Shown: positions 1 through 64,000 of the stretch, piece after piece
How the letters are laid out: every line of letters begins with the position of its first letter
Numbering within the stretch: position 1 is the stretch's first letter
NCBI GenBank assembly: GCA_934754425.1
Contig: CAKVIN010000010.1
Span: forward strand, 15,075 to 79,074
Reading direction: 5' to 3'
Length of the DNA stretch: 64,000 nucleotides
Source: an uncultured Candidatus Melainabacteria bacterium
GTDB taxonomy: Bacteria; Cyanobacteriota; Vampirovibrionia; Gastranaerophilales; Gastranaerophilaceae
Translations under genes and position numbers: made by a program
Notes under the pieces: generated by a model
Databases searched by the model: none
Told to the model about the DNA's origin: nothing
What the model saw: only the letters and a program-made list of their open reading frames with translations

Positions 1-630
1 GAACCAATTATTACAGGTGAAGCAGATATTGTAATCGGCGCCAGAAATATCGAAGCAATAAAAGAATTTTCACCGTTCAAAAAACTTTGTCAAAAATTCG
101 GTTCGGCGGTTTTACGCTTATTATCTTCAACCAATGTTAAAGATGCTCCAAGCGGTTTTAGAGCGTTTTCAAAACACGCAGCCATAAATCTGAACGTATT
201 TGATAATTATACATATACAATGGAAACGCTTCTGCAAGCAAATTCGAAAAACTTAAAAACCGTTTCTGTTCCAATTAGAGTTAATGAAAAATTGCGTGAT
301 TCTAAATTGATGAAAAACATTTTTGATTACATGTTTAAATCAATGAAAACAATTATTAGAATGTTTATTGTCTATCGTCCTTTCAGATTTTTCATATCTA
401 TTGCTGGAATTGTCGGCTTTATCGGACTTTTAACAACCATAAGATACCTTTATTATTTTATTGAAGGCAACGGAAACGGACATATTCAATCTTTAATTTT
501 TGCTGCTATTTGTTTGATTTCTGCCGTACAACTCGGTGTAATCGCTATTATTGGAGATTTACTTTCCATAAATCGTAAGCTGTTAGAAGACGTACAAACA
601 CGCTTAAAAGAATTTGAATTAAAACAATAA
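1..630 (+). CDS. Glycosyltransferase family 2 (polyprenyl-phosphate sugar transferase-like), C-terminal part; 5' end outside window
   Basis: Frame 1 is open from base 1 (EPIITGEADIVIGARN...APSGFRAFSK) and continuous with listed ORF 220..630. The soluble GT2-type region is followed by two hydrophobic helices (FFISIAGIVGFIGLL; LIFAAICLISAVQLGVIAIIG), as in DPM1/GtrB-type enzymes. Confidence 0.65.
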   Translation, partial: EPIITGEADIVIGARNIEAIKEFSPFKKLCQKFGSAVLRLLSSTNVKDAPSGFRAFSKHAAINLNVFDNYTYTMETLLQANSKNLKTVSVPIRVNEKLRDSKLMKNIFDYMFKSMKTIIRMFIVYRPFRFFISIAGIVGFIGLLTTIRYLYYFIEGNGNGHIQSLIFAAICLISAVQLGVIAIIGDLLSINRKLLEDVQTRLKEFELKQ

Positions 631-638
631 TTTCTTGC

Positions 639-665
639 AAAAAAAAACTTCTCTTAAATGAGAAG
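639..665 (-). terminator. Rho-independent terminator oriented for the minus strand
   Basis: Hairpin CTTCTC-ttaaat-GAGAAG (648..665) is followed on the minus strand by nine U (647..639). Read on the plus strand it has no U tail. Confidence 0.6.
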
Positions 666-720
666 CTAGGAAAATTAGTTAGGAAGGGATTTAGGAATTA
701 AATCTTTATTTACATCTTAC
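639..720 (-). ncRNA. Candidate ~80-nt small RNA (promoter-like module to terminator, no ORF), CU-rich
   Basis: The bipartite module at 721..780 points leftward in the same orientation as the copies that precede real genes. Here it is followed only by ~55 nt and then the minus-strand terminator. The predicted RNA carries three UUCCUA(A/G) motifs (anti-Shine-Dalgarno-like). Confidence 0.3.
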
Positions 721-780
721 ATATATATAAAGTATATAATAAAATCCGAATTTCAGTTTTTATTTCTTTTGTTACAAAAG
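721..780 (-). promoter_or_regulatory. Bipartite intergenic module: ACTTTATATA box (rc of 721..735) plus perfect 15-bp palindrome CTTTTGTTACAAAAG (766..780)
   Basis: Same two elements, order and ~30-35 nt spacing as at 12886..12934, 26803..26860, 27602..27660, 37573..37627 and 46547..46604. Confidence 0.45.
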
Positions 781-858
781 TTTACATACTGATTAAAATT
801 TTTTTCGTTTTCACTAAATTGGTTGATTTCTATGATAAATTTGGGGTATAAATATAAT

Positions 859-1728
859 ATGAAAAAGTTTTTGGGAGTAAGCTTAATAGTTGCAATGTTA
901 TTACCACAATGCGTCATCGCAATGGATGATGGTATTGTTACGCTTGATAAAAATGCAGTTGAAAAACCAAAAATCACAATAGACACGAATACAAAAGAGT
1001 TAAAAGGTTCATTGCTTGTCAACGATTCAGAAACACTTGCAAATTTAATTGACGTACAAAAAGAGCACGATATCAAAGATTTAGAAAAACTTTGGCAAGG
1101 TACGGTTGAAAACAATCAAGTTATAGGTTTTGCACTAAAAAAGCTTGCAACTCCTGAATCTCAACGCAGAATTCATTCATCTTTGATGGCAAAAACTCTT
1201 TCTGCAGTTATAGCCGGAGCTTCTTTTGTTCCGAGTTTAATGGGAGCCAATTATGGTATTCAAACTTCTGCTTTTTCTGCAGGCAGATTAGCTCAAGGAC
1301 TTTTGAACAAGAAAAATGTTCCACAAGAAACACCACTTACTGATACAGAGCTCATTGAACTTGCCGGCATGGTTGAAGATTTACAAGATTCTCTGATAAG
1401 TTCTTATTACAATTATAAAAATACGTTGAGCCAATTAAAAGATACTCGTTCAAAAATGATTTTGTATAGTAGAAATTACACAAAAGCACTTGATGGAGAT
1501 GATGTTTTAGAAATTGCAATCTCATCTTCGCTTTATGATGCAATGCGAATACAAGAATTCAATCTTGAACAATCTGCAAAAAAATATCATATTCAATTAC
1601 AACGATTAGCCGGCAAAAAAGTTGTCGACGCACTTGAATTATATCAATATGACTTTGATTCAGTACTATACAAGGATTCTAGTCCTGCTAAAGCAACAAA
1701 GAAAGGAGAAGCTAATGATAAAAAATAG
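859..1728 (+). CDS. Secreted protein of unknown function (paralog A of 1715..2608)
   Basis: Start moved to ATG 859 (MKKFLGVSLIVAMLLPQCVIA signal peptide). Shares the block LWQGxxxxxxxIxFAxxKLxxP, a Gly/Ala-rich hydrophobic segment and a C-terminal helical region with the next ORF. Confidence 0.6.
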   Translation: MKKFLGVSLIVAMLLPQCVIAMDDGIVTLDKNAVEKPKITIDTNTKELKGSLLVNDSETLANLIDVQKEHDIKDLEKLWQGTVENNQVIGFALKKLATPESQRRIHSSLMAKTLSAVIAGASFVPSLMGANYGIQTSAFSAGRLAQGLLNKKNVPQETPLTDTELIELAGMVEDLQDSLISSYYNYKNTLSQLKDTRSKMILYSRNYTKALDGDDVLEIAISSSLYDAMRIQEFNLEQSAKKYHIQLQRLAGKKVVDALELYQYDFDSVLYKDSSPAKATKKGEANDKK

Positions 1729-2608
1729 ATTAACTGCAATTTGTCTTTTATTTACTTTAACGCTTTCTCCGGTCTTAGCAAATGTAACACTGGATGATGT
1801 TAACACTCCGAAAGACTTATTTTTCCGTCTTGGCACAACCGATACTCCGGAAAACAAAATAGATGTCACTGTAAAAGAAGAAGTCAAACCTCAGTTTGCC
1901 AAAGAAGATAAATATTATAGCGAAGGTTTAACTTATGCTGATTTAAGTATAAAAAAAATGGCGCTAGAGGTTTCAAAATCAGTAGAAATAGATTACAACG
2001 AAATGATGGAGGACTTATCTTTACTTTGGCAAGGTGCGGCAACAAAGAGTGATACAATAAAATTTGCCATTTATAAATTATCAAATCCGGATAAAGATAA
2101 ACCGGATTCTAGTGCTGTTAAAAAAGTTTTAACAACAATAGCAGGCATGTCAACATTTTTAGGTGCAGGTACAGGGAATCCGATTCTTGCAAGTGCGGCT
2201 TTGATTGGTGGAAATACACTTGGGATTATGTCACAAGATACAAAAGCTCTTAATTACAAATATACACAAGTAACTGATGCGGATATGATAATACTTGTAA
2301 GAAAAATTGATGAATTGCAGCAAAAAGTCGTTGATATGTATTATGATTATATTACAGCAAGACAGCTTTATGATATGACAACAGAAATGGTTCAACAAAG
2401 ACACGAGGTTTATAAAAGGTCTCAAAATCTTACCAAAGAAGTAATCTTAATAACGGATACTTTTTACAGAGAAGCTCTTGATGAACAGGTAAAAGCACGT
2501 GGTAGCTTTTTTGAAAAACGCTCAAGACTGGAACAACTTGTAGGTAATGATATTTTTAGACAATTTGAAGCTAATGTTGATGCCAGATATACAAAAGACA
2601 AGTCTTAA
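1715..2608 (+). CDS. Secreted protein of unknown function (paralog B)
   Basis: ATG 1715 is preceded by AAAGGAGAA and opens a signal peptide (MIKNRLTAICLLFTLTLSPVLA). It overlaps the upstream paralog by 14 nt and has the same block order as 859..1728. Confidence 0.6.
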   Translation: MIKNRLTAICLLFTLTLSPVLANVTLDDVNTPKDLFFRLGTTDTPENKIDVTVKEEVKPQFAKEDKYYSEGLTYADLSIKKMALEVSKSVEIDYNEMMEDLSLLWQGAATKSDTIKFAIYKLSNPDKDKPDSSAVKKVLTTIAGMSTFLGAGTGNPILASAALIGGNTLGIMSQDTKALNYKYTQVTDADMIILVRKIDELQQKVVDMYYDYITARQLYDMTTEMVQQRHEVYKRSQNLTKEVILITDTFYREALDEQVKARGSFFEKRSRLEQLVGNDIFRQFEANVDARYTKDKS

Positions 2609-2666
2609 TCTTTACATTTCTTAAAATTTATGATATTTTATTGTTAAATTATCAAAAGGAATTTGT

Positions 2667-4340
2667 ATGTTTAGCAGAAATTTAGAATTTATAGGGAATA
2701 TTGCATTAAAATCACGTTTAACAAATATCAGCTTAGAAGAATCTAAAAAAGATATGTCATATTGTATGACAACATCAAATGATTATTTATTAATGAAAAA
2801 TGACATTCCGCTTGATGACATAAACAATCCACGCCAAGCGATAAAAAGTATGTTAAAAAACACTATCAAATCACAAATGGGGCAAAACGATATTATTATT
2901 ACATTTGGGATTGGATTATGTTATCTGCTTGATGAAGTTTACAACACTTACCCATCAAAGATTTTTGTTTACGAACCGGATATCAACATATTGCATTTTG
3001 TTCTAAATAATGTAGACATTTCTGAACACTTAGCAAGTGGACGTGTTTTTATTACAAATGATATAGATGAATTAATGAAAAAACTTGCTGCAACATACAT
3101 TTCCAAAGATAAAGTAGAAGTTGTATATCTAAAAAATTACGCAATTATAAGAAGCCAAGAACTACTGGAATTAACTCAAAAAGTATATGATACCTGCAGA
3201 ACAAAAATGGTAGATATTAATACAATCAAGAAATTTTCTAAGGTTTGGCTTTTAAACACACTAAAAAATATAAACTCAATAAATTCTTCAACAGCATACA
3301 AATTATCAGATTTAAAGGATAAGTTTAGCGGTCAAACAGCTTTAATACTTGCAGCTGGACCATCATTATCAGAAAACATTGATAACATAAAAGCTAATCG
3401 TGATAAGTATGTTATTTTTGCAGTGAATAAAGTTTTACGAGTTCTTGAAAACAATGGCATTACTCCAGATTTTGCAGTATGTTTAGATGGATTGCACGTA
3501 AATGATTCTCTAACAGGACTTGAGAATTTTTGTTCTAAGATGAATTGCATTATGGATTTGAAAACAGATAATGTAATTTTTTCAAAAAAATTCAGACGAG
3601 TTTTTGTATCGTTTTCTAAAAACGATACTGTAATAAAAAAACTTGCAGAACATAATAAAATTTTCACATATGAAAATGGCGGAACTGCAACATCCATGGC
3701 TTTTGTTTCCGCAGTCAAAATGGGATTCAGCAAAATTATATTTTCCGGTCTTGACTTAGCATTCAAGGGAGATATAATTTATTCCACCGGAGAAGTTTTA
3801 AATAAAACATCCGAAAACCAAATGAAAGTAGCCAACGCACAAAAAAACATTGTTAAAATAAAATCAGTCACAGGTGAGCTTGTTAATACAAGAGATGATT
3901 ATGCTGCATTTGTTCAACATTTTGAAACATTAATCAAAGACCTTGGTGCAAAAGAAGTGTATAATACAACTTCATTTGGTGCAGCAATAGAAGGTATGAA
4001 AAATGTTGCATTTAATGATATACATTTATTATTTGCTTCAACCGGCACTCCATTTATTTTAGGAGAAGTTCAACCTTTTAAAATAGAAACAGAAGCTTGG
4101 GCAAAAGATGAATTAATATTAATAAATAATATTATATCATTCTTATCAAAAGGAATTTTTTCACCTGCACTTGTTTCTTCTATTGTAAAAAGTCCATTAG
4201 TATATCAATACATGCAAGCTGACGTTTTAAAAATTTTACAAGAAAAAATGCAACCGGATAATTCTGAAGAATTTATTCAGAAAACTAAAAATGCTGTTAA
4301 AGATGTCGTTGAAAATTTACAAAAAAATAGATTAATCTAG
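2667..4340 (+). CDS. Motility-accessory-factor (Maf)-like glycosyltransferase, DUF115/MptE-like central domain
   Basis: 557 aa. Central segment GQTALILAAGPSLSENIDNIKANRDKYVIFAVNKVLRVLENNGITPDFAVCLDG...IIFSGLDLAF matches my recollection of the DUF115 fold of Campylobacter/Helicobacter Maf proteins. Confidence 0.6.
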   Translation: MFSRNLEFIGNIALKSRLTNISLEESKKDMSYCMTTSNDYLLMKNDIPLDDINNPRQAIKSMLKNTIKSQMGQNDIIITFGIGLCYLLDEVYNTYPSKIFVYEPDINILHFVLNNVDISEHLASGRVFITNDIDELMKKLAATYISKDKVEVVYLKNYAIIRSQELLELTQKVYDTCRTKMVDINTIKKFSKVWLLNTLKNINSINSSTAYKLSDLKDKFSGQTALILAAGPSLSENIDNIKANRDKYVIFAVNKVLRVLENNGITPDFAVCLDGLHVNDSLTGLENFCSKMNCIMDLKTDNVIFSKKFRRVFVSFSKNDTVIKKLAEHNKIFTYENGGTATSMAFVSAVKMGFSKIIFSGLDLAFKGDIIYSTGEVLNKTSENQMKVANAQKNIVKIKSVTGELVNTRDDYAAFVQHFETLIKDLGAKEVYNTTSFGAAIEGMKNVAFNDIHLLFASTGTPFILGEVQPFKIETEAWAKDELILINNIISFLSKGIFSPALVSSIVKSPLVYQYMQADVLKILQEKMQPDNSEEFIQKTKNAVKDVVENLQKNRLI

Positions 4341-4344
4341 GTAT

Positions 4345-4983
4345 ATGTTTATGAAAAAGAAAATTTTTCTAACTTTTTTATGTTTGTTTATACAAATTTC
4401 TTCTTGCTTTGCGGCTAACCAAGTTAAAGTTGCAGCAATGAGCGAATTTAAAACAGACAAACCTGCAAAAAGTATAGACGTAAGAGTTCTTGAAGCTTCT
4501 CCATTAGGACATTATTATTTAGAACCGGCTTCAATATTACATTGTCAGGTTCTCAAAATTGTTGACCCTAAAAGAGGCAAGCGAAGTGCCGTATTTTTTG
4601 TAAAACCGGAATATTATATATACAATTATCAAACAACTCAAATTGAAGAAGAAATGTATGGTAAATATTCCAAATTTGTATTATCAAAAGAAGAATTAAA
4701 AAAGATTCCGCCATTTACTGTTATGAAGAATGCAGCATTGCTTGTCGGTAATTATTTTGTTAAAGGACTTTCTATTGCATACTCTTTTGGCGAAGGTTTT
4801 ATTAAAAACGAACAAGATAATAGATTCAAATCTGGAGTTACAAATGCATATGAAGAATCTCCTCTATCTCTTGTTCAAGAAGGTGAACAATTAGATATAA
4901 AAATTGGTGATGATTTTTATTTAATCTTCAAGACCGAGGATGATGTAGAAGAACCAAATTATACTTATACAACGAATGAATAA
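4345..4983 (+). CDS. Secreted protein, unknown function
   Basis: N-terminal signal peptide MKKKIFLTFLCLFIQISSCFA. Only 4 nt downstream of the Maf-like gene, so probably the same operon. Confidence 0.5.
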   Translation: MFMKKKIFLTFLCLFIQISSCFAANQVKVAAMSEFKTDKPAKSIDVRVLEASPLGHYYLEPASILHCQVLKIVDPKRGKRSAVFFVKPEYYIYNYQTTQIEEEMYGKYSKFVLSKEELKKIPPFTVMKNAALLVGNYFVKGLSIAYSFGEGFIKNEQDNRFKSGVTNAYEESPLSLVQEGEQLDIKIGDDFYLIFKTEDDVEEPNYTYTTNE

Positions 4984-4988
4984 ATGTG

Positions 4989-5030
4989 GTTAAGTCTTTA
5001 GGTCTTTAGGTCGTTAAGTTCATTTTAAAA
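4989..5030. repeat. Octamer-periodic intergenic element (GTTAAGTC/TTTAGGTC x4 then GTTCATTTTAAAA)
   Basis: Four phased 8-mers followed by a conserved tail. The same family occurs at 7701..7759, 7791..7857 and 52651..52690. Confidence 0.7.
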
Positions 5031-5066
5031 TTTTTATTTTTAAAACTCATTTACCCCTTTACTTAT

Positions 5067-6596
5067 TTATTCCTGTGTAATTTCGTTTCTGTACTGCAAA
5101 GCTTGGGTTATATCTTCTAGCGAAATATCATCTCTTCCGGCTAAATCGGCAATTGTTCTCGCTAGTTTTAGAATTCTTGAATATTTTCTGCCGGAAAGTT
5201 GAAATTTTTGTGCAGCTAAAGACAAAAAGTCTTCCGTCTTTTTATCCAACTTACAATATTTTTTTATTTGATGTGCATTTAATTCAGAATTTGTTAAAAT
5301 ATCTTCTTCTGCATAACGATTTGCTTGAATTTTTCTTGCCTTAATCACTCGCTCTCTTATTTTTGAAGAAGGTTCCGACTCGGTTTTAGTATTAACAAGT
5401 TCATCCGGAGTTAATCTTGGCACATTTATTATCAAATCTATTCTATCCAATAAAGGCCCTGAAAGTTTTGCTCTATATCTTTGAATTTGATTATCAGTAC
5501 AAGTGCATTGTTTTTCTTTATCACCTAAAAATCCGCAAGGACAAGGATTCATTGCTCCTACCAACATAAACTTCGCAGGATATTTAATAGAATTCTTTGT
5601 TCTTGAAATCACAACATCACCATCTTCTAATGGTTGTCTAAGAACTTCTAAAACCTGTCTTGGAAATTCCACCATTTCGTCAAGAAATAATACACCTCTA
5701 TGAGCAAGTGTTATCTCTCCGGGTTTTGGATTTGCTCCACCACCTATAATGCCGTTTTGAGAAGCTGTATGATGCACTGCACGATAAGGACGTTTTGTCA
5801 TCAAAGGTTCTTCCGGCGACAGTAGTCCACATATACTATAAATTTTCGTAAGTTCTAACGCTTCTTTTAATTCCAAAGGCGGTAAAATTGATGCTAAACA
5901 TTTTGCCATCAAAGTCTTTCCTGACCCAGGAGAACCGGACATAAGAATATTATGCCCTCCTGCGGCTGCAATTTCTAAAGCTTTTTTTGCTTTTTGTTGA
6001 CCTTTCACATCCTTAAAATCATATATATACTCAGTCTCAGCACCTTTTTCCAGATATTCATTAATATCTACAACAGTTTGTTGAATTGGTGTTTCAGAAA
6101 AATGATGTACAATATCACCCAAATGTTTTGCGCCAAAGACTTTAACCCCTTGAACAAGCGCAGCTTCACGAGCATTTTCTTCCGGCACAAAAACGGTTTC
6201 CACTCCACTTTCTTTTAGTCCACTAACCAAAGGCAATATTCCATTAACTCTTCGAAGTGTTCCATCTAAAGATAATTCTCCTAAAAACGCCATCTTGTCA
6301 TCATCCGGAATTAAAATTCCTTGCTCTTTTAGAATTCCTATTGCGATTGGTAAATCAAAATAAGTTCCTTCTTTTCTAATATCAGCAGGAGCTAAATTTA
6401 CAATAACTTTACCGGAAGGAAAAGAAAAACCTGAATTTTTTATTGCAGAATGCACTCTTTCTTTAGCTTCGTTTACTGCATTATCCGGCAAACCTACAAT
6501 ACTAATCCCCGGAACAGAAAAAATTGCATCAACTTCCACTTCAATTTTACAAGAATTAATTCCAATCGTCGCTGCTGTAATTGCTTTTGTAATCAT
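5067..6596 (-). CDS. comM: Mg-chelatase-like AAA+ ATPase YifB/ComM
   Basis: 509 aa. Lon-protease-like N-domain, Walker A GSPGSGKT, LFLDEM box, Cys cluster CPCGFLG...CTC and C-terminal helical domain, the typical YifB family layout. Confidence 0.9.
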   Translation of the reverse strand: MITKAITAATIGINSCKIEVEVDAIFSVPGISIVGLPDNAVNEAKERVHSAIKNSGFSFPSGKVIVNLAPADIRKEGTYFDLPIAIGILKEQGILIPDDDKMAFLGELSLDGTLRRVNGILPLVSGLKESGVETVFVPEENAREAALVQGVKVFGAKHLGDIVHHFSETPIQQTVVDINEYLEKGAETEYIYDFKDVKGQQKAKKALEIAAAGGHNILMSGSPGSGKTLMAKCLASILPPLELKEALELTKIYSICGLLSPEEPLMTKRPYRAVHHTASQNGIIGGGANPKPGEITLAHRGVLFLDEMVEFPRQVLEVLRQPLEDGDVVISRTKNSIKYPAKFMLVGAMNPCPCGFLGDKEKQCTCTDNQIQRYRAKLSGPLLDRIDLIINVPRLTPDELVNTKTESEPSSKIRERVIKARKIQANRYAEEDILTNSELNAHQIKKYCKLDKKTEDFLSLAAQKFQLSGRKYSRILKLARTIADLAGRDDISLEDITQALQYRNEITQE

Positions 6597-6738
6597 AGAT
6601 TTTATTATAGTACAAAATCCAAGATATGATAATATTTTTTATTATCACTAAAATACTTATCTAATAATCAAAAAAATCAAATTAACCCATTCACTGAAAT
6701 ACAAAATTTTAATATTCAACTTACAAAAGCACTAAATC

Positions 6739-7071
6739 CTATTGGAAATTATATGTAAATGAGCGTTGGATAGAAGCATCAACAGCACCTTGAGCAGATT
6801 GCATTTCTGCATCAACCATTTTAAGTCTATTTTGGTATTCTTGCATTTGTAAATCAAGTTTTTTCTCTAATATAACGAGCTTATCTCTTCTGGCTTCAAG
6901 CTGTTTAATTGCAGGGTTATCAGGGTCTAAATCATTGCCAAGTGCCATAATCTCGTCAGACGACGCAACCAATTCCATCTTAGCAGATGCAATCCACTGT
7001 ATCTTAGTTTCCAGCGTTATCTTATACGCTGTAAGGTACATCATTCTGAAACTTGAGGCAATTAATCCCAT
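6739..7071 (-). CDS. Minimal member of the MG[ML]xAS...SF(K/T)(T/Y)(F/N) helical-termini family (unknown function)
   Basis: 110 aa. N-terminus MGLIASSFRMMYLTAYKITLE and C-terminus LDLQMQEYQNRLKMVDAEMQSAQGAVDASIQRSFTYNF align with the two ends of the 572-aa product of 8999..10717. Confidence 0.6.
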   Translation of the reverse strand: MGLIASSFRMMYLTAYKITLETKIQWIASAKMELVASSDEIMALGNDLDPDNPAIKQLEARRDKLVILEKKLDLQMQEYQNRLKMVDAEMQSAQGAVDASIQRSFTYNFQ

Positions 7072-7083
7072 AATATGTTCCTT

Positions 7084-7359
7084 CTACCTTGTTTCGTTTA
7101 AATTCTTACCTTTCAAGAATGTGTGTTCATTACTTTCCGCAATCAAGCTTTCCATTTTGTGTAATTGATGCTTGTGGTAATTAACCCTATACTTAGCCAT
7201 TTTTAACTTTTGTCTTATGGTAAGCATATCTTTTAGACAAGAAATCAAACTCACGGCCAATGCTTTAAATGGATTCTTCCGCTTGAAAAACGAGCGGGTA
7301 AAATTCATAAAATTCATAAACCGTTTCATGCTATCTTGTAGTTCTTCACGCATAAGCAT
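7084..7359 (-). CDS. Small basic protein, unknown function (first gene of the two-gene unit with 6739..7071)
   Basis: 91-aa ORF, 12 nt upstream of the 110-aa gene. GGAG lies 5 nt before the ATG. No recognisable motif. Confidence 0.45.
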   Translation of the reverse strand: MLMREELQDSMKRFMNFMNFTRSFFKRKNPFKALAVSLISCLKDMLTIRQKLKMAKYRVNYHKHQLHKMESLIAESNEHTFLKGKNLNETR

Positions 7360-7700
7360 TAACTCCTATACGATCTAAGCCTACATGTATTATAAAACAT
7401 GTAAACCACAAAAATTGCTTTTTTTCAGTTTTAGTTTTTACATTTGTTAACATATTATTTTGAACCAGTCCTATTTCCAGTGATACTATTGAAAATAAAT
7501 CGATTTTTATAATATTCGTCTTTTGCTATATTATTTATCGGCATTTTTTTCAAAAACTTTAGCTCTTTTCGGTTATAATACCTAATTTCGTTACAAAAAT
7601 TTACAACATTACTTAATGTTTTTATTAATGGGTTATTTAAAAATATATCAAGCATTATTCTGAAAAAAGTGCGTCCTTGCATAATATCTCTCTTGTTGAT

Positions 7701-7857
7701 GTCGTTAAGTCGTTAAGTCGTTAAGTTCATTTAATTCGCTTCGCTCATGATTTTAATTGTTTTTTTTATAATGTAAAATGAAGTAATTTTGTCGTTAAGT
7801 CGTTAGGTCTTTAAGTCGTTAAGTTCGTTTAATTCGCTTCGCTCATAGTTTAAATTG
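7701..7857. repeat. Two direct copies (7701..7759, 7791..7857) of the octamer element (GTCGTTAA)n-GTTCrTTTAATTCGCTTCGCTCATrrTTTAAATTG
   Basis: Directly visible 59- and 67-nt copies. The second has one additional 8-mer. Confidence 0.8.
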
Positions 7858-7965
7858 ATGACGTGGCATATTTATGTATGAAAAAAACGCTAAACTTATA
7901 GTTAAAACTACTAACTGTTTTAAAACAACTTTCCACTTTCAATTTTCAATTTTCAATTTATGAAT

Positions 7966-8101
7966 GCCGACCCAATGTCTACGTGCGTACCCGATTGATT
8001 ACATTAACTTTGTAGTTCCTCTTCGAGGCGAAGCTAGTAGATTCAATACAAAATTGTAGTTTTCACCAAGCAGCCGACCTAATAACTACGTGCGTAGCAC
8101 A
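7966..8101. repeat. About 1.5 units of the G+C-rich GCCGAC-N7-CTACGTGCG repeat family also forming the array at 57961..58535
   Basis: GCCGACCCAATGTCTACGTGCGTA...CTTCGAGGCGAAG...ACCAAGCAGCCGACCTAATAACTACGTGCGTAGCAC. It ends exactly at the stop codon of 8102..8959. Confidence 0.7.
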
Positions 8102-8959
8102 CTATAGGTCTTGGATATCTTTGCTTGCGGATTCGATATCATCTTTAAGCATTTTTCTTACTATATCACCTTGTGTATCAAGCATTTTGCAAACTGTTTC
8201 TATGTTTGCCACTTTTTGAGAAAGTATTGTATCTGCATTAGATACAATGTTGCTTGAAACTGTTTGATAAGCAGATAAGGCAGCGGATGATGTACCCTGC
8301 ATCAAGTTTCCCATAACAACTGCAGGCAAACCAAATTCTCCTAAATAAGGTGCTGCAGCGGTCATGATTCCGCCCCAACCTGATACAAGTCCTGCTAATG
8401 GCATAAGTATGTTAGAAGCACCTATACCATAACCATTTGCTGTTCCGATTCCGTATGCGGCAGTACTTGCAATATCAGCAATACTTCCGATACCGGATGC
8501 AAAACCTGTTGTTGCGCCATTTGATGAACCAAAACCGGAAAGCAGGTCACCTATTCCAGAAGCTCCGCCGGTTGTAGTTCCGCTTTGGCGATAACCGTAA
8601 TTTGCTGCGTAACCGCTTGGGAAACCTGAATAATTCCCAAGAGAATTTACGCCAAAAGAAGAATATGTTCCAGTTGTTCCGCCTGTTCCACCGGTATATT
8701 GACTCCAATAAGAAGTCCCTGGAATATTCATAGCACTTGTGCCACCTAATGTAGTCATAAATGCGGATGGTGCAAACAAGCTTGCTAATTGATATAAGAA
8801 ACCGCCTGCGGCTTCAAATCCTGTACCTGAACTTGCAGAGCCGGAAACAGTTAAATCTCTTAATCTGTCATATGTTTCGTACAGCATAACTTTGGCATCA
8901 GCTGAAGCTGCGCCATATTTGTTTGCTAAAACTAAGTATCCATCGTTTTTGTATGACAT
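8102..8959 (-). CDS. Gly/Ser/Thr/Ala/Tyr-rich low-complexity protein with structured ends, unknown function
   Basis: 285 aa with about 190 aa of GGTGGTTGTYSSFG / GYGIGASN-type sequence between ordinary N- and C-terminal segments. No signal peptide. 39 nt downstream of the 572-aa gene. Confidence 0.55.
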   Translation of the reverse strand: MSYKNDGYLVLANKYGAASADAKVMLYETYDRLRDLTVSGSASSGTGFEAAGGFLYQLASLFAPSAFMTTLGGTSAMNIPGTSYWSQYTGGTGGTTGTYSSFGVNSLGNYSGFPSGYAANYGYRQSGTTTGGASGIGDLLSGFGSSNGATTGFASGIGSIADIASTAAYGIGTANGYGIGASNILMPLAGLVSGWGGIMTAAAPYLGEFGLPAVVMGNLMQGTSSAALSAYQTVSSNIVSNADTILSQKVANIETVCKMLDTQGDIVRKMLKDDIESASKDIQDL

Positions 8960-8998
8960 AATTTTGTCCTTCTTTTATAACTTTAAAGAGCCTATCTA

Positions 8999-17778: not shown

Positions 17779-19067
17779 TTTGTTAACGGTAACACTCCGG
17801 AAGAATAAGTAAATTCATCATCATAATATTTATAACTCACATTACTTTCCGTTTTTTTGAATTCTAAATAAACAACTTTTGCCGGACGAATAATATTAGA
17901 ATACTTTATTTTTCTAATTTGTCCACATCTGCAATCTTTACCAAAAGCTAATTGAGTAAACCAATTTGCGTAAAACAATTGAACAACCCCGGGAAGAATT
18001 GGAAACCCTTCAAAATGTCCCTTAAAAAAGTTACTATTATTTATAAACGCAATTTTAAAACAAGCAAAATCTTTATATATATTTCTTTCCAAAATTAGTG
18101 GCAAAGAGAGATTTCTATTCATACATTCATTAATAAATTTTTTATCAATTTTTCCATTTTCTTTTTTAGGTATTTCATCAAAAAACATCCATTTTTGAGG
18201 AACAATTTCAAACTTATTTTTTAATTCAGATTTTAGAATTTTTGTAAGACTAAATTTGTCATTTTGTAATAAAAATTCTTTTCCTTTATCTGACAAAACT
18301 CCTAACGCAGCGAGTTTTGTTTCAAATTCAAAACAAAACGCTTCATTAATAAAATCCGATTTCTTGATTTCATTTTCTAAATAAAAAGCATCAATTCTTT
18401 TTTCCTGAATTTTTAAAACTTTTCCACAACGCTCTAAAAACTCGATTTCATTACCAATTTGTTTTATTCTATCTTCAATTATTACAGGACTTTTTTTAGA
18501 ATATTTTGTTTCAATTTTAGTGTTCTCTTTATTAGATTCTAAAATTTTAATTCCTTTAAAAATTTTTAGTCTATTGTGCGGATTAGTTCTATAACCAATT
18601 ACACCTGTTTCTGTGCTTCCATAAATCTCAATAACCTTATCAGCAATCGTTTGAGCAAATTCAAAAGTTTGTAATTCAAGTTTCGCACCAGCTGAGATAA
18701 TTATCTTAGGGTTTTTGACAGGATGCGAGTCATACTTACGCATAGCTTCTAAAAAAGACGGAGTTGTTATAAGAACAGCATTTTCGAAATTTATATCTTC
18801 CGGATAATGAATTCTTTGAACATTAGTGATATTTTCTGTCACATAAGGTAACATATAATGAAAAGTAAACCCAAATAAGTGTTTTGGAGTTGTTGTAGAT
18901 ATAAACTCAAAACCTTTTCCAATTTCTAATTCTGCAGCAATATCTTTTGCTTCTATTTCCATATTGTCAAAAGTTTTTTCTACAGACACACCATCAGAAA
19001 CAGTTCCGCTTGTATAGAATGAAATAATACCTTTTTCTTTAAAATCTTCAACAAGCTTTTCTATCAT
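17757..19067 (-). CDS. Fusion protein: short acyl-adenylate (AMP-binding)-like domain plus FabA/FabZ-like dehydratase
   Basis: N-terminal part has FYTSGT and YGSTETG (adenylate-forming motifs). C-terminal part has GHFEGFPILPGVVQ (FabZ signature). Confidence 0.6.
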   Translation of the reverse strand: MIEKLVEDFKEKGIISFYTSGTVSDGVSVEKTFDNMEIEAKDIAAELEIGKGFEFISTTTPKHLFGFTFHYMLPYVTENITNVQRIHYPEDINFENAVLITTPSFLEAMRKYDSHPVKNPKIIISAGAKLELQTFEFAQTIADKVIEIYGSTETGVIGYRTNPHNRLKIFKGIKILESNKENTKIETKYSKKSPVIIEDRIKQIGNEIEFLERCGKVLKIQEKRIDAFYLENEIKKSDFINEAFCFEFETKLAALGVLSDKGKEFLLQNDKFSLTKILKSELKNKFEIVPQKWMFFDEIPKKENGKIDKKFINECMNRNLSLPLILERNIYKDFACFKIAFINNSNFFKGHFEGFPILPGVVQLFYANWFTQLAFGKDCRCGQIRKIKYSNIIRPAKVVYLEFKKTESNVSYKYYDDEFTYSSGVLPLTNCFVEKI

Positions 19068-19173
19068 ACTTCCTCTTAAAATTAATTCTTATAATATATT
19101 CTATAATAAAAACACATCTAACAAAAATCTAACAATTCTTTTATAAACTAAATGTTATATAGAAAGAAGAATT

Positions 19174-20787
19174 ATGATAAAAGATTTAATTTTACGTTAT
19201 AAAAACCTCTTGCTTGCAGGAGCTGTATTTTTACTGATTTATTTTGTGTATTTTTTTCAATTAGGAATTCCTGCACTTTTAGATTCCGACGAAACAAGAT
19301 ACGCTGACATGGCAAGAAGCATGTTGTATTCTAAAGATTTTATTACTTTATATTTAGATGATAAAATCTTTTGGGACAAGCCACCTTTATTTTTCTGGGT
19401 TTTAGATATTTTCTATTTTTTGTTTAACAAAATATCTTTTGTTACTCAAGAATTTGTAGTAAGAATACCGTCGGTAATAGCTGCTTTATCAATTGTAGCT
19501 ACACTTTATTTTTCTATAAAGAAAACTATTTCAAATAAATTTGCAATTATTTCTTGTTTAATACTTGCAACAAGTGTTGAATTTGTAATATTTTCTCGTG
19601 TTTCAATTCTTGATATGTTGCTTACTGCAAATATTACAATTTCTACTTTATGTGGATTAATGACTTATTTTGTACAAGAAGAAAACAAAAAATATTTCTG
19701 GTGGATGTTTTATCTTTTTTCAGCTTTTGGAGTGTTGACAAAAGGAATACCCGCCGTTATTGTTCCGTTTGGAACAATGTTTTTTGTCGGATTATGGTAT
19801 AAAAACATAAAAGAGTTTTTCAAACCACAATATTTTATAATTGGCTCTCTTATTTTCTTAATAATTACACTTCCTTGGCACTTGATGATGTTTCATATTC
19901 ACGGTAATGAATTTATAAAAGAATACATCGTAAAACATCATTTCCAAAGATTTTTAGGTAGTAATGAAATAGGACGTGAACATACATTAATATATTATCT
20001 TCCGACTTTTTTAATCGGTTTTTTACCGTGGAGTGTATCATTTTTACTCGGATTAAGAAAACTTATTAAAGACAACAAAGATAAATTTATAACAATAAAT
20101 TTAATCGGTTTTGTTTTTACCTTAGTTTTCTTTTCTGTTTCAAAAACAAAATTGATTACTTATATTCTTCCTCTTTATCCTTTTGCTGCGATTTTAACTT
20201 CTTATATCTGGTTTAAATGCGACAAAGAAATCAAATATTCAATATATATAACAAATAGTATTTTTATCATTTTCTCAATTCTTTTAGCCTGTGCCGGATT
20301 ATATTTACCGCAAGCCATATATTCTTCAATAAAAATTGCACAAATACCGCTTGTCATTGCATTTTTAATTATTGGGATTTATGGTCTTATTAATAATAAA
20401 AAGAAATGGAATGTTTTTTGCTCATATTTAATTTTAATAGCGTTTCTTTCCGGTTTTATGATGCCAAAATTATTTAATATTTGGTATAGTTACGGACAAA
20501 ATGATTTAATGACTTTTGCAAAATATACAAAAGAAAGACAACTTCCTCTTGGAGCTTACAATGTTTGGGAACGCTTTAGTCTTCAATATTATTATGGTGG
20601 AAATGTTGAATATTTCCAAAATGGAAATTCATATGGTGCAAAATATGTTTCTACAACACAATTTAACAATACTTTTAACAATTCTTATGTTGTTGTTGCA
20701 AATAATGATTTGAAAAATTTAAGTAAAGAAATAAAACTCAAAACTGTATTAAACGGAAAAAGATACAGTTTAGTAAAGGAGCGTTAA
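19174..20787 (+). CDS. ArnT/PMT_2-family (GT39/GT83) polyprenyl-phosphate-dependent glycosyltransferase
   Basis: 537 aa and polytopic. Early loop motif LLDSDETRYADMARSM resembles the ArnT DExRYAE motif. Confidence 0.7.
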   Translation: MIKDLILRYKNLLLAGAVFLLIYFVYFFQLGIPALLDSDETRYADMARSMLYSKDFITLYLDDKIFWDKPPLFFWVLDIFYFLFNKISFVTQEFVVRIPSVIAALSIVATLYFSIKKTISNKFAIISCLILATSVEFVIFSRVSILDMLLTANITISTLCGLMTYFVQEENKKYFWWMFYLFSAFGVLTKGIPAVIVPFGTMFFVGLWYKNIKEFFKPQYFIIGSLIFLIITLPWHLMMFHIHGNEFIKEYIVKHHFQRFLGSNEIGREHTLIYYLPTFLIGFLPWSVSFLLGLRKLIKDNKDKFITINLIGFVFTLVFFSVSKTKLITYILPLYPFAAILTSYIWFKCDKEIKYSIYITNSIFIIFSILLACAGLYLPQAIYSSIKIAQIPLVIAFLIIGIYGLINNKKKWNVFCSYLILIAFLSGFMMPKLFNIWYSYGQNDLMTFAKYTKERQLPLGAYNVWERFSLQYYYGGNVEYFQNGNSYGAKYVSTTQFNNTFNNSYVVVANNDLKNLSKEIKLKTVLNGKRYSLVKER

Positions 20788-20791
20788 TAAC

Positions 20792-21736
20792 ATGAGAGAT
20801 AATAAATTAATGATAGTTGTACCTTGCTATAATGAAGAAGAAATTTTAGCATATACAATCAGTGAATTACAAATTCTTCTTGATATTATGATAGAAGATG
20901 GACTAATATCCAACGATAGTGGAATTTGTTTTGTTAATGACGGTAGTTGTGATAAAACTCAAGAAATAATTAATGATATTTGCAAAAAAGATATCAGATT
21001 TTCTTGTGTAAAATTAGCCGGAAATTTTGGACATCAAAAAGCTTTAATTGCCGGCATGTATTCAGTAAAAGCAGACATGATAGTTACAATTGATGCAGAT
21101 TTACAAGACGATACAAACGCTATTATTCAGATGGTAAAAAAATATCAAGATGGATATGATATTGTTTATGGTGTCAGAGATAAGCGTAATACAGATACTT
21201 TATTTAAAAAATATACTGCTCTCGGTTTTTACAAAGTTATGCAAGCTCTTGGGGTAAACATTATTTTTAATCATGCCGATTTTAGACTTTTAAGTAAAAA
21301 AGCTGTTGAAAGACTTAAAGAATATAAAGAAAAAACTTTATTTTTGCGAGCTCTAATTCCATTACTTGGATTAAAATCTACAAGCGTTTATTATGACAGA
21401 TGCGAAAGAATGGCAGGAGAATCAAAATATCCACTTCTAAAAATGATATCTTTTGCTTGGTGCGGAATTACAAGTTTTTCAATATTTCCGCTAAGATTAA
21501 TTACGCTAACAGGTATTGGTATATTTTCCATTAGTTTATTGCTTTTATTATATTCATTAATCAGTTATTTGAGCGGTAATACAATAAAAGGATGGACTTC
21601 TTTAATGTTTGCGTGTGCATTTTTTAATGGAATAATTATCCTTTCTCTTGGTATAATAGGAGAGTACCTGAGCAAAGTATTTACGGAAGTTAAGGGTAGA
21701 CCTTTATATCAAATAGAAGAAACGATTAATCTATGA
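20792..21736 (+). CDS. GT2 polyprenyl-phosphate glycosyltransferase (ArnC/GtrB-like)
   Basis: IVVPCYNEEE, DGSCDKT and DADLQDD motifs, plus two C-terminal TM helices. Confidence 0.8.
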   Translation: MRDNKLMIVVPCYNEEEILAYTISELQILLDIMIEDGLISNDSGICFVNDGSCDKTQEIINDICKKDIRFSCVKLAGNFGHQKALIAGMYSVKADMIVTIDADLQDDTNAIIQMVKKYQDGYDIVYGVRDKRNTDTLFKKYTALGFYKVMQALGVNIIFNHADFRLLSKKAVERLKEYKEKTLFLRALIPLLGLKSTSVYYDRCERMAGESKYPLLKMISFAWCGITSFSIFPLRLITLTGIGIFSISLLLLLYSLISYLSGNTIKGWTSLMFACAFFNGIIILSLGIIGEYLSKVFTEVKGRPLYQIEETINL

Positions 21737-22413
21737 ACCATAAAATATTAATAGTAGATGATGAAAATGATATTTGCGAACTTATTGAAATGTGCCTTCA
21801 TTCAAATGGTTTCAAAAATACAAGAATCGCAAATGATGGTAAAACAGCATTAATAATTGCAGAAAAATGGCTACCAGATTTAATTCTTTTGGATGTAATG
21901 CTTCCGATAATGAGTGGAAAAGAAGTTTGCAAAGCACTTAAAAATAATGAAATAACTGAAAATATTCCAATAATTATGCTCACCGCAAAAAGTAGTGAAC
22001 ACGATATTATTGAAGGCTTAGATATTGGTGCGAATGATTATATAACAAAACCATTCAGCAATAAAATTCTGGTAGCACGAATAAAAGCTTTGTTGCGTAC
22101 TGTAAAAGAATTTGGGATAATAAAATTCAGAGGAATACAAATAGATTTAAATAAGCGTATTGTAGCAATAGATTCTAAAATCATAAACTTAACATTCAGT
22201 GAATTTGAAATACTAAAAACTCTTACTAAATATCCGGAACGAGTGTATTCTCGCTCTGAATTAATTTCTATTATTCGTGGTGAAGCCGGATACGATATAA
22301 CCGAACGAGTTATTGATTTTCAGATTGTTAATCTAAGAAAAAAGCTGGGCGATTATGGTTCTTATATAGAAACTGTAAGAGGAGTTGGATATAAATTAAG
22401 AGGGGAAGAATGA
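21733..22413 (+). CDS. OmpR/PhoB-family response regulator
   Basis: Receiver domain (ILIVDDE, DLILLDVMLP, TAKS) plus winged-helix output (VRGVGYKL). Overlaps both neighbours by 4 nt. Confidence 0.9.
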   Translation: MNHKILIVDDENDICELIEMCLHSNGFKNTRIANDGKTALIIAEKWLPDLILLDVMLPIMSGKEVCKALKNNEITENIPIIMLTAKSSEHDIIEGLDIGANDYITKPFSNKILVARIKALLRTVKEFGIIKFRGIQIDLNKRIVAIDSKIINLTFSEFEILKTLTKYPERVYSRSELISIIRGEAGYDITERVIDFQIVNLRKKLGDYGSYIETVRGVGYKLRGEE

Positions 22414-23762
22414 AAAAACGTGACAAAATTTTAATATGGAATATCCTACTAATCGCATTTATTATTGTTTCACTAATATTTCTCGCAAAAAATCAACTTG
22501 AGCAATTTAAAAAAGCGTATATTTCTGAAGAAATTGAAGAAATTACGTCACTAGCTAAACAAGTTAGTTGGGCAATCAAACCCATTCTTGAAAAACATGA
22601 TTATAAAGAACTTAATCAATATGCAGCTTTATTTATACACAGCGATACCGGATTTACGGTTTGGGCTCCGGATGGAAATATTATTTGTGACACAAGAAGT
22701 TCTGACGTAAATAATATACCTAAAAATTATTTAGAAGAAAGAACTTTTACAACGCCTCAGATGATATATCATTCTATGCCATTAAAAATAAAAAATGAAA
22801 CATACACATTAACACTTTCTGCGACAATTAATCATATCAATAAAATACTTACTAAATCAAAAAAATATATTTTAATAAGTATAATTGTTGGTGCATTTAT
22901 AATTTTTATTCTGGCATGTTATATTTTTAGTATTTACAAATCTTTTAATCGACTTCAAAACAGTGCAATAAAAATATCAGCAGGAGATTTAAACACTGAC
23001 ATATTTATTCCAAAAGGTGGAATGTTATATGAACTGGCTTTGGCTTTAAGCAAAATGTCTAATCGTTTGAAATCTCAAATCTTAGAATTGCGAAAATTAG
23101 AAGATTTTAGAAGTGAATTTATAGCAAATGTATCACACGAAGTTAAAACTCCATTAACCGGTATTTTATCTGCTGTAGAACTTTTATCAGAAGAAATTTT
23201 GGATAAAACTCCACAAACTGAAAAATGTTTGAATATTTTAGAAAAACAGTCAAAACGCTTAAACTCTCTGGTTCAAGATATTTTAACATTATCAGAACTT
23301 GAAAAACCGCAAGAAATCAAATTAATCAAAACAAATCCTGCAATCGCTATTAATAACAGTATTATTTTATGTTCTGTTTCCGATATAAAAATAAATACTA
23401 AACTTAAAGATATTTACATTTACGGTGACAATGAATTGCTGGAACAAGCTATTACAAACATTTTGACAAACGCAATTAAATATAGTCAATCAGAAACTAT
23501 TGATATTGAATTAACAGCTTCAAACGGTTTTGCACAAATTATAATTCAAGATTATGGAATTGGTATTCCTCAAGAACATTTGCCAAGATTGTTTGAACAT
23601 TTCTACCGTGTCGATAAAGCTCGGAGTAGAAATCTGGGCGGAACCGGACTTGGCTTATCCATTGTGCAAAACATCATCAAATTACATAACGGCAAAATTA
23701 CCGTTACTTCTGATAACGGATGTAGATTTGTTATTGAAATTCCACTAATTGGAAATGATTAA
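22410..23762 (+). CDS. Sensor histidine kinase (HAMP-HisKA-HATPase)
   Basis: Two TM helices, H-box SHEVKTPLT, N-box TNAIKYS and G-boxes DYGIGI / GGTGLGLSIV. Confidence 0.9.
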   Translation: MKKRDKILIWNILLIAFIIVSLIFLAKNQLEQFKKAYISEEIEEITSLAKQVSWAIKPILEKHDYKELNQYAALFIHSDTGFTVWAPDGNIICDTRSSDVNNIPKNYLEERTFTTPQMIYHSMPLKIKNETYTLTLSATINHINKILTKSKKYILISIIVGAFIIFILACYIFSIYKSFNRLQNSAIKISAGDLNTDIFIPKGGMLYELALALSKMSNRLKSQILELRKLEDFRSEFIANVSHEVKTPLTGILSAVELLSEEILDKTPQTEKCLNILEKQSKRLNSLVQDILTLSELEKPQEIKLIKTNPAIAINNSIILCSVSDIKINTKLKDIYIYGDNELLEQAITNILTNAIKYSQSETIDIELTASNGFAQIIIQDYGIGIPQEHLPRLFEHFYRVDKARSRNLGGTGLGLSIVQNIIKLHNGKITVTSDNGCRFVIEIPLIGND

Positions 23763-23828
23763 TAATCTTTTTTTATTGGAACATAACAAAATTTAGGTGC
23801 TAAGAAGCTATAAATAAATTTTATAATA

Positions 23829-24206
23829 TTAAGCATAATAGTCTAACCCCTTTTTTTCAGTTGATTGTTTATTTTGTAGTCTTTGTGCTTGCGCTTTTAT
23901 TGTTTTGGCTTGTTCGGCAACTCTATAATCCTGACTTGATGGGTCAGATGGTGCCATTGCAGATTCTATAACAGTATTTGCATTATTTATTGTATTCTGC
24001 GGATTTCTTGGATTTAATGTCGGCATTTTTATTGAAACATGTCCTCCGATGGGAATTCCTTCCGCATTTTTTTCAATAACAATAGCTCCGGCTAAAGCTC
24101 CGCCTGCACGTTTATGTGCTGCTTCGTGAGCATAAATCTGCTTGTAACTGTTTGCAATAAAATTCTGGCGTTGGTTTTTTAAAGACGAAACATTAAAGAA
24201 ATTCAT
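23829..24206 (-). CDS. SprA-related / putative metalloprotease CJM1_0395-like family protein
   Basis: YAHEAAHKRAGGALAG...IGGHVSI...AMAPSDPSSQDYRVAEQA matches my recollection of the SprA-related family consensus (AHExxH..GG ... AALAPxxPSxQD). Confidence 0.55.
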   Translation of the reverse strand: MNFFNVSSLKNQRQNFIANSYKQIYAHEAAHKRAGGALAGAIVIEKNAEGIPIGGHVSIKMPTLNPRNPQNTINNANTVIESAMAPSDPSSQDYRVAEQAKTIKAQAQRLQNKQSTEKKGLDYYA

Positions 24207-24239
24207 ATTTTATACACATCTCCTTGCTTCACTTGTTTT

Positions 24240-24267
24240 ATTATACTCTTTTTTTTAAAGTTTGCAA
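24240..24267 (-). promoter_or_regulatory. Canonical sigma70-type promoter TTGCAA-N16-TATAAT for 23829..24206
   Basis: Read on the minus strand: cTTGCAAactttaaaaaaaagagTATAAT, about 30 nt before the AAGGAG SD. Confidence 0.5.
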
Positions 24268-24323
24268 GAGGGAAAAAATCTTATAAAGTCTTTATATCAT
24301 TAAATTCACTAAAAATAAATATT

Positions 24324-25229
24324 CTACTGTTGTAGTACAGCATTTATAAATTCTGTAGAATTAAAATTTTCCAAATCGTTCATTTGTTCGCCAACACCAA
24401 CTAATTTAACAGGTAAACCTAATTCTTTTGCTATTGCAATAACAATTGCTCCTTTGGCTGAACCATCCAGTTTTGTTAACGCTACTGCCGTCAAATTCAC
24501 GCACTCTTTAAAGACTTTTGCTTGTTGTAAGCCATTTTGTCCTGTGTTAGCATCAATCACCAAAATACTTTCTCTAAGTTCATTTGGAGCATTTTTATCT
24601 ATTACTGTTTTGATTTTAGAAAGTTCTTCCATCAAATTGAATTTATTTTGAAGTCTTCCGGCTGTATCAACCAAAATGACATCATAATTTTCTTTGCGTG
24701 CTTTTTGAATAGCTTCATAAACAACGGAAGCCGGATCTGCTTTGTCACGCCTTACAATATCAGCGCCGGAACGCTTTGACCAAATATCAACCTGCTCTTC
24801 TGCTGCGGCTCTAAACGTGTCACCTGCAGCAATAAGAACCTTTTTACCATCTTGTTTAAAACGATAAGCAAGTTTTCCAATTAAAGTCGTTTTTCCGGCA
24901 CCATTTACTCCGGTAATAAAATATATATTGAGTTCTTTTTCTTTATAATTAAGTTCGCAAGAACCGGCTTCATCAAGCGTTTTAAGGAATTCATTTTGCA
25001 AAAATTCTTTAACTTGTGAAGGTTTAATTTTATTTTGACCTCTTAACTTATCAACCAATTCTGCAGCATAATTCACTCCTAAATCTGCACTTATGAGTGT
25101 ATCTTCCATATCATCAAGTACAAATTCAGAGAATTCTGCCTCATCCGCAACCGTGTCAACTACATTGCCAACCAAAGATTGTGCGGTTTTTGATACTGTA
25201 TTTTTAAGTTTGTCAAAAAAGTTAAACAT
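24324..25229 (-). CDS. ftsY: Signal recognition particle receptor FtsY
   Basis: NG domain with GVNGAGKTTLIGKLA, DTAGR and TKLDG motifs. Confidence 0.95.
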   Translation of the reverse strand: MFNFFDKLKNTVSKTAQSLVGNVVDTVADEAEFSEFVLDDMEDTLISADLGVNYAAELVDKLRGQNKIKPSQVKEFLQNEFLKTLDEAGSCELNYKEKELNIYFITGVNGAGKTTLIGKLAYRFKQDGKKVLIAAGDTFRAAAEEQVDIWSKRSGADIVRRDKADPASVVYEAIQKARKENYDVILVDTAGRLQNKFNLMEELSKIKTVIDKNAPNELRESILVIDANTGQNGLQQAKVFKECVNLTAVALTKLDGSAKGAIVIAIAKELGLPVKLVGVGEQMNDLENFNSTEFINAVLQQ

Positions 25230-25237
25230 ATTTTAAA

Positions 25238-25316
25238 GAGTTGATGAGTTGAGGGGTTGAGAAGTTGAGAAGTTAGTTTTTGCTTTTCAATCTTTCAAAC
25301 ATTCAACCGTTCAACT
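25238..25316. repeat. Long imperfect palindrome built from phased 8-mers (GTTGAGAA-type arm vs CAAnnnTT/TCAAC-type arm)
   Basis: gagttgatgagttgaggggttgagaagttgagaagttag / caatctttcaaacattcaaccgttcaac, located between the nusB stop and the ftsY start. Confidence 0.6.
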
Positions 25317-25318
25317 TT

Positions 25319-25981
25319 TTATCCTTTCAATCCGTTTTCTACAATAACTTTTGCTAGAACACCGTTAACAAAAGATGAAGAATCTTCTGTAGAATATTTT
25401 TTAGCCAACTCTACAGCTTCATCAACAACAACTTTTAGCGGTGCATCTTTTGTGTAAAGAAGTTCAGTGATTGCAATTCTCAAGATATCTTTATCCATTT
25501 TTACTAATCTTGAAATATCCCATCCGTTAGAATATTTTTGGATTTCAGCATCAATATCATCATGGTGAAGTTTGAATTGTTCAGCAATTTCTACTGTATA
25601 ATTTTTAACTTCTGATTGGTTTTCTAAAGTTGCAAATTCAGCGATTTCCAACGCTAAAATTGCTTTTTCTGCAACATCAATCATAGTGTCAACTTTGCCA
25701 ATCATTTCATCTGTCATTGGAATTCTGACAGGTTTATTTTTTGCACCCATTGGTCTTGCTAAATTAGATTCATGTTCAGCTTCATATGTATCAAGCATAT
25801 CTTTGATATCAATAAGCGAACCAACAGTTAACTTAAGTTCTTCAGAAGCAGAATTTGAAAGAATTCTAACAGACTTAAGCATTATATCTTCAAAATCTTT
25901 TCTTGAATATTTTGTAATCTCTTTATCAAATTGTGAAAACAATATTAGTGCTAATTCTCTAGCGGCACGTCTTGCTTGCAT
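25319..25981 (-). CDS. nusB: Transcription antitermination factor NusB (long form with internal insertion)
   Basis: N-terminus MQARRAARELALILFSQ and C-terminus DILRIAITELLYTKDAPLKVVVDEAVELAKKYSTEDSSSFVNGVL are NusB-like. About 70 extra residues lie between them. Confidence 0.8.
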   Translation of the reverse strand: MQARRAARELALILFSQFDKEITKYSRKDFEDIMLKSVRILSNSASEELKLTVGSLIDIKDMLDTYEAEHESNLARPMGAKNKPVRIPMTDEMIGKVDTMIDVAEKAILALEIAEFATLENQSEVKNYTVEIAEQFKLHHDDIDAEIQKYSNGWDISRLVKMDKDILRIAITELLYTKDAPLKVVVDEAVELAKKYSTEDSSSFVNGVLAKVIVENGLKG

Positions 25982-26034
25982 AAATTTTTCTCCTATATTT
26001 TTATAGGATTATGGTAGCATGAAAATATTTGTTT

Positions 26035-26781
26035 TTATACATTTGTTTCTTCTTTTTCTTTTTTGTTTAATTCTCCATTAGAATCCCCGTCAGAAATATT
26101 TATATCCAACGCTATATCAGTATTTTTATTAGAAAAAATATTTTGTGAATTTATTGCAATATCGACAGTGCCAAGAAGGTTATCGGCTGATTCTACAGCA
26201 GCATTTGCAATATTTTCATACGATTGCAGAACTGATTTTTCATCTACAGAACGATAATATGTATGCCCTTTATGATCTGCATTTCTAAATTCTTCACTTA
26301 CTTCAATTGTTTTGTTTGCGTACTCTGTAGAAATAGTTGTTTGTGCACTAAATATATTATTTAAACTACTCTTTTTAGAATTTATTACATCTCCTAGAGT
26401 ATCCGCTTTGCTTTGTGCTTCCGCATTCAAATCGGTAATATATTCAGCATCAATTTCCAATTCCATTTGTTCTGATTTTGTTATAGTTCCGTTTTTTTGT
26501 TTTTCTTGCAATACTTTAATTCGATTTTGCATTTCTTCAATTTTATCTTGAGTAGAGTTTTGCAATTGTTCCATTTCTTCTTGAAAGTCATTAATTTCCA
26601 AAATATATTCTTGAGCATCATCAATATCTGATGTAAGTTGCTCATTCATTTTATCGCAAGTGCTTTTTAAACTATTGGTTTGTAACCATAGCTTAGTAGT
26701 TTCACTAATTATTTTGGGAGTATTATCCCATTTGCTCATATAATTATCGATTGATAATGCTTTTGACCAATCAAAACTCAT
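26035..26781 (-). CDS. Coiled-coil protein, unknown function (paralog of 26877..27578)
   Basis: 248 aa. Shares DIDDAQEYILEINDFQEEMEQLQ, STEYANKTIEVS and NAAVESADNLLG blocks with the upstream ORF. Has its own bipartite upstream module. Confidence 0.55.
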   Translation of the reverse strand: MSFDWSKALSIDNYMSKWDNTPKIISETTKLWLQTNSLKSTCDKMNEQLTSDIDDAQEYILEINDFQEEMEQLQNSTQDKIEEMQNRIKVLQEKQKNGTITKSEQMELEIDAEYITDLNAEAQSKADTLGDVINSKKSSLNNIFSAQTTISTEYANKTIEVSEEFRNADHKGHTYYRSVDEKSVLQSYENIANAAVESADNLLGTVDIAINSQNIFSNKNTDIALDINISDGDSNGELNKKEKEETNV

Positions 26782-26802
26782 TAGTTTATCCTCATATTAC
26801 AC

Positions 26803-26860
26803 TTATATAAAGTATTTTGAAGATAATTGATTTCAATAAATTTTTATTCTGTTACAAAAA
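26803..26860 (-). promoter_or_regulatory. Bipartite module (ACTTTATATAAG box; TTTTTGTAACAGA palindrome)
   Basis: The box ends 20 nt before ATG 26781, with GAGGA SD in between. The palindrome lies ~33 nt upstream of the box. Confidence 0.45.
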
Positions 26861-26876
26861 TTAATCTTATTACATT

Positions 26877-27578
26877 TTATTTTTTAGTTTGAGTTCTTGT
26901 TTTAATTTTATCTTCGATATCACTTGCGGTAGAAACTTGTTCTAATAAATTATTTCCTGATTCTACTGCTTTTTTACCGGCTTCTCTTTCTGCTGATTTA
27001 TTCCAACCACCAAATGTTTTTCTCCAGAAAGATTTTCTCTTATCTTTCATTTCTGATAGCGGTGTTCCTTTTTCTACGGCAGTATTTCCATAATCAGTAG
27101 CAATTTCAGCCTTTGAACGGTGTCCTTTTGCTTTTTCTCCTGTATCTTTGACTTTAGAATTTATGTCTTCAATTTTTGTATTTGTATCACTTGTTAAACC
27201 GGCGATTTCATCATCAATTAATTTAACCTTGTCTTCGTCTTCTTCAGATAAACCGTCATCTCCTGCGGCAGCCAAAATTTTATTTTTTTCAGCTTCTTGT
27301 GCCTTAATCTTAGCTTCCAATTCTTGTTGTAAAGCTTCAACTTCTTTTAATTCAGTATCTATTTCAACAAAATATTCATTTTGGTCATCTATAATTTGGT
27401 CGTAACTTTCAGACATAGCTTTACACATATTTGTAAGTGTATTAGCTTTTTGTATATCACTTTGCACAAAGCCAATAAATCCGGCAAAACCAACAGCATA
27501 GTCGCCTGCAAGTGCTCCATTATTCCAAACATCTGCAGCTTTTACATTTTGTCCGATTTTCCAAACATCAGCCATCAT
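26877..27578 (-). CDS. Coiled-coil protein, unknown function (paralog of 26035..26781)
   Basis: 233 aa. N-terminal hydrophobic Gly-rich stretch (GALAGDYAVGFAGFIGFV), then IIDDQNEYFVEIDTELKEVEALQ, ATDYGNTAVEKG and KKAVESGNNLLE. Confidence 0.55.
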   Translation of the reverse strand: MMADVWKIGQNVKAADVWNNGALAGDYAVGFAGFIGFVQSDIQKANTLTNMCKAMSESYDQIIDDQNEYFVEIDTELKEVEALQQELEAKIKAQEAEKNKILAAAGDDGLSEEDEDKVKLIDDEIAGLTSDTNTKIEDINSKVKDTGEKAKGHRSKAEIATDYGNTAVEKGTPLSEMKDKRKSFWRKTFGGWNKSAEREAGKKAVESGNNLLEQVSTASDIEDKIKTRTQTKK

Positions 27579-27601
27579 TAATATCCTTGTCTTAATCTTA
27601 C

Positions 27602-27660
27602 AAATATATAAAGTTTTTTTAAAAATATGGATTTCATAAACAATAATTTTCGTTACAAAA
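27602..27660 (-). promoter_or_regulatory. Bipartite module (AACTTTATATATTTG box; TTTTGTAACGAAA palindrome)
   Basis: The box ends ~22 nt before ATG 27578. The palindrome also overlaps the -35 of the divergent deoB promoter. Confidence 0.45.
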
Positions 27661-27679
27661 CTTAAATATGTGGTATAAT
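27652..27679 (+). promoter_or_regulatory. deoB promoter GTTACA-N16-(TGg)TATAAT
   Basis: Extended -10 TGGTATAAT at 27671..27679, about 48 nt before the SD-led ATG 27728. Confidence 0.5.
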
Positions 27680-27727
27680 AACTGTACTTCCTTTCAATCG
27701 GAAGAAAAAATCACAAAAGGAGTTTAC

Positions 27728-28906
27728 ATGAAAAGAGCAGTAATTATTGTAATTGATTCAATGGGTATTGGTGCAATGCCGGATTGCGAAGAATTTGGCG
27801 ATGTAAAAGAATGTAATACCCTAAAAAATGTATGTAAATTTAATGGCGGACTTGATGTCCCTGTTATGGAAGCAATGGGTTTAGGCAATATCCAAGACTT
27901 TGAAGGAATTAAAAAAACGTCTACTCCGATTGCACAATATGGAACATTGCAAGAAAAATCAAAAGGAAAAGACACTACAACAGGACATTGGGAAATTGCA
28001 GGTTTGATTTCAGAAAAACCTTTTGCAACTTATCCAAACGGGTTTCCTAAAGAATTGATTGATAAATTTATTGAAGAAACAGGCTGCAAAGGTATTTTGG
28101 CAAATATTCCGGCTAGTGGTACAGCAATTATAGAAAAATTAAATGATGAACATCATGCAACAAAGTTCCCAATTGTTTATACATCAGCTGATAGTGTTTT
28201 CCAAATTGCACTTGATACGGATATGATACCTTTGGAAACTCTTTATGATTGGTGCAAGATTGCTCGCAGATTGTTGGATGAAGGCGGATATAATACAGCG
28301 AGAGTTATTGCTCGTCCTTATAAGATTATTGATGGTAAACCAACTCGAATTTCTAAAGACAGAAGAGATTATTCTATGGCTCCACCTAAAGATACTGTTT
28401 TAGATAAGGTTAAAAAAGCCGGAGCGAAAGTTATCGGTATCGGTAAAATTGAAGATATTTTTTCAAAAGCAGGTATTACGCACGCAATTCATACAGGCTC
28501 TAACAAAGAAGGTTTAGAATTAACTATTAAAGCTCTTGATAAAAGCTTAGACTTGGATAGCATTAAGTATAATGATGTAAATATCACGGATAATGAAAGA
28601 GAAATTATTTTTACAAACCTTGTTGATACAGATATGTTATTCGGACATAGAAATGACGCTAAAGGTTATGGAAATGCAATAGAAGAAATTGATGATTATT
28701 TAGAAAAAATTCTTCCATTGATAGGAGAAGATGATTTATTGGTAATCACTGCAGACCATGGTTGCGACCCGACTGTAGCGGGAACTGACCATACAAGAGA
28801 ACAAGTTCCGGTTCTTTATTATTCAAAAAACATTGAACCAAAAGATTTAGGAATTGAACAAGGATTTGATACAATTGCTAATAGAATATCCGATTGGTTA
28901 TTTTAA
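27728..28906 (+). CDS. deoB: Phosphopentomutase
   Basis: Start moved to ATG 27728 (AAAGGAG SD). MKRAVIIVIDSMGIG...TTGHWE...DTDMLFGHRND...ITADHGCDPT are DeoB signatures. Confidence 0.9.
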   Translation: MKRAVIIVIDSMGIGAMPDCEEFGDVKECNTLKNVCKFNGGLDVPVMEAMGLGNIQDFEGIKKTSTPIAQYGTLQEKSKGKDTTTGHWEIAGLISEKPFATYPNGFPKELIDKFIEETGCKGILANIPASGTAIIEKLNDEHHATKFPIVYTSADSVFQIALDTDMIPLETLYDWCKIARRLLDEGGYNTARVIARPYKIIDGKPTRISKDRRDYSMAPPKDTVLDKVKKAGAKVIGIGKIEDIFSKAGITHAIHTGSNKEGLELTIKALDKSLDLDSIKYNDVNITDNEREIIFTNLVDTDMLFGHRNDAKGYGNAIEEIDDYLEKILPLIGEDDLLVITADHGCDPTVAGTDHTREQVPVLYYSKNIEPKDLGIEQGFDTIANRISDWLF

Positions 28907-29036
28907 TTTTTAATTTAACATGTATAATAAATGTGTTCGCTTATGGTTGAATTAAATAACTCAAAAATGATAGTGACTGGCATGTTATTTTTGAAAGCGA
29001 ATTTATATAGTCAGTTGATATAAAAGGAGAAAATAA

Positions 29037-29213
29037 ATGAACGTAACTATTAATGATTCATGTATCGGATGCGGCGCTTGCGAATCTATTTGTGACGCTG
29101 TATTCCACGTAGAAGACAAAGCAGAAGTTGTAGCTACAGGTATTGCTGGTAACGAAGAATGTGTTCAAGAAGCTGCAAATGCTTGCCCAGTTTCAGCTAT
29201 CGAAGTTGCTTAG
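29037..29213 (+). CDS. Small [4Fe-4S] ferredoxin (58 aa), not in the ORF track
   Basis: AAAGGAGAA SD 7 nt upstream. MNVTINDSCIGCGACESICDAVF...CVQEAANACPVSAIEVA gives the CxxCxxC...CP pattern, followed by a strong terminator. Confidence 0.85.
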   Translation: MNVTINDSCIGCGACESICDAVFHVEDKAEVVATGIAGNEECVQEAANACPVSAIEVA

Positions 29214-29234
29214 TCTTTGGTAATATTTAGAAAA

Positions 29235-29265
29235 GGCGGGTTCGCATTGCGAACCCGCCTTTTTA
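29235..29265 (+). terminator. Rho-independent terminator of the ferredoxin gene
   Basis: GGCGGGTTCGC-att-GCGAACCCGCC followed by TTTTT. Confidence 0.9.
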
Positions 29266-29370
29266 TTTACCCAAATTCCCTACATCCAATTAAGATTATA
29301 TAAAGACATAAATTAAGTATGCTACACTGGTATTAGAGGATTGGATGCGAAGAGGCTTAGCATTTATTAA

Positions 29371-29625
29371 AATCTAGGAAATGAAGTAAAAAAACAGAAG
29401 CATTCAAATAGTATTTTGCAGAGTAGTACTTAAAGAATTTAGTAGTTTTCAAAAAGCAAAATACGGAACAAAGTTTAAAGGATTTAGTAAGTGAAGTGAA
29501 AAAACAGGAGCATTCAAATAGTATTTTGCAGAGTAGTACTTAAAGAATTTAGTAGTTTTCAAAAAGCAAAATACGGGACAAAGTTTAAATAATCTAGTAA
29601 GTGAAGTAAAAAAAAGGAGGGTATA
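29371..29625 (+). repeat. 110-bp tandem duplication (2 full copies plus ~35 nt) forming the leader of the DegT-type gene
   Basis: 29392..29480 and 29502..29590 differ at only ~3 positions. The truncated third copy supplies AAAAAAGGAGG, the SD of ATG 29631. Confidence 0.85.
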
Positions 29626-29630
29626 GTATT

Positions 29631-30749
29631 ATGATACCAATTTTAGATTCAAAAAGACAATACGCGAAGATTGGCGCAGAAGTAGAAAAAGTTGTATGTG
29701 AAGTTTTACGTTCAGGACAATACATTTTAGGTCCAAACTGTAAAGCATTAGAAAGTGAACTTGCAAAATATATCGGATGCAATTATACAGTAGCTTTAAA
29801 CTCAGGTACAGATGCATTGCATTTAGCTTTGAGAGCTTTAGATATAGGCCAAGGCGATGAAGTTATTACAACTGCATTTACATTCGTTGCTACAACAGAA
29901 GCAATTGGTATCGTTGGTGCAACTCCTGTATTTGCTGATATTGACCCTGATACATTCAATATCGACCCTAAGAAAATTGAAGAAAGAATTACACCAAAAA
30001 CAAAAGCAATTCTTCCGGTACATTTGTATGGTCAACCTTGCGACATGGACGCAATTATGGACATTGCAAAACGTCATAACTTATACGTAATTGAAGACTG
30101 TTGTCAAGCTATCGGTGCTGAATACAAAGGCAAAAAAGTTGGTACATTTGGTGATATCGGATGCTACAGTTTCTATCCAACTAAAAACTTAGGTGGTATG
30201 GGTGATGGCGGTTTAATCACTGTTAATAGCGAAAACTTAAAGAACAGAATTGTTGCTTTAAGAAACCACGGTGGTGCTGTTAGATATTATCACGATGAAA
30301 TTGGTGTTAACTCTCGTTTAGACGAAATCCAAGCAGCAATTTTAAGAGTTAAATTAAATTATATTGATGAATGGAATTCAGCAAGAAGATCACATGCAAA
30401 AACTTATAACGAATTATTTGCAGGTTGTGAAGATATTCAAACTCCAAAAGAATTGGCTGATACATATTGCGTATACCACCAATACACAGTTAAAATTCCT
30501 AACAGAGATAACATCCACAAAATGTTACAAGAAGCTGGTATCGGTGCTATGTTATATTATCCAGTTCCATTACATTTACAAAAAGTTCACGCTCACCTTG
30601 GATGGACTAAAGGTATGTTACCTAATACTGAAAAGGATACAGAATGTGTTATTTCTCTTCCAATGTTCCCAGAATTAACTTTGGAAGAACAAAAAACTGT
30701 TGCATCAACTTTGATTAGCTGTATTGAAAAATCAAAAGCTTTAGCATAA
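29631..30749 (+). CDS. DegT/DnrJ/EryC1/StrS-family PLP-dependent sugar aminotransferase
   Basis: 372 aa with [23 protein letters not shown] and [16 protein letters not shown] (PLP lysine region). Confidence 0.9.
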
Positions 30750-30770
30750 GTTTTAGTTTATGTTTCTAAA

Positions 30771-30797
30771 AAGGATGGTTTTGCCATCCTTTTTTTG
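30771..30797 (+). terminator. Rho-independent terminator after the aminotransferase gene
   Basis: AAGGATGG-ttttg-CCATCCTT followed by a T run. Confidence 0.8.
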
Positions 30798-30957
30798 TTA
30801 TTTATAGTTCAAAACATTCCAATTCTTGGAAAAAATTTATAAAATCTTCTCGTGTTACTTTTAATTCTTCAGAAGTGTCATGCGGATTTTTATTATAAAA
30901 AACAACTGATTTAACGCAATATTTGATTTTTTCAAGAATAAATGCTATTTTAAGTAT

Positions 30958-31356
30958 ATGAAAATTTTAGATATTACATCTTTTGAAAAAGCATTGACAA
31001 GCCTAGAATCGATTTTAAACAGATACGAAAAAGACAATTTCGATATTGATATTAGGGATGCTGTTATACAAAGATTTGAATACACATATTCACTTGCATT
31101 AAAAATGATAATACGCTTTATTAATATGCAATCACCGGAAGTATTACCGGATATGACGTTTAATGAAGCAATACGCAAAGCTAATAAACTTGGTTTACTT
31201 AAAAACAATTTAGAAAAATGGACCGAATATAGGCAAAAACGCAATGCAACATCGCATACTTATGATGAAAAAGTTGCAACTGAAGTCTTATCAGTAATTC
31301 CTGATTTTAAAGATGAAGCTGAATTTTTATTAGCACAATTAAAGAAAAATTTATGA
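30958..31356 (+). CDS. HEPN-domain protein, HI0074-type nucleotidyltransferase substrate-binding family (TA toxin candidate), copy 1
   Basis: 132 aa with IQRFEYTYSLALK and RNATSH (Rx4H) motifs. Confidence 0.8.
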   Translation: MKILDITSFEKALTSLESILNRYEKDNFDIDIRDAVIQRFEYTYSLALKMIIRFINMQSPEVLPDMTFNEAIRKANKLGLLKNNLEKWTEYRQKRNATSHTYDEKVATEVLSVIPDFKDEAEFLLAQLKKNL

Positions 31357-31640
31357 TTGATTTAGAAAAAAAATATCTTGATTTTATACAACAAACAATC
31401 GCAAACTATTTGAGAGATTATAAACTCTATATTTTTGGTTCTAGAGCTAAAAATAACGCAAAAGAATATTCTGATATAGATCTTGCAATTGATTCAACAG
31501 AATTAACCCCAGAAATAAAATCCAAAATTGAAGCTTTTTTTGAAGCTTCAACTCTTCCGTACGAAGTAGATATCGTTGATTTAAACAACGTCACTGAAAA
31601 TTTTAAACAATTGATAAAAGAAGACTTGATAAAAATATAA
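31353..31640 (+). CDS. Minimal nucleotidyltransferase (MNT, HI0073-like; antitoxin candidate), copy 1
   Basis: 95 aa with FGSRAKNNAKEYSDIDLAI (GSx10-12DxD). ATGA overlap with the HEPN gene. Confidence 0.8.
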   Translation: MIDLEKKYLDFIQQTIANYLRDYKLYIFGSRAKNNAKEYSDIDLAIDSTELTPEIKSKIEAFFEASTLPYEVDIVDLNNVTENFKQLIKEDLIKI

Positions 31641-31733
31641 AAAAAGAGCCAAGGAACTCTTAGAATTAAAAATAACTGGAAGTATGGAAAAGATTTAATA
31701 TACTTATATTTAATTATTAAAAAAGGAGAAAAA

Positions 31734-32333
31734 ATGGATTCTAGTGTTTTGTTTAATATTGGTTACGGACTTTATGTTGTCACAGCTAAAGATGAAAAAG
31801 ATAATGGTTGCATTATAAATACAGTTATGCAAGTAACGTCAGACCCTTTGCAGATTGCAATAGCAGTAAATAAAAAAAATTTAACCCAACAGATGATTTC
31901 AAAGACTAGAAAATTTAATGTTTCAATACTGACTGAAGAAGCAGATTTTGAAATATTTAAGCATTTTGGTTATCAATCCGGTAGAGATGTTGATAAATTT
32001 GCGAATTTTTTTGATGTAAAACGAAGTGCAAATGGTTTGTATTATATAACAAAAAATACTAATTCATATATGTCAGCTTATGTTCAGCAAGAAATTGATT
32101 TAGGAACGCATAGTTTATTTATAGGTCAATTGGTTGCTTCAGAAAGATTAAGTGAAGCTCCGACAGTAAGTTATGATTTTTATCAAAAAAATATAAAACC
32201 AAAACCTCAAAACGAAAACAAAAAAGGTTGGAGATGTAAGATTTGCGGATATATTTATGAAGGCGAAACTTTGCCTGCTGACTTTGTTTGTCCTGTTTGC
32301 AAACACGGTGCAGTTGATTTTGAAAAACTATAA
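31734..32333 (+). CDS. Flavin reductase-like domain fused to C-terminal rubredoxin (high-molecular-weight rubredoxin-like)
   Basis: N-terminal YGLYVVTAKDEKDNGCIINTVMQVTSDP (flavin reductase-like fold). C-terminal WRCKICGYIYEG...FVCPVCKHG (two CxxC pairs). Confidence 0.75.
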   Translation: MDSSVLFNIGYGLYVVTAKDEKDNGCIINTVMQVTSDPLQIAIAVNKKNLTQQMISKTRKFNVSILTEEADFEIFKHFGYQSGRDVDKFANFFDVKRSANGLYYITKNTNSYMSAYVQQEIDLGTHSLFIGQLVASERLSEAPTVSYDFYQKNIKPKPQNENKKGWRCKICGYIYEGETLPADFVCPVCKHGAVDFEKL

Positions 32334-32457
32334 TACATTAAAAAATGGATTGATTTTAACAAAGAGCTTTGATAAAATCGTTAAATACATTGAAAATAGA
32401 ATACTGGCTAAAGATTTTAATAAACATTCGCTGACTTTATATAAGAAAGGAGGTCGT

Positions 32458-32529
32458 ATGCTAATTAAAATCAGCGAAAAAGAACTACTGATATTAATAT
32501 CAATAGTTCTTTGGCTACAAACCCTTTAA
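32458..32529 (+). CDS. 23-aa hydrophobic peptide (MLIKISEKELLILISIVLWLQTL)
   Basis: AGGAGGT lies 4 nt upstream of the ATG, with a hairpin plus T-rich tract downstream. A paralog lies 221 nt downstream. Confidence 0.5.
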   Translation: MLIKISEKELLILISIVLWLQTL

Positions 32530-32678
32530 TTAGGGTGCGGGCTTGGGTACAACGACTACCCTTGCCTGTATTCTTATTTTAACCGATTTTTCAGATTTTT
32601 CAAGTATAATAAACATTGAAAATAGAATATGGGCTAAAGATTTTAACACATTTTAACTATCAACGAAAGGAGGTTAAA

Positions 32679-32750
32679 ATGATAGTTGAAATCACTGAAA
32701 AAGAACTACTGCTATTACTAGCAATAGTTCTTACACTCAAAGTCCTTTAA
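32679..32750 (+). CDS. 23-aa hydrophobic peptide (MIVEITEKELLLLLAIVLTLKVL)
   Basis: AGGAGGT lies 5 nt upstream of the ATG. Same length and charge/hydrophobic layout as 32458..32529, with hairpin AAGGGTG-aaatcag-CACCCTT downstream. Confidence 0.5.
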   Translation: MIVEITEKELLLLLAIVLTLKVL

Positions 32751-32841
32751 TTAGGGCTACGGGTAAGGGTGAAATCAGCACCCTTGCCTGTATTCTTATT
32801 TTAACTTATTTATTAAAAATTTCAAGTATATGGAAGGTGAT

Positions 32842-33429
32842 ATGAAAACAAAAAAATTAAATGAACTAAAAAATAAATGTTTGAATTGTTTGGCGTGTGA
32901 GTTAGGTCAAACCAGAAACAATGTAGTTTTTTCGGATGGAAATCCTGAAACAGCACGTGCCATATTGATTGGTGAAGCTCCTGGAGAAAATGAAGATAAA
33001 ACAGGAACTCCTTTTGTTGGTAGAGCTGGCAAACTTTTAAACGAGTTTTTAGAAAAAGCCGGAATTTCCAGAGAAGAGGATTTGTATATAATAAATACCG
33101 TAAAATGTCGTCCACCGAAGAATCGTGTTCCATCTGATGATGAAAAAAAAGCTTGTGAAAAATATTTGTTAGAACAGATTAAAATTATAAATCCAAAAGT
33201 TATGATTTTTTGTGGTGCTACAGCGTTAAAATCTTTTTATGATAAGAAAATACAGATTTCAAAAATTAGAGGTGAGATTTTAGAATTAGAAATTGCAGGA
33301 GAGACACGCAATTGTATTCCGATTTTTCATCCGTCGTATCTTTTGAGATATCATTCTTTAGAAGAAGGCAGTCCCAGAGATTTGATGTTGAAAGATTTGA
33401 AAAAAATTAAAGCGTTGATTGACAATTAA
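32842..33429 (+). CDS. Family 4 uracil-DNA glycosylase
   Basis: CxxCxLGQTRNNVVF, GEAPGENEDKTGTPFVGRAGKLL and HPSYLLR motifs. ATG 32842 is preceded by GGAAGGTGA. Confidence 0.85.
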   Translation: MKTKKLNELKNKCLNCLACELGQTRNNVVFSDGNPETARAILIGEAPGENEDKTGTPFVGRAGKLLNEFLEKAGISREEDLYIINTVKCRPPKNRVPSDDEKKACEKYLLEQIKIINPKVMIFCGATALKSFYDKKIQISKIRGEILELEIAGETRNCIPIFHPSYLLRYHSLEEGSPRDLMLKDLKKIKALIDN

Positions 33430-33439
33430 TAATTTGTAG

Positions 33440-33468
33440 TTGAAATTGGTTAAAAAGTGCTTTATACT
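33440..33468 (+). promoter_or_regulatory. Sigma70-type promoter TTGAAA-N17-TATACT upstream of ssrA
   Basis: Good hexamers and spacing. Implies a ~115-nt precursor leader ahead of the mature 5' end. Confidence 0.4.
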
Positions 33469-33590
33469 GTATGTACGAACATTGAAAGTAATATTGGAAT
33501 GAATTGGAAGTTATTGTCAGGCAGTGCCTGACCTACTATTTGCTTTGTGAAGGGTAGCTGGAGCCGTTCATTCCTAAAAAACAACAACAT

Positions 33591-33991
33591 GGGGATGTAC
33601 TGGTTTTGACGCTGTGATTGGTAGATCCGGGTTGCGAGTGCGGGCGCTGTTCCCGCTTATCAACGAGCAAATTAAATTAAATGCTACAGATAATGTTGTA
33701 GTTGCTGATTTCTCTAGAGCTGCTGCTCGTAGAGCTGCATAACAGACTTTGCAGTCAGCCTCTGATACAATCCAGCTTGCCGATTGTATTGGACCACTAT
33801 GCAAGCTGCAGTGTACAGATGATGGTATGTGCATTAAGTTAACCATTGGAGGTTAGGCTTCCGCAAAAAGTCTTTGACTTAGTTCAGGTTTTGTAACTTT
33901 CCGTATTAAGTTGAGCCAATAAGTTACTACACTCGTAGATATTCGTTTTTATCCACAATGGACGTGGGTTCGACTCCCACCATCTCCACCA
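33591..33991 (+). ncRNA. ssrA: tmRNA (SsrA)
   Basis: 5' GGGGATGTACTGGTTTTGACG and 3' GGACGTGGGTTCGACTCCCACCATCTCCACCA form the tRNA-like domain. An internal tag frame starts at GCT 33683 (92 nt in) and ends at TAA 33740..33742. The region is G+C-rich relative to its flanks. Confidence 0.92.
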
Positions 33992-34084
33992 TTTTTATTC
34001 ATCCCACTCTTTTATCCAACTTACCCTGATTTTTGTATATTATTATGATAAAATATTTTATAATAATATTGAGAGAGGGATTTT

Positions 34085-35101
34085 ATGGATTTTTTACAAA
34101 ATTTATTTTCTATAAAACAAGAAGATAAAGATTATTCAACAATAAAAACCATATCGTTATTAGGTATGAAGTTTCAATTCAAAAGCTTAAACGAAGCTAA
34201 ATTAGTTAACACTTTAGAGAACTTAGCGAAACAAAATAAAACGAATAACACTTTTTTAAACATTTTATTAAAACCATCTCAATTTCCTAAAGCTAATGGC
34301 AAATTAAGAGAACGTCAATTAAAAATGTTTGAAGTTATGAAAATTGTTGACAAAATTGCAAAAGAAAACAATTTGCAATATTGGTTATCAGAAGGTTCAC
34401 TTTTAGGTGCGGTAAGACACGGCGGCTTCATTCCTTGGGACGACGACGCTGATATTTGTATGTTAAGAGATGATTATTTAAAAATCATTCCACTCCTAAA
34501 AAAATATTTTGAAAATTCTGACACAAAAGTTCGTGAATATTATAAATGCAAAAATGGACGCTGGAATTATCAAGTTTGCATTTGCAACAAAGAAAGTCTA
34601 AACTCTTGGCAAACAGGTGGAGCAAAAAAAGACTGGAGCCTTGATATATTTCCTTTTGATAAATATTATAAATCTGAGATTGATGACAGCGAAAAAGATG
34701 AAATTACAAAAAAAATTAAATATGCAACTTCACTTTTACAAGAAAAATGTACCAAAGACGAAAAATTTGCTATAGATATCGAGAAAGTAAGAAAACACAT
34801 CATTGAGCTTAGAGACAAAATCATACTTAACAACAACGAACAAAAAAATGAAAACATGGCGATTTTCACAGGTATTGATTTTGGATTTATATGTCCAAAA
34901 CGATTTCTCTTTTCCTATGATTGCATATTTCCTACTTCAAAAATCGAATTTGAGGGTTATGAATTTTCTTGCCCAAACAATTTAGATAAATATTTGACGA
35001 ATGCATATGGAGGAGATTATATGTCGCTTCCAAGCGGAATGACGTATGAACAGACACAAAATTGTGTAAATTATTTAAATTTTGACGACATCAAAAAATA
35101 G
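34085..35101 (+). CDS. LicD-family phosphotransferase (phosphocholine/phospho-alcohol transferase)
   Basis: YWLSEGSLLGAVRHGGFIPWDDDADICM is the LicD signature. Confidence 0.8.
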   Translation: MDFLQNLFSIKQEDKDYSTIKTISLLGMKFQFKSLNEAKLVNTLENLAKQNKTNNTFLNILLKPSQFPKANGKLRERQLKMFEVMKIVDKIAKENNLQYWLSEGSLLGAVRHGGFIPWDDDADICMLRDDYLKIIPLLKKYFENSDTKVREYYKCKNGRWNYQVCICNKESLNSWQTGGAKKDWSLDIFPFDKYYKSEIDDSEKDEITKKIKYATSLLQEKCTKDEKFAIDIEKVRKHIIELRDKIILNNNEQKNENMAIFTGIDFGFICPKRFLFSYDCIFPTSKIEFEGYEFSCPNNLDKYLTNAYGGDYMSLPSGMTYEQTQNCVNYLNFDDIKK

Positions 35102-35113
35102 GAATGATTAATT

Positions 35114-35713
35114 GTGGTAAAATTTATTTTTGATTTGGATGGCACGATTACAAAGCAAGAAACATTGCCTTTAATATCCAAAAAATTTAATATTCAACAC
35201 GAAATTGATACTCTCACAATGGAAACGGTTAAAGGAAATATTCCATTCATAGAATCATTCATCAAACGAGTTTATATTTTAGGCAAACTTCCGATAAATG
35301 AAATTTCTGACTTGCTAGAAAATGTTGAACTTTATTCCGGCTTAGTAAAATTTATACAAGAACACAAAGAAAATTGTGTTATTGCAACAGGCAACCTTGA
35401 ATGCTGGATAGATAAATTAATTAAAAAAGTCGGATGTACTTGTTTTTGCTCTGACGAAATAATCAAAGATAATAAAGTCGAAAAATTAACAAAAATATTA
35501 AAAAAAGAAAATTTAGTAGAACGCTTTCAACTGGAAGGCGAAAAAGTAGTATTTATCGGCGATGGGAATAATGATGTAGAAGCAATGCGTTTAGCGGATA
35601 TCTCAATCGCAAGCGGTTTAACTCACAAACCGGCAAACAGCGTTTTATCAATAGTAGATTATTTAGTATTTAGTGAGGAGGCACTATGTCGTCAACTAAA
35701 TCAGTTATTATAA
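35114..35713 (+). CDS. HAD-superfamily (subfamily IB, phosphoserine-phosphatase-like) hydrolase
   Basis: FIFDLDGTIT (DxDGT) and GDGNNDVEAM motifs. GTG start. Confidence 0.75.
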   Translation: MVKFIFDLDGTITKQETLPLISKKFNIQHEIDTLTMETVKGNIPFIESFIKRVYILGKLPINEISDLLENVELYSGLVKFIQEHKENCVIATGNLECWIDKLIKKVGCTCFCSDEIIKDNKVEKLTKILKKENLVERFQLEGEKVVFIGDGNNDVEAMRLADISIASGLTHKPANSVLSIVDYLVFSEEALCRQLNQLL

Positions 35714-36318
35714 GTTGCGCAGGACTTGGTTCCAGATTGGGACTTGCAACAACTAAAGCTTTAATCAATATAGATGGCAGATCTTTAATTCATTGGCAGT
35801 TAGATTTATTGAAAGATGTAGAAGACGTAAGAATTGTTGTCGGTTTTCAAGCTAACGATGTGATTGAAGAAGTAAAAAAATATCGACAAGATGTCGTTTT
35901 TGTTTATAATCATAATTACTTTGAAACAAAAACCGGCGCTAGCTTTTATTTGGGTGCAAAAGACGGGAATGAATACGCAATGAATATTGATGGAGATTTG
36001 CTTATTCATCCGGATGATATGAAAATGTTGTTACAAACAGACGGTGAATGGATTGCTTATGCAGACAAAATGTCTGATGATGCAGTTATGACAAAAACTA
36101 ATCAAAAAGGCGAAGTTCTTTCTTTTTCAAGAGATCAAGGTGATTACGAATGGACTGGACCTTGCTGCATTAAGAAAGACAAGCTAAAATATTCTTCCGG
36201 ACACGTGTTCAATCAGCTTGAACCTTATTTGCCGATAAAAGGAATAAAAATAAGAGCGTGCGATATAGATACTTATGAAGATTATCAAAGAGTTTTAGAG
36301 TTTATAAAGGGATGGTAA
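35686..36318 (+). CDS. Sugar/alcohol-phosphate nucleotidyl(cytidylyl)transferase
   Basis: N-terminal VIISCAGLGSRLG (GxGxR) with TKALINIDGRSLI. Overlaps the HAD gene by 28 nt. Confidence 0.7.
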   Translation: MSSTKSVIISCAGLGSRLGLATTKALINIDGRSLIHWQLDLLKDVEDVRIVVGFQANDVIEEVKKYRQDVVFVYNHNYFETKTGASFYLGAKDGNEYAMNIDGDLLIHPDDMKMLLQTDGEWIAYADKMSDDAVMTKTNQKGEVLSFSRDQGDYEWTGPCCIKKDKLKYSSGHVFNQLEPYLPIKGIKIRACDIDTYEDYQRVLEFIKGW

Positions 36319-36319
36319 A

Positions 36320-37141
36320 TTGAAACTAAAGAAAATTTTAATGAAAATGGCAAAAAAGCCACAAATCAATTTTTTAGTATTTTGGGTTGGTACAAAATGT
36401 TCTCTAAAATGCAAATTATGTTGCAACTTAATTCCTTATGTAAAACAACAATCTTATGACACAAAACAAATTATAAAAGACTTGGAATTTGTAAGCAAAA
36501 ATTCAACAATAAAAAATCTGCAAATCCAAGGTGGTGAACCGTTCACACACCCTCAAATCGCTTCTATTATAGATTCTATTGCCAAACTTGATATAAATAG
36601 AATTTACATTGCAACAAATGGCACAATCGATTTATCAAAAGAAGTACTCGATGCATTAAAGCGAAATCCGAATGTACACATAAGAATTTCTAACTATGAA
36701 TGCGCAGAAATACTACGCAAAAGATTCTGCAAAAAACTCGATGAAAACAACATTTCATATAAAATGTATGAATTTGTACACGGCAATGGAACTTGGTTTT
36801 CAACAGGCGGTATCAATGAAAAAAGAGCGACTGATTCAGAAGTAAAACTTATTTATGAAAAATGCGAAGACAAAGGTTGCATAACTTTAGCAAACGGAAT
36901 AATGACTGTTTGTGGCAAAATTCCATCCATAAAAGAAATTTATAACAGCTATGACAAAACAGCAAATAATGAAATTAATGTAAGACACATAAATTCATTT
37001 ATACCATATCTAAAAAATTTAACCTTGAAACGTAAAATTGTTAAATTCTACGCTAATTACAATAATTACAAAGAACAATGCAGATATTGTAAAATAGCTG
37101 AAGGAGAATATCCGGCTGCTGAACAGATTATTGACAAGTAA
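36320..37141 (+). CDS. Radical SAM enzyme
   Basis: GTKCSLKCKLCCN (CX3CX2C) near the N-terminus, GGEPF, and a further Cys pair (CRYC) near the C-terminus. Start codon uncertain (TTG 36320 or a downstream ATG). Confidence 0.65.
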   Translation: MKLKKILMKMAKKPQINFLVFWVGTKCSLKCKLCCNLIPYVKQQSYDTKQIIKDLEFVSKNSTIKNLQIQGGEPFTHPQIASIIDSIAKLDINRIYIATNGTIDLSKEVLDALKRNPNVHIRISNYECAEILRKRFCKKLDENNISYKMYEFVHGNGTWFSTGGINEKRATDSEVKLIYEKCEDKGCITLANGIMTVCGKIPSIKEIYNSYDKTANNEINVRHINSFIPYLKNLTLKRKIVKFYANYNNYKEQCRYCKIAEGEYPAAEQIIDK

Positions 37142-37203
37142 TAAGTGGAGAAAATGTTTTGAAAATAGGTATTATAACCGAAGAGTTGTCGTAACAATAC
37201 GCA

Positions 37204-37446
37204 CTATGCAGCTTCTGTAGATAGATATTTGGCTGATTTAGCTACAACACCATAGCAAACCATTGTTAAATGATTATTTAATGCCAACATTGTTCTAAAA
37301 TTATTTGCGGAACAATTCATTGCACTCATCATATCATCAGCTGAAACTCTTGATTGTAAAGCTCCATCCTCGTGATTATCAACTTTTTCTTGTGCATATT
37401 TTTCTACTAATAATTTGTCAATAAAATCTCTTGCGCCAATTGCCAT
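37204..37446 (-). CDS. Small protein (80 aa), unknown function
   Basis: AGGAG lies 9 nt upstream of the ATG. Preceded by a bipartite module and a ~125-nt leader. Confidence 0.5.
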   Translation of the reverse strand: MAIGARDFIDKLLVEKYAQEKVDNHEDGALQSRVSADDMMSAMNCSANNFRTMLALNNHLTMVCYGVVAKSAKYLSTEAA

Positions 37447-37572
37447 AATAAATACTCCTATATAATCTATTTTCGCTCTCTTTAGACAAAGTTTACTAAA
37501 CCCATAAAGAATTATCTTTTGGACTTTTTGTCGTTTGGGGTTTTGCTCTCTCTATCCTTGTTATTTCTTATG

Positions 37573-37627
37573 TATATATAAAGTATTTATCGAATAAAAA
37601 ATTGCCTTTTTTCTTTTGTTTTGTTAA
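37573..37627 (-). promoter_or_regulatory. Bipartite module (ACTTTATATATACA box; degenerate palindrome CTTAACAAAACAAAAG)
   Basis: Lies just downstream of the terminator of 37721..39478 and ~125 nt upstream of ATG 37446. Confidence 0.35.
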
Positions 37628-37666
37628 GTTTCATTAAGACAGCTTCTAAAAGTCGCTTATAATAAC

Positions 37667-37705
37667 AAAAAAAACGAACCTAAATAATTTAGATTCGTTT
37701 TTTAA
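37667..37705 (-). terminator. Rho-independent (bidirectional-looking) terminator after the ShlB/FhaC-type gene
   Basis: AACGAACCTAAAT-a-ATTTAGATTCGTT flanked by A8 and T6. Confidence 0.75.
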
Positions 37706-37720
37706 TTTTTATATCACATT

Positions 37721-39478
37721 CTATAATTTTTGTGGATTTCTAAGTGGGATTAATCTATCCAAATCAGAGTTTACGCTAAAGTAAAATCTTGCGGTATTTT
37801 CATTATAAGAACGACCGAGAGGGAAACCAACACCAACTTGAGCTGTTAGCCAATCAGTAAAGTTTACATATGTACCGAAACCAACTGAATGTAAGAATGT
37901 TTGCGGATAATTATAGATATGTCCGTTTTCGCCTAACCAACCCCAATCATAGAATACTGCTAACTTTAAGCGTTCATCTATTTTTTGAGAGATTTTATTC
38001 ATAAACGGAACAGGGAATCTATATTCTACAGTACCTGTAACACCATAATCACCGATTAATTCAGCAGGTTGGTAACCTCTTAATGTGTAAGGACCACCCA
38101 TTTGCATTTGTTCCGCTGCAAACAATTTGTTAGGTGAATATTGTCCGTTAACTCTTACGATACCAAGACCTCTACCGAACAATCTTTGTACACGAGTTAC
38201 GCCACCGGTTAACTTGAAGAATGTTGTATCTTGAATTGCACCGTGACCATCACCGCCCATACCAAAATCAAATCCAACATTACCTAACCAACGACCATAG
38301 CTATCATCAGTCATACCATAGAAACCATTTCGCCATACATTTAAGTTGTAGTTAGATAATCTCATCGGATTTCCGCTCACTGTAGCAGAAGTATCAGCAT
38401 TTACATAATCATAACCTGTATAGAAAATCAAATCAGATTTAGCTGTTTGAATAATTGGTTGAGTTAATTTAAAGAAATAACTTTGTGCGTTACCTTTAAC
38501 ATTTAAGTTCTTGTAAGGTCCACCCAATCTTACGTGAGAATCAGAAAAATCGAATGACAATCTTGTACCATAATTAGATACCGGAAGTGAATATCCTGCC
38601 ATCCAACCGGTAGCTCCTGATGATAAGATTGTACCGCCATATATTTTGTCACCTAAACCGGTCAAGTTATCCATCCCTACTAAGAATGAAACTCTTTGAG
38701 CACCTGTATAAGAACGACCGTAGTCATCATATGAGAAATTCAAGTTAACTGGAAATCTATCACGAACATTCAATGTGATTGTTGTATTTTCATCACCTTC
38801 AGCCTGTCTTTCAACTTCTGTTTGAACTTGAACATAATCTTCTCTATTTATTTCTTTCATAGCTCTTTGAAGGTTTTTAGCATTGAATACATCGCCTTCT
38901 CTCAAGCCTGCTTTACCCATAATAATGTGTTTCAAGTACCATTCACGAGTCCATTTTTCACCCTCAATGTTCATCTCGCCAACTTTACTTTCAACAATTT
39001 TAATAGTTGCAACACCATCCACTATTCTTTGTGGCGGTACTGTTGCATATGAAGTCAAATAGCCTTTTGCACGATAATAATTTGTTACTTTTTGACAAAC
39101 TTCTAACAATTCATCAAAATAAATATCTTCACCTAGAACTTCATTACCCAAAGCTTCCAGTTCTGTTGTAGGTATTTTTGTATTACCTTCAAAATTTATT
39201 CTTTGTAACAAAAAGTGTGGGTTATATAACAAACCTTCTCTTGCTTGGTTTTCTTCAACCGTAGCATCATAAATCTGTTCATCTTTATTTACATCGTCAA
39301 AAGATTGAATATAGCTCTTGTCGATTTCGTAATGATTAATATTCTGCATTTCAGTTCTATTAAATGCACCGGGGTTGTATCCGCCAACTTCTGCTTGCAT
39401 TGGGAAAACATCTGCGAAAGCCTTTGGCATCATCAAAATACAAAATAACGCTAATGCGTAAGTTATTTGTTTTTTCAT
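37721..39478 (-). CDS. ShlB/FhaC/HecB-type (TpsB, Omp85-superfamily) outer-membrane transporter with POTRA domain
   Basis: Signal peptide MKKQITYALALFCILMMPKAFA. POTRA-like INFEGNTKIPTTELEALG...IKIVESKVGEMNIEG, followed by a long beta-barrel with alternating aromatic pattern. Confidence 0.75.
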   Translation of the reverse strand: MKKQITYALALFCILMMPKAFADVFPMQAEVGGYNPGAFNRTEMQNINHYEIDKSYIQSFDDVNKDEQIYDATVEENQAREGLLYNPHFLLQRINFEGNTKIPTTELEALGNEVLGEDIYFDELLEVCQKVTNYYRAKGYLTSYATVPPQRIVDGVATIKIVESKVGEMNIEGEKWTREWYLKHIIMGKAGLREGDVFNAKNLQRAMKEINREDYVQVQTEVERQAEGDENTTITLNVRDRFPVNLNFSYDDYGRSYTGAQRVSFLVGMDNLTGLGDKIYGGTILSSGATGWMAGYSLPVSNYGTRLSFDFSDSHVRLGGPYKNLNVKGNAQSYFFKLTQPIIQTAKSDLIFYTGYDYVNADTSATVSGNPMRLSNYNLNVWRNGFYGMTDDSYGRWLGNVGFDFGMGGDGHGAIQDTTFFKLTGGVTRVQRLFGRGLGIVRVNGQYSPNKLFAAEQMQMGGPYTLRGYQPAELIGDYGVTGTVEYRFPVPFMNKISQKIDERLKLAVFYDWGWLGENGHIYNYPQTFLHSVGFGTYVNFTDWLTAQVGVGFPLGRSYNENTARFYFSVNSDLDRLIPLRNPQKL

Positions 39479-39534
39479 CGTTTCAATATTCCTAATTCTT
39501 AATTATTGGGTTGTAATATTATTGTACAATTGAC

Positions 39535-39563
39535 ATTATATTTCAATTAAAAACCCAAAACAA
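39535..39563 (-). promoter_or_regulatory. Sigma70-type promoter TTGTTT-N17-TATAAT for 37721..39478
   Basis: Read on the minus strand. A TTTGTnACAAA palindrome (39578..39588) lies ~15 nt upstream of the -35. Confidence 0.45.
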
Positions 39564-39735
39564 ATTTTTATTGCCAATTTGTTACAAAATATTAATCAAC
39601 ATATATTATATTTTAACTCATATATTACGCTTTGTAAAGATTTTTATATATTTACGTTATAAATCATGTAAATAGTGGAATTAACAAAGTATATAGCAAT
39701 ATTTTTGTTACAAAAATTTACAAAGGAGTTTAAAA

Positions 39736-40050
39736 TTGGTTGCGGCTATTAATGCAATAAGTTCATCAGGTTATGATGCGGAGTATCAAAGAATACTTCA
39801 AGAACTAATGCGACTTGGCATTTCGCCTAGCGGCAACAAAACTATTGATAAAGGCAAGCTTGAACAAGCCAAAACCGAATTAATACAGAAAATTCAAAAT
39901 AAAAATCAAGAAGAAGAAAAAAACGAATTACAAGTTGAAACTATCGGTGCTGTTCAAGATTCACAAGATTCTAAGCGTGCTCAAATGGAAGAACAGCGTT
40001 TAGGAGCTATGACAATTGCTGAATTAAACAGAATGTATTTTGGAATTTAA
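39736..40050 (+). CDS. Small acidic coiled-coil protein (104 aa), unknown function
   Basis: TTG start 8 nt after AAAGGAG. Ser-rich N-terminus, then a KQ/E-rich helix. Confidence 0.45.
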   Translation: MVAAINAISSSGYDAEYQRILQELMRLGISPSGNKTIDKGKLEQAKTELIQKIQNKNQEEEKNELQVETIGAVQDSQDSKRAQMEEQRLGAMTIAELNRMYFGI

Positions 40051-40248
40051 AACAAATAATATTTATTTTTGCCTAAGTGGTTTATTTTTTACAATTTCGG
40101 ATTGTAAATTTATATTGTTCTTGATATACTTCATTTGTGTATTGTGCAGTGTGTATTCATTGTAAATAAATGTAAAGTTCATGCTCAAATATTAGCAAAA
40201 AATATTTTTTTTAGAACTTTAAATATATAGTTACCAGATGGGGTTTGT

Positions 40249-41322
40249 ATGATTGGACCAATTAAACTAACAGAAAATAATCTTAGATTTGGTGCCAAAC
40301 CGGAGAAGAAAGAAAGCGGTGAGGCAGAATCTCGTATTCTTCCAAACACTCTTAAAACAAGGGTTGAACAGAAGTTTCAAAAAACAAGTAATGCAATTTT
40401 GCAGTATCCGGTAAAAGGTTTAAGAGGTGATGTAAACTCAGACTTTTACGAATTTTTGTCAATGGGAATCGTACCTTATGTAGTAGGTAGCGGCATGTTT
40501 ATGGGATTATTCAACATGCTAAAAGATTTGAATCCAAAATCTCAAAAAATTGCAAGCATTAATGGTAACAAAATGGCTTTGGGAGTTGTTTTATATGGTC
40601 TTATGAAAACACTTTCAAATGATTTAGTAACTAGACCTGTTTATTGGGGAACCGGAGTTGACATAGAACTTCCGATTGAGCATGTTTATTATCCGCTTCC
40701 AAAAGAAGCCGGAGAAGCTGCAAACATCATCCCTCAAATTCAACAAAGAAAAGTTTATGACAGTAGAGAATTTTTCAGAAAAGATTTAATCCAAAAAGAT
40801 TATGGTATTGAATATTATGATAAAATCGCTAAAAAGATTGGTTTAGGCGAAAATCTAAACGATTCCGTAACAGAAACAACTCCTATTATTCAAAGCATTG
40901 TTTCGACCACAAAAACAGCAAAAAGTTTATCTTCTTATGCTTGGGCAGGAGTTGGGATTGGTTTAGCAATGCAAAATAGCTGGAGCAATTTCTTCGACGC
41001 TATAGCAAATAGAAAACGTCACATCGCAAAACCTAACGAAGGTTTAGCAACAAAAATCGGCAGTCGCATGAAAAATGCCGGAGAAAATTTTGTTGACATC
41101 TCAAAAACATTTGGAAAATCTTTTACAGAAGCTTGTAAAACTCTTTGGACCGGTGAAGCAGGAAAAAGCGGTTTTATGAAACATGCCGGCAAAGGCTGGT
41201 TAATGTTTACAACAGCATTAACAGTCGGCAGCGTTGCAAATGTTATTCACAAGGCAAGACATATGGGCAAATTGGCAAACAAAGATATTATGGACAAATC
41301 TAAAGAAAGCACGGTGATTTAG
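40249..41322 (+). CDS. Membrane protein, unknown function (distant N-terminal similarity to 41324..43882)
   Basis: 357 aa with hydrophobic segments (MGIVPYVVGSGMFMGLF; MALGVVLYGLM; AWAGVGIGLAM; WLMFTTALTVGSVA). An ACTTTAAATATATAG box lies 19 nt upstream. Confidence 0.55.
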   Translation: MIGPIKLTENNLRFGAKPEKKESGEAESRILPNTLKTRVEQKFQKTSNAILQYPVKGLRGDVNSDFYEFLSMGIVPYVVGSGMFMGLFNMLKDLNPKSQKIASINGNKMALGVVLYGLMKTLSNDLVTRPVYWGTGVDIELPIEHVYYPLPKEAGEAANIIPQIQQRKVYDSREFFRKDLIQKDYGIEYYDKIAKKIGLGENLNDSVTETTPIIQSIVSTTKTAKSLSSYAWAGVGIGLAMQNSWSNFFDAIANRKRHIAKPNEGLATKIGSRMKNAGENFVDISKTFGKSFTEACKTLWTGEAGKSGFMKHAGKGWLMFTTALTVGSVANVIHKARHMGKLANKDIMDKSKESTVI

Positions 41323-41323
41323 T

Positions 41324-43882
41324 ATGGCTATAAATTCTATTACACCAAATAAAATTGATAATAATACTAAAATACACAAGCCTTATCGTGAGGCTACCGG
41401 CACAATTAGAACGGACAACAATGTTAAACCGTTACCGGCACAAGGTCATCTTGTTCACGATTCTATAGTAACTGTTCCAAAATATTTCTTAAAAGATGCA
41501 GCTTATGATATAAAAGCCATAAAAGACGGTTTTCAAGGCAATGCAAATGACCACCAATTAGGCAGACTTAACGATGTTGGCTTAAAACTTGGCGGTATTG
41601 GAATTGCTACAACATTAGCTGCAAGAACAAAAAATCCAATGCTTAGAATTATGGAATATGCAGGATTGGGAGCATTTCTTGCTTCAATGTCTTTATATCC
41701 AAAAGTTGCAATCAATGCACCTTCAAGAATTGTACAAGGCTTTGATATCGGTAAAGAATATATTGATGACCAAGGTCGTAAGAAAACTGTTTTACAAGAC
41801 CCTAACTACGTACCATTTGATATGTACCAAGGCGAATACCCAGGTGAAGATTTAGATATAATCGGCGACAGAATGGGATTACCAAGAGGTATTAAAAACA
41901 GAAACGATTTAATAAAAGAACAAATGAGAAAAATCGCAATCCAAAATAACACATTATGGATGATGACAGCCGGTGTTGCAACTCCTGTGATTACGGCATT
42001 AATGTGTTGCGGATTAGAAAAAATGATTTCTCCGGCTTTAGAAAGCGCAAGAAATGTTAAATATAATTCTCAAATAAAAAATGCTCTGGCAAAAACAACA
42101 AATATGTCAGACGATGTAAATTCAATTTCCGCTAATAGTTTAAGCAAAGAAGTTAAGAAAATTGTTGAAAATTACAAAGGCAAAGAATTACCGGAAGCTG
42201 AGTTTAATAATTTAGTAAGAATGTTTACAATAGAAATGGATGCTAACGCTTCTGAAGGTATTAAAGAAGACTTAACAAAATTATTTAGAAACGGAAACTC
42301 TTATTCACTTCAAGACAACACTTCAGACAAGATTATAAGTTCTATCAAGAAAAATATTCCATCCAGAAATCAAGCTGTTTTAGAAAAAATATTTGTACCA
42401 ACAAACGAAGAAGCTTCTGCAATACTTGACAAATACGGCAAAAACATAACTTCTGAACAATTGATGAACATAAAAGGCGAATTCAGACAATTATTTGAAA
42501 GTAAAATGGCTGCAGAAAAAGGTGTTTCTCAAGAAGCATTAAAAGCTTATCAAAACGAAGTTTTAGAAAAAATTTCAAATAAATTACAGAAACATCCTTC
42601 TCAGGTTGTTGACGAATCTAAAATTAAAAATGTTGTTGATTTTGCAAAAGTTCTAGGTGAGTTTAAAGAAAACCAAAAAGTTCTTGATAAGTGCAAATCA
42701 TTCAAGATAGAATACGCTCCTGAAACCGTTTTAGCAAAATCTTACGGCAAATTTGAAAGCACACTACTTGACGTATTGGATATTAAATTCAAAGATTTGA
42801 AACAAATGCGCCAATCAGAAAAATATACTCAAGAAATTCTTGATAAAAAATTGCAAGAATTGGCAAAAGATGATGTGAAATATCAAAAAGCCGTAGAAAA
42901 ACTTACCGAAGTTATGAGCGACATGGAAATCAAGCTTAATGGTAAAGGCGAAACGGACTCTCATTTAAAAGATTTGATTACAGGTATCGAAAATAATTAT
43001 AACAACACAGCAAAACGCTTGAACAGCATTGGCGAATTCAAAAACACAATTGATAAACTTGTAAAAGAAGACGTATCTACTTTATCAAATTCTGTTGAAA
43101 ACAGACAAGAATTATTTGATTTATTAGACGGTGTTAAAAAAGATAAATATGCCGGTGTAAATTATTGGGGACTAAAAGATGCAGAACAACTTCAATATGC
43201 AAAAGATAATGCTAAAGGTGTAGGTTCTTCTAAAAATCTTGAAATTTCCAGAATTATTGAACGCTATCAAGGTGCTAAAAATTCTTTCAACAGAGTGTTA
43301 CATATGTTAGATACATATAAACGTCCGGAAGCAGAAGGCGAATATGCAAAATCAGTATTAGCAAAAGGCAAAGAAGCTATTTTAAATGCAACTTCTTCTG
43401 ACCATACAATGAAATTGAACACTATAAATAATCCTGAATATTATAAAGACGTTATGCGTACAACTTGGAATCCAAATAATATTCAAGAAAGCACAAAAGA
43501 AGCTATGAAAATTTCAAATAATTTAGAAACCGGTGACGTTGCAGGCAGATTTGCTAAATATTTGAAACGCTTCCAAGATGTTATAGCAAATAACAATATT
43601 GACTTTACTAAACCATATCATATACTTGACGGTGGTGCGCCAATGCAATACACTAAATCAGAATTAACCAGAATGTCTAAATTTAACCTTATAGCTCAAA
43701 ATTCAGTAGACTTGGTTAAGAATGCTGCAGAAAGAAGATATGGCAACCAAAAATGGTTAAGAGTTGCTTCCGCTATCGGCGGAACAGTAGTAGGTGCAAC
43801 AATACTTGCACAATTCGGATTCGGAAAAATAAGAAACCCTCATAATATAGAGAAGCAGGTGAGTGATGATGCAAATATCTAA
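41324..43882 (+). CDS. Large membrane-anchored protein (852 aa), unknown function
   Basis: Starts 1 nt after the preceding stop. N-terminal hydrophobic segments, a ~550-aa Lys/Glu-rich helical region and a C-terminal TM (VASAIGGTVVGATILAQFGF). Confidence 0.55.
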   Translation: MAINSITPNKIDNNTKIHKPYREATGTIRTDNNVKPLPAQGHLVHDSIVTVPKYFLKDAAYDIKAIKDGFQGNANDHQLGRLNDVGLKLGGIGIATTLAARTKNPMLRIMEYAGLGAFLASMSLYPKVAINAPSRIVQGFDIGKEYIDDQGRKKTVLQDPNYVPFDMYQGEYPGEDLDIIGDRMGLPRGIKNRNDLIKEQMRKIAIQNNTLWMMTAGVATPVITALMCCGLEKMISPALESARNVKYNSQIKNALAKTTNMSDDVNSISANSLSKEVKKIVENYKGKELPEAEFNNLVRMFTIEMDANASEGIKEDLTKLFRNGNSYSLQDNTSDKIISSIKKNIPSRNQAVLEKIFVPTNEEASAILDKYGKNITSEQLMNIKGEFRQLFESKMAAEKGVSQEALKAYQNEVLEKISNKLQKHPSQVVDESKIKNVVDFAKVLGEFKENQKVLDKCKSFKIEYAPETVLAKSYGKFESTLLDVLDIKFKDLKQMRQSEKYTQEILDKKLQELAKDDVKYQKAVEKLTEVMSDMEIKLNGKGETDSHLKDLITGIENNYNNTAKRLNSIGEFKNTIDKLVKEDVSTLSNSVENRQELFDLLDGVKKDKYAGVNYWGLKDAEQLQYAKDNAKGVGSSKNLEISRIIERYQGAKNSFNRVLHMLDTYKRPEAEGEYAKSVLAKGKEAILNATSSDHTMKLNTINNPEYYKDVMRTTWNPNNIQESTKEAMKISNNLETGDVAGRFAKYLKRFQDVIANNNIDFTKPYHILDGGAPMQYTKSELTRMSKFNLIAQNSVDLVKNAAERRYGNQKWLRVASAIGGTVVGATILAQFGFGKIRNPHNIEKQVSDDANI

Positions 43883-45632
43883 AATTATGCCTATTAATTT
43901 CAGGGCAATGGCTCCACAACAACAAGTTGAAACTCCAAAAGCACAAGAACAAAAAAATATTGATAGCGAAGTTTCCGCAAAATATTTACAAAATCTTGCC
44001 TTAATGAATGCTGCTTCCGTAAAAAAAGTTGATTTGAATTCAACAAAAACAGAACCATATAAAAACAACCTTAGAAGTATGATTCAAAACAACGAATCCG
44101 TTATGATGGCAATTGTACCTAGAACATTCACAGCAAAAGATTTAAACGGTGATGATAAAGTTACATTATCAACAGGAGAAAAAAACGGTACTTTGTTGAG
44201 TGCAATTTCAAGACTTGACGAACTTAAAGAAGATGGTATCAACACAATCCATATTTTACCGATACATCCAACAGGAAAGAAAAACGCAATGGGTACAGCA
44301 GGTTCCTTGTATTCACCTGCAAAATACGTAACTGATGATGGTCACCTAGCAATTGATCCGATGATTGTTGACCAAAACGACCCAAGAACTCCTGATGAAC
44401 AATTTAAAGCTTTAATAGATGAATGTCATAAACGTGGAATCAAAGTAATGCTTGATTTACCAAGTTGTGCTTCTGTAGATATGTTTGAAACAGAACCTGA
44501 ACTTATGGCATACGGCAGAAACGGTGAAGATAAAACACCACAAGGTTGGGCTGATATCAGAATGTTTGAACCTTGGGCAGATGAAGCTCAAAGAACATTA
44601 AACCCAAAATTATTAGAAATGCACAAACAATACGTAGATGCTTGCATTGATTTAGGCATCGATGGTATAAGAGCCGACGTTGCCAGAGCTAAACCTCCTG
44701 AATTTTGGGATCAACTTATCAAATATTCACACGAAAAAGATCCACAATTTGGTTGGTTAGCAGAAAGCTATACTTATGAATGCGCTTCTCCGATGGTAAA
44801 TATGCCGTATGACAGACCGGAAGACTTACTTAAAGCCGGCTTTGATGATTACTACGGACAATATCACATTTTTCACGATTGGAGAAATGCTTCCGAATTT
44901 GATGATTATGTAAAATTTAATCTTGATTTATCTCAAAAATTACCGGCAGGAAAAAGCGTTATCGGTTCATTTTTAACACACGATGACAGTTCTTCAATGA
45001 TACACGGTGGAGAAAATTTCTGCAAATTAACAACAATTTTGCAATCAACAATCCCAATGTGTAATCCATACTTCATTGATGGATTCCAAACCGGTGATTA
45101 TTACGATTATAAATACCGCAACACAGAAAACATAGAATCATTCAATGGTAATACATTAATGAATGAACACAGATATCGTTTAGCTCTATTCAATTTATCC
45201 AGAAAACCGGGTGGCGATTGTCCTGATATCGAAAGAGTTATGCGTGGTACATTAAAAATGAGAAGTGAAAATCTTGATGTTCTTGCCGATAGAAATAGTA
45301 GTTTTATCGAATTAGACAAACGAGAAGACAAAAACGATCAAATTATTGCTTACGCAAGACACAATAGCAAAAACGGTAGAACAATACTTGTAGTTGCAAA
45401 TAAAAACCCTAATAGAAATGTAACAGGTATTGTAGAAATTCCAGGATTAAAAGAAACACAAAAACTTAAAAATATGGTTCCGGAATACGGTGATACAAGT
45501 GAATTCCAAGTTGATGAAGATGAACTTAGAGTAAATCTTGCACCTTGCGATGCTTATGTTTTTGAAATCGACACTCCAAATATCGAAGAAGATAGAAAAG
45601 AACACGCTTTTAAACAAAAAGTTCATGATTAA
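43863..45632 (+). CDS. GH13 alpha-amylase-family glycoside hydrolase
   Basis: DGINTIHILPIHP, KVMLDLP, GIDGIRADVA, GWLAESY and FLTHDD correspond to GH13 conserved regions I-IV. The start (GTG 43863 or ATG 43866/43869 after AGGTGA) overlaps the upstream gene. Confidence 0.8.
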   Translation: MMMQISKIMPINFRAMAPQQQVETPKAQEQKNIDSEVSAKYLQNLALMNAASVKKVDLNSTKTEPYKNNLRSMIQNNESVMMAIVPRTFTAKDLNGDDKVTLSTGEKNGTLLSAISRLDELKEDGINTIHILPIHPTGKKNAMGTAGSLYSPAKYVTDDGHLAIDPMIVDQNDPRTPDEQFKALIDECHKRGIKVMLDLPSCASVDMFETEPELMAYGRNGEDKTPQGWADIRMFEPWADEAQRTLNPKLLEMHKQYVDACIDLGIDGIRADVARAKPPEFWDQLIKYSHEKDPQFGWLAESYTYECASPMVNMPYDRPEDLLKAGFDDYYGQYHIFHDWRNASEFDDYVKFNLDLSQKLPAGKSVIGSFLTHDDSSSMIHGGENFCKLTTILQSTIPMCNPYFIDGFQTGDYYDYKYRNTENIESFNGNTLMNEHRYRLALFNLSRKPGGDCPDIERVMRGTLKMRSENLDVLADRNSSFIELDKREDKNDQIIAYARHNSKNGRTILVVANKNPNRNVTGIVEIPGLKETQKLKNMVPEYGDTSEFQVDEDELRVNLAPCDAYVFEIDTPNIEEDRKEHAFKQKVHD

Positions 45633-45663
45633 ATATACGCAAACATTAAATAAATAACGCAAA

Positions 45664-45686
45664 AGACCGGCATGCCGGTCTTTTTA
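45664..45686. terminator. Bidirectional terminator hairpin between convergent genes
   Basis: AGACCGG-catg-CCGGTCT with A4 upstream and T5 downstream. Confidence 0.75.
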
Positions 45687-46250
45687 TTAAATATTATTTT
45701 GTTCAATTTTTCTTACAACTCTTGCAGGGTTTCCAACAGCTAAAGAATTCTCCGGTATATCTTTTGTTACAACTGAACCTGCTCCAATAACGCATCCGTC
45801 ACCAACTGTAACTCCGGGAAGAAAAATAACACTTCCACCAACCCAACAATTTTTACCGATTGTTATTGGTTTTGCTGTTTCTACAAACTTGTTTCTTGTT
45901 TTATAATCCAATGGATGAATTGGTGTATAAAATTGTGCATTAGGCCCAACAAGAGTATTGTCACCGATTTTAACTTTTGCACAATCTAAAACTACACAAT
46001 TTGCATTAAAATAAACACCGTTACCTAACTCCGTATTGCAACCATAATCAAAGAAAACATTTGGGGTTACAAAACATCCTTCACCAACTTTGCCCAAAAA
46101 AGATTTTAAGATTTCTTCACGTTTTTGTGCATCTGGTTCTGCATTAAATTCTTTTGCTTTCTGTTGTGAAAGTTCTCTTAGTTTTATTAACTCTTCATCT
46201 TGCATTGGATAATAATCCAAGCCATTTATCATTTTATCAAATTCTCTCAT
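45687..46250 (-). CDS. Maltose/galactoside O-acetyltransferase (hexapeptide-repeat family)
   Basis: N-terminal Mac domain (MINGLDYYPMQDEELIKLRE) and left-handed beta-helix repeats (IGDNTLVGPN, IGKNCWVGGSV, VGDGCVIGAGSVV). ATG 46250 preferred over TTG 46286. Confidence 0.85.
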   Translation of the reverse strand: MREFDKMINGLDYYPMQDEELIKLRELSQQKAKEFNAEPDAQKREEILKSFLGKVGEGCFVTPNVFFDYGCNTELGNGVYFNANCVVLDCAKVKIGDNTLVGPNAQFYTPIHPLDYKTRNKFVETAKPITIGKNCWVGGSVIFLPGVTVGDGCVIGAGSVVTKDIPENSLAVGNPARVVRKIEQNNI

Positions 46251-46333
46251 AATTAGAATATAAACATCAAAGAGGTTAACTGTCAATCAGACAATTAACC
46301 TCCTAGTTGATCTTTACTTCTTTTCTTTAAAAA

Positions 46334-46495
46334 CTATGATTGATAAGCGCCGGCTTGTTGTGCATAAGTCCAAGCTGACATTTTTTTCAACTTATCATTT
46401 TCAGTTTCTTTTGGAACTGCATTATTGTGTTCCATATTAAACCAGACCGGTTTACTACCTGATGTATGGCCAATACCACTTGCTTTAGGGTCCAT
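46334..46495 (-). CDS. Small protein (53 aa), unknown function; not in the ORF track
   Basis: AAAAAAGGAGG lies 6 nt upstream of the ATG. Product MDPKASGIGHTSGSKPVWFNMEHNNAVPKETENDKLKKMSAWTYAQQAGAYQS. A bipartite-like module lies upstream. Confidence 0.55.
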   Translation of the reverse strand: MDPKASGIGHTSGSKPVWFNMEHNNAVPKETENDKLKKMSAWTYAQQAGAYQS

Positions 46496-46546
46496 AGTTG
46501 CCTCCTTTTTTATTTAATATCTTCGTTTTTTTCGTACATCTATACA

Positions 46547-46604
46547 TTAATAAAGTATTTTATTTTGTTTGAATTTCATATTTTGTTTTTTTCTTTACAA
46601 ATAT
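46547..46604 (-). promoter_or_regulatory. Bipartite-like module (ACTTTATTAATG box; weak TATTTGTAAAG element)
   Basis: Same order and spacing as the stronger copies, about 50 nt upstream of ATG 46495. Confidence 0.3.
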
Positions 46605-46667
46605 TTACACAAGTCCTCAAATTATTTCTCATTTAATCTATAATATAAATACACAAAGGAGATTATT

Positions 46668-47234
46668 TTGGATATTTTAATGGATGATGTTACTGCCGGA
46701 ATATTAGCAGAATTAGAAAAAACACAAAAAGAATTTTGGAATGTACCTAGAAAAACAGGTATATTATTAAATACATTTATAAAAATGATGAACGCAAAAA
46801 GCGTATTAGAAATAGGAACTTCTAACGGATATTCCGGATTATGGCTATCTAAAGCGCTTAAAGAAACCGGTGGAAGACTTACTACAATTGAATTTTATGA
46901 TAAGCGTCAAAGTATTGCGATAGAAAATTTCAAAACTTGTGGAGTTATGGATATTGTTAGACCACTACAAGGTTCTGCGTGCGAAATTTTAGAATCTTTA
47001 GATGATAATGAAAAATTTGATTTTGTATTTATTGACGCTTGCAAAAAAGAATATGTAAAATATTTTGAACTCATAAAACCACATTTAACTCAAAAAGCGA
47101 TGATTGTTGCCGATAATATAATCTCTCATTCAGAAAAAGTTCAAGATTTTATTGCGGCTGTTGACGCTGATGAAGAATTTCAATACGCAATTGTAGAAGT
47201 CCCAGGGGGAATTTTAACTGCATATAGAAATTAA
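46668..47234 (+). CDS. Class I SAM-dependent O-methyltransferase (family 3, caffeoyl-CoA OMT/YrrM-like)
   Basis: VLEIGTSNGYSGLWL and FDFVFIDACK motifs. TTG start 6 nt after AAGGAG. Confidence 0.8.
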   Translation: MDILMDDVTAGILAELEKTQKEFWNVPRKTGILLNTFIKMMNAKSVLEIGTSNGYSGLWLSKALKETGGRLTTIEFYDKRQSIAIENFKTCGVMDIVRPLQGSACEILESLDDNEKFDFVFIDACKKEYVKYFELIKPHLTQKAMIVADNIISHSEKVQDFIAAVDADEEFQYAIVEVPGGILTAYRN

Positions 47235-47328
47235 ATTTCAAATTAAAACAGAAATTAGGTATTAACTTATAACAATAAACCGCATTATATGTTACAATAT
47301 AATTAGAATAGTTTATTGAGGTTTTATA

Positions 47329-49623
47329 ATGTACGAATTCCCGTTTGAGTTGGATGATTTTCAAAAAGAGGCTTGTGAGTGTATTACAAAAGGTGAAAGC
47401 GTTGTTGTATGCGCTCCTACAGGAGCCGGCAAGACTGTTATAGCACAACACGCAATCCATTGCGCTTTAGAACAAGGCAAAAGAGTTTTTTATACAACTC
47501 CACTTAAAGCATTATCAAACCAGAAATATAACGATTTTTCAGAAAAATACGGTTCTGATAAAGTTGGGCTTTTAACAGGTGATACTTCAATAAATCGTGG
47601 TGCACAAATTGTCGTAATGACAACAGAAGTCTTTAGAAATATGCTTTACGGCACAAATTTTGGTTCTGTTACTGATAACTTAAAGGATGTTAAATACGTT
47701 ATTTTAGACGAAGTTCACTATATGAACGATGAACAGCGTGGTACAGTTTGGGAAGAAAGCATTATTTATTGTCCGACAAATGTACAACTTGTAGCACTAT
47801 CTGCAACTGTAGCAAACGCAGACAAGCTTACTGATTGGATTAATACAGTTCATTCTAAAACAGAATTGATTAATACTGATTTTCGTCCGGTTCCATTGAG
47901 ATTTTATTATTTTGATTCATCTCAACCGCATACATTACTTCCACTTTTGACTCCAAGCGGTGCTTTAAACAAAAAAATCAAGCCGGAAAAGAAAGAATTT
48001 AAACGTGGAAAAGCTGTTCAAAAGAAAAATACAGTAAAAGATGTTGTAAGGAATTTGCATGAACAAAATATGTTGCCTGCAATCTATTTCACTTTTTCAC
48101 GCAAAAAGTGTGATGAACAAATGGAAAAATGCGCATCATTATGTTTGATTACCCCTAAAGAGCAAGAGCAAATCAGAGAAATAATTGATGAATATATTGC
48201 AGAAAATCCTTATTTATATAAAAACAAGCATATTGAATACTTACTTCAAGGTGTTGCCTCACATCATGCCGGTTTACTTCCAGGCTGGAAAGTGCTTGTA
48301 GAAAAGCTTTTCCAAAAAGGATTAATTAAAGTTGTATTTGCGACAGAAACACTTGCTGCCGGAATCAACATGCCGGCACGTTCCACTGTAATCAGTTCAA
48401 TAAGCAAAAGAACTGATAGTGGACATAGAACTCTTACTCCTAGCGAATTTTTACAAATGTCAGGTCGTGCAGGTCGTAGAGGTATGGACGAAATCGGCTA
48501 TGTTGTGATTGTAGGCAGTCCTTTCCAAACTCCGGAAGAGGTTGCAGAACTCGTTTTGAGTGAAGCTAATCCACTTGAAAGTAAATTCTCGCCAAGTTAT
48601 TCAATGGTTTTAAATTTGCTTCAAAGATTTACTTTAGAAGAAGCTAAAGAACTTGTACTAAAGAGTTTTGGCTATTTTTCTTCTAACTATAGAATTGAAC
48701 CTTTGATAAACTTAAAGAAAGAATTTGACCAAAAGATAGATGAATGCAATTCTTTTGAATGTTATTGCAAACGCACAAACGAAGATTTGCTGGAATATAA
48801 TAAAATTCGTGATATTTATGTTCAGAATAGAAGAGTGTTTAAAACTATTCAAAAACAAGAAAAGAAGAAAAACAGACCACTTAGCGAAGAAGCGGTGGAA
48901 TTTGGCAGACAAACAAAATTACTTCTTGAAAAAATGCACTCTTATCAGTGTGATACTTGTAAGTTATTCAAAAAGCATATGAAAAATATTGATTTGCTTG
49001 AAAGATATTTAACAAAAGAAAAAGCACTTGATAAGGAAATTGAAAAACAAAAAGATATATTTTGGAATAAATTCTTATCTCATAGAGCTGTGCTTGCTGA
49101 ATATGGGTACTTAAAAGATGATTATCCGACAGAAAAAGGGGTTACAATTTCTCAAATACGTTCAGAAAATGAATTGTTCCTTGCTCAAATAATTTTCTCA
49201 GGAGTGCTGGAAGGATTGACTCCTGCAGAATTAGCAAGTGTTGTTTGTGCTATTACAACAGAAGACATGAGAGCGGATTTGTATTCACAACTGCCTTTAT
49301 CACCTAATGTAAGAAAAAAACTCAACAAAATCAAAGATATTAGACGTGATTTAGATAAAAAACAAAAACATTATGATGTAGAAGATCCTATGTATATCAA
49401 TGGATTTTATTCACCATTAATAGAAATGTGGGCTAATGGTGCCGAATGGGATAGTATTATTGATGAAGTCGACATGGGCGAAGGCGACATTGTAAGATGC
49501 TTTAAACGTGTAATTGACGTTTTAAGACAATTCTGTACTATTGCAAACATTCCTGAAGACTTAGTGTTTACAGCAAGAGAAGCAATTGACTTGATACAAA
49601 AAAGCCCGATTGATATAGATTAA
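47329..49623 (+). CDS. Ski2/HelY-like DExH-box RNA helicase with C-terminal DSHCT-like domain
   Basis: APTGAGKT, LDEVHY, SATV, HHAGLLP, TETLAAGINMPA and QMSGRAGRRG motifs. The C-terminal ~170 aa resemble the DSHCT domain. Confidence 0.85.
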   Translation: MYEFPFELDDFQKEACECITKGESVVVCAPTGAGKTVIAQHAIHCALEQGKRVFYTTPLKALSNQKYNDFSEKYGSDKVGLLTGDTSINRGAQIVVMTTEVFRNMLYGTNFGSVTDNLKDVKYVILDEVHYMNDEQRGTVWEESIIYCPTNVQLVALSATVANADKLTDWINTVHSKTELINTDFRPVPLRFYYFDSSQPHTLLPLLTPSGALNKKIKPEKKEFKRGKAVQKKNTVKDVVRNLHEQNMLPAIYFTFSRKKCDEQMEKCASLCLITPKEQEQIREIIDEYIAENPYLYKNKHIEYLLQGVASHHAGLLPGWKVLVEKLFQKGLIKVVFATETLAAGINMPARSTVISSISKRTDSGHRTLTPSEFLQMSGRAGRRGMDEIGYVVIVGSPFQTPEEVAELVLSEANPLESKFSPSYSMVLNLLQRFTLEEAKELVLKSFGYFSSNYRIEPLINLKKEFDQKIDECNSFECYCKRTNEDLLEYNKIRDIYVQNRRVFKTIQKQEKKKNRPLSEEAVEFGRQTKLLLEKMHSYQCDTCKLFKKHMKNIDLLERYLTKEKALDKEIEKQKDIFWNKFLSHRAVLAEYGYLKDDYPTEKGVTISQIRSENELFLAQIIFSGVLEGLTPAELASVVCAITTEDMRADLYSQLPLSPNVRKKLNKIKDIRRDLDKKQKHYDVEDPMYINGFYSPLIEMWANGAEWDSIIDEVDMGEGDIVRCFKRVIDVLRQFCTIANIPEDLVFTAREAIDLIQKSPIDID

Positions 49624-49669
49624 AACAACAATTCTTAAGTATCAGTACTTATATAATTTCACTTACACA

Positions 49670-50503
49670 TTAATGAATCATATAAGTTGCATTGTTGCCA
49701 AGAACTTTGTCTTTAAGGCGTTTAAAACCTTTTCCATAAATATATTTCATCTGTTCAACTAGATTTTCTTCTACGTCTATCAAATACATGTCATGAACAA
49801 TAAATTCTTTGATTATAAAAACAATACCTTTATTTTTTGTCCAAATTATATTTGTATCAGAAATATCATTTTTTAACGAAGAAATTTTTCCAATGATACC
49901 TTCACTATCATCTGCAGCAATTATAATCATTCTACCGCCGAGTGAAAGTTCGATATCTCTTGCAAAAGCGTGCTCAAACACCAGCCCGAATCTGGAAGTA
50001 AAATTATCATATCCTACAATTCTAATTTCTACATTCCTATTGTAAGCATTCAAAAGTTCTTTTTCAAAAATTTTATAATCCTGAGACCATATTTCCATAT
50101 ATATTTCACGTTTTGCATTTTGAATAACTTCAATAATTTTATCTTGAATATTTTTAATTCCATTAACAGTTATAATTGGCTCATTATAATTATCTTTTAC
50201 TTCCGGAAGATGTTTATCAAGATAATTAACAGTAGAATTCATCTTTTTTAAATAGGCTGATGTCAATTGTTTTGGTTTTATTGGAGTATAAGTTACAGGT
50301 TTTGTATTTGCAGACACAACAATATTTTTTTCTTCTAACACTTTTAATGTATCATAAGTTCTGGATTGAGGAATATTTGTAAGCTTTGCTACCTCATATC
50401 CAGTTGCCGGAAAATTTTTCAATAAAGCAATATAAACTTTTGCTTCATAAGTATTAAAGCCAATTTCTTTTAATTTTTCGACTAAATCTGCCATTAAACA
50501 CAC
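49670..50503 (-). CDS. TrmB-family transcriptional regulator
   Basis: N-terminal wHTH LGFNTYEAKVYIALLKNFPATGYEVAKLTNIPQSRTYDTLKVLEEKNIV plus a C-terminal TrmB-type domain. Alternative start at ATG 50494. Confidence 0.8.
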   Translation of the reverse strand: MCLMADLVEKLKEIGFNTYEAKVYIALLKNFPATGYEVAKLTNIPQSRTYDTLKVLEEKNIVVSANTKPVTYTPIKPKQLTSAYLKKMNSTVNYLDKHLPEVKDNYNEPIITVNGIKNIQDKIIEVIQNAKREIYMEIWSQDYKIFEKELLNAYNRNVEIRIVGYDNFTSRFGLVFEHAFARDIELSLGGRMIIIAADDSEGIIGKISSLKNDISDTNIIWTKNKGIVFIIKEFIVHDMYLIDVEENLVEQMKYIYGKGFKRLKDKVLGNNATYMIH

Positions 50504-50527
50504 CTGTTCTACATTGTAAAATTAAAA

Positions 50528-51598
50528 TTATACAACCATATCATTAAAACTTCTAGAATCATCATAATTAAACATATGTATAAATGTATAAAGCATTTTT
50601 GCAGAAAACTTTTTTGTACCAACTTCTAACATTGTTCTCAAAGCTTCTTTGTTATTTGTTACAAGATTATGCGTCCTATTAAATGCTAAATTATCATAAT
50701 AATTAGTAACATTAATTATCTGACTGTATTCTGAAATATAATCACTTGATAAACCTTGCGGATATCCGGAACCATCATTATTCTCGTGATGTTCTAAAGC
50801 CACTTTTGCAATTTCTTCTGACAAACCGAATTCATCTTTTATCATTTTATACCCAAGTATCGGATGATTCTTTACTTCTTCTTCACTCATTGTGAGTAAT
50901 GCCTGTGAGCCCGGAAGATTTATTTTAATCTTTCCTATATCATGCAATAGCCCTGACAATATTACTTGGTCAACTGAAACAGTCGGATATTCAAGCTTTT
51001 TGGCTATCAAACCAGACATAGTCGCAACATTGAGCGGATGACAAAGTTCATACTCTCCTAAAAACCTTATTCTGGAACCTTTTCCGGATTTACCGATTTT
51101 TTTATAAACTTCGTTTTTTAATATCCCAACAAGAGTATTTAATTTGAATAACGCTTCTTCATAATATCCTTGCAATAATAAATCCAAAATTCTCTTATAA
51201 AAATACTTAATCCTGACTTGTGTTTCTGTTTTCACATAAGCATCTTTATTAATAACCGTTTCAAAATCCGTAGAATCAATTGATTCGTATGTAAAATTCA
51301 ACAATTGAGTAGCCGCAGGAGTACCTTCTACTTGTTTAGTATTTTTTTCATTATCATCATTATTATTAAACTCTTCAGTATAAATTTTTATATGATTTTT
51401 TAACATTATCAACTTGCCAGGAGTTAATACTTCTCCTGCTTCCAAAATCTTGTTTTTAGATTCCGTATACAAATCGAATGGTAAAACTTTATAACTACTT
51501 AATTCTTTTGTTGTAACAATTCTCATATTTAGGATTATAGCACTTTTTTTATTATTTTCATACTGTATATGTTTTATTTTTATTAAACCATATTCCAA
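50528..51598 (-). CDS. HD-GYP-domain phosphodiesterase (c-di-GMP)
   Basis: HDIGK and HHENNDGSGYPQG motifs. The listed start overlaps the upstream gene by 16 nt. Alternative ATG at 51526. Confidence 0.8.
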   Translation of the reverse strand: MEYGLIKIKHIQYENNKKSAIILNMRIVTTKELSSYKVLPFDLYTESKNKILEAGEVLTPGKLIMLKNHIKIYTEEFNNNDDNEKNTKQVEGTPAATQLLNFTYESIDSTDFETVINKDAYVKTETQVRIKYFYKRILDLLLQGYYEEALFKLNTLVGILKNEVYKKIGKSGKGSRIRFLGEYELCHPLNVATMSGLIAKKLEYPTVSVDQVILSGLLHDIGKIKINLPGSQALLTMSEEEVKNHPILGYKMIKDEFGLSEEIAKVALEHHENNDGSGYPQGLSSDYISEYSQIINVTNYYDNLAFNRTHNLVTNNKEALRTMLEVGTKKFSAKMLYTFIHMFNYDDSRSFNDMVV

Positions 51599-52629
51599 GC
51601 ATTTTTAGGACAAACAGCCTGACATATTCCGCACCCGATACATTTATCATCCCGTACAGAATATTTTTTCGTTTCTTCTTCTATAGCAGATTGAGGACAA
51701 TTTTTTAAACACAAATCACAACCTACACACAAATCTCTATCCCAAATAGGTTTGCGCAACCTTGCATCACCAGTTTGAGCTAATGCATAAATTTCTCCAT
51801 TATCATCAACCAAATCGCCAAAAAGTCCTTCTTTAAACCACTCTTGCTGTTTAAACTCTTTAACACTAATCTTTTTTTCTTTTAATTCCTTCGGTAAAGG
51901 TACAATTTTTGTCCATTCTGAAAAATCTAAAAGTTTCTTTTTTAACTTTGGTTCTCCTATTTCTTGCAAAAATTCCTTCATGCCGGATTTAAGAAAATCT
52001 TTATCACATTTATCAAGCTCTACTTGTTCTACGCATTTTGCAAGACCTTCAACCTTGCCTCTTACATAAACCGTTCCGCCAACCATACCAACACAAGAAC
52101 GGTTACCTAAAACAGATGGCAAATCTTCACAATCATAACCACAAATAACAGCAATACCACCACCCATAAATTCAAAACTAAAAGAGCCTGTATTTTTTAA
52201 CACCCAAAATTGAGGAGGTTCAAATTTGGGATCATGCTTCATCAACGCTCCGGAGCGAGTTCCAACACGACCCGCAACATATATTTTTCCACCGGCTGCG
52301 CAATGTGCTGCAGTATCTCCACCATCACCTTTAACAACAATTTCCGCACCGGAATTTAACCAGCCTATATCAGCAGGAGCAGAGCCCTCTACAACAATTT
52401 TTGTTCCGTCCATACCCATTGCACCGACACGTTGTCCGGGGTTAGTAATATTAAAGGTCAATTTTTTTCCACTTTTTGACCAGCTTGAACCTCCAATATC
52501 ATGTTGTCCGCAAGCTTCTATTTCAAATTCTGTATGTCCGTTTTCAATTTTCTTCTCTATTGTCTGAAGAAGTTCTTGAGTTGACATTCTTATATTATTT
52601 TTGAGCGTTTTTATTTTACATATTGCCAT
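51583..52629 (-). CDS. Archaeal-type glutamate synthase, GXGXG (GltB C-terminal-like) domain fused to 2x[4Fe-4S] ferredoxin
   Basis: GQHDIGG...GMDGTKIVVEGSAPADIGWLNSGAEIVVKGDGGDTAAHCAAGGKIYVAG repeats. C-terminal CVGCDLCLKNCP and CIGCGICQAVCP. Confidence 0.8.
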   Translation of the reverse strand: MAICKIKTLKNNIRMSTQELLQTIEKKIENGHTEFEIEACGQHDIGGSSWSKSGKKLTFNITNPGQRVGAMGMDGTKIVVEGSAPADIGWLNSGAEIVVKGDGGDTAAHCAAGGKIYVAGRVGTRSGALMKHDPKFEPPQFWVLKNTGSFSFEFMGGGIAVICGYDCEDLPSVLGNRSCVGMVGGTVYVRGKVEGLAKCVEQVELDKCDKDFLKSGMKEFLQEIGEPKLKKKLLDFSEWTKIVPLPKELKEKKISVKEFKQQEWFKEGLFGDLVDDNGEIYALAQTGDARLRKPIWDRDLCVGCDLCLKNCPQSAIEEETKKYSVRDDKCIGCGICQAVCPKNAWNMV

Positions 52630-52650
52630 GGTATTTCCTTTTTGAAATAA

Positions 52651-52690
52651 GTCGTTAAGTCACAAGGTCGTTAAGTTCGTTTTAAATTTT
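52651..52690. repeat. Octamer-type intergenic element (GTCGTTAAGTCACAAGGTCGTTAAGTTCGTTTTAAATTTTT)
   Basis: Same family as 4989..5030 and 7701..7857. Sits between the inserted MNT gene and the GXGXG gene. Confidence 0.65.
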
Positions 52691-52720
52691 TAGTGAAGTG
52701 AATTTATTAAACTTATTTAC

Positions 52721-53014
52721 TTATATTTTATACAAATCCTTTTCTATTATTTTCTTAAATTCTGCTTTTAAATTATTCAAATCTACAATATCAATTTTAT
52801 ACGGTATCGTTGATTCTTCAAATTGCGCTTTTAATTGCAACATTTTTTCTATTGGTATTTTATCAGAACTTTTAAGTGCCACATCTACATCCGAATATTC
52901 TAAAGCTTTTCCTTGCGTTCTTGAACCAAAAAAATAAATTTCTACATCAGGAATTAATGCCAATATTTTATCCCTTATGAAGTTTACGTATTTTAGTTCT
53001 AAGTCTAATTCCAT
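52721..53014 (-). CDS. Minimal nucleotidyltransferase (MNT), copy 2
   Basis: FFGSRTQGKALEYSDVDVAL motif. Abuts/overlaps the HEPN gene. Confidence 0.8.
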   Translation of the reverse strand: MELDLELKYVNFIRDKILALIPDVEIYFFGSRTQGKALEYSDVDVALKSSDKIPIEKMLQLKAQFEESTIPYKIDIVDLNNLKAEFKKIIEKDLYKI

Positions 53015-53424
53015 TAGTCAAACTCCTTTAATCGAGTTATCATAAAAGAAATTTCTTTACTAAAATCCGGAATTATACTAAGAACTTGAAGTGCAATTTC
53101 TTCATCATAAGTATGAGAAGTCATATTTCTCATTTCTCTAAATACAGTCCATTTTTCAAGATTAGAGCTTAACAAATTTAACTGAGATGCGGTTCTAATC
53201 ATTTCATTAAAAGACATTTGATTAACTTCTTCCAACACAAAAGCACGCTCTATAAAATACTTGCGTAAAGTTTTTAATGCTATTGAATACGCAAATTCAA
53301 AACGCTGTATAACAGAATCTCGAACAGCTTCATCGTCAGATTCCTTTTCATATCTTAACAACATTTCTTTTAATTTTTTCTCAGCATTTTCTAATGCCGA
53401 TATATTCAATGTTCCTTGTTGCAT
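53014..53424 (-). CDS. HEPN-domain protein (HI0074 family), copy 2
   Basis: IQRFEFAYSIALK and RNMTSH (Rx4H) motifs. About 45% identical by eye to copy 1. Confidence 0.8.
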   Translation of the reverse strand: MQQGTLNISALENAEKKLKEMLLRYEKESDDEAVRDSVIQRFEFAYSIALKTLRKYFIERAFVLEEVNQMSFNEMIRTASQLNLLSSNLEKWTVFREMRNMTSHTYDEEIALQVLSIIPDFSKEISFMITRLKEFD

Positions 53425-53457
53425 TTTTACCTTTCTGATTTTTATTAGAATAAAAGC

Positions 53458-55086
53458 TTAACAACTATACTGAATATCTAATCTATTCGATATATGTTTA
53501 TCTACCGTAATAAGAGCATCTGAACGACCTATTGGAAGCGTTGAACATCCAACCGGAGCCATTAGTTTTTTGAGTTCTATATCCGTTGCTAAAATGTAAT
53601 TAACTAAATTTTGTGCAACTTTATCAACATCAAGCCTTTTTACAAGACATTCTTTTTGAGCAGCAATCCCAGCCGGACAAAGTCCTGTATTACAAGCATT
53701 ACATCTTCCGGTATCACTTCCGACACAACCGGCTATTTCCATAAGCATTCTACCGGTAAATACCCCATTTGCTCCCAAACAAATAAGTTTAAACGCATCC
53801 GCAGCAAAACTTCCCGTTTGTCCTAAACCACCGCCGGCAAACAAAGGAATTTCGCCTTGACGTCCTTGGTGAACTGCTGCAAGATAACAATCTCTTAATT
53901 TTGATGTAATCGGATGTCCTGTATGGTTTAAAGATATTTCATGAGCTGCACCCGTTCCGGCAGCCAAACCATCTAAGAAGAATCCACCAACGATATTATA
54001 CGGATCACGCAACAAATTATTGTAAACAGAAACACTTGTTACAGAAGCTGCAACCTTAATCGCAACCGGAACTTTAAAATTAAACGCCGCATTCATAGAC
54101 AAAAACATCTTCTGAACGCTTTCCTCTATTGAATATAAACCTTGGTGCGTAGGTGGAGAAAGCAAATCAGCTTTTGGCACACCTCTTATTTCTTGTACAT
54201 ATTTTGCAACTTTACTAGCAAGTAACAATCCGCCATCCCCTGGTTTTGCACCTTGACCGATTTTAATAAGTATACCGGCAGGATCTTCTGTCATTTCTGG
54301 CAATGATTTAATAATTCTATTCCACCCAAAATGCCCTGATGCTATTTGTAAAATCATATATTTTACATATCTTGATTTTAAAAGCTTGGTCGGAATTCCG
54401 CCTTCTCCGGTACACATACGGATTGGAATTCCCATAACTTCATTCAAATAAGCAGTCGCTATTGCCATTGCTTCCCACATTCTCCAAGAAACAGCACCAA
54501 TAGACATGTCACCAAAAATTATCGGATAAATCCAACGGTTAGGAGGAAGTTGTGTTGTTTCAACAATCTTTCCATCTTTTACATCAAAATTAAGTTTATC
54601 GGCTTTCAAAACCCTGCCAAACGGAGTCTTTAATTCAAATGTATGTCTTTGTGCATCCAAAGAAGGGTCTGTCATTTGAGATATTCTACCGATTTTGATT
54701 TTGTCCAAAGTGCGGCCTTCCGTGTTCAAATTTGAACGTCCACCTTTTTTGAAAGAATCAGCCTTATTTGCTCTATAAGCAACTGAATACTTATCATCCT
54801 TATTTCTAATAAGTTTTATTGCGCCATTCGGACAAACATTTGCACACATTCCACAACCACGACAATAATTTTCTAAAGAAACATTTTGCTTAATAACAAG
54901 AACTTTTTCTGTCTTATTTTTTTCTATAATAGAATTCGTTTTTTTTCTTAATTCTACTGCCGGTGAAATTGCATTAAAAGAACACACAGCAGTACATTTA
55001 CCGCATTGAATACATTTACTTTCATCATACTCAACTATCCAAGGTAAATCACTTTTATGTAACTCATTTATCTTTACTGCTGCCAT
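53458..55086 (-). CDS. Archaeal-type glutamate synthase, FMN-binding (GltB central) domain with N-terminal 2x[4Fe-4S] ferredoxin
   Basis: CIQCGKCTAVC and CRGCGMCANVCP, then ISQMTDPS...GAVSWRMWEA...QGAKPGDGG...GGGLGQ, typical of the Glu_synthase domain. Confidence 0.85.
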   Translation of the reverse strand: MAAVKINELHKSDLPWIVEYDESKCIQCGKCTAVCSFNAISPAVELRKKTNSIIEKNKTEKVLVIKQNVSLENYCRGCGMCANVCPNGAIKLIRNKDDKYSVAYRANKADSFKKGGRSNLNTEGRTLDKIKIGRISQMTDPSLDAQRHTFELKTPFGRVLKADKLNFDVKDGKIVETTQLPPNRWIYPIIFGDMSIGAVSWRMWEAMAIATAYLNEVMGIPIRMCTGEGGIPTKLLKSRYVKYMILQIASGHFGWNRIIKSLPEMTEDPAGILIKIGQGAKPGDGGLLLASKVAKYVQEIRGVPKADLLSPPTHQGLYSIEESVQKMFLSMNAAFNFKVPVAIKVAASVTSVSVYNNLLRDPYNIVGGFFLDGLAAGTGAAHEISLNHTGHPITSKLRDCYLAAVHQGRQGEIPLFAGGGLGQTGSFAADAFKLICLGANGVFTGRMLMEIAGCVGSDTGRCNACNTGLCPAGIAAQKECLVKRLDVDKVAQNLVNYILATDIELKKLMAPVGCSTLPIGRSDALITVDKHISNRLDIQYSC

Positions 55087-56180
55087 CTTTCCACCGTTAA
55101 ATCATTTTTTACTATTATTGTTTCATGTTCATTTGGATAAATATCATCCTCAATATTTCTATCAGGCATCAAATCATTAATACCGACAACTTCAGAAGTC
55201 ATTATAACAGTATCTTCATTTTTGCCAATTACAACAGGTCGTAATTTTTTAGAATCACATACACAAAGCATTTCTTTATCAGGTGTTACCGCTAAAAGTG
55301 TATTAGGACCATTGATTTCTAAATGCGCCAATGATGCTTTTATCCTCAACAGAATTTCCTTATCCGGACGTTTAATAATCTCGTCATATCCAAGTGGTGT
55401 AATTGTATGTTTAAAATATTGTATAGGCCATTTTAAAATCTTATGCAGATAATGTAATGTATATAATAAACATTGTGAATCTGATTCAAACCCCATATAC
55501 CCTTTATAAAGCCCTTTTTGATAAGATTTATTCTTCTCATAAAAAGTATTTTCGCCATTAACAAGTCCTGTATAGCCTTCTATAAAAAATGGATGAGCAG
55601 CGTATCTAACAATATCATAGTTAGTATTCTGCCTACATTGTGCAGTAATTATACTGGAAGTTAAATCTTTATTACCTTCCCATAAATTAAAATAAGTACC
55701 GATATCACGAGGACTGCCAATTTCTTTAAGCGTCAACGTATCCGGCCAAAATGAATATATAAAGCCGGAATTTGATTCTTCTAAAGCTTTTCTCAATCTA
55801 ATAGAAGTATCAATAAGGAGCTCTTCTTTTTCTTCCTTTGTTGCATGTTTGTAACTTTTCGGATATTGCAAAACCTCAAAAATATAATTAGGCATTGCTT
55901 CTATTTTCAAGCCTTTTTGGTTATTAATATCCGGTGACCATTGCATTACACGAGAAAAACCGATTTCTCGCAAGATATCTTCTGCAAGACGAGTACCTTC
56001 TACAGTTGCAGCCATTGATAAAAGCGGAAGTTCTTTATAATTTTCAAACAATCCGCCCATATCCTGCATAACAAAAGCAAATCCGGAATCATCATGTCCT
56101 TCTTGCTGGCTTCTCATCAATTTTAAAGCAATTGACGGATGTAATTTCTTTTTCGATTTTATTGCACCTATTCTACACAT
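55074..56180 (-). CDS. Archaeal-type glutamate synthase, class II (Ntn) glutamine amidotransferase domain
   Basis: Start moved to ATG 56180 so the product begins MCRIGAI, giving the catalytic Cys after Met removal. The listed ORF starts at TTG 56216. Overlaps the FMN-domain gene by 13 nt. Confidence 0.7.
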   Translation of the reverse strand: MCRIGAIKSKKKLHPSIALKLMRSQQEGHDDSGFAFVMQDMGGLFENYKELPLLSMAATVEGTRLAEDILREIGFSRVMQWSPDINNQKGLKIEAMPNYIFEVLQYPKSYKHATKEEKEELLIDTSIRLRKALEESNSGFIYSFWPDTLTLKEIGSPRDIGTYFNLWEGNKDLTSSIITAQCRQNTNYDIVRYAAHPFFIEGYTGLVNGENTFYEKNKSYQKGLYKGYMGFESDSQCLLYTLHYLHKILKWPIQYFKHTITPLGYDEIIKRPDKEILLRIKASLAHLEINGPNTLLAVTPDKEMLCVCDSKKLRPVVIGKNEDTVIMTSEVVGINDLMPDRNIEDDIYPNEHETIIVKNDLTVERWQQ

Positions 56181-56269
56181 ACGATTGATTTTACCGCTTT
56201 TTTTCCCAACCGTCAAGATAAATGCTTATTATTTATTTATGCTAAAATTAAAAAATAGGAGATTATAAA

Positions 56270-56929
56270 GTGAGAGAAAATATTTTAAGAGAAACTGCAG
56301 CCACACATGTCTATTTGAATTATACAAGATTTGGTACAAAACAAGTTCATAAATTAAAATTATATTTTATTGATAGAGAGTATGCTTATTTTGCATCTAA
56401 AAAACTACAAGAAGATTTTGTGCCATTAAACAAAGGAACTCCTGCAGAAATATTAGTCTACACGGTTGATGGTTTCTATAAAACAAATGTTTATATAAAT
56501 AGTACACAACAAGATACGAATGAAATATTATTTGAGGTAAGCATTCCAAAGACTTGGGAGTTTACTCAAAGAAGAAACGGCTCCAGATGTAATATTAGTA
56601 TGGAAGTAAATATAAAATACAATGATGATTTTGAGATTAATGCAATCACAAATGATATCGCTCTTGATGGTGTTTCCTTTTATTTAAAGGATAAAATAAA
56701 TGTAATTTATGAAAAATTACCGGCAATCATTACAGTAAAACTTCCATCCAGTTGCTGGATAAAAAATCCTTCTTGCAAAATTTATACAGAAACACAATTT
56801 GTACGCAAACGTATTGAAGAAGATGATAAAGAGCATTATCAACAATATCTTTACGCATATCAATTCATGAAACTTTCGCCAGAAGAAAAAGCTTCATTAA
56901 AAGAATTATTATTACAAAGACCACACTAA
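56270..56929 (+). CDS. PilZ-domain protein (YcgR-like two-domain layout)
   Basis: QRRNGSR (RRxxxR) followed ~25 aa later by DIALDGVSF (DxSxxG-like). Confidence 0.6.
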   Translation: MRENILRETAATHVYLNYTRFGTKQVHKLKLYFIDREYAYFASKKLQEDFVPLNKGTPAEILVYTVDGFYKTNVYINSTQQDTNEILFEVSIPKTWEFTQRRNGSRCNISMEVNIKYNDDFEINAITNDIALDGVSFYLKDKINVIYEKLPAIITVKLPSSCWIKNPSCKIYTETQFVRKRIEEDDKEHYQQYLYAYQFMKLSPEEKASLKELLLQRPH

Positions 56930-57003
56930 ATAAATACAAGTTTTTATTGTTATTTGACAGCAAATGTTGTATTATACAATAAGATAAATTAGAGAGGAAT
57001 AGC

Positions 57004-57645
57004 ATGAATACAAATATTTTTAGGAACACAGACATAACAAAAATATATTTATTTTACGTTGATGGTGGCATAAAAGTTAAAACAGAAGTGAAAATGCGTT
57101 TTATGGACCAAAAAGACGGTTATTTTTCAGCAACACTTCCTCCTAATTTCAAGAAACCTAAAAGAAAGATTTCTGCCGAGTTGAAAGTTTATACATCAGA
57201 CGGAATTTATCAATCAAGTGTTACTCTAATAGATACAACTACGTCAATAAATGATGTTTTATACCAAATTTCATTCCCTAAAAAATGGGAATTAATTCAA
57301 CTCCGTTCCGGCACAAGAAAACATGTTGAGCTACCTTTTAAAATTCAATACCAAGATGGTTATTCATTAGAAGGCACTACTCACGATTTAGCTATTGGTG
57401 GCATTTCATTTATAAATAACCTTCAAATGTCTAGTATCTATAAAAAAATACCGGCAACAATAACACTGGAATTCCCACAGAACTTAATAATTAATTTCCC
57501 AGATAGAAAATTAGAAACTGAAGTAATGTTTGTTCGTGAAAACAAATATGACAATTTTGATAACAAATTGTATAGCTACAGATTCAAGTCTTTATCTCAG
57601 GATGCCATTGACATTATAAAAGCATTCTTAATAAAATTAGACTAA
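57004..57645 (+). CDS. PilZ-domain protein, paralog with degenerate RxxxR motif
   Basis: Collinear with 56270..56929. QLRSGTRKH replaces RRxxxR. DLAIGGISF is retained. Confidence 0.55.
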   Translation: MNTNIFRNTDITKIYLFYVDGGIKVKTEVKMRFMDQKDGYFSATLPPNFKKPKRKISAELKVYTSDGIYQSSVTLIDTTTSINDVLYQISFPKKWELIQLRSGTRKHVELPFKIQYQDGYSLEGTTHDLAIGGISFINNLQMSSIYKKIPATITLEFPQNLIINFPDRKLETEVMFVRENKYDNFDNKLYSYRFKSLSQDAIDIIKAFLIKLD

Positions 57646-57704
57646 GATTTGACTTTATAAAATTTAAGACTAATAATATTATATACATTTAAGACGAAGG
57701 TATT

Positions 57705-57956
57705 TTGATGAAATTAATAAACAGACTCAAAGTTTTTGAACAAAAGTACATATTTTTGAGATGGGCAACAGGAGCAGAGTACGGAAAACTTGTATATGTT
57801 GGCGAAGATTTTGTAGAGTTTAATATCATTGACGTTGATACTATGGAATATCGTGAAACAACAATAATCAATGCTTCGCTCGTATTGGAAGCTATTTTTG
57901 GCGGACCGGATATTTCCAGAATTGTTGCAGAAATTTCTTCACTAATGTCTGATTAA
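57705..57956 (+). CDS. Small protein (83 aa), unknown function
   Basis: ORF with TTG/ATG start at 57705/57708. Plausible composition but no recognised motif. Confidence 0.4.
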   Translation: MMKLINRLKVFEQKYIFLRWATGAEYGKLVYVGEDFVEFNIIDVDTMEYRETTIINASLVLEAIFGGPDISRIVAEISSLMSD

Positions 57957-57960
57957 GTAG

Positions 57961-58535
57961 CTTTTACCAAGGAGCCGACCCAATGTCTACGTGCATTGAG
58001 ATAAACATTAAGTCTGTAATACCACTTCGAGGCGGAGTTGGTAGTTTTTTAAACAATCTTGTAATTTTTACCAAGGAGCCGACAATATGGCTACGTGCGT
58101 TGGGATAAGCATTGAGCCTGTAATACCACTTCGAGGCGGAGTTGGTAGTTTTTCAAAACCATCTTGTAATTTTTACCAAGAAGCCGACCAAATGTCTACG
58201 TGCGTAGCATAAATGGATTGTAAATTAGTAATACCACCATTGAGGCGGAGCCGGTAGTTTTTAAAACCATCTTGTAATTTTTACCAAGGAGCCGACAATA
58301 TATCTACGTGCGTTGGGATAAGCATTGAGGCTGTAATACCACTTCGAGGCGGAGTTGGTAGTTTTTCAAAACCATCTTGTAATTTTTACCAAGGAGCCGA
58401 CCCAATGTCTACGTGCGTAGCATAAATGGATTGTAAATTAGTAATACCACCATTGAGTCGGAGCCGGTAGTTTTTAAAACCATCTTGTAATTTTTACCAA
58501 GAAGCCGACAATATATCTACGTGCGTAGCACCCGT
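57961..58535 (+). repeat. Tandem array of about 5.5 G+C-rich units of 104-108 bp with two alternating subtypes
   Basis: The core TACCAAG(G/A)AGCCGAC recurs at 57965, 58069, 58174, 58282, 58387 and 58495. Each unit also has CTACGTGCG, GTAATACCAC and a hairpin (ACCACTTCG-agg-CGGAGtTGGT in subtype A) followed by T5. Confidence 0.9.
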
Positions 58536-58577
58536 ATGGGTAATTTTTTATTTTCTCTTTTGAATAAAAATAATTAT

Positions 58578-59477
58578 ATGAAGCGAATATTACTTTTATT
58601 TATTGGTGCAATTATTGGGATTATAGGATTTTTATTTTTCATCCACAATATCTATAACCTTCGAGTTACCGCTGTTTTTGAAGATATGGAACCATTTCCA
58701 CACAACTTGAACGTATATTATAAAGGTTTTAAACTCGGACGTTCAATAAGAGTTCATCCATCAAAAGATTTTATGACTACACAAGTTGATATGGTTTTAA
58801 AAGCAAAAGACTTGTCGCTACCTGATAATATTACCGCTAAAGTTAAATCAAAAAATAAAAAAGATTATATCGAATTAGAATATCCTGATGCTCCATCTAT
58901 TACTTATTTAAAAAATCATTCATTTATCCAAGGTAAAAAAGGGTTGGATATTGCAGGATATATTGATAAACAGGCAGAGGGCGGGGGGCTCGATGAAATA
59001 AAAGATAACCTCAATAAAACCGTTGAGTCTGCAAGTGGTACATTAGATGCAATGACAGAATTTATTAATACGGGGAATGACATACTTAAGGATTTACGTC
59101 CTTCATTAAAAGAAACCGGAGAAAATTTGGCCAATATGAGTAAAAATTTGGCTGATGTTACCTCTGAATTAAATCGTTCTGCAAAACCTCAAAGACTTGA
59201 TAATACTTTTGTTAACATAGAACAGACTACTAAAAATATAGAACGAACAACTAAAAACTTAGAACTGGCAAGTGTTAATATTGCGAACATTTCTTCTCAT
59301 ACACAAACAGAAACTATCGGATTAGTAGATTGTGTTATTGCAAATACAAACACAGTGGTCAAAAACATTAACACTGTTGTCACTAATACTAATGATATAG
59401 TAAAAGGTTTTCAGGCAACACTGAATAAACGATTTGCCGGCATGAAAATTATGTTCGGCCGTCCATTAAAAGGCTAA
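58578..59477 (+). CDS. MlaD/MCE-domain protein
   Basis: Start moved to ATG 58578 (MKRILLLFIGAIIGIIGFLFF anchor). The MCE fold region (VTAVFEDMEPFPHNLNVYYKGFKLGRSIRV) is followed by a repetitive helical C-terminus. Confidence 0.7.
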   Translation: MKRILLLFIGAIIGIIGFLFFIHNIYNLRVTAVFEDMEPFPHNLNVYYKGFKLGRSIRVHPSKDFMTTQVDMVLKAKDLSLPDNITAKVKSKNKKDYIELEYPDAPSITYLKNHSFIQGKKGLDIAGYIDKQAEGGGLDEIKDNLNKTVESASGTLDAMTEFINTGNDILKDLRPSLKETGENLANMSKNLADVTSELNRSAKPQRLDNTFVNIEQTTKNIERTTKNLELASVNIANISSHTQTETIGLVDCVIANTNTVVKNINTVVTNTNDIVKGFQATLNKRFAGMKIMFGRPLKG

Positions 59478-59492
59478 AAAATGTAAAATAAA

Positions 59493-60473
59493 TTACACTT
59501 CCCAGTTATTATTTCCAACTGTAAAAAATCCATTCCGGTTATTATATCCTATAGAAATGTTTAAATCATTAATTGAATTCCAACCTTTTGATGCAACTCT
59601 ATCTATAAGACTCTTTGCATAATCAAAAGCAGCACCCTTAAATTCAATTCCTACAGAACTATTTTCAATACCGTCTTTTAGCAAATCATATAAACTTTGC
59701 CCATCAGACGTATAGTATTCACCATCTTTTAAGTTTAATTGTGATAAATCTAAACCGGTAAATTCTTTAACTTGTTGATAAGCTCTGAATTTATTAACTA
59801 TTTCACTATCAATACCAGATGACGAATTCATTGCATAATACATCAGATTTTTGGAATTATTCTTGTTGTTTATTAAATTTGCAATTTGTGATAACAAGTT
59901 AATATCATCTAAACCTGAAACAGTAGCATTAAAATCATATGGATTAAATGTAATCAATAAATTATCATTATCACTCAAATTTATACCATTATTCTTAAGT
60001 AAATTTGACATATTTAGACTAATCGAATCGTGCTTTGATTTTATTTGATTTACTTCATAAGTATCCCAATCTTCTGAAGTATAATTCAAACGTGGATCGT
60101 TCAAATCTCCACAACCTATTGTCCCAAAACACACGGCATTGTAATCGTTTTTAAACATTGCATATTTTTCAGGCTCATCCCATTTTTTTGTATATGCAAA
60201 ATCATCTGTTCCAAAATATTTTTTACTTAAATATTGATGTACTTCTACTTCTGTTTTACACTGACTACGCATTGAACTTGCCCAATCAGCAAGTTTTTCA
60301 TCTAAAGCTCTTCTTGAAAGATTCAAGTCTGAATACGGATTACTATTCTCTGATTTTGATTTCAAATCATCAGAATTCCAATTATCAACCATTTGTTGAT
60401 ACCTATCTTGAACTGTTTCCGGTGAATAACGATGTACATTATTATAATAGTTATAATAACCAATTTCGCTCAT
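59493..60473 (-). CDS. Asn/Asp/Tyr-rich protein (326 aa), unknown function
   Basis: Long ORF with GAAAGGA 6 nt upstream of the ATG. No signal peptide and no recognised motif. Confidence 0.5.
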   Translation of the reverse strand: MSEIGYYNYYNNVHRYSPETVQDRYQQMVDNWNSDDLKSKSENSNPYSDLNLSRRALDEKLADWASSMRSQCKTEVEVHQYLSKKYFGTDDFAYTKKWDEPEKYAMFKNDYNAVCFGTIGCGDLNDPRLNYTSEDWDTYEVNQIKSKHDSISLNMSNLLKNNGINLSDNDNLLITFNPYDFNATVSGLDDINLLSQIANLINNKNNSKNLMYYAMNSSSGIDSEIVNKFRAYQQVKEFTGLDLSQLNLKDGEYYTSDGQSLYDLLKDGIENSSVGIEFKGAAFDYAKSLIDRVASKGWNSINDLNISIGYNNRNGFFTVGNNNWEV

Positions 60474-60535
60474 TTGAATCCTTTCAGATTATATAACCAT
60501 TATATCATGTTTTATAAATTATAAAAGATATATTC

Positions 60536-61976
<1,441 letters not shown>

Positions 61977-61980
61977 AATT

Positions 61981-62274
61981 TTATAGCACCTTTACTAAAT
62001 CATTTTTGATTAAATTATAAAACTTATCATCAATATCATAAGCAAAATTGACAATAAAAGATAAGTCACTATTGTCAAACATTTCTCTTATCAATTCTAT
62101 ATCGTTTAGATTAATTGAAGTTTTAGGAACAACCAAAATATCCAAATCAGAAAGCTGTCTATAATTCCCTTTTACACGAGAACCATAGAAATAAAAATCA
62201 TATTTCTCTAAATATAATTTAAGAATATCTTTTACAATATTTTCTTCATTTTCAGTTAAGCCTTTAATTGGCAT
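61981..62274 (-). CDS. Minimal nucleotidyltransferase (MNT), copy 3
   Basis: FYGSRVKGNYRQLSDLDILVV motif. Confidence 0.75.
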   Translation of the reverse strand: MPIKGLTENEENIVKDILKLYLEKYDFYFYGSRVKGNYRQLSDLDILVVPKTSINLNDIELIREMFDNSDLSFIVNFAYDIDDKFYNLIKNDLVKVL

Positions 62275-62314
62275 GCGCTTTTCCTATATCACTGGAGTGC
62301 AACCCCAATCTACT

Positions 62315-62722
62315 TTAATTATCTTGAATATTTTTTTTCAATTTCTCTATTAGCATTTCTGTATCTTTTAAAAAATCAGGAATAATTTCTATTATTTTTC
62401 TTGATTTTACCAAATTGTACTCATGTGCTGTATCATTTCTTTTTTGATAATAATTTCGCCATCTTTCCCAATTTTCCGTAAAACCATAACCTTGCATAAG
62501 ACGAAAAATATTATTCATAGAAAGTTCTTTTTCTGTTTTTCCGTAGTTTTGAATAAAAATTTTTTTAGTCAATTTCCAAGCTGCTTCTAAAGTATATTCA
62601 AATCGTTTTACGCAAGAATCAGCTATATATTCTAATAATGAAGAATTTTGATTACTTTCATAATCGGCATAACAAATTTTTAGTGTCTTATAAGCTTCTT
62701 CAAGATTTGAAATTTGAATCAT
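62315..62722 (-). CDS. HEPN-domain protein (HI0074 family), copy 3 (most divergent)
   Basis: VKRFEYTLEAAWK and RNDTAH (Rx4H) motifs. Confidence 0.75.
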   Translation of the reverse strand: MIQISNLEEAYKTLKICYADYESNQNSSLLEYIADSCVKRFEYTLEAAWKLTKKIFIQNYGKTEKELSMNNIFRLMQGYGFTENWERWRNYYQKRNDTAHEYNLVKSRKIIEIIPDFLKDTEMLIEKLKKNIQDN

Positions 62723-62746
62723 GATAATTCCTTTTTATAAATTTAT

Positions 62747-62768
62747 AGTTGGGGTATAATCCCCAACT
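62747..62768 (-). terminator. Hairpin between glmS and the HEPN gene (terminator-like, weak U tail)
   Basis: AGTTGGGG-tataat-CCCCAACT, located 9 nt past the glmS stop. Confidence 0.45.
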
Positions 62769-62777
62769 TATTTTTAT

Positions 62778-64000
62778 TTACTCTACGGTAACAGATTTTG
62801 CTAAGTTTCTTGGCTGGTCAACATCTTTACCCAAGAATTCTGCTATATAATATGCCAACAATTGCAATGGAACAATTGCAAGAGCCGGCGAAAGAATTTC
62901 TGAAATTTCAGGAATTCTAATTATATAACCGAACAATTCGCTCAATTTTTCATCATCTGAATCAGTTAGAGCAATCATTCTTGCATTTCTAGCTCTTGCT
63001 TCTTCTGAATTTGATAAAATCTTATCATAAACTTTACCTTTCATTAAGATAGAAAGTACCGGCATAGTTTCGTCCAACATTGCAATAGGCCCATGTTTAA
63101 GTTCACCTGCTGTATAACCTGTTGCATTAATATAACTGATTTCTTTTAGTTTCAAAGCACCTTCTAATGCAGTCGGATAATTTATACCTCTTGCTATAAA
63201 GATAAAATCTTTTGAATTAGAAAATGCTCTTGCACATTTTTGAATTTCTTCTTTGTGAGAAAGAACTTTTTCAATTTTTTGCGGAAGAACAATAAGTTCA
63301 TGTTTTAAATCAGCTAAATCTTTTTCTTCCATTGTACCTTTAACTTCTGCCATATAAATTGCAAGAAGATAGAAAGAAATCAACTGAGCCATATAAGATT
63401 TTGTGGCTGCAACAGAAACCTCTATACCTGCATAAACAGGAACAAGACTGTCAGCTTCTCTTGCCATTGTTGAATCAGGTCTGTTTGTAACAATTAAAAT
63501 ATGCGAACCTTTTGCCTTAGCTTGTCTTACAGCAGTAATAGTATCTGCAGTTTCACCTGATTGAGAAACACCGATTACAAGTGTATTTTTATCTGTAATT
63601 GTTTTTCTGTAAATATATTCACTTGAAGGTTCTACATCAACTGAAATTCCACAAAAATCTTCTATAATATATTTACCAATCATTGCTGCGTGAAGAGATG
63701 TACCGCAAGCTACAATTTGAATTCTATTTAAGTGTTTCAAAGTTTCTTTATCTAATGTAACTTCTTTCAAATGAATAGGTTCATCCATTGCATGAAGTTT
63801 TCCGGACAATACATTTCTAACAACGTCTGGTTGTTCGTGAATTTCTTTAAGCATAAAGTGTTTGTAACCCATCTTGCTTAAAGCAACCGGTTCCCAAGGA
63901 AGCATTTCTACTTTACCTTGAATTGGGTTATTATTTATGTCAATCAAATTCATAGAACTTGGAGTTAGTGTCACAATTTGATTATCATCTATGTACATTG
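62778..64000 (-). CDS. glmS: Glutamine--fructose-6-phosphate aminotransferase, SIS-domain part; 5' end outside window
   Basis: Two SIS domains (GTSLHAA, SQSGETADT). C-terminal DQPRNLAKSVTVE is the GlmS signature ending. The ORF is still open at base 64000. Confidence 0.95.
   Translation of the reverse strand, partial: MYIDDNQIVTLTPSSMNLIDINNNPIQGKVEMLPWEPVALSKMGYKHFMLKEIHEQPDVVRNVLSGKLHAMDEPIHLKEVTLDKETLKHLNRIQIVACGTSLHAAMIGKYIIEDFCGISVDVEPSSEYIYRKTITDKNTLVIGVSQSGETADTITAVRQAKAKGSHILIVTNRPDSTMAREADSLVPVYAGIEVSVAATKSYMAQLISFYLLAIYMAEVKGTMEEKDLADLKHELIVLPQKIEKVLSHKEEIQKCARAFSNSKDFIFIARGINYPTALEGALKLKEISYINATGYTAGELKHGPIAMLDETMPVLSILMKGKVYDKILSNSEEARARNARMIALTDSDDEKLSELFGYIIRIPEISEILSPALAIVPLQLLAYYIAEFLGKDVDQPRNLAKSVTVE

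Follow-up and report, generated by a model that had tools for sequence, protein, structure and literature searches.

The promoter of Bacillus subtilis sigma-W, an example of those read by ECF (group 4) sigma factors, has the form TGAAAC-N16-CGTA. Activator promoters with long spacers include the spoIIG/Spo0A promoter (22 bp) and the MerR-type promoters (19-20 bp). T7-like promoters extend from -17 to +5 and start at a purine, and the related cores of plant organelles read CRTA in mitochondria and YRTA in plastids. Gastranaerophilales, common in herbivores and in the guts of non-industrialised human populations, are uncultured relatives of cyanobacteria that do not photosynthesise; we know of nothing on the control of their transcription, and a literature search found no paper on the motif described here or on promoters of Melainabacteria. 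In cyanobacteria proper, the group 3 SigF promoter of Synechocystis pilA1 has TAGGC at -32 and GGTAA(G) at -12 (PMC2532724).

The window analysed here is a stretch of 64,000 nucleotides from an uncultured Candidatus Melainabacteria bacterium of the Gastranaerophilales (assembly GCA_934754425.1, contig CAKVIN010000010.1, positions 15,075 to 79,074), whose genome has a G+C content of 31%. It carries copies of a putative promoter of about 75 bases, made of three blocks in fixed register, a module larger and more ordered than the version described in the first-pass annotation. Its position and orientation suggest that the module is a promoter, and it probably represents a specific, factor-dependent promoter class with its own regulon in gut Melainabacteria (Gastranaerophilales), a reading to which we give a probability of roughly 0.85.

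Module Architecture

Read in the direction of the downstream gene, the consensus of the module is:

Block 1: (T)GTWAAS-TTTTGTAAC-AAA
Block 2: TG(A/C)AAT(T), 15 nt past Block 1
Block 3: (A)CTTTATATATA-YRTAAG, 16 nt past Block 2

Block 1 (TGTWAAS-TTT-TGTAAC) holds two TGTAA-like direct repeats with a 10-bp period, followed by an A-tract, and contains a short palindrome. Block 2 was overlooked in the first-pass annotation, according to which the region at -35 is not conserved; tG(A/C)AATT lies 16 nt 5' of ACTTT and is strongly conserved at positions that no search pattern forced. In module coordinates, such unforced positions among copies elsewhere include G-21 (91%), A-19 (100%), A-18 (98%) and T-17 (94%) and, further in, A11 (95%) and G17 (86%). 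Block 2 has A in 62% of copies (GAAATT-like) and reads GCAATT in 37%, with T at hexamer position 6 in 82%. An unbroken conserved stretch runs from -4 to +17, beyond which conservation falls away abruptly. TG-AA boxes recur at about -53, -43, -22 and +12 (module coordinates), and the hexamers TGTAAC, TGAAAT and TGTAAG are alike.

Block 3 is pure A/T and has no predicted structure. The majority form of its box is an alternating (TA)n (TATATATA consensus) with A, not T, at every possible -7 position; in divergent copies (TA)n is replaced by TAATAT, TATTAT, TATATT or TATTTT, 5-7 nt before AAG. The core after the box is TGTA, CATA or TATA, then AG(AG). Block 2 and ACTTT stand at offset 0 in every one of the 24 copies of a relaxed scan and in the window copies, the distance from ACTTT to YRTAAG varies by 0-3 nt, and the sequence of the spacer between Block 2 and ACTTT is not conserved among either the matrix copies or the orthologous promoters described below.

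The module stands strictly upstream of co-oriented genes or small RNAs and keeps, across copies, a constant orientation and distance to the start codon or small RNA that follows it; start codons with a ribosome-binding site lie about 19-26 nt past G17 in most copies. Such fixed relations to the downstream gene speak against an extragenic mobile element or repeat (MITE- or REP-like) that has come to lie upstream by chance, an explanation that several copies per genome and the short palindrome of Block 1 might otherwise favour. Terminal inverted repeats or target duplications are absent at module copies, as is whole-length similarity of the REP/MITE type: the spacers between blocks are unrelated among copies of one genome, the blocks alone being alike, and orthologous positions are kept across species. 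This explanation, hardly credible to us, is already contradicted by the data.

Copies in the Window

The first-pass annotation listed six copies. All lie on the minus strand, with coordinates as follows:

27597..27667, minus strand: focal module copy, 5' of the 233-aa gene, predicted start site 27597-27601; Block 1 27649-27667 (ATTTAAGTTTTGTAACGAA), Block 2 27630-27636 (TGAAATC), Block 3 27597-27618 (AAAAACTTTATATATTTGTAAG)
26796..26866, minus strand: module copy, 5' of the 248-aa gene, occupying the 95-nt gap between two tandem paralogues; Block 1 26848-26866, Block 2 26829-26835 (TGAAATC), Block 3 26796-26817 (AAATACTTTATATAAGTGTAAT)
716..786, minus strand: top-scoring module copy, with a small RNA and no ORF downstream; Block 1 768-786 (TGTAAACTTTTGTAACAAA), Block 2 749-755 (TGAAATT), Block 3 716-737 (ATATACTTTATATATATGTAAG)
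37567..37637, minus strand: subclass B copy, 5' of the 80-aa gene (leader 120 nt); Block 2 37600-37606 (GGCAATT), Block 3 37567-37588 (AAATACTTTATATATACATAAG), CTTAA-type repeats in place of Block 1
46539..46609, minus strand: divergent copy, 5' of the 53-aa gene; Block 1 46591-46609 (TGTAAATATTTGTAAAGAA), Block 2 46572-46578 (TGAAATT), Block 3 46539-46560 (AAATACTTTATTAATGTATAGA)
12880..12953, minus strand: marginal copy, 5' of the CHAP-domain gene; GGCAAT-N16-ACTTTATATATATAGGTAATA, with Block 1 (TGTAAAC..TTGTTACAAAA) about 10 bp closer than usual

Sites were scored with a matrix of 123 copies from other genomes, and shuffled windows served as controls. Full-module scores are 69.9 at 733, 54.0 at 27614, 52.5 at 26813, 38.2 at 46556 and 29.5 at 37584, which is 1.3-3 times the best shuffled window (shuffle maximum about 22). 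Core scores (Block 2 plus Block 3) are 41.8 at 733, 35.6 at 27614, 33.9 at 26813 and 29.5 at 37584, followed by 20.4 at 46556 and 14.8 at 12900, the latter below the null 95th percentile of 16.5 (null maximum 22.7). On these scores there is no doubt about four copies; the one at 46547..46604 reaches significance, and sequence alone leaves the CHAP copy (12886..12934) marginal. The sequence ACTTTATATA occurs six times in the window, with 0.52 occurrences expected and none of 100 shuffles reaching six, and five of the six coincide with sites of the first-pass annotation. The order of elements described there is indeed present at all six copies, with the CHAP copy the weak member by score.

The CHAP copy keeps GCAAT-N16-ACTTT and has a very short leader, with ATG 8 nt past GGTAATA; Block 1 is likewise about 10 bp closer in copies from three other loci. 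In subclass B, which recurs in seven other loci, TTCTTAAC/TCTTAAT repeats follow one another every 11 bp. The palindrome TTTTGT-n-ACAAAA, proposed as the first element of the module, is part of a longer block and is missing from one subclass, for instance in the copy 37567-37637. Four weaker relatives had also been proposed (7389-7452, 10770-10822, 40215-40230 and 39578-39588), none of which scores above the shuffled controls.

The site at 7389-7452, which belongs to the 91/110-aa unit, is a hybrid of Block 2 and a canonical TATAAT instead of the box. Two sub-threshold core matches, at 18070 (plus strand, antisense within a gene) and 62730 (plus strand), are probably due to chance.

Conservation and Taxonomic Distribution

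A strict pattern scan of 185,579 species-representative genomes gave at least 120 matches. Those listed fall in about 101 assemblies, all of them gut Gastranaerophilales/Melainabacteria (the named assemblies among the matches listed are all Gastranaerophilales, Melainabacteria, gut "Cyanobacteria" or "Vampirovibrio" MAGs), and all matches listed carry Block 2 even though the pattern did not force it. The relaxed scan found 24 further copies in 0.9 Mb around the seed copies, which makes the module rare. A metagenome scan by protein yielded five loci only and was complemented by exact-protein look-ups.

A footprint free of any DNA pattern comes from the promoters of 14 orthologues of the 233-aa gene, with protein identities of 32-78%. 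In these promoters the blocks are kept while the spacers drift; TGTAAC, TGAAAT, CTT(T) and RTAAG are retained, and within (A)CTTT only CTT is near-invariant in this unbiased set. The spacing between Blocks 2 and 3 is 16 nt in 12 of the 14, and 14 and 17 nt in the other two.

The same pattern gave nine matches on viral contigs, comprising only about three distinct sequences, all without Block 2 and the other unforced positions, which is the picture of chance matches. A phage origin of the module was ruled out on the absence of Block 2 from all of them.

Housekeeping genes of the clade use a different promoter, as in the window:

33440..33475, plus strand: sigma-A promoter of the tmRNA gene, TTGAAA-N17-TATACT

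In related genomes, seven tRNA genes have TTGACA-like hexamers, spacers of 16-17 nt and TAnnnT, without the module. The -35 hexamers of the tRNA-Cys (TTGCAA) and tmRNA (TTGAAA) genes both resemble Block 2. Since the tmRNA and tRNA genes use canonical promoters (TTGACA-N16/17-TAnnnT), the module is not the generic promoter of the clade, and the view that it is a shared and specific architecture is borne out. A generic strong promoter of an AT-rich organism, or chance AT-rich similarity with no specific regulon behind it, would draw on the 31% G+C and on the abundance of single short elements, which are common (TTTTGTAACA has 51 matches in the window with at most one mismatch, against 23 expected). 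It is scarcely tenable and already contradicted by the data: besides the canonical housekeeping promoters, the module is restricted to one clade, exceeds the best shuffled score, is conserved upstream of orthologues and is followed exclusively by orphan genes, and the chance matches in viruses lack Block 2.

Downstream Genes and Small RNAs

The genes linked to the module in the window are:

26877..27578, minus strand: 233-aa orphan gene, 3' of the focal copy; conserved family with 52 relatives, none named
26035..26781, minus strand: orphan gene for a 248-aa protein, in tandem with its 233-aa paralogue (27% identical over 183 aa, E 3e-9)
37204..37446, minus strand: 80-aa orphan gene, 3' of the subclass B copy
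46334..46495, minus strand: 53-aa orphan gene, 3' of the divergent copy, with a strong ribosome-binding site (AAAGGAGG)
12050..12874, minus strand: gene for a 274-aa protein with an N/F/S-rich low-complexity N-terminus and a C-terminal CHAP domain
637..720, minus strand: sRNA-1 candidate, about 80 nt, beginning in the module GTAAG and ending at an intrinsic terminator (667..646) with a T-run

The 233-aa family always lies between the phosphopentomutase gene and nusB. Its AlphaFold model is a helical bundle (pLDDT 85) that matches only generic helical bundles among PDB structures (best E 0.04), and searching PDB sequences with the family profile turned up nothing beyond coiled-coil noise. No significant Pfam family was found for the 248-aa protein, and the CHAP domain is the sole Pfam match among the module-linked products of the window. 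None of 57 distinct downstream proteins from other genomes has a Pfam family, against a nominal background share of about 73%, so the description of the linked products as orphans stands. Their description as non-cytoplasmic or structural finds no such support, as signal peptides are not evident by eye in the module-linked products and the 233-aa protein is modelled as a soluble helical bundle. Module copies in two other loci precede proteins starting MAIGAV.. and MAVGAI.., similar to the N-terminus of the 80-aa protein, and in another locus the module precedes proteins with an MTFTNY... start, the same kind of low-complexity N-terminus as in the CHAP protein.

sRNA-1 holds a single-stranded AAUCCCUUCCUAA and has homologues in at least nine other genomes, with the same promoter, CU-rich core and terminator. 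A second candidate small RNA family driven by the module (sRNA-2) is likewise conserved and terminator-ended; its hairpins are evident by eye and were not recovered by RNAalifold on a MAFFT alignment. Neither family has a covariance-model match at gathering score in Rfam 15, sRNA-1 having none even at E<=1 and sRNA-2 only noise. Parts of the small RNAs are complementary to ribosome-binding regions, and the small RNAs have their promoter in common with the possible targets; this suggests, speculatively, a post-transcriptional brake built into the regulon.

The putative regulon is composed of fast-evolving orphan proteins (coiled-coil/helical or low-complexity) and at least two small RNA families, and it is probably a large one, each genome holding tens of module copies. 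The module is a sequence handle that gathers dozens of genes that resist annotation, together with two new small RNA families, from more than 100 species into one presumably co-regulated set. It provides a scan for further members, start-site predictions that can be tested, and a DNA bait for the sigma factor or regulator.

Candidate Factors

Genomes of the clade encode an RpoD-like sigma factor of 304 aa, a FliA/WhiG sigma factor and an ECF sigma factor. No sigma factor is encoded in the window, and the only regulators there, an OmpR-type two-component pair (21733-23762) and a TrmB-type regulator (49670-50503), have no evident link to the module. Among the 57 downstream proteins, from genomes each sampled in part, there is no sigma or HTH family, and no regulator gene is consistently linked to module copies in the window, in related loci or among these proteins.

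Proposed Recognition and Predicted Transcription Start

The mechanism that we tentatively favour, at somewhat less than an even chance, is recognition by a putative alternative sigma factor. Block 2, tG(A/C)AAT(T), would be the -35 element, (A)CTTTA, 16 nt past Block 2, the -10 element, and the AT-only TATATAT run the melted region. Transcription would start at the pyrimidine-purine step (TG or CA) of YRTAAG, 12-16 nt past the A of ACTTT, with predicted starts in the window at 27597-27601, 26796-26800, 716-720 and 37567-37571. Block 1, at about -66 to -47, could be an auxiliary upstream element, either UP-like or a subclass-specific regulator site. Rigid spacing between Block 2 and ACTTT combined with a looser distance to the start is the pattern of a -35/-10 pair, and setting the start at position 13 places Block 2 at -35..-30 without any parameter left to adjust. 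The ribosome-binding sites at +24..+30 leave no room for a start beyond about +23. The palindrome had been placed at -45 to -50; counted from the predicted start, it would lie at about -59 to -47, and it is dispensable or displaced in some subclasses.

The box had been read as an AT-rich -10. An alternating (TA)n cannot give A-N3-T, and with it the A(-11)/T(-7) pair, so the box does not fit sigma-A. We know of no characterised sigma family whose -10 motif is CTTTA, and the factor may be a sigma with a previously unseen -10 specificity (CTTT); an alternative sigma factor with a CTTT-type -10 would, if true, widen the known range of sigma specificities. Several observations count against it. Conservation of (G/A)TAAG and TATATAT, which would be placed at -7..+5, exceeds the normal need of a sigma factor, and two of the 14 orthologous promoters change the spacing between Blocks 2 and 3. 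With no sigma gene among the downstream genes, the autoregulation typical of ECF factors is not seen. The TAnnnT hexamers of the divergent copies fit a sigma-A-like -10 with an activator, and the likeness of TGTAAC, TGAAAT and TGTAAG points to a single DNA-binding protein that occupies several sites, not to a sigma factor.

An activator-dependent promoter was the original proposal, argued from the lack of a -35 element; that argument falls with the conserved -35-like block at a fixed distance, while the idea itself stays alive in modified form. The housekeeping or a group-2 sigma factor would use TTGAAA and a weak TATATA separated by about 21 bp, a distance too long for RNA polymerase by itself, and a clade-specific protein, for example a response regulator, would bind the TG(T/A)AA boxes and/or ACTTT. 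We consider this possible, though rather doubtful. The resemblance of Block 2 to real -35 hexamers of the clade agrees with it, as do the presence of TAnnnT 5-7 nt before AAG in every variant copy, the recurring TG-AA boxes, the replacement of the box by canonical TATAAT behind Block 2 in the 91/110-aa unit, and the 10-bp repeats of Block 1 and 11-bp repeats of subclass B, a layout typical of the OmpR/PhoB type. It has to contend with a majority (TA)n form whose A at each possible -7 is normally fatal for sigma-A, with the lack of conservation in the Block 2-ACTTT spacer, where a spacer-binding activator would be expected to sit, with copies that retain an unaltered core but have no Block 1 or one displaced by 10 bp, and with the lack of a consistently linked regulator gene.

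Blocks 1 and 2 might alternatively form the promoter themselves (-35 TTGTAA, 17-nt spacer, -10 GAAATT), leaving Block 3 as a conserved RNA 5' element at +9 to +26 that might serve, for instance, as the target of an RNase, a small RNA or an RNA-binding protein. The spacing of TTGTAA-N17-GAAATT fits, as do the A at position 2 (62%) and the T at position 6 (82%), and in most mRNAs a ribosome-binding site follows directly 3' of Block 3. This arrangement is nevertheless quite improbable: the GCAATT of 37% of copies lacks the essential A, subclass B and other copies keep Blocks 2 and 3 with Block 1 missing or 10 bp closer, and the unstructured, pure A/T Block 3 is more like a region of DNA melting than an RNA motif.

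A machine other than a sigma-70 polymerase, for example a domesticated phage-type single-subunit RNA polymerase, might instead read the 22-nt ATATACTTTATATATAT-GTAAG core. Contiguous conservation from -4 to +17 with a sharp drop thereafter would suit it, as would the YRTA-type start region (TGTA, CATA or TATA, then AG(AG)). If true, free-living bacteria, here a sister lineage of the cyanobacteria, would have kept an equivalent of the phage-type polymerases of organelles with their YRTA/CRTA promoters. It appears very improbable, given that Blocks 1 and 2 stand in a fixed helical register unexpected for a single-subunit polymerase and that YRTA carries little information; a tblastn search for a T7-like polymerase found no match in 1.1 Mb of Melainabacteria DNA, a weak test, since the DNA covered equals about half a genome and is drawn from some 100 different ones.

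Comparison with Known Promoter Systems

Several known classes were considered and rejected. The module has no TAAA-N15-GCCGATAA of sigma-28 (FliA), and flagellin-like genes in two related loci have no module upstream. No conserved GG or GC occurs anywhere in it, whereas sigma-54 requires GG at -24 and GC at -12, 10 nt apart, and the module consensus has neither the GTA-N8-TAC nor the TGTGA-N6-TCACA dyad, centred near -41.5, of NtcA/CRP-type class II activator sites.

Compared with sigma-A promoters, Block 2 is -35-like ((T)TGAAA/(T)TGCAA) and the -10 region is A/T-rich in both, but no TAnnnT lies 16-18 bp from Block 2; ACTTTA is found there, and the nearest TATATA is 21 bp away. The module core resembles phage-type promoters in being about 22 nt long and contiguous, in ending just past a purine and in its YRTA(AG), but those promoters are confined to about -17..+6 and the module adds Blocks 1 and 2 at fixed distances. 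SigF is the nearest phylogenetic precedent for a non-canonical promoter, and (T/G)GTAAG of the module differs little from its GGTAAG. The module, however, has no TAGGC-like element 15 nt upstream (-8..-4 is not conserved), its context is A/T-only and not AG-rich, and with GTAAG at -12 the start would fall within or beyond the ribosome-binding sites of several genes and, for the CHAP gene, past the ATG.

Long-spacer activator promoters likewise have hexamers about 21 bp apart and recurring upstream boxes, but the module has no dyad operator in the spacer and its -10-like hexamer lacks T at -7. The tandem 10-11 bp repeats of OmpR/PhoB sites may have a parallel in TGTWAA/TGTAAC (10 bp) and in subclass B (11 bp). 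ECF (group 4) promoters differ in the AAC of their -35 (AAT in the module, with T-17 at 94%), in a CGT(C/A) -10 where the module has CTTTA and then 12 further conserved bases, and in their autoregulated sigma gene, as no module copy in these partial genomes has a sigma gene downstream. The module nevertheless has the same rigid 16-nt spacing between elements, its TGAAAT is one base from TGAAAC, and both systems are discrete non-housekeeping regulons with promoters unlike the sigma-A promoters of their own organism.

Copies of the module in the window

The window has a G+C content of ~31%, and ACTTTATATA, for which 0.52 occurrences would be expected, is found in it six times. All but one of these fall in the intergenic sites that the first-pass annotation had grouped by a common architecture, all on the minus strand. 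The same annotation had described that architecture as bipartite, a palindrome followed by the box; alignment of the six sites reveals a third element, TGAAATT or GGCAATT, between the "palindrome" and the box. The module is treated here as Block 1 (TGTAA-like boxes and an A-tract), Block 2 (TG(A/C)AAT(T)) and Block 3 (ACTTT box to YRTAAG). Position matrices derived from copies in other genomes were run over the window, copies being labelled by the A of ACTTT. The shuffled-window maximum was ~22 for all blocks, and the core-only null had a 95th percentile of 16.5 and a maximum of 22.7.

Module copies in the window and their matrix scores
716-786, minus: copy 733, upstream of candidate sRNA-1; all-block 69.9, core-only 41.8
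27597-27667, minus: copy 27614 (focal copy), upstream of the 233-aa gene; all-block 54.0, core-only 35.6
26813, minus: all-block 52.5, core-only 33.9
46556, minus: all-block 38.2, core-only 20.4
37567-37637, minus: copy 37584, member of subclass B; all-block 29.5, core-only 29.5
12880-12953, minus: CHAP copy, upstream of the CHAP-domain gene; core-only 14.8

The CHAP copy is marginal on sequence alone, because its core score lies below the null 95th percentile. Its core still reads GCAAT-N16-ACTTT. Block 1 stands one helical turn nearer, an arrangement shared by copies at three related loci (L071, L090, L007). The additional sites once listed as weaker relatives score within chance in shuffled controls. 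Two sub-threshold core matches, 18070 (+) and 62730 (+), are probably due to chance, or possibly to an antisense promoter; the former lies inside an oppositely oriented gene (17757-19067) and reads GCAATTT-N16-TCTTTATATATAT, without YRTAAG. All six window copies are on the minus strand though genes occupy both strands, which may reflect chance or co-orientation with replication.

Conservation of the module

The 233-aa protein (26877-27578) is encoded in identical copies on Hadza and other human-gut metagenome contigs and has 52 relatives, all unnamed. In nearly all loci the gene is flanked by nusB on one side and a divergent phosphopentomutase gene on the other. Thirteen orthologous loci were retrieved via protein identity, independently of any DNA pattern, and 14 upstream regions (protein identity 32-78%) were aligned. 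Invariant or nearly so are TGTAAC, TGAAAT 15 nt 3' of it, CTT(T) a further 16-17 nt 3', T-R-TAAG and the leader TTAAGATGAGGATAT; the inter-block spacers are unconstrained. Conserved blocks with free spacers therefore confirm, at the level of sequence comparison, purifying selection on the element at 27597-27667. The predicted structure of the family is a helical bundle (pLDDT 85), for which no informative structural neighbour was found.

A scan of 185,579 species, each represented by a single genome, with the pattern TTTGTAAN-N36-40-ACTTTATATA-N2-4-KGTAA gave at least 120 matches in at least about 101 assemblies. Among the matches listed, the hosts were human, ruminant, horse, rabbit, mouse and chicken (guts), and the named genomes were all Gastranaerophilales, Melainabacteria or gut "Cyanobacteria" MAGs. 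The window can thus be assigned to an uncultured, gut-dwelling representative of the Vampirovibrionia, which are the non-photosynthetic sister group of cyanobacteria. With the A of ACTTTATATA as position 0, the 123 copies listed are conserved at positions unforced by the search pattern: in Block 2 (t-22, G-21 91%, A/C-20, A-19 100%, A-18 98%, T-17 94%, T-16 82%), at -4..-1 (A-T/A-A-T), at T10 (82%), A11 (95%) and G17 (86%), and immediately 5' of TTTTGTAAC (T-n-T-W-A-A-S). Beyond +17 conservation stops sharply. Viral contigs gave nine matches to the same pattern (~three distinct sequences), none with the unforced features, which shows the picture of chance matches.

A relaxed scan of 0.9 Mb around seed copies added only 24 further copies, all 24 with Block 2 at offset 0 from Block 3. 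Some form subclass B, in which TTCTTAAC/TCTTAAT repeats stand in place of Block 1, Block 2 is AAAAAGGCAATTTTT and Block 3 ends in CATAAG. The original observation holds, on far stronger support than was available to the first-pass annotation.

Four contigs of MAGs with non-Melainabacteria labels carry the module: L014 (labelled Brachyspira), L044, L068 and L126 (labelled Muribaculaceae). Probably these are Melainabacteria sequences that were wrongly binned or labelled in public collections; sRNA-2 or similar CA-rich non-coding sequence follows the module in them. In the window at ~7690-7800 (-), 5' of a 75-aa ORF (7455-7682), there are four ACTTAACG(AC) copies, three of them tandem with an 8-bp period, whose CTTAAC core resembles the subclass-B repeats.

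Downstream proteins

Most copies are followed by a ribosome-binding site and ATG 19-26 nt past G17. The earlier reading of a regulon of orphan genes gains support here, as none of the 57 distinct downstream proteins has a Pfam family (background ~73%). Recurring orphan families include 143-aa MANTAALLGNLL..., 143-aa MAIANLHETLL... and 99-aa MSTNINANVLK... proteins, 57-aa proteins, 118-aa Cys-rich proteins and 230-410-aa coiled-coil or Gly-rich proteins. In the window, copies precede the genes for the 233-aa and 248-aa tandem paralogues, an 80-aa and a 53-aa protein, and the CHAP-domain protein, which has a low-complexity N-terminus.

The 233/248-aa pair (26035-27578, minus) shares 27% identity (E 3e-9). 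A second tandem orphan pair of 301/328 aa (823-2608, plus; 28% identity, E 7e-13) adjoins a 557-aa MptE-like gene (2667-4340); Maf-type flagellin glycosyltransferases contain this domain, so by analogy the pair may be glycosylated. The 572-aa orphan (8999-10717, minus) matches a 377-aa protein in L029 only at its N-terminus (MGMAASQARLL...) and C-terminus, and has only these ends in common with an L109 protein. Several module-driven families likewise combine constant ends with a middle that varies, as is typical of proteins that form filaments.

Small RNAs

In about one third of all copies the driven unit is not an ORF but one of two conserved small RNAs ending at intrinsic terminators; no Rfam family was found for either. 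Candidate sRNA-1 (window ~720 to 637, minus, ~80 nt) ends at a strong terminator and is conserved in at least nine other Gastranaerophilales genomes. Its invariant single-stranded core, AAUCCCUUCCUAA, is complementary to AGGA/GGAAGG-type ribosome-binding regions. sRNA-2 (~105-145 nt) is absent from the window and lies 3' of the module at 16 related loci (L014, L041, L044, L051, L053, L057, L059, L061, L082, L083, L093, L099, L102, L114, L117, L124). Its 5' part is CA-rich, and its invariant core ACACACUAACCUU is followed by two hairpins. A hairpin GAGGAAUU/AAUUCC shows compensatory variants, and a terminator closes the RNA. Its UAACCUU motifs are complementary to AAGGTTA, present in 2-3 copies in leaders (module to ATG) of L007, L013, L017, L118 and others; at least two copies occur in 4/65 module leaders vs 4/689 other ORF upstream regions. 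This complementarity may represent small RNA-mRNA pairing inside one regulon.

Proposed promoter function and mechanism

Position and orientation suggest that the module is a promoter. It is a specific architecture, and the idea of a generic promoter finds little support: the tmRNA gene (33591-33991, plus; tag peptide ATDNVVVADFSRAAARRAA) has TTGAAA-N17-TATACT at ~33440-33475, and seven tRNA genes in related loci have TTGACA-like/N16-17/TAnnnT promoters. Housekeeping sigma factors need an A(-11)...T(-7) pair, which is impossible in the module consensus ACTTTATATATATG because T and A alternate; where a canonical 17-bp spacing from Block 2 would put the hexamer, the sequence is ACTTTA. Just 3' of the tmRNA -35 hexamer, CTTTATACTGTATGTA is a faint echo of Block 3. 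The promoter of the 91/110-aa unit (~7380-7450, minus) is a hybrid in which Block 2 is followed by a canonical TATAAT. It reads TGTTAAC-AAA-TGTAAAA, AAAAAGCAATTTTT, 16 nt and TTTTATAATACATGTAGG, with the TATAAT at the place of CTTTATATA, and may represent an intermediate stage in evolution from one promoter type to the other.

The predicted start site must lie between ~+5 and +23, the upper limit being set because ribosome-binding sites open at +24..+30 in several genes and the ATG of the CHAP copy sits at +26. If transcription began at the pyrimidine-purine step conserved at +12/+13 (TG; CA in subclass B), this would place Block 2 at exactly -35..-30, ACTTTA at -13..-8 and Block 1 at -66..-47, with the A/T run as the melted segment. 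The first-pass annotation had seen no conserved -35 and a palindrome at -45 to -50; the former is contradicted by Block 2, at a rigid distance from ACTTT, and the latter does not agree with the predicted place of Block 1.

Most likely, the module is read as a -35/-10 pair by one alternative sigma factor, since Block 2-ACTTT spacing is rigid while ACTTT-YRTAAG spacing varies by 0-3 nt. Block 1 would be auxiliary, because in some copies it is replaced, displaced by 10 bp or missing. Related genomes encode candidate sigmas (304-aa RpoD-like, FliA/WhiG, ECF type); FliA is argued against by flagellin genes lacking the module. Against the sigma reading, CTTTA fits no characterised -10 motif and the conserved TATATAT-(G/A)TAAG is not accounted for; no sigma gene autoregulated from the module was found among the 57 downstream proteins. 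The main rival refines the activator idea of the first-pass annotation: it takes TTGAAA and TATATA as -35- and -10-like hexamers ~21 bp apart, in a promoter that a clade-specific DNA-binding protein at the recurring TG(T/A)AA boxes would make usable. In its favour, divergent copies carry proper TAnnnT hexamers in place of (TA)n, 5-7 nt before AAG. Other readings have little support: a SigF-type promoter, with GGTAAG at -12 (PMC2532724), a mobile repeat, a phage-type polymerase promoter, and an arrangement in which Blocks 1 and 2 form the promoter while Block 3 acts in the RNA.

Other features of the window

Two gene pairs of NTP_transf_2/Polbeta nucleotidyltransferase and NTase_sub_bind (30958-31640, plus; 52721-53424, minus) are probably MNT-HEPN-like toxin-antitoxin modules. 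Adjacent PilZ-domain proteins of 219 and 213 aa (56270-57645, plus) lie near an HD-domain protein (50528-51598). Both domains are tied to cyclic-di-GMP signalling in other organisms, and by analogy these may be components of it; in the window they have no evident link to the module.

Comparison with known systems

The module departs from sigma-A, ECF, SigF, sigma-28 and sigma-54 promoters in sequence features that define those types, and no mention of the motif or of any Melainabacteria promoter analysis was found in the literature searched; it is therefore a previously undescribed, clade-specific putative promoter type. For this uncultured lineage of the human gut, it offers a clean, testable way into gene regulation and the stock of orphan genes. 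In spoIIG and MerR-type promoters the hexamer distance is too long for unaided polymerase, as the main rival proposes for the module. By analogy, the module would work like promoter classes of the alternative-sigma or activator-dependent type, which define a regulon.
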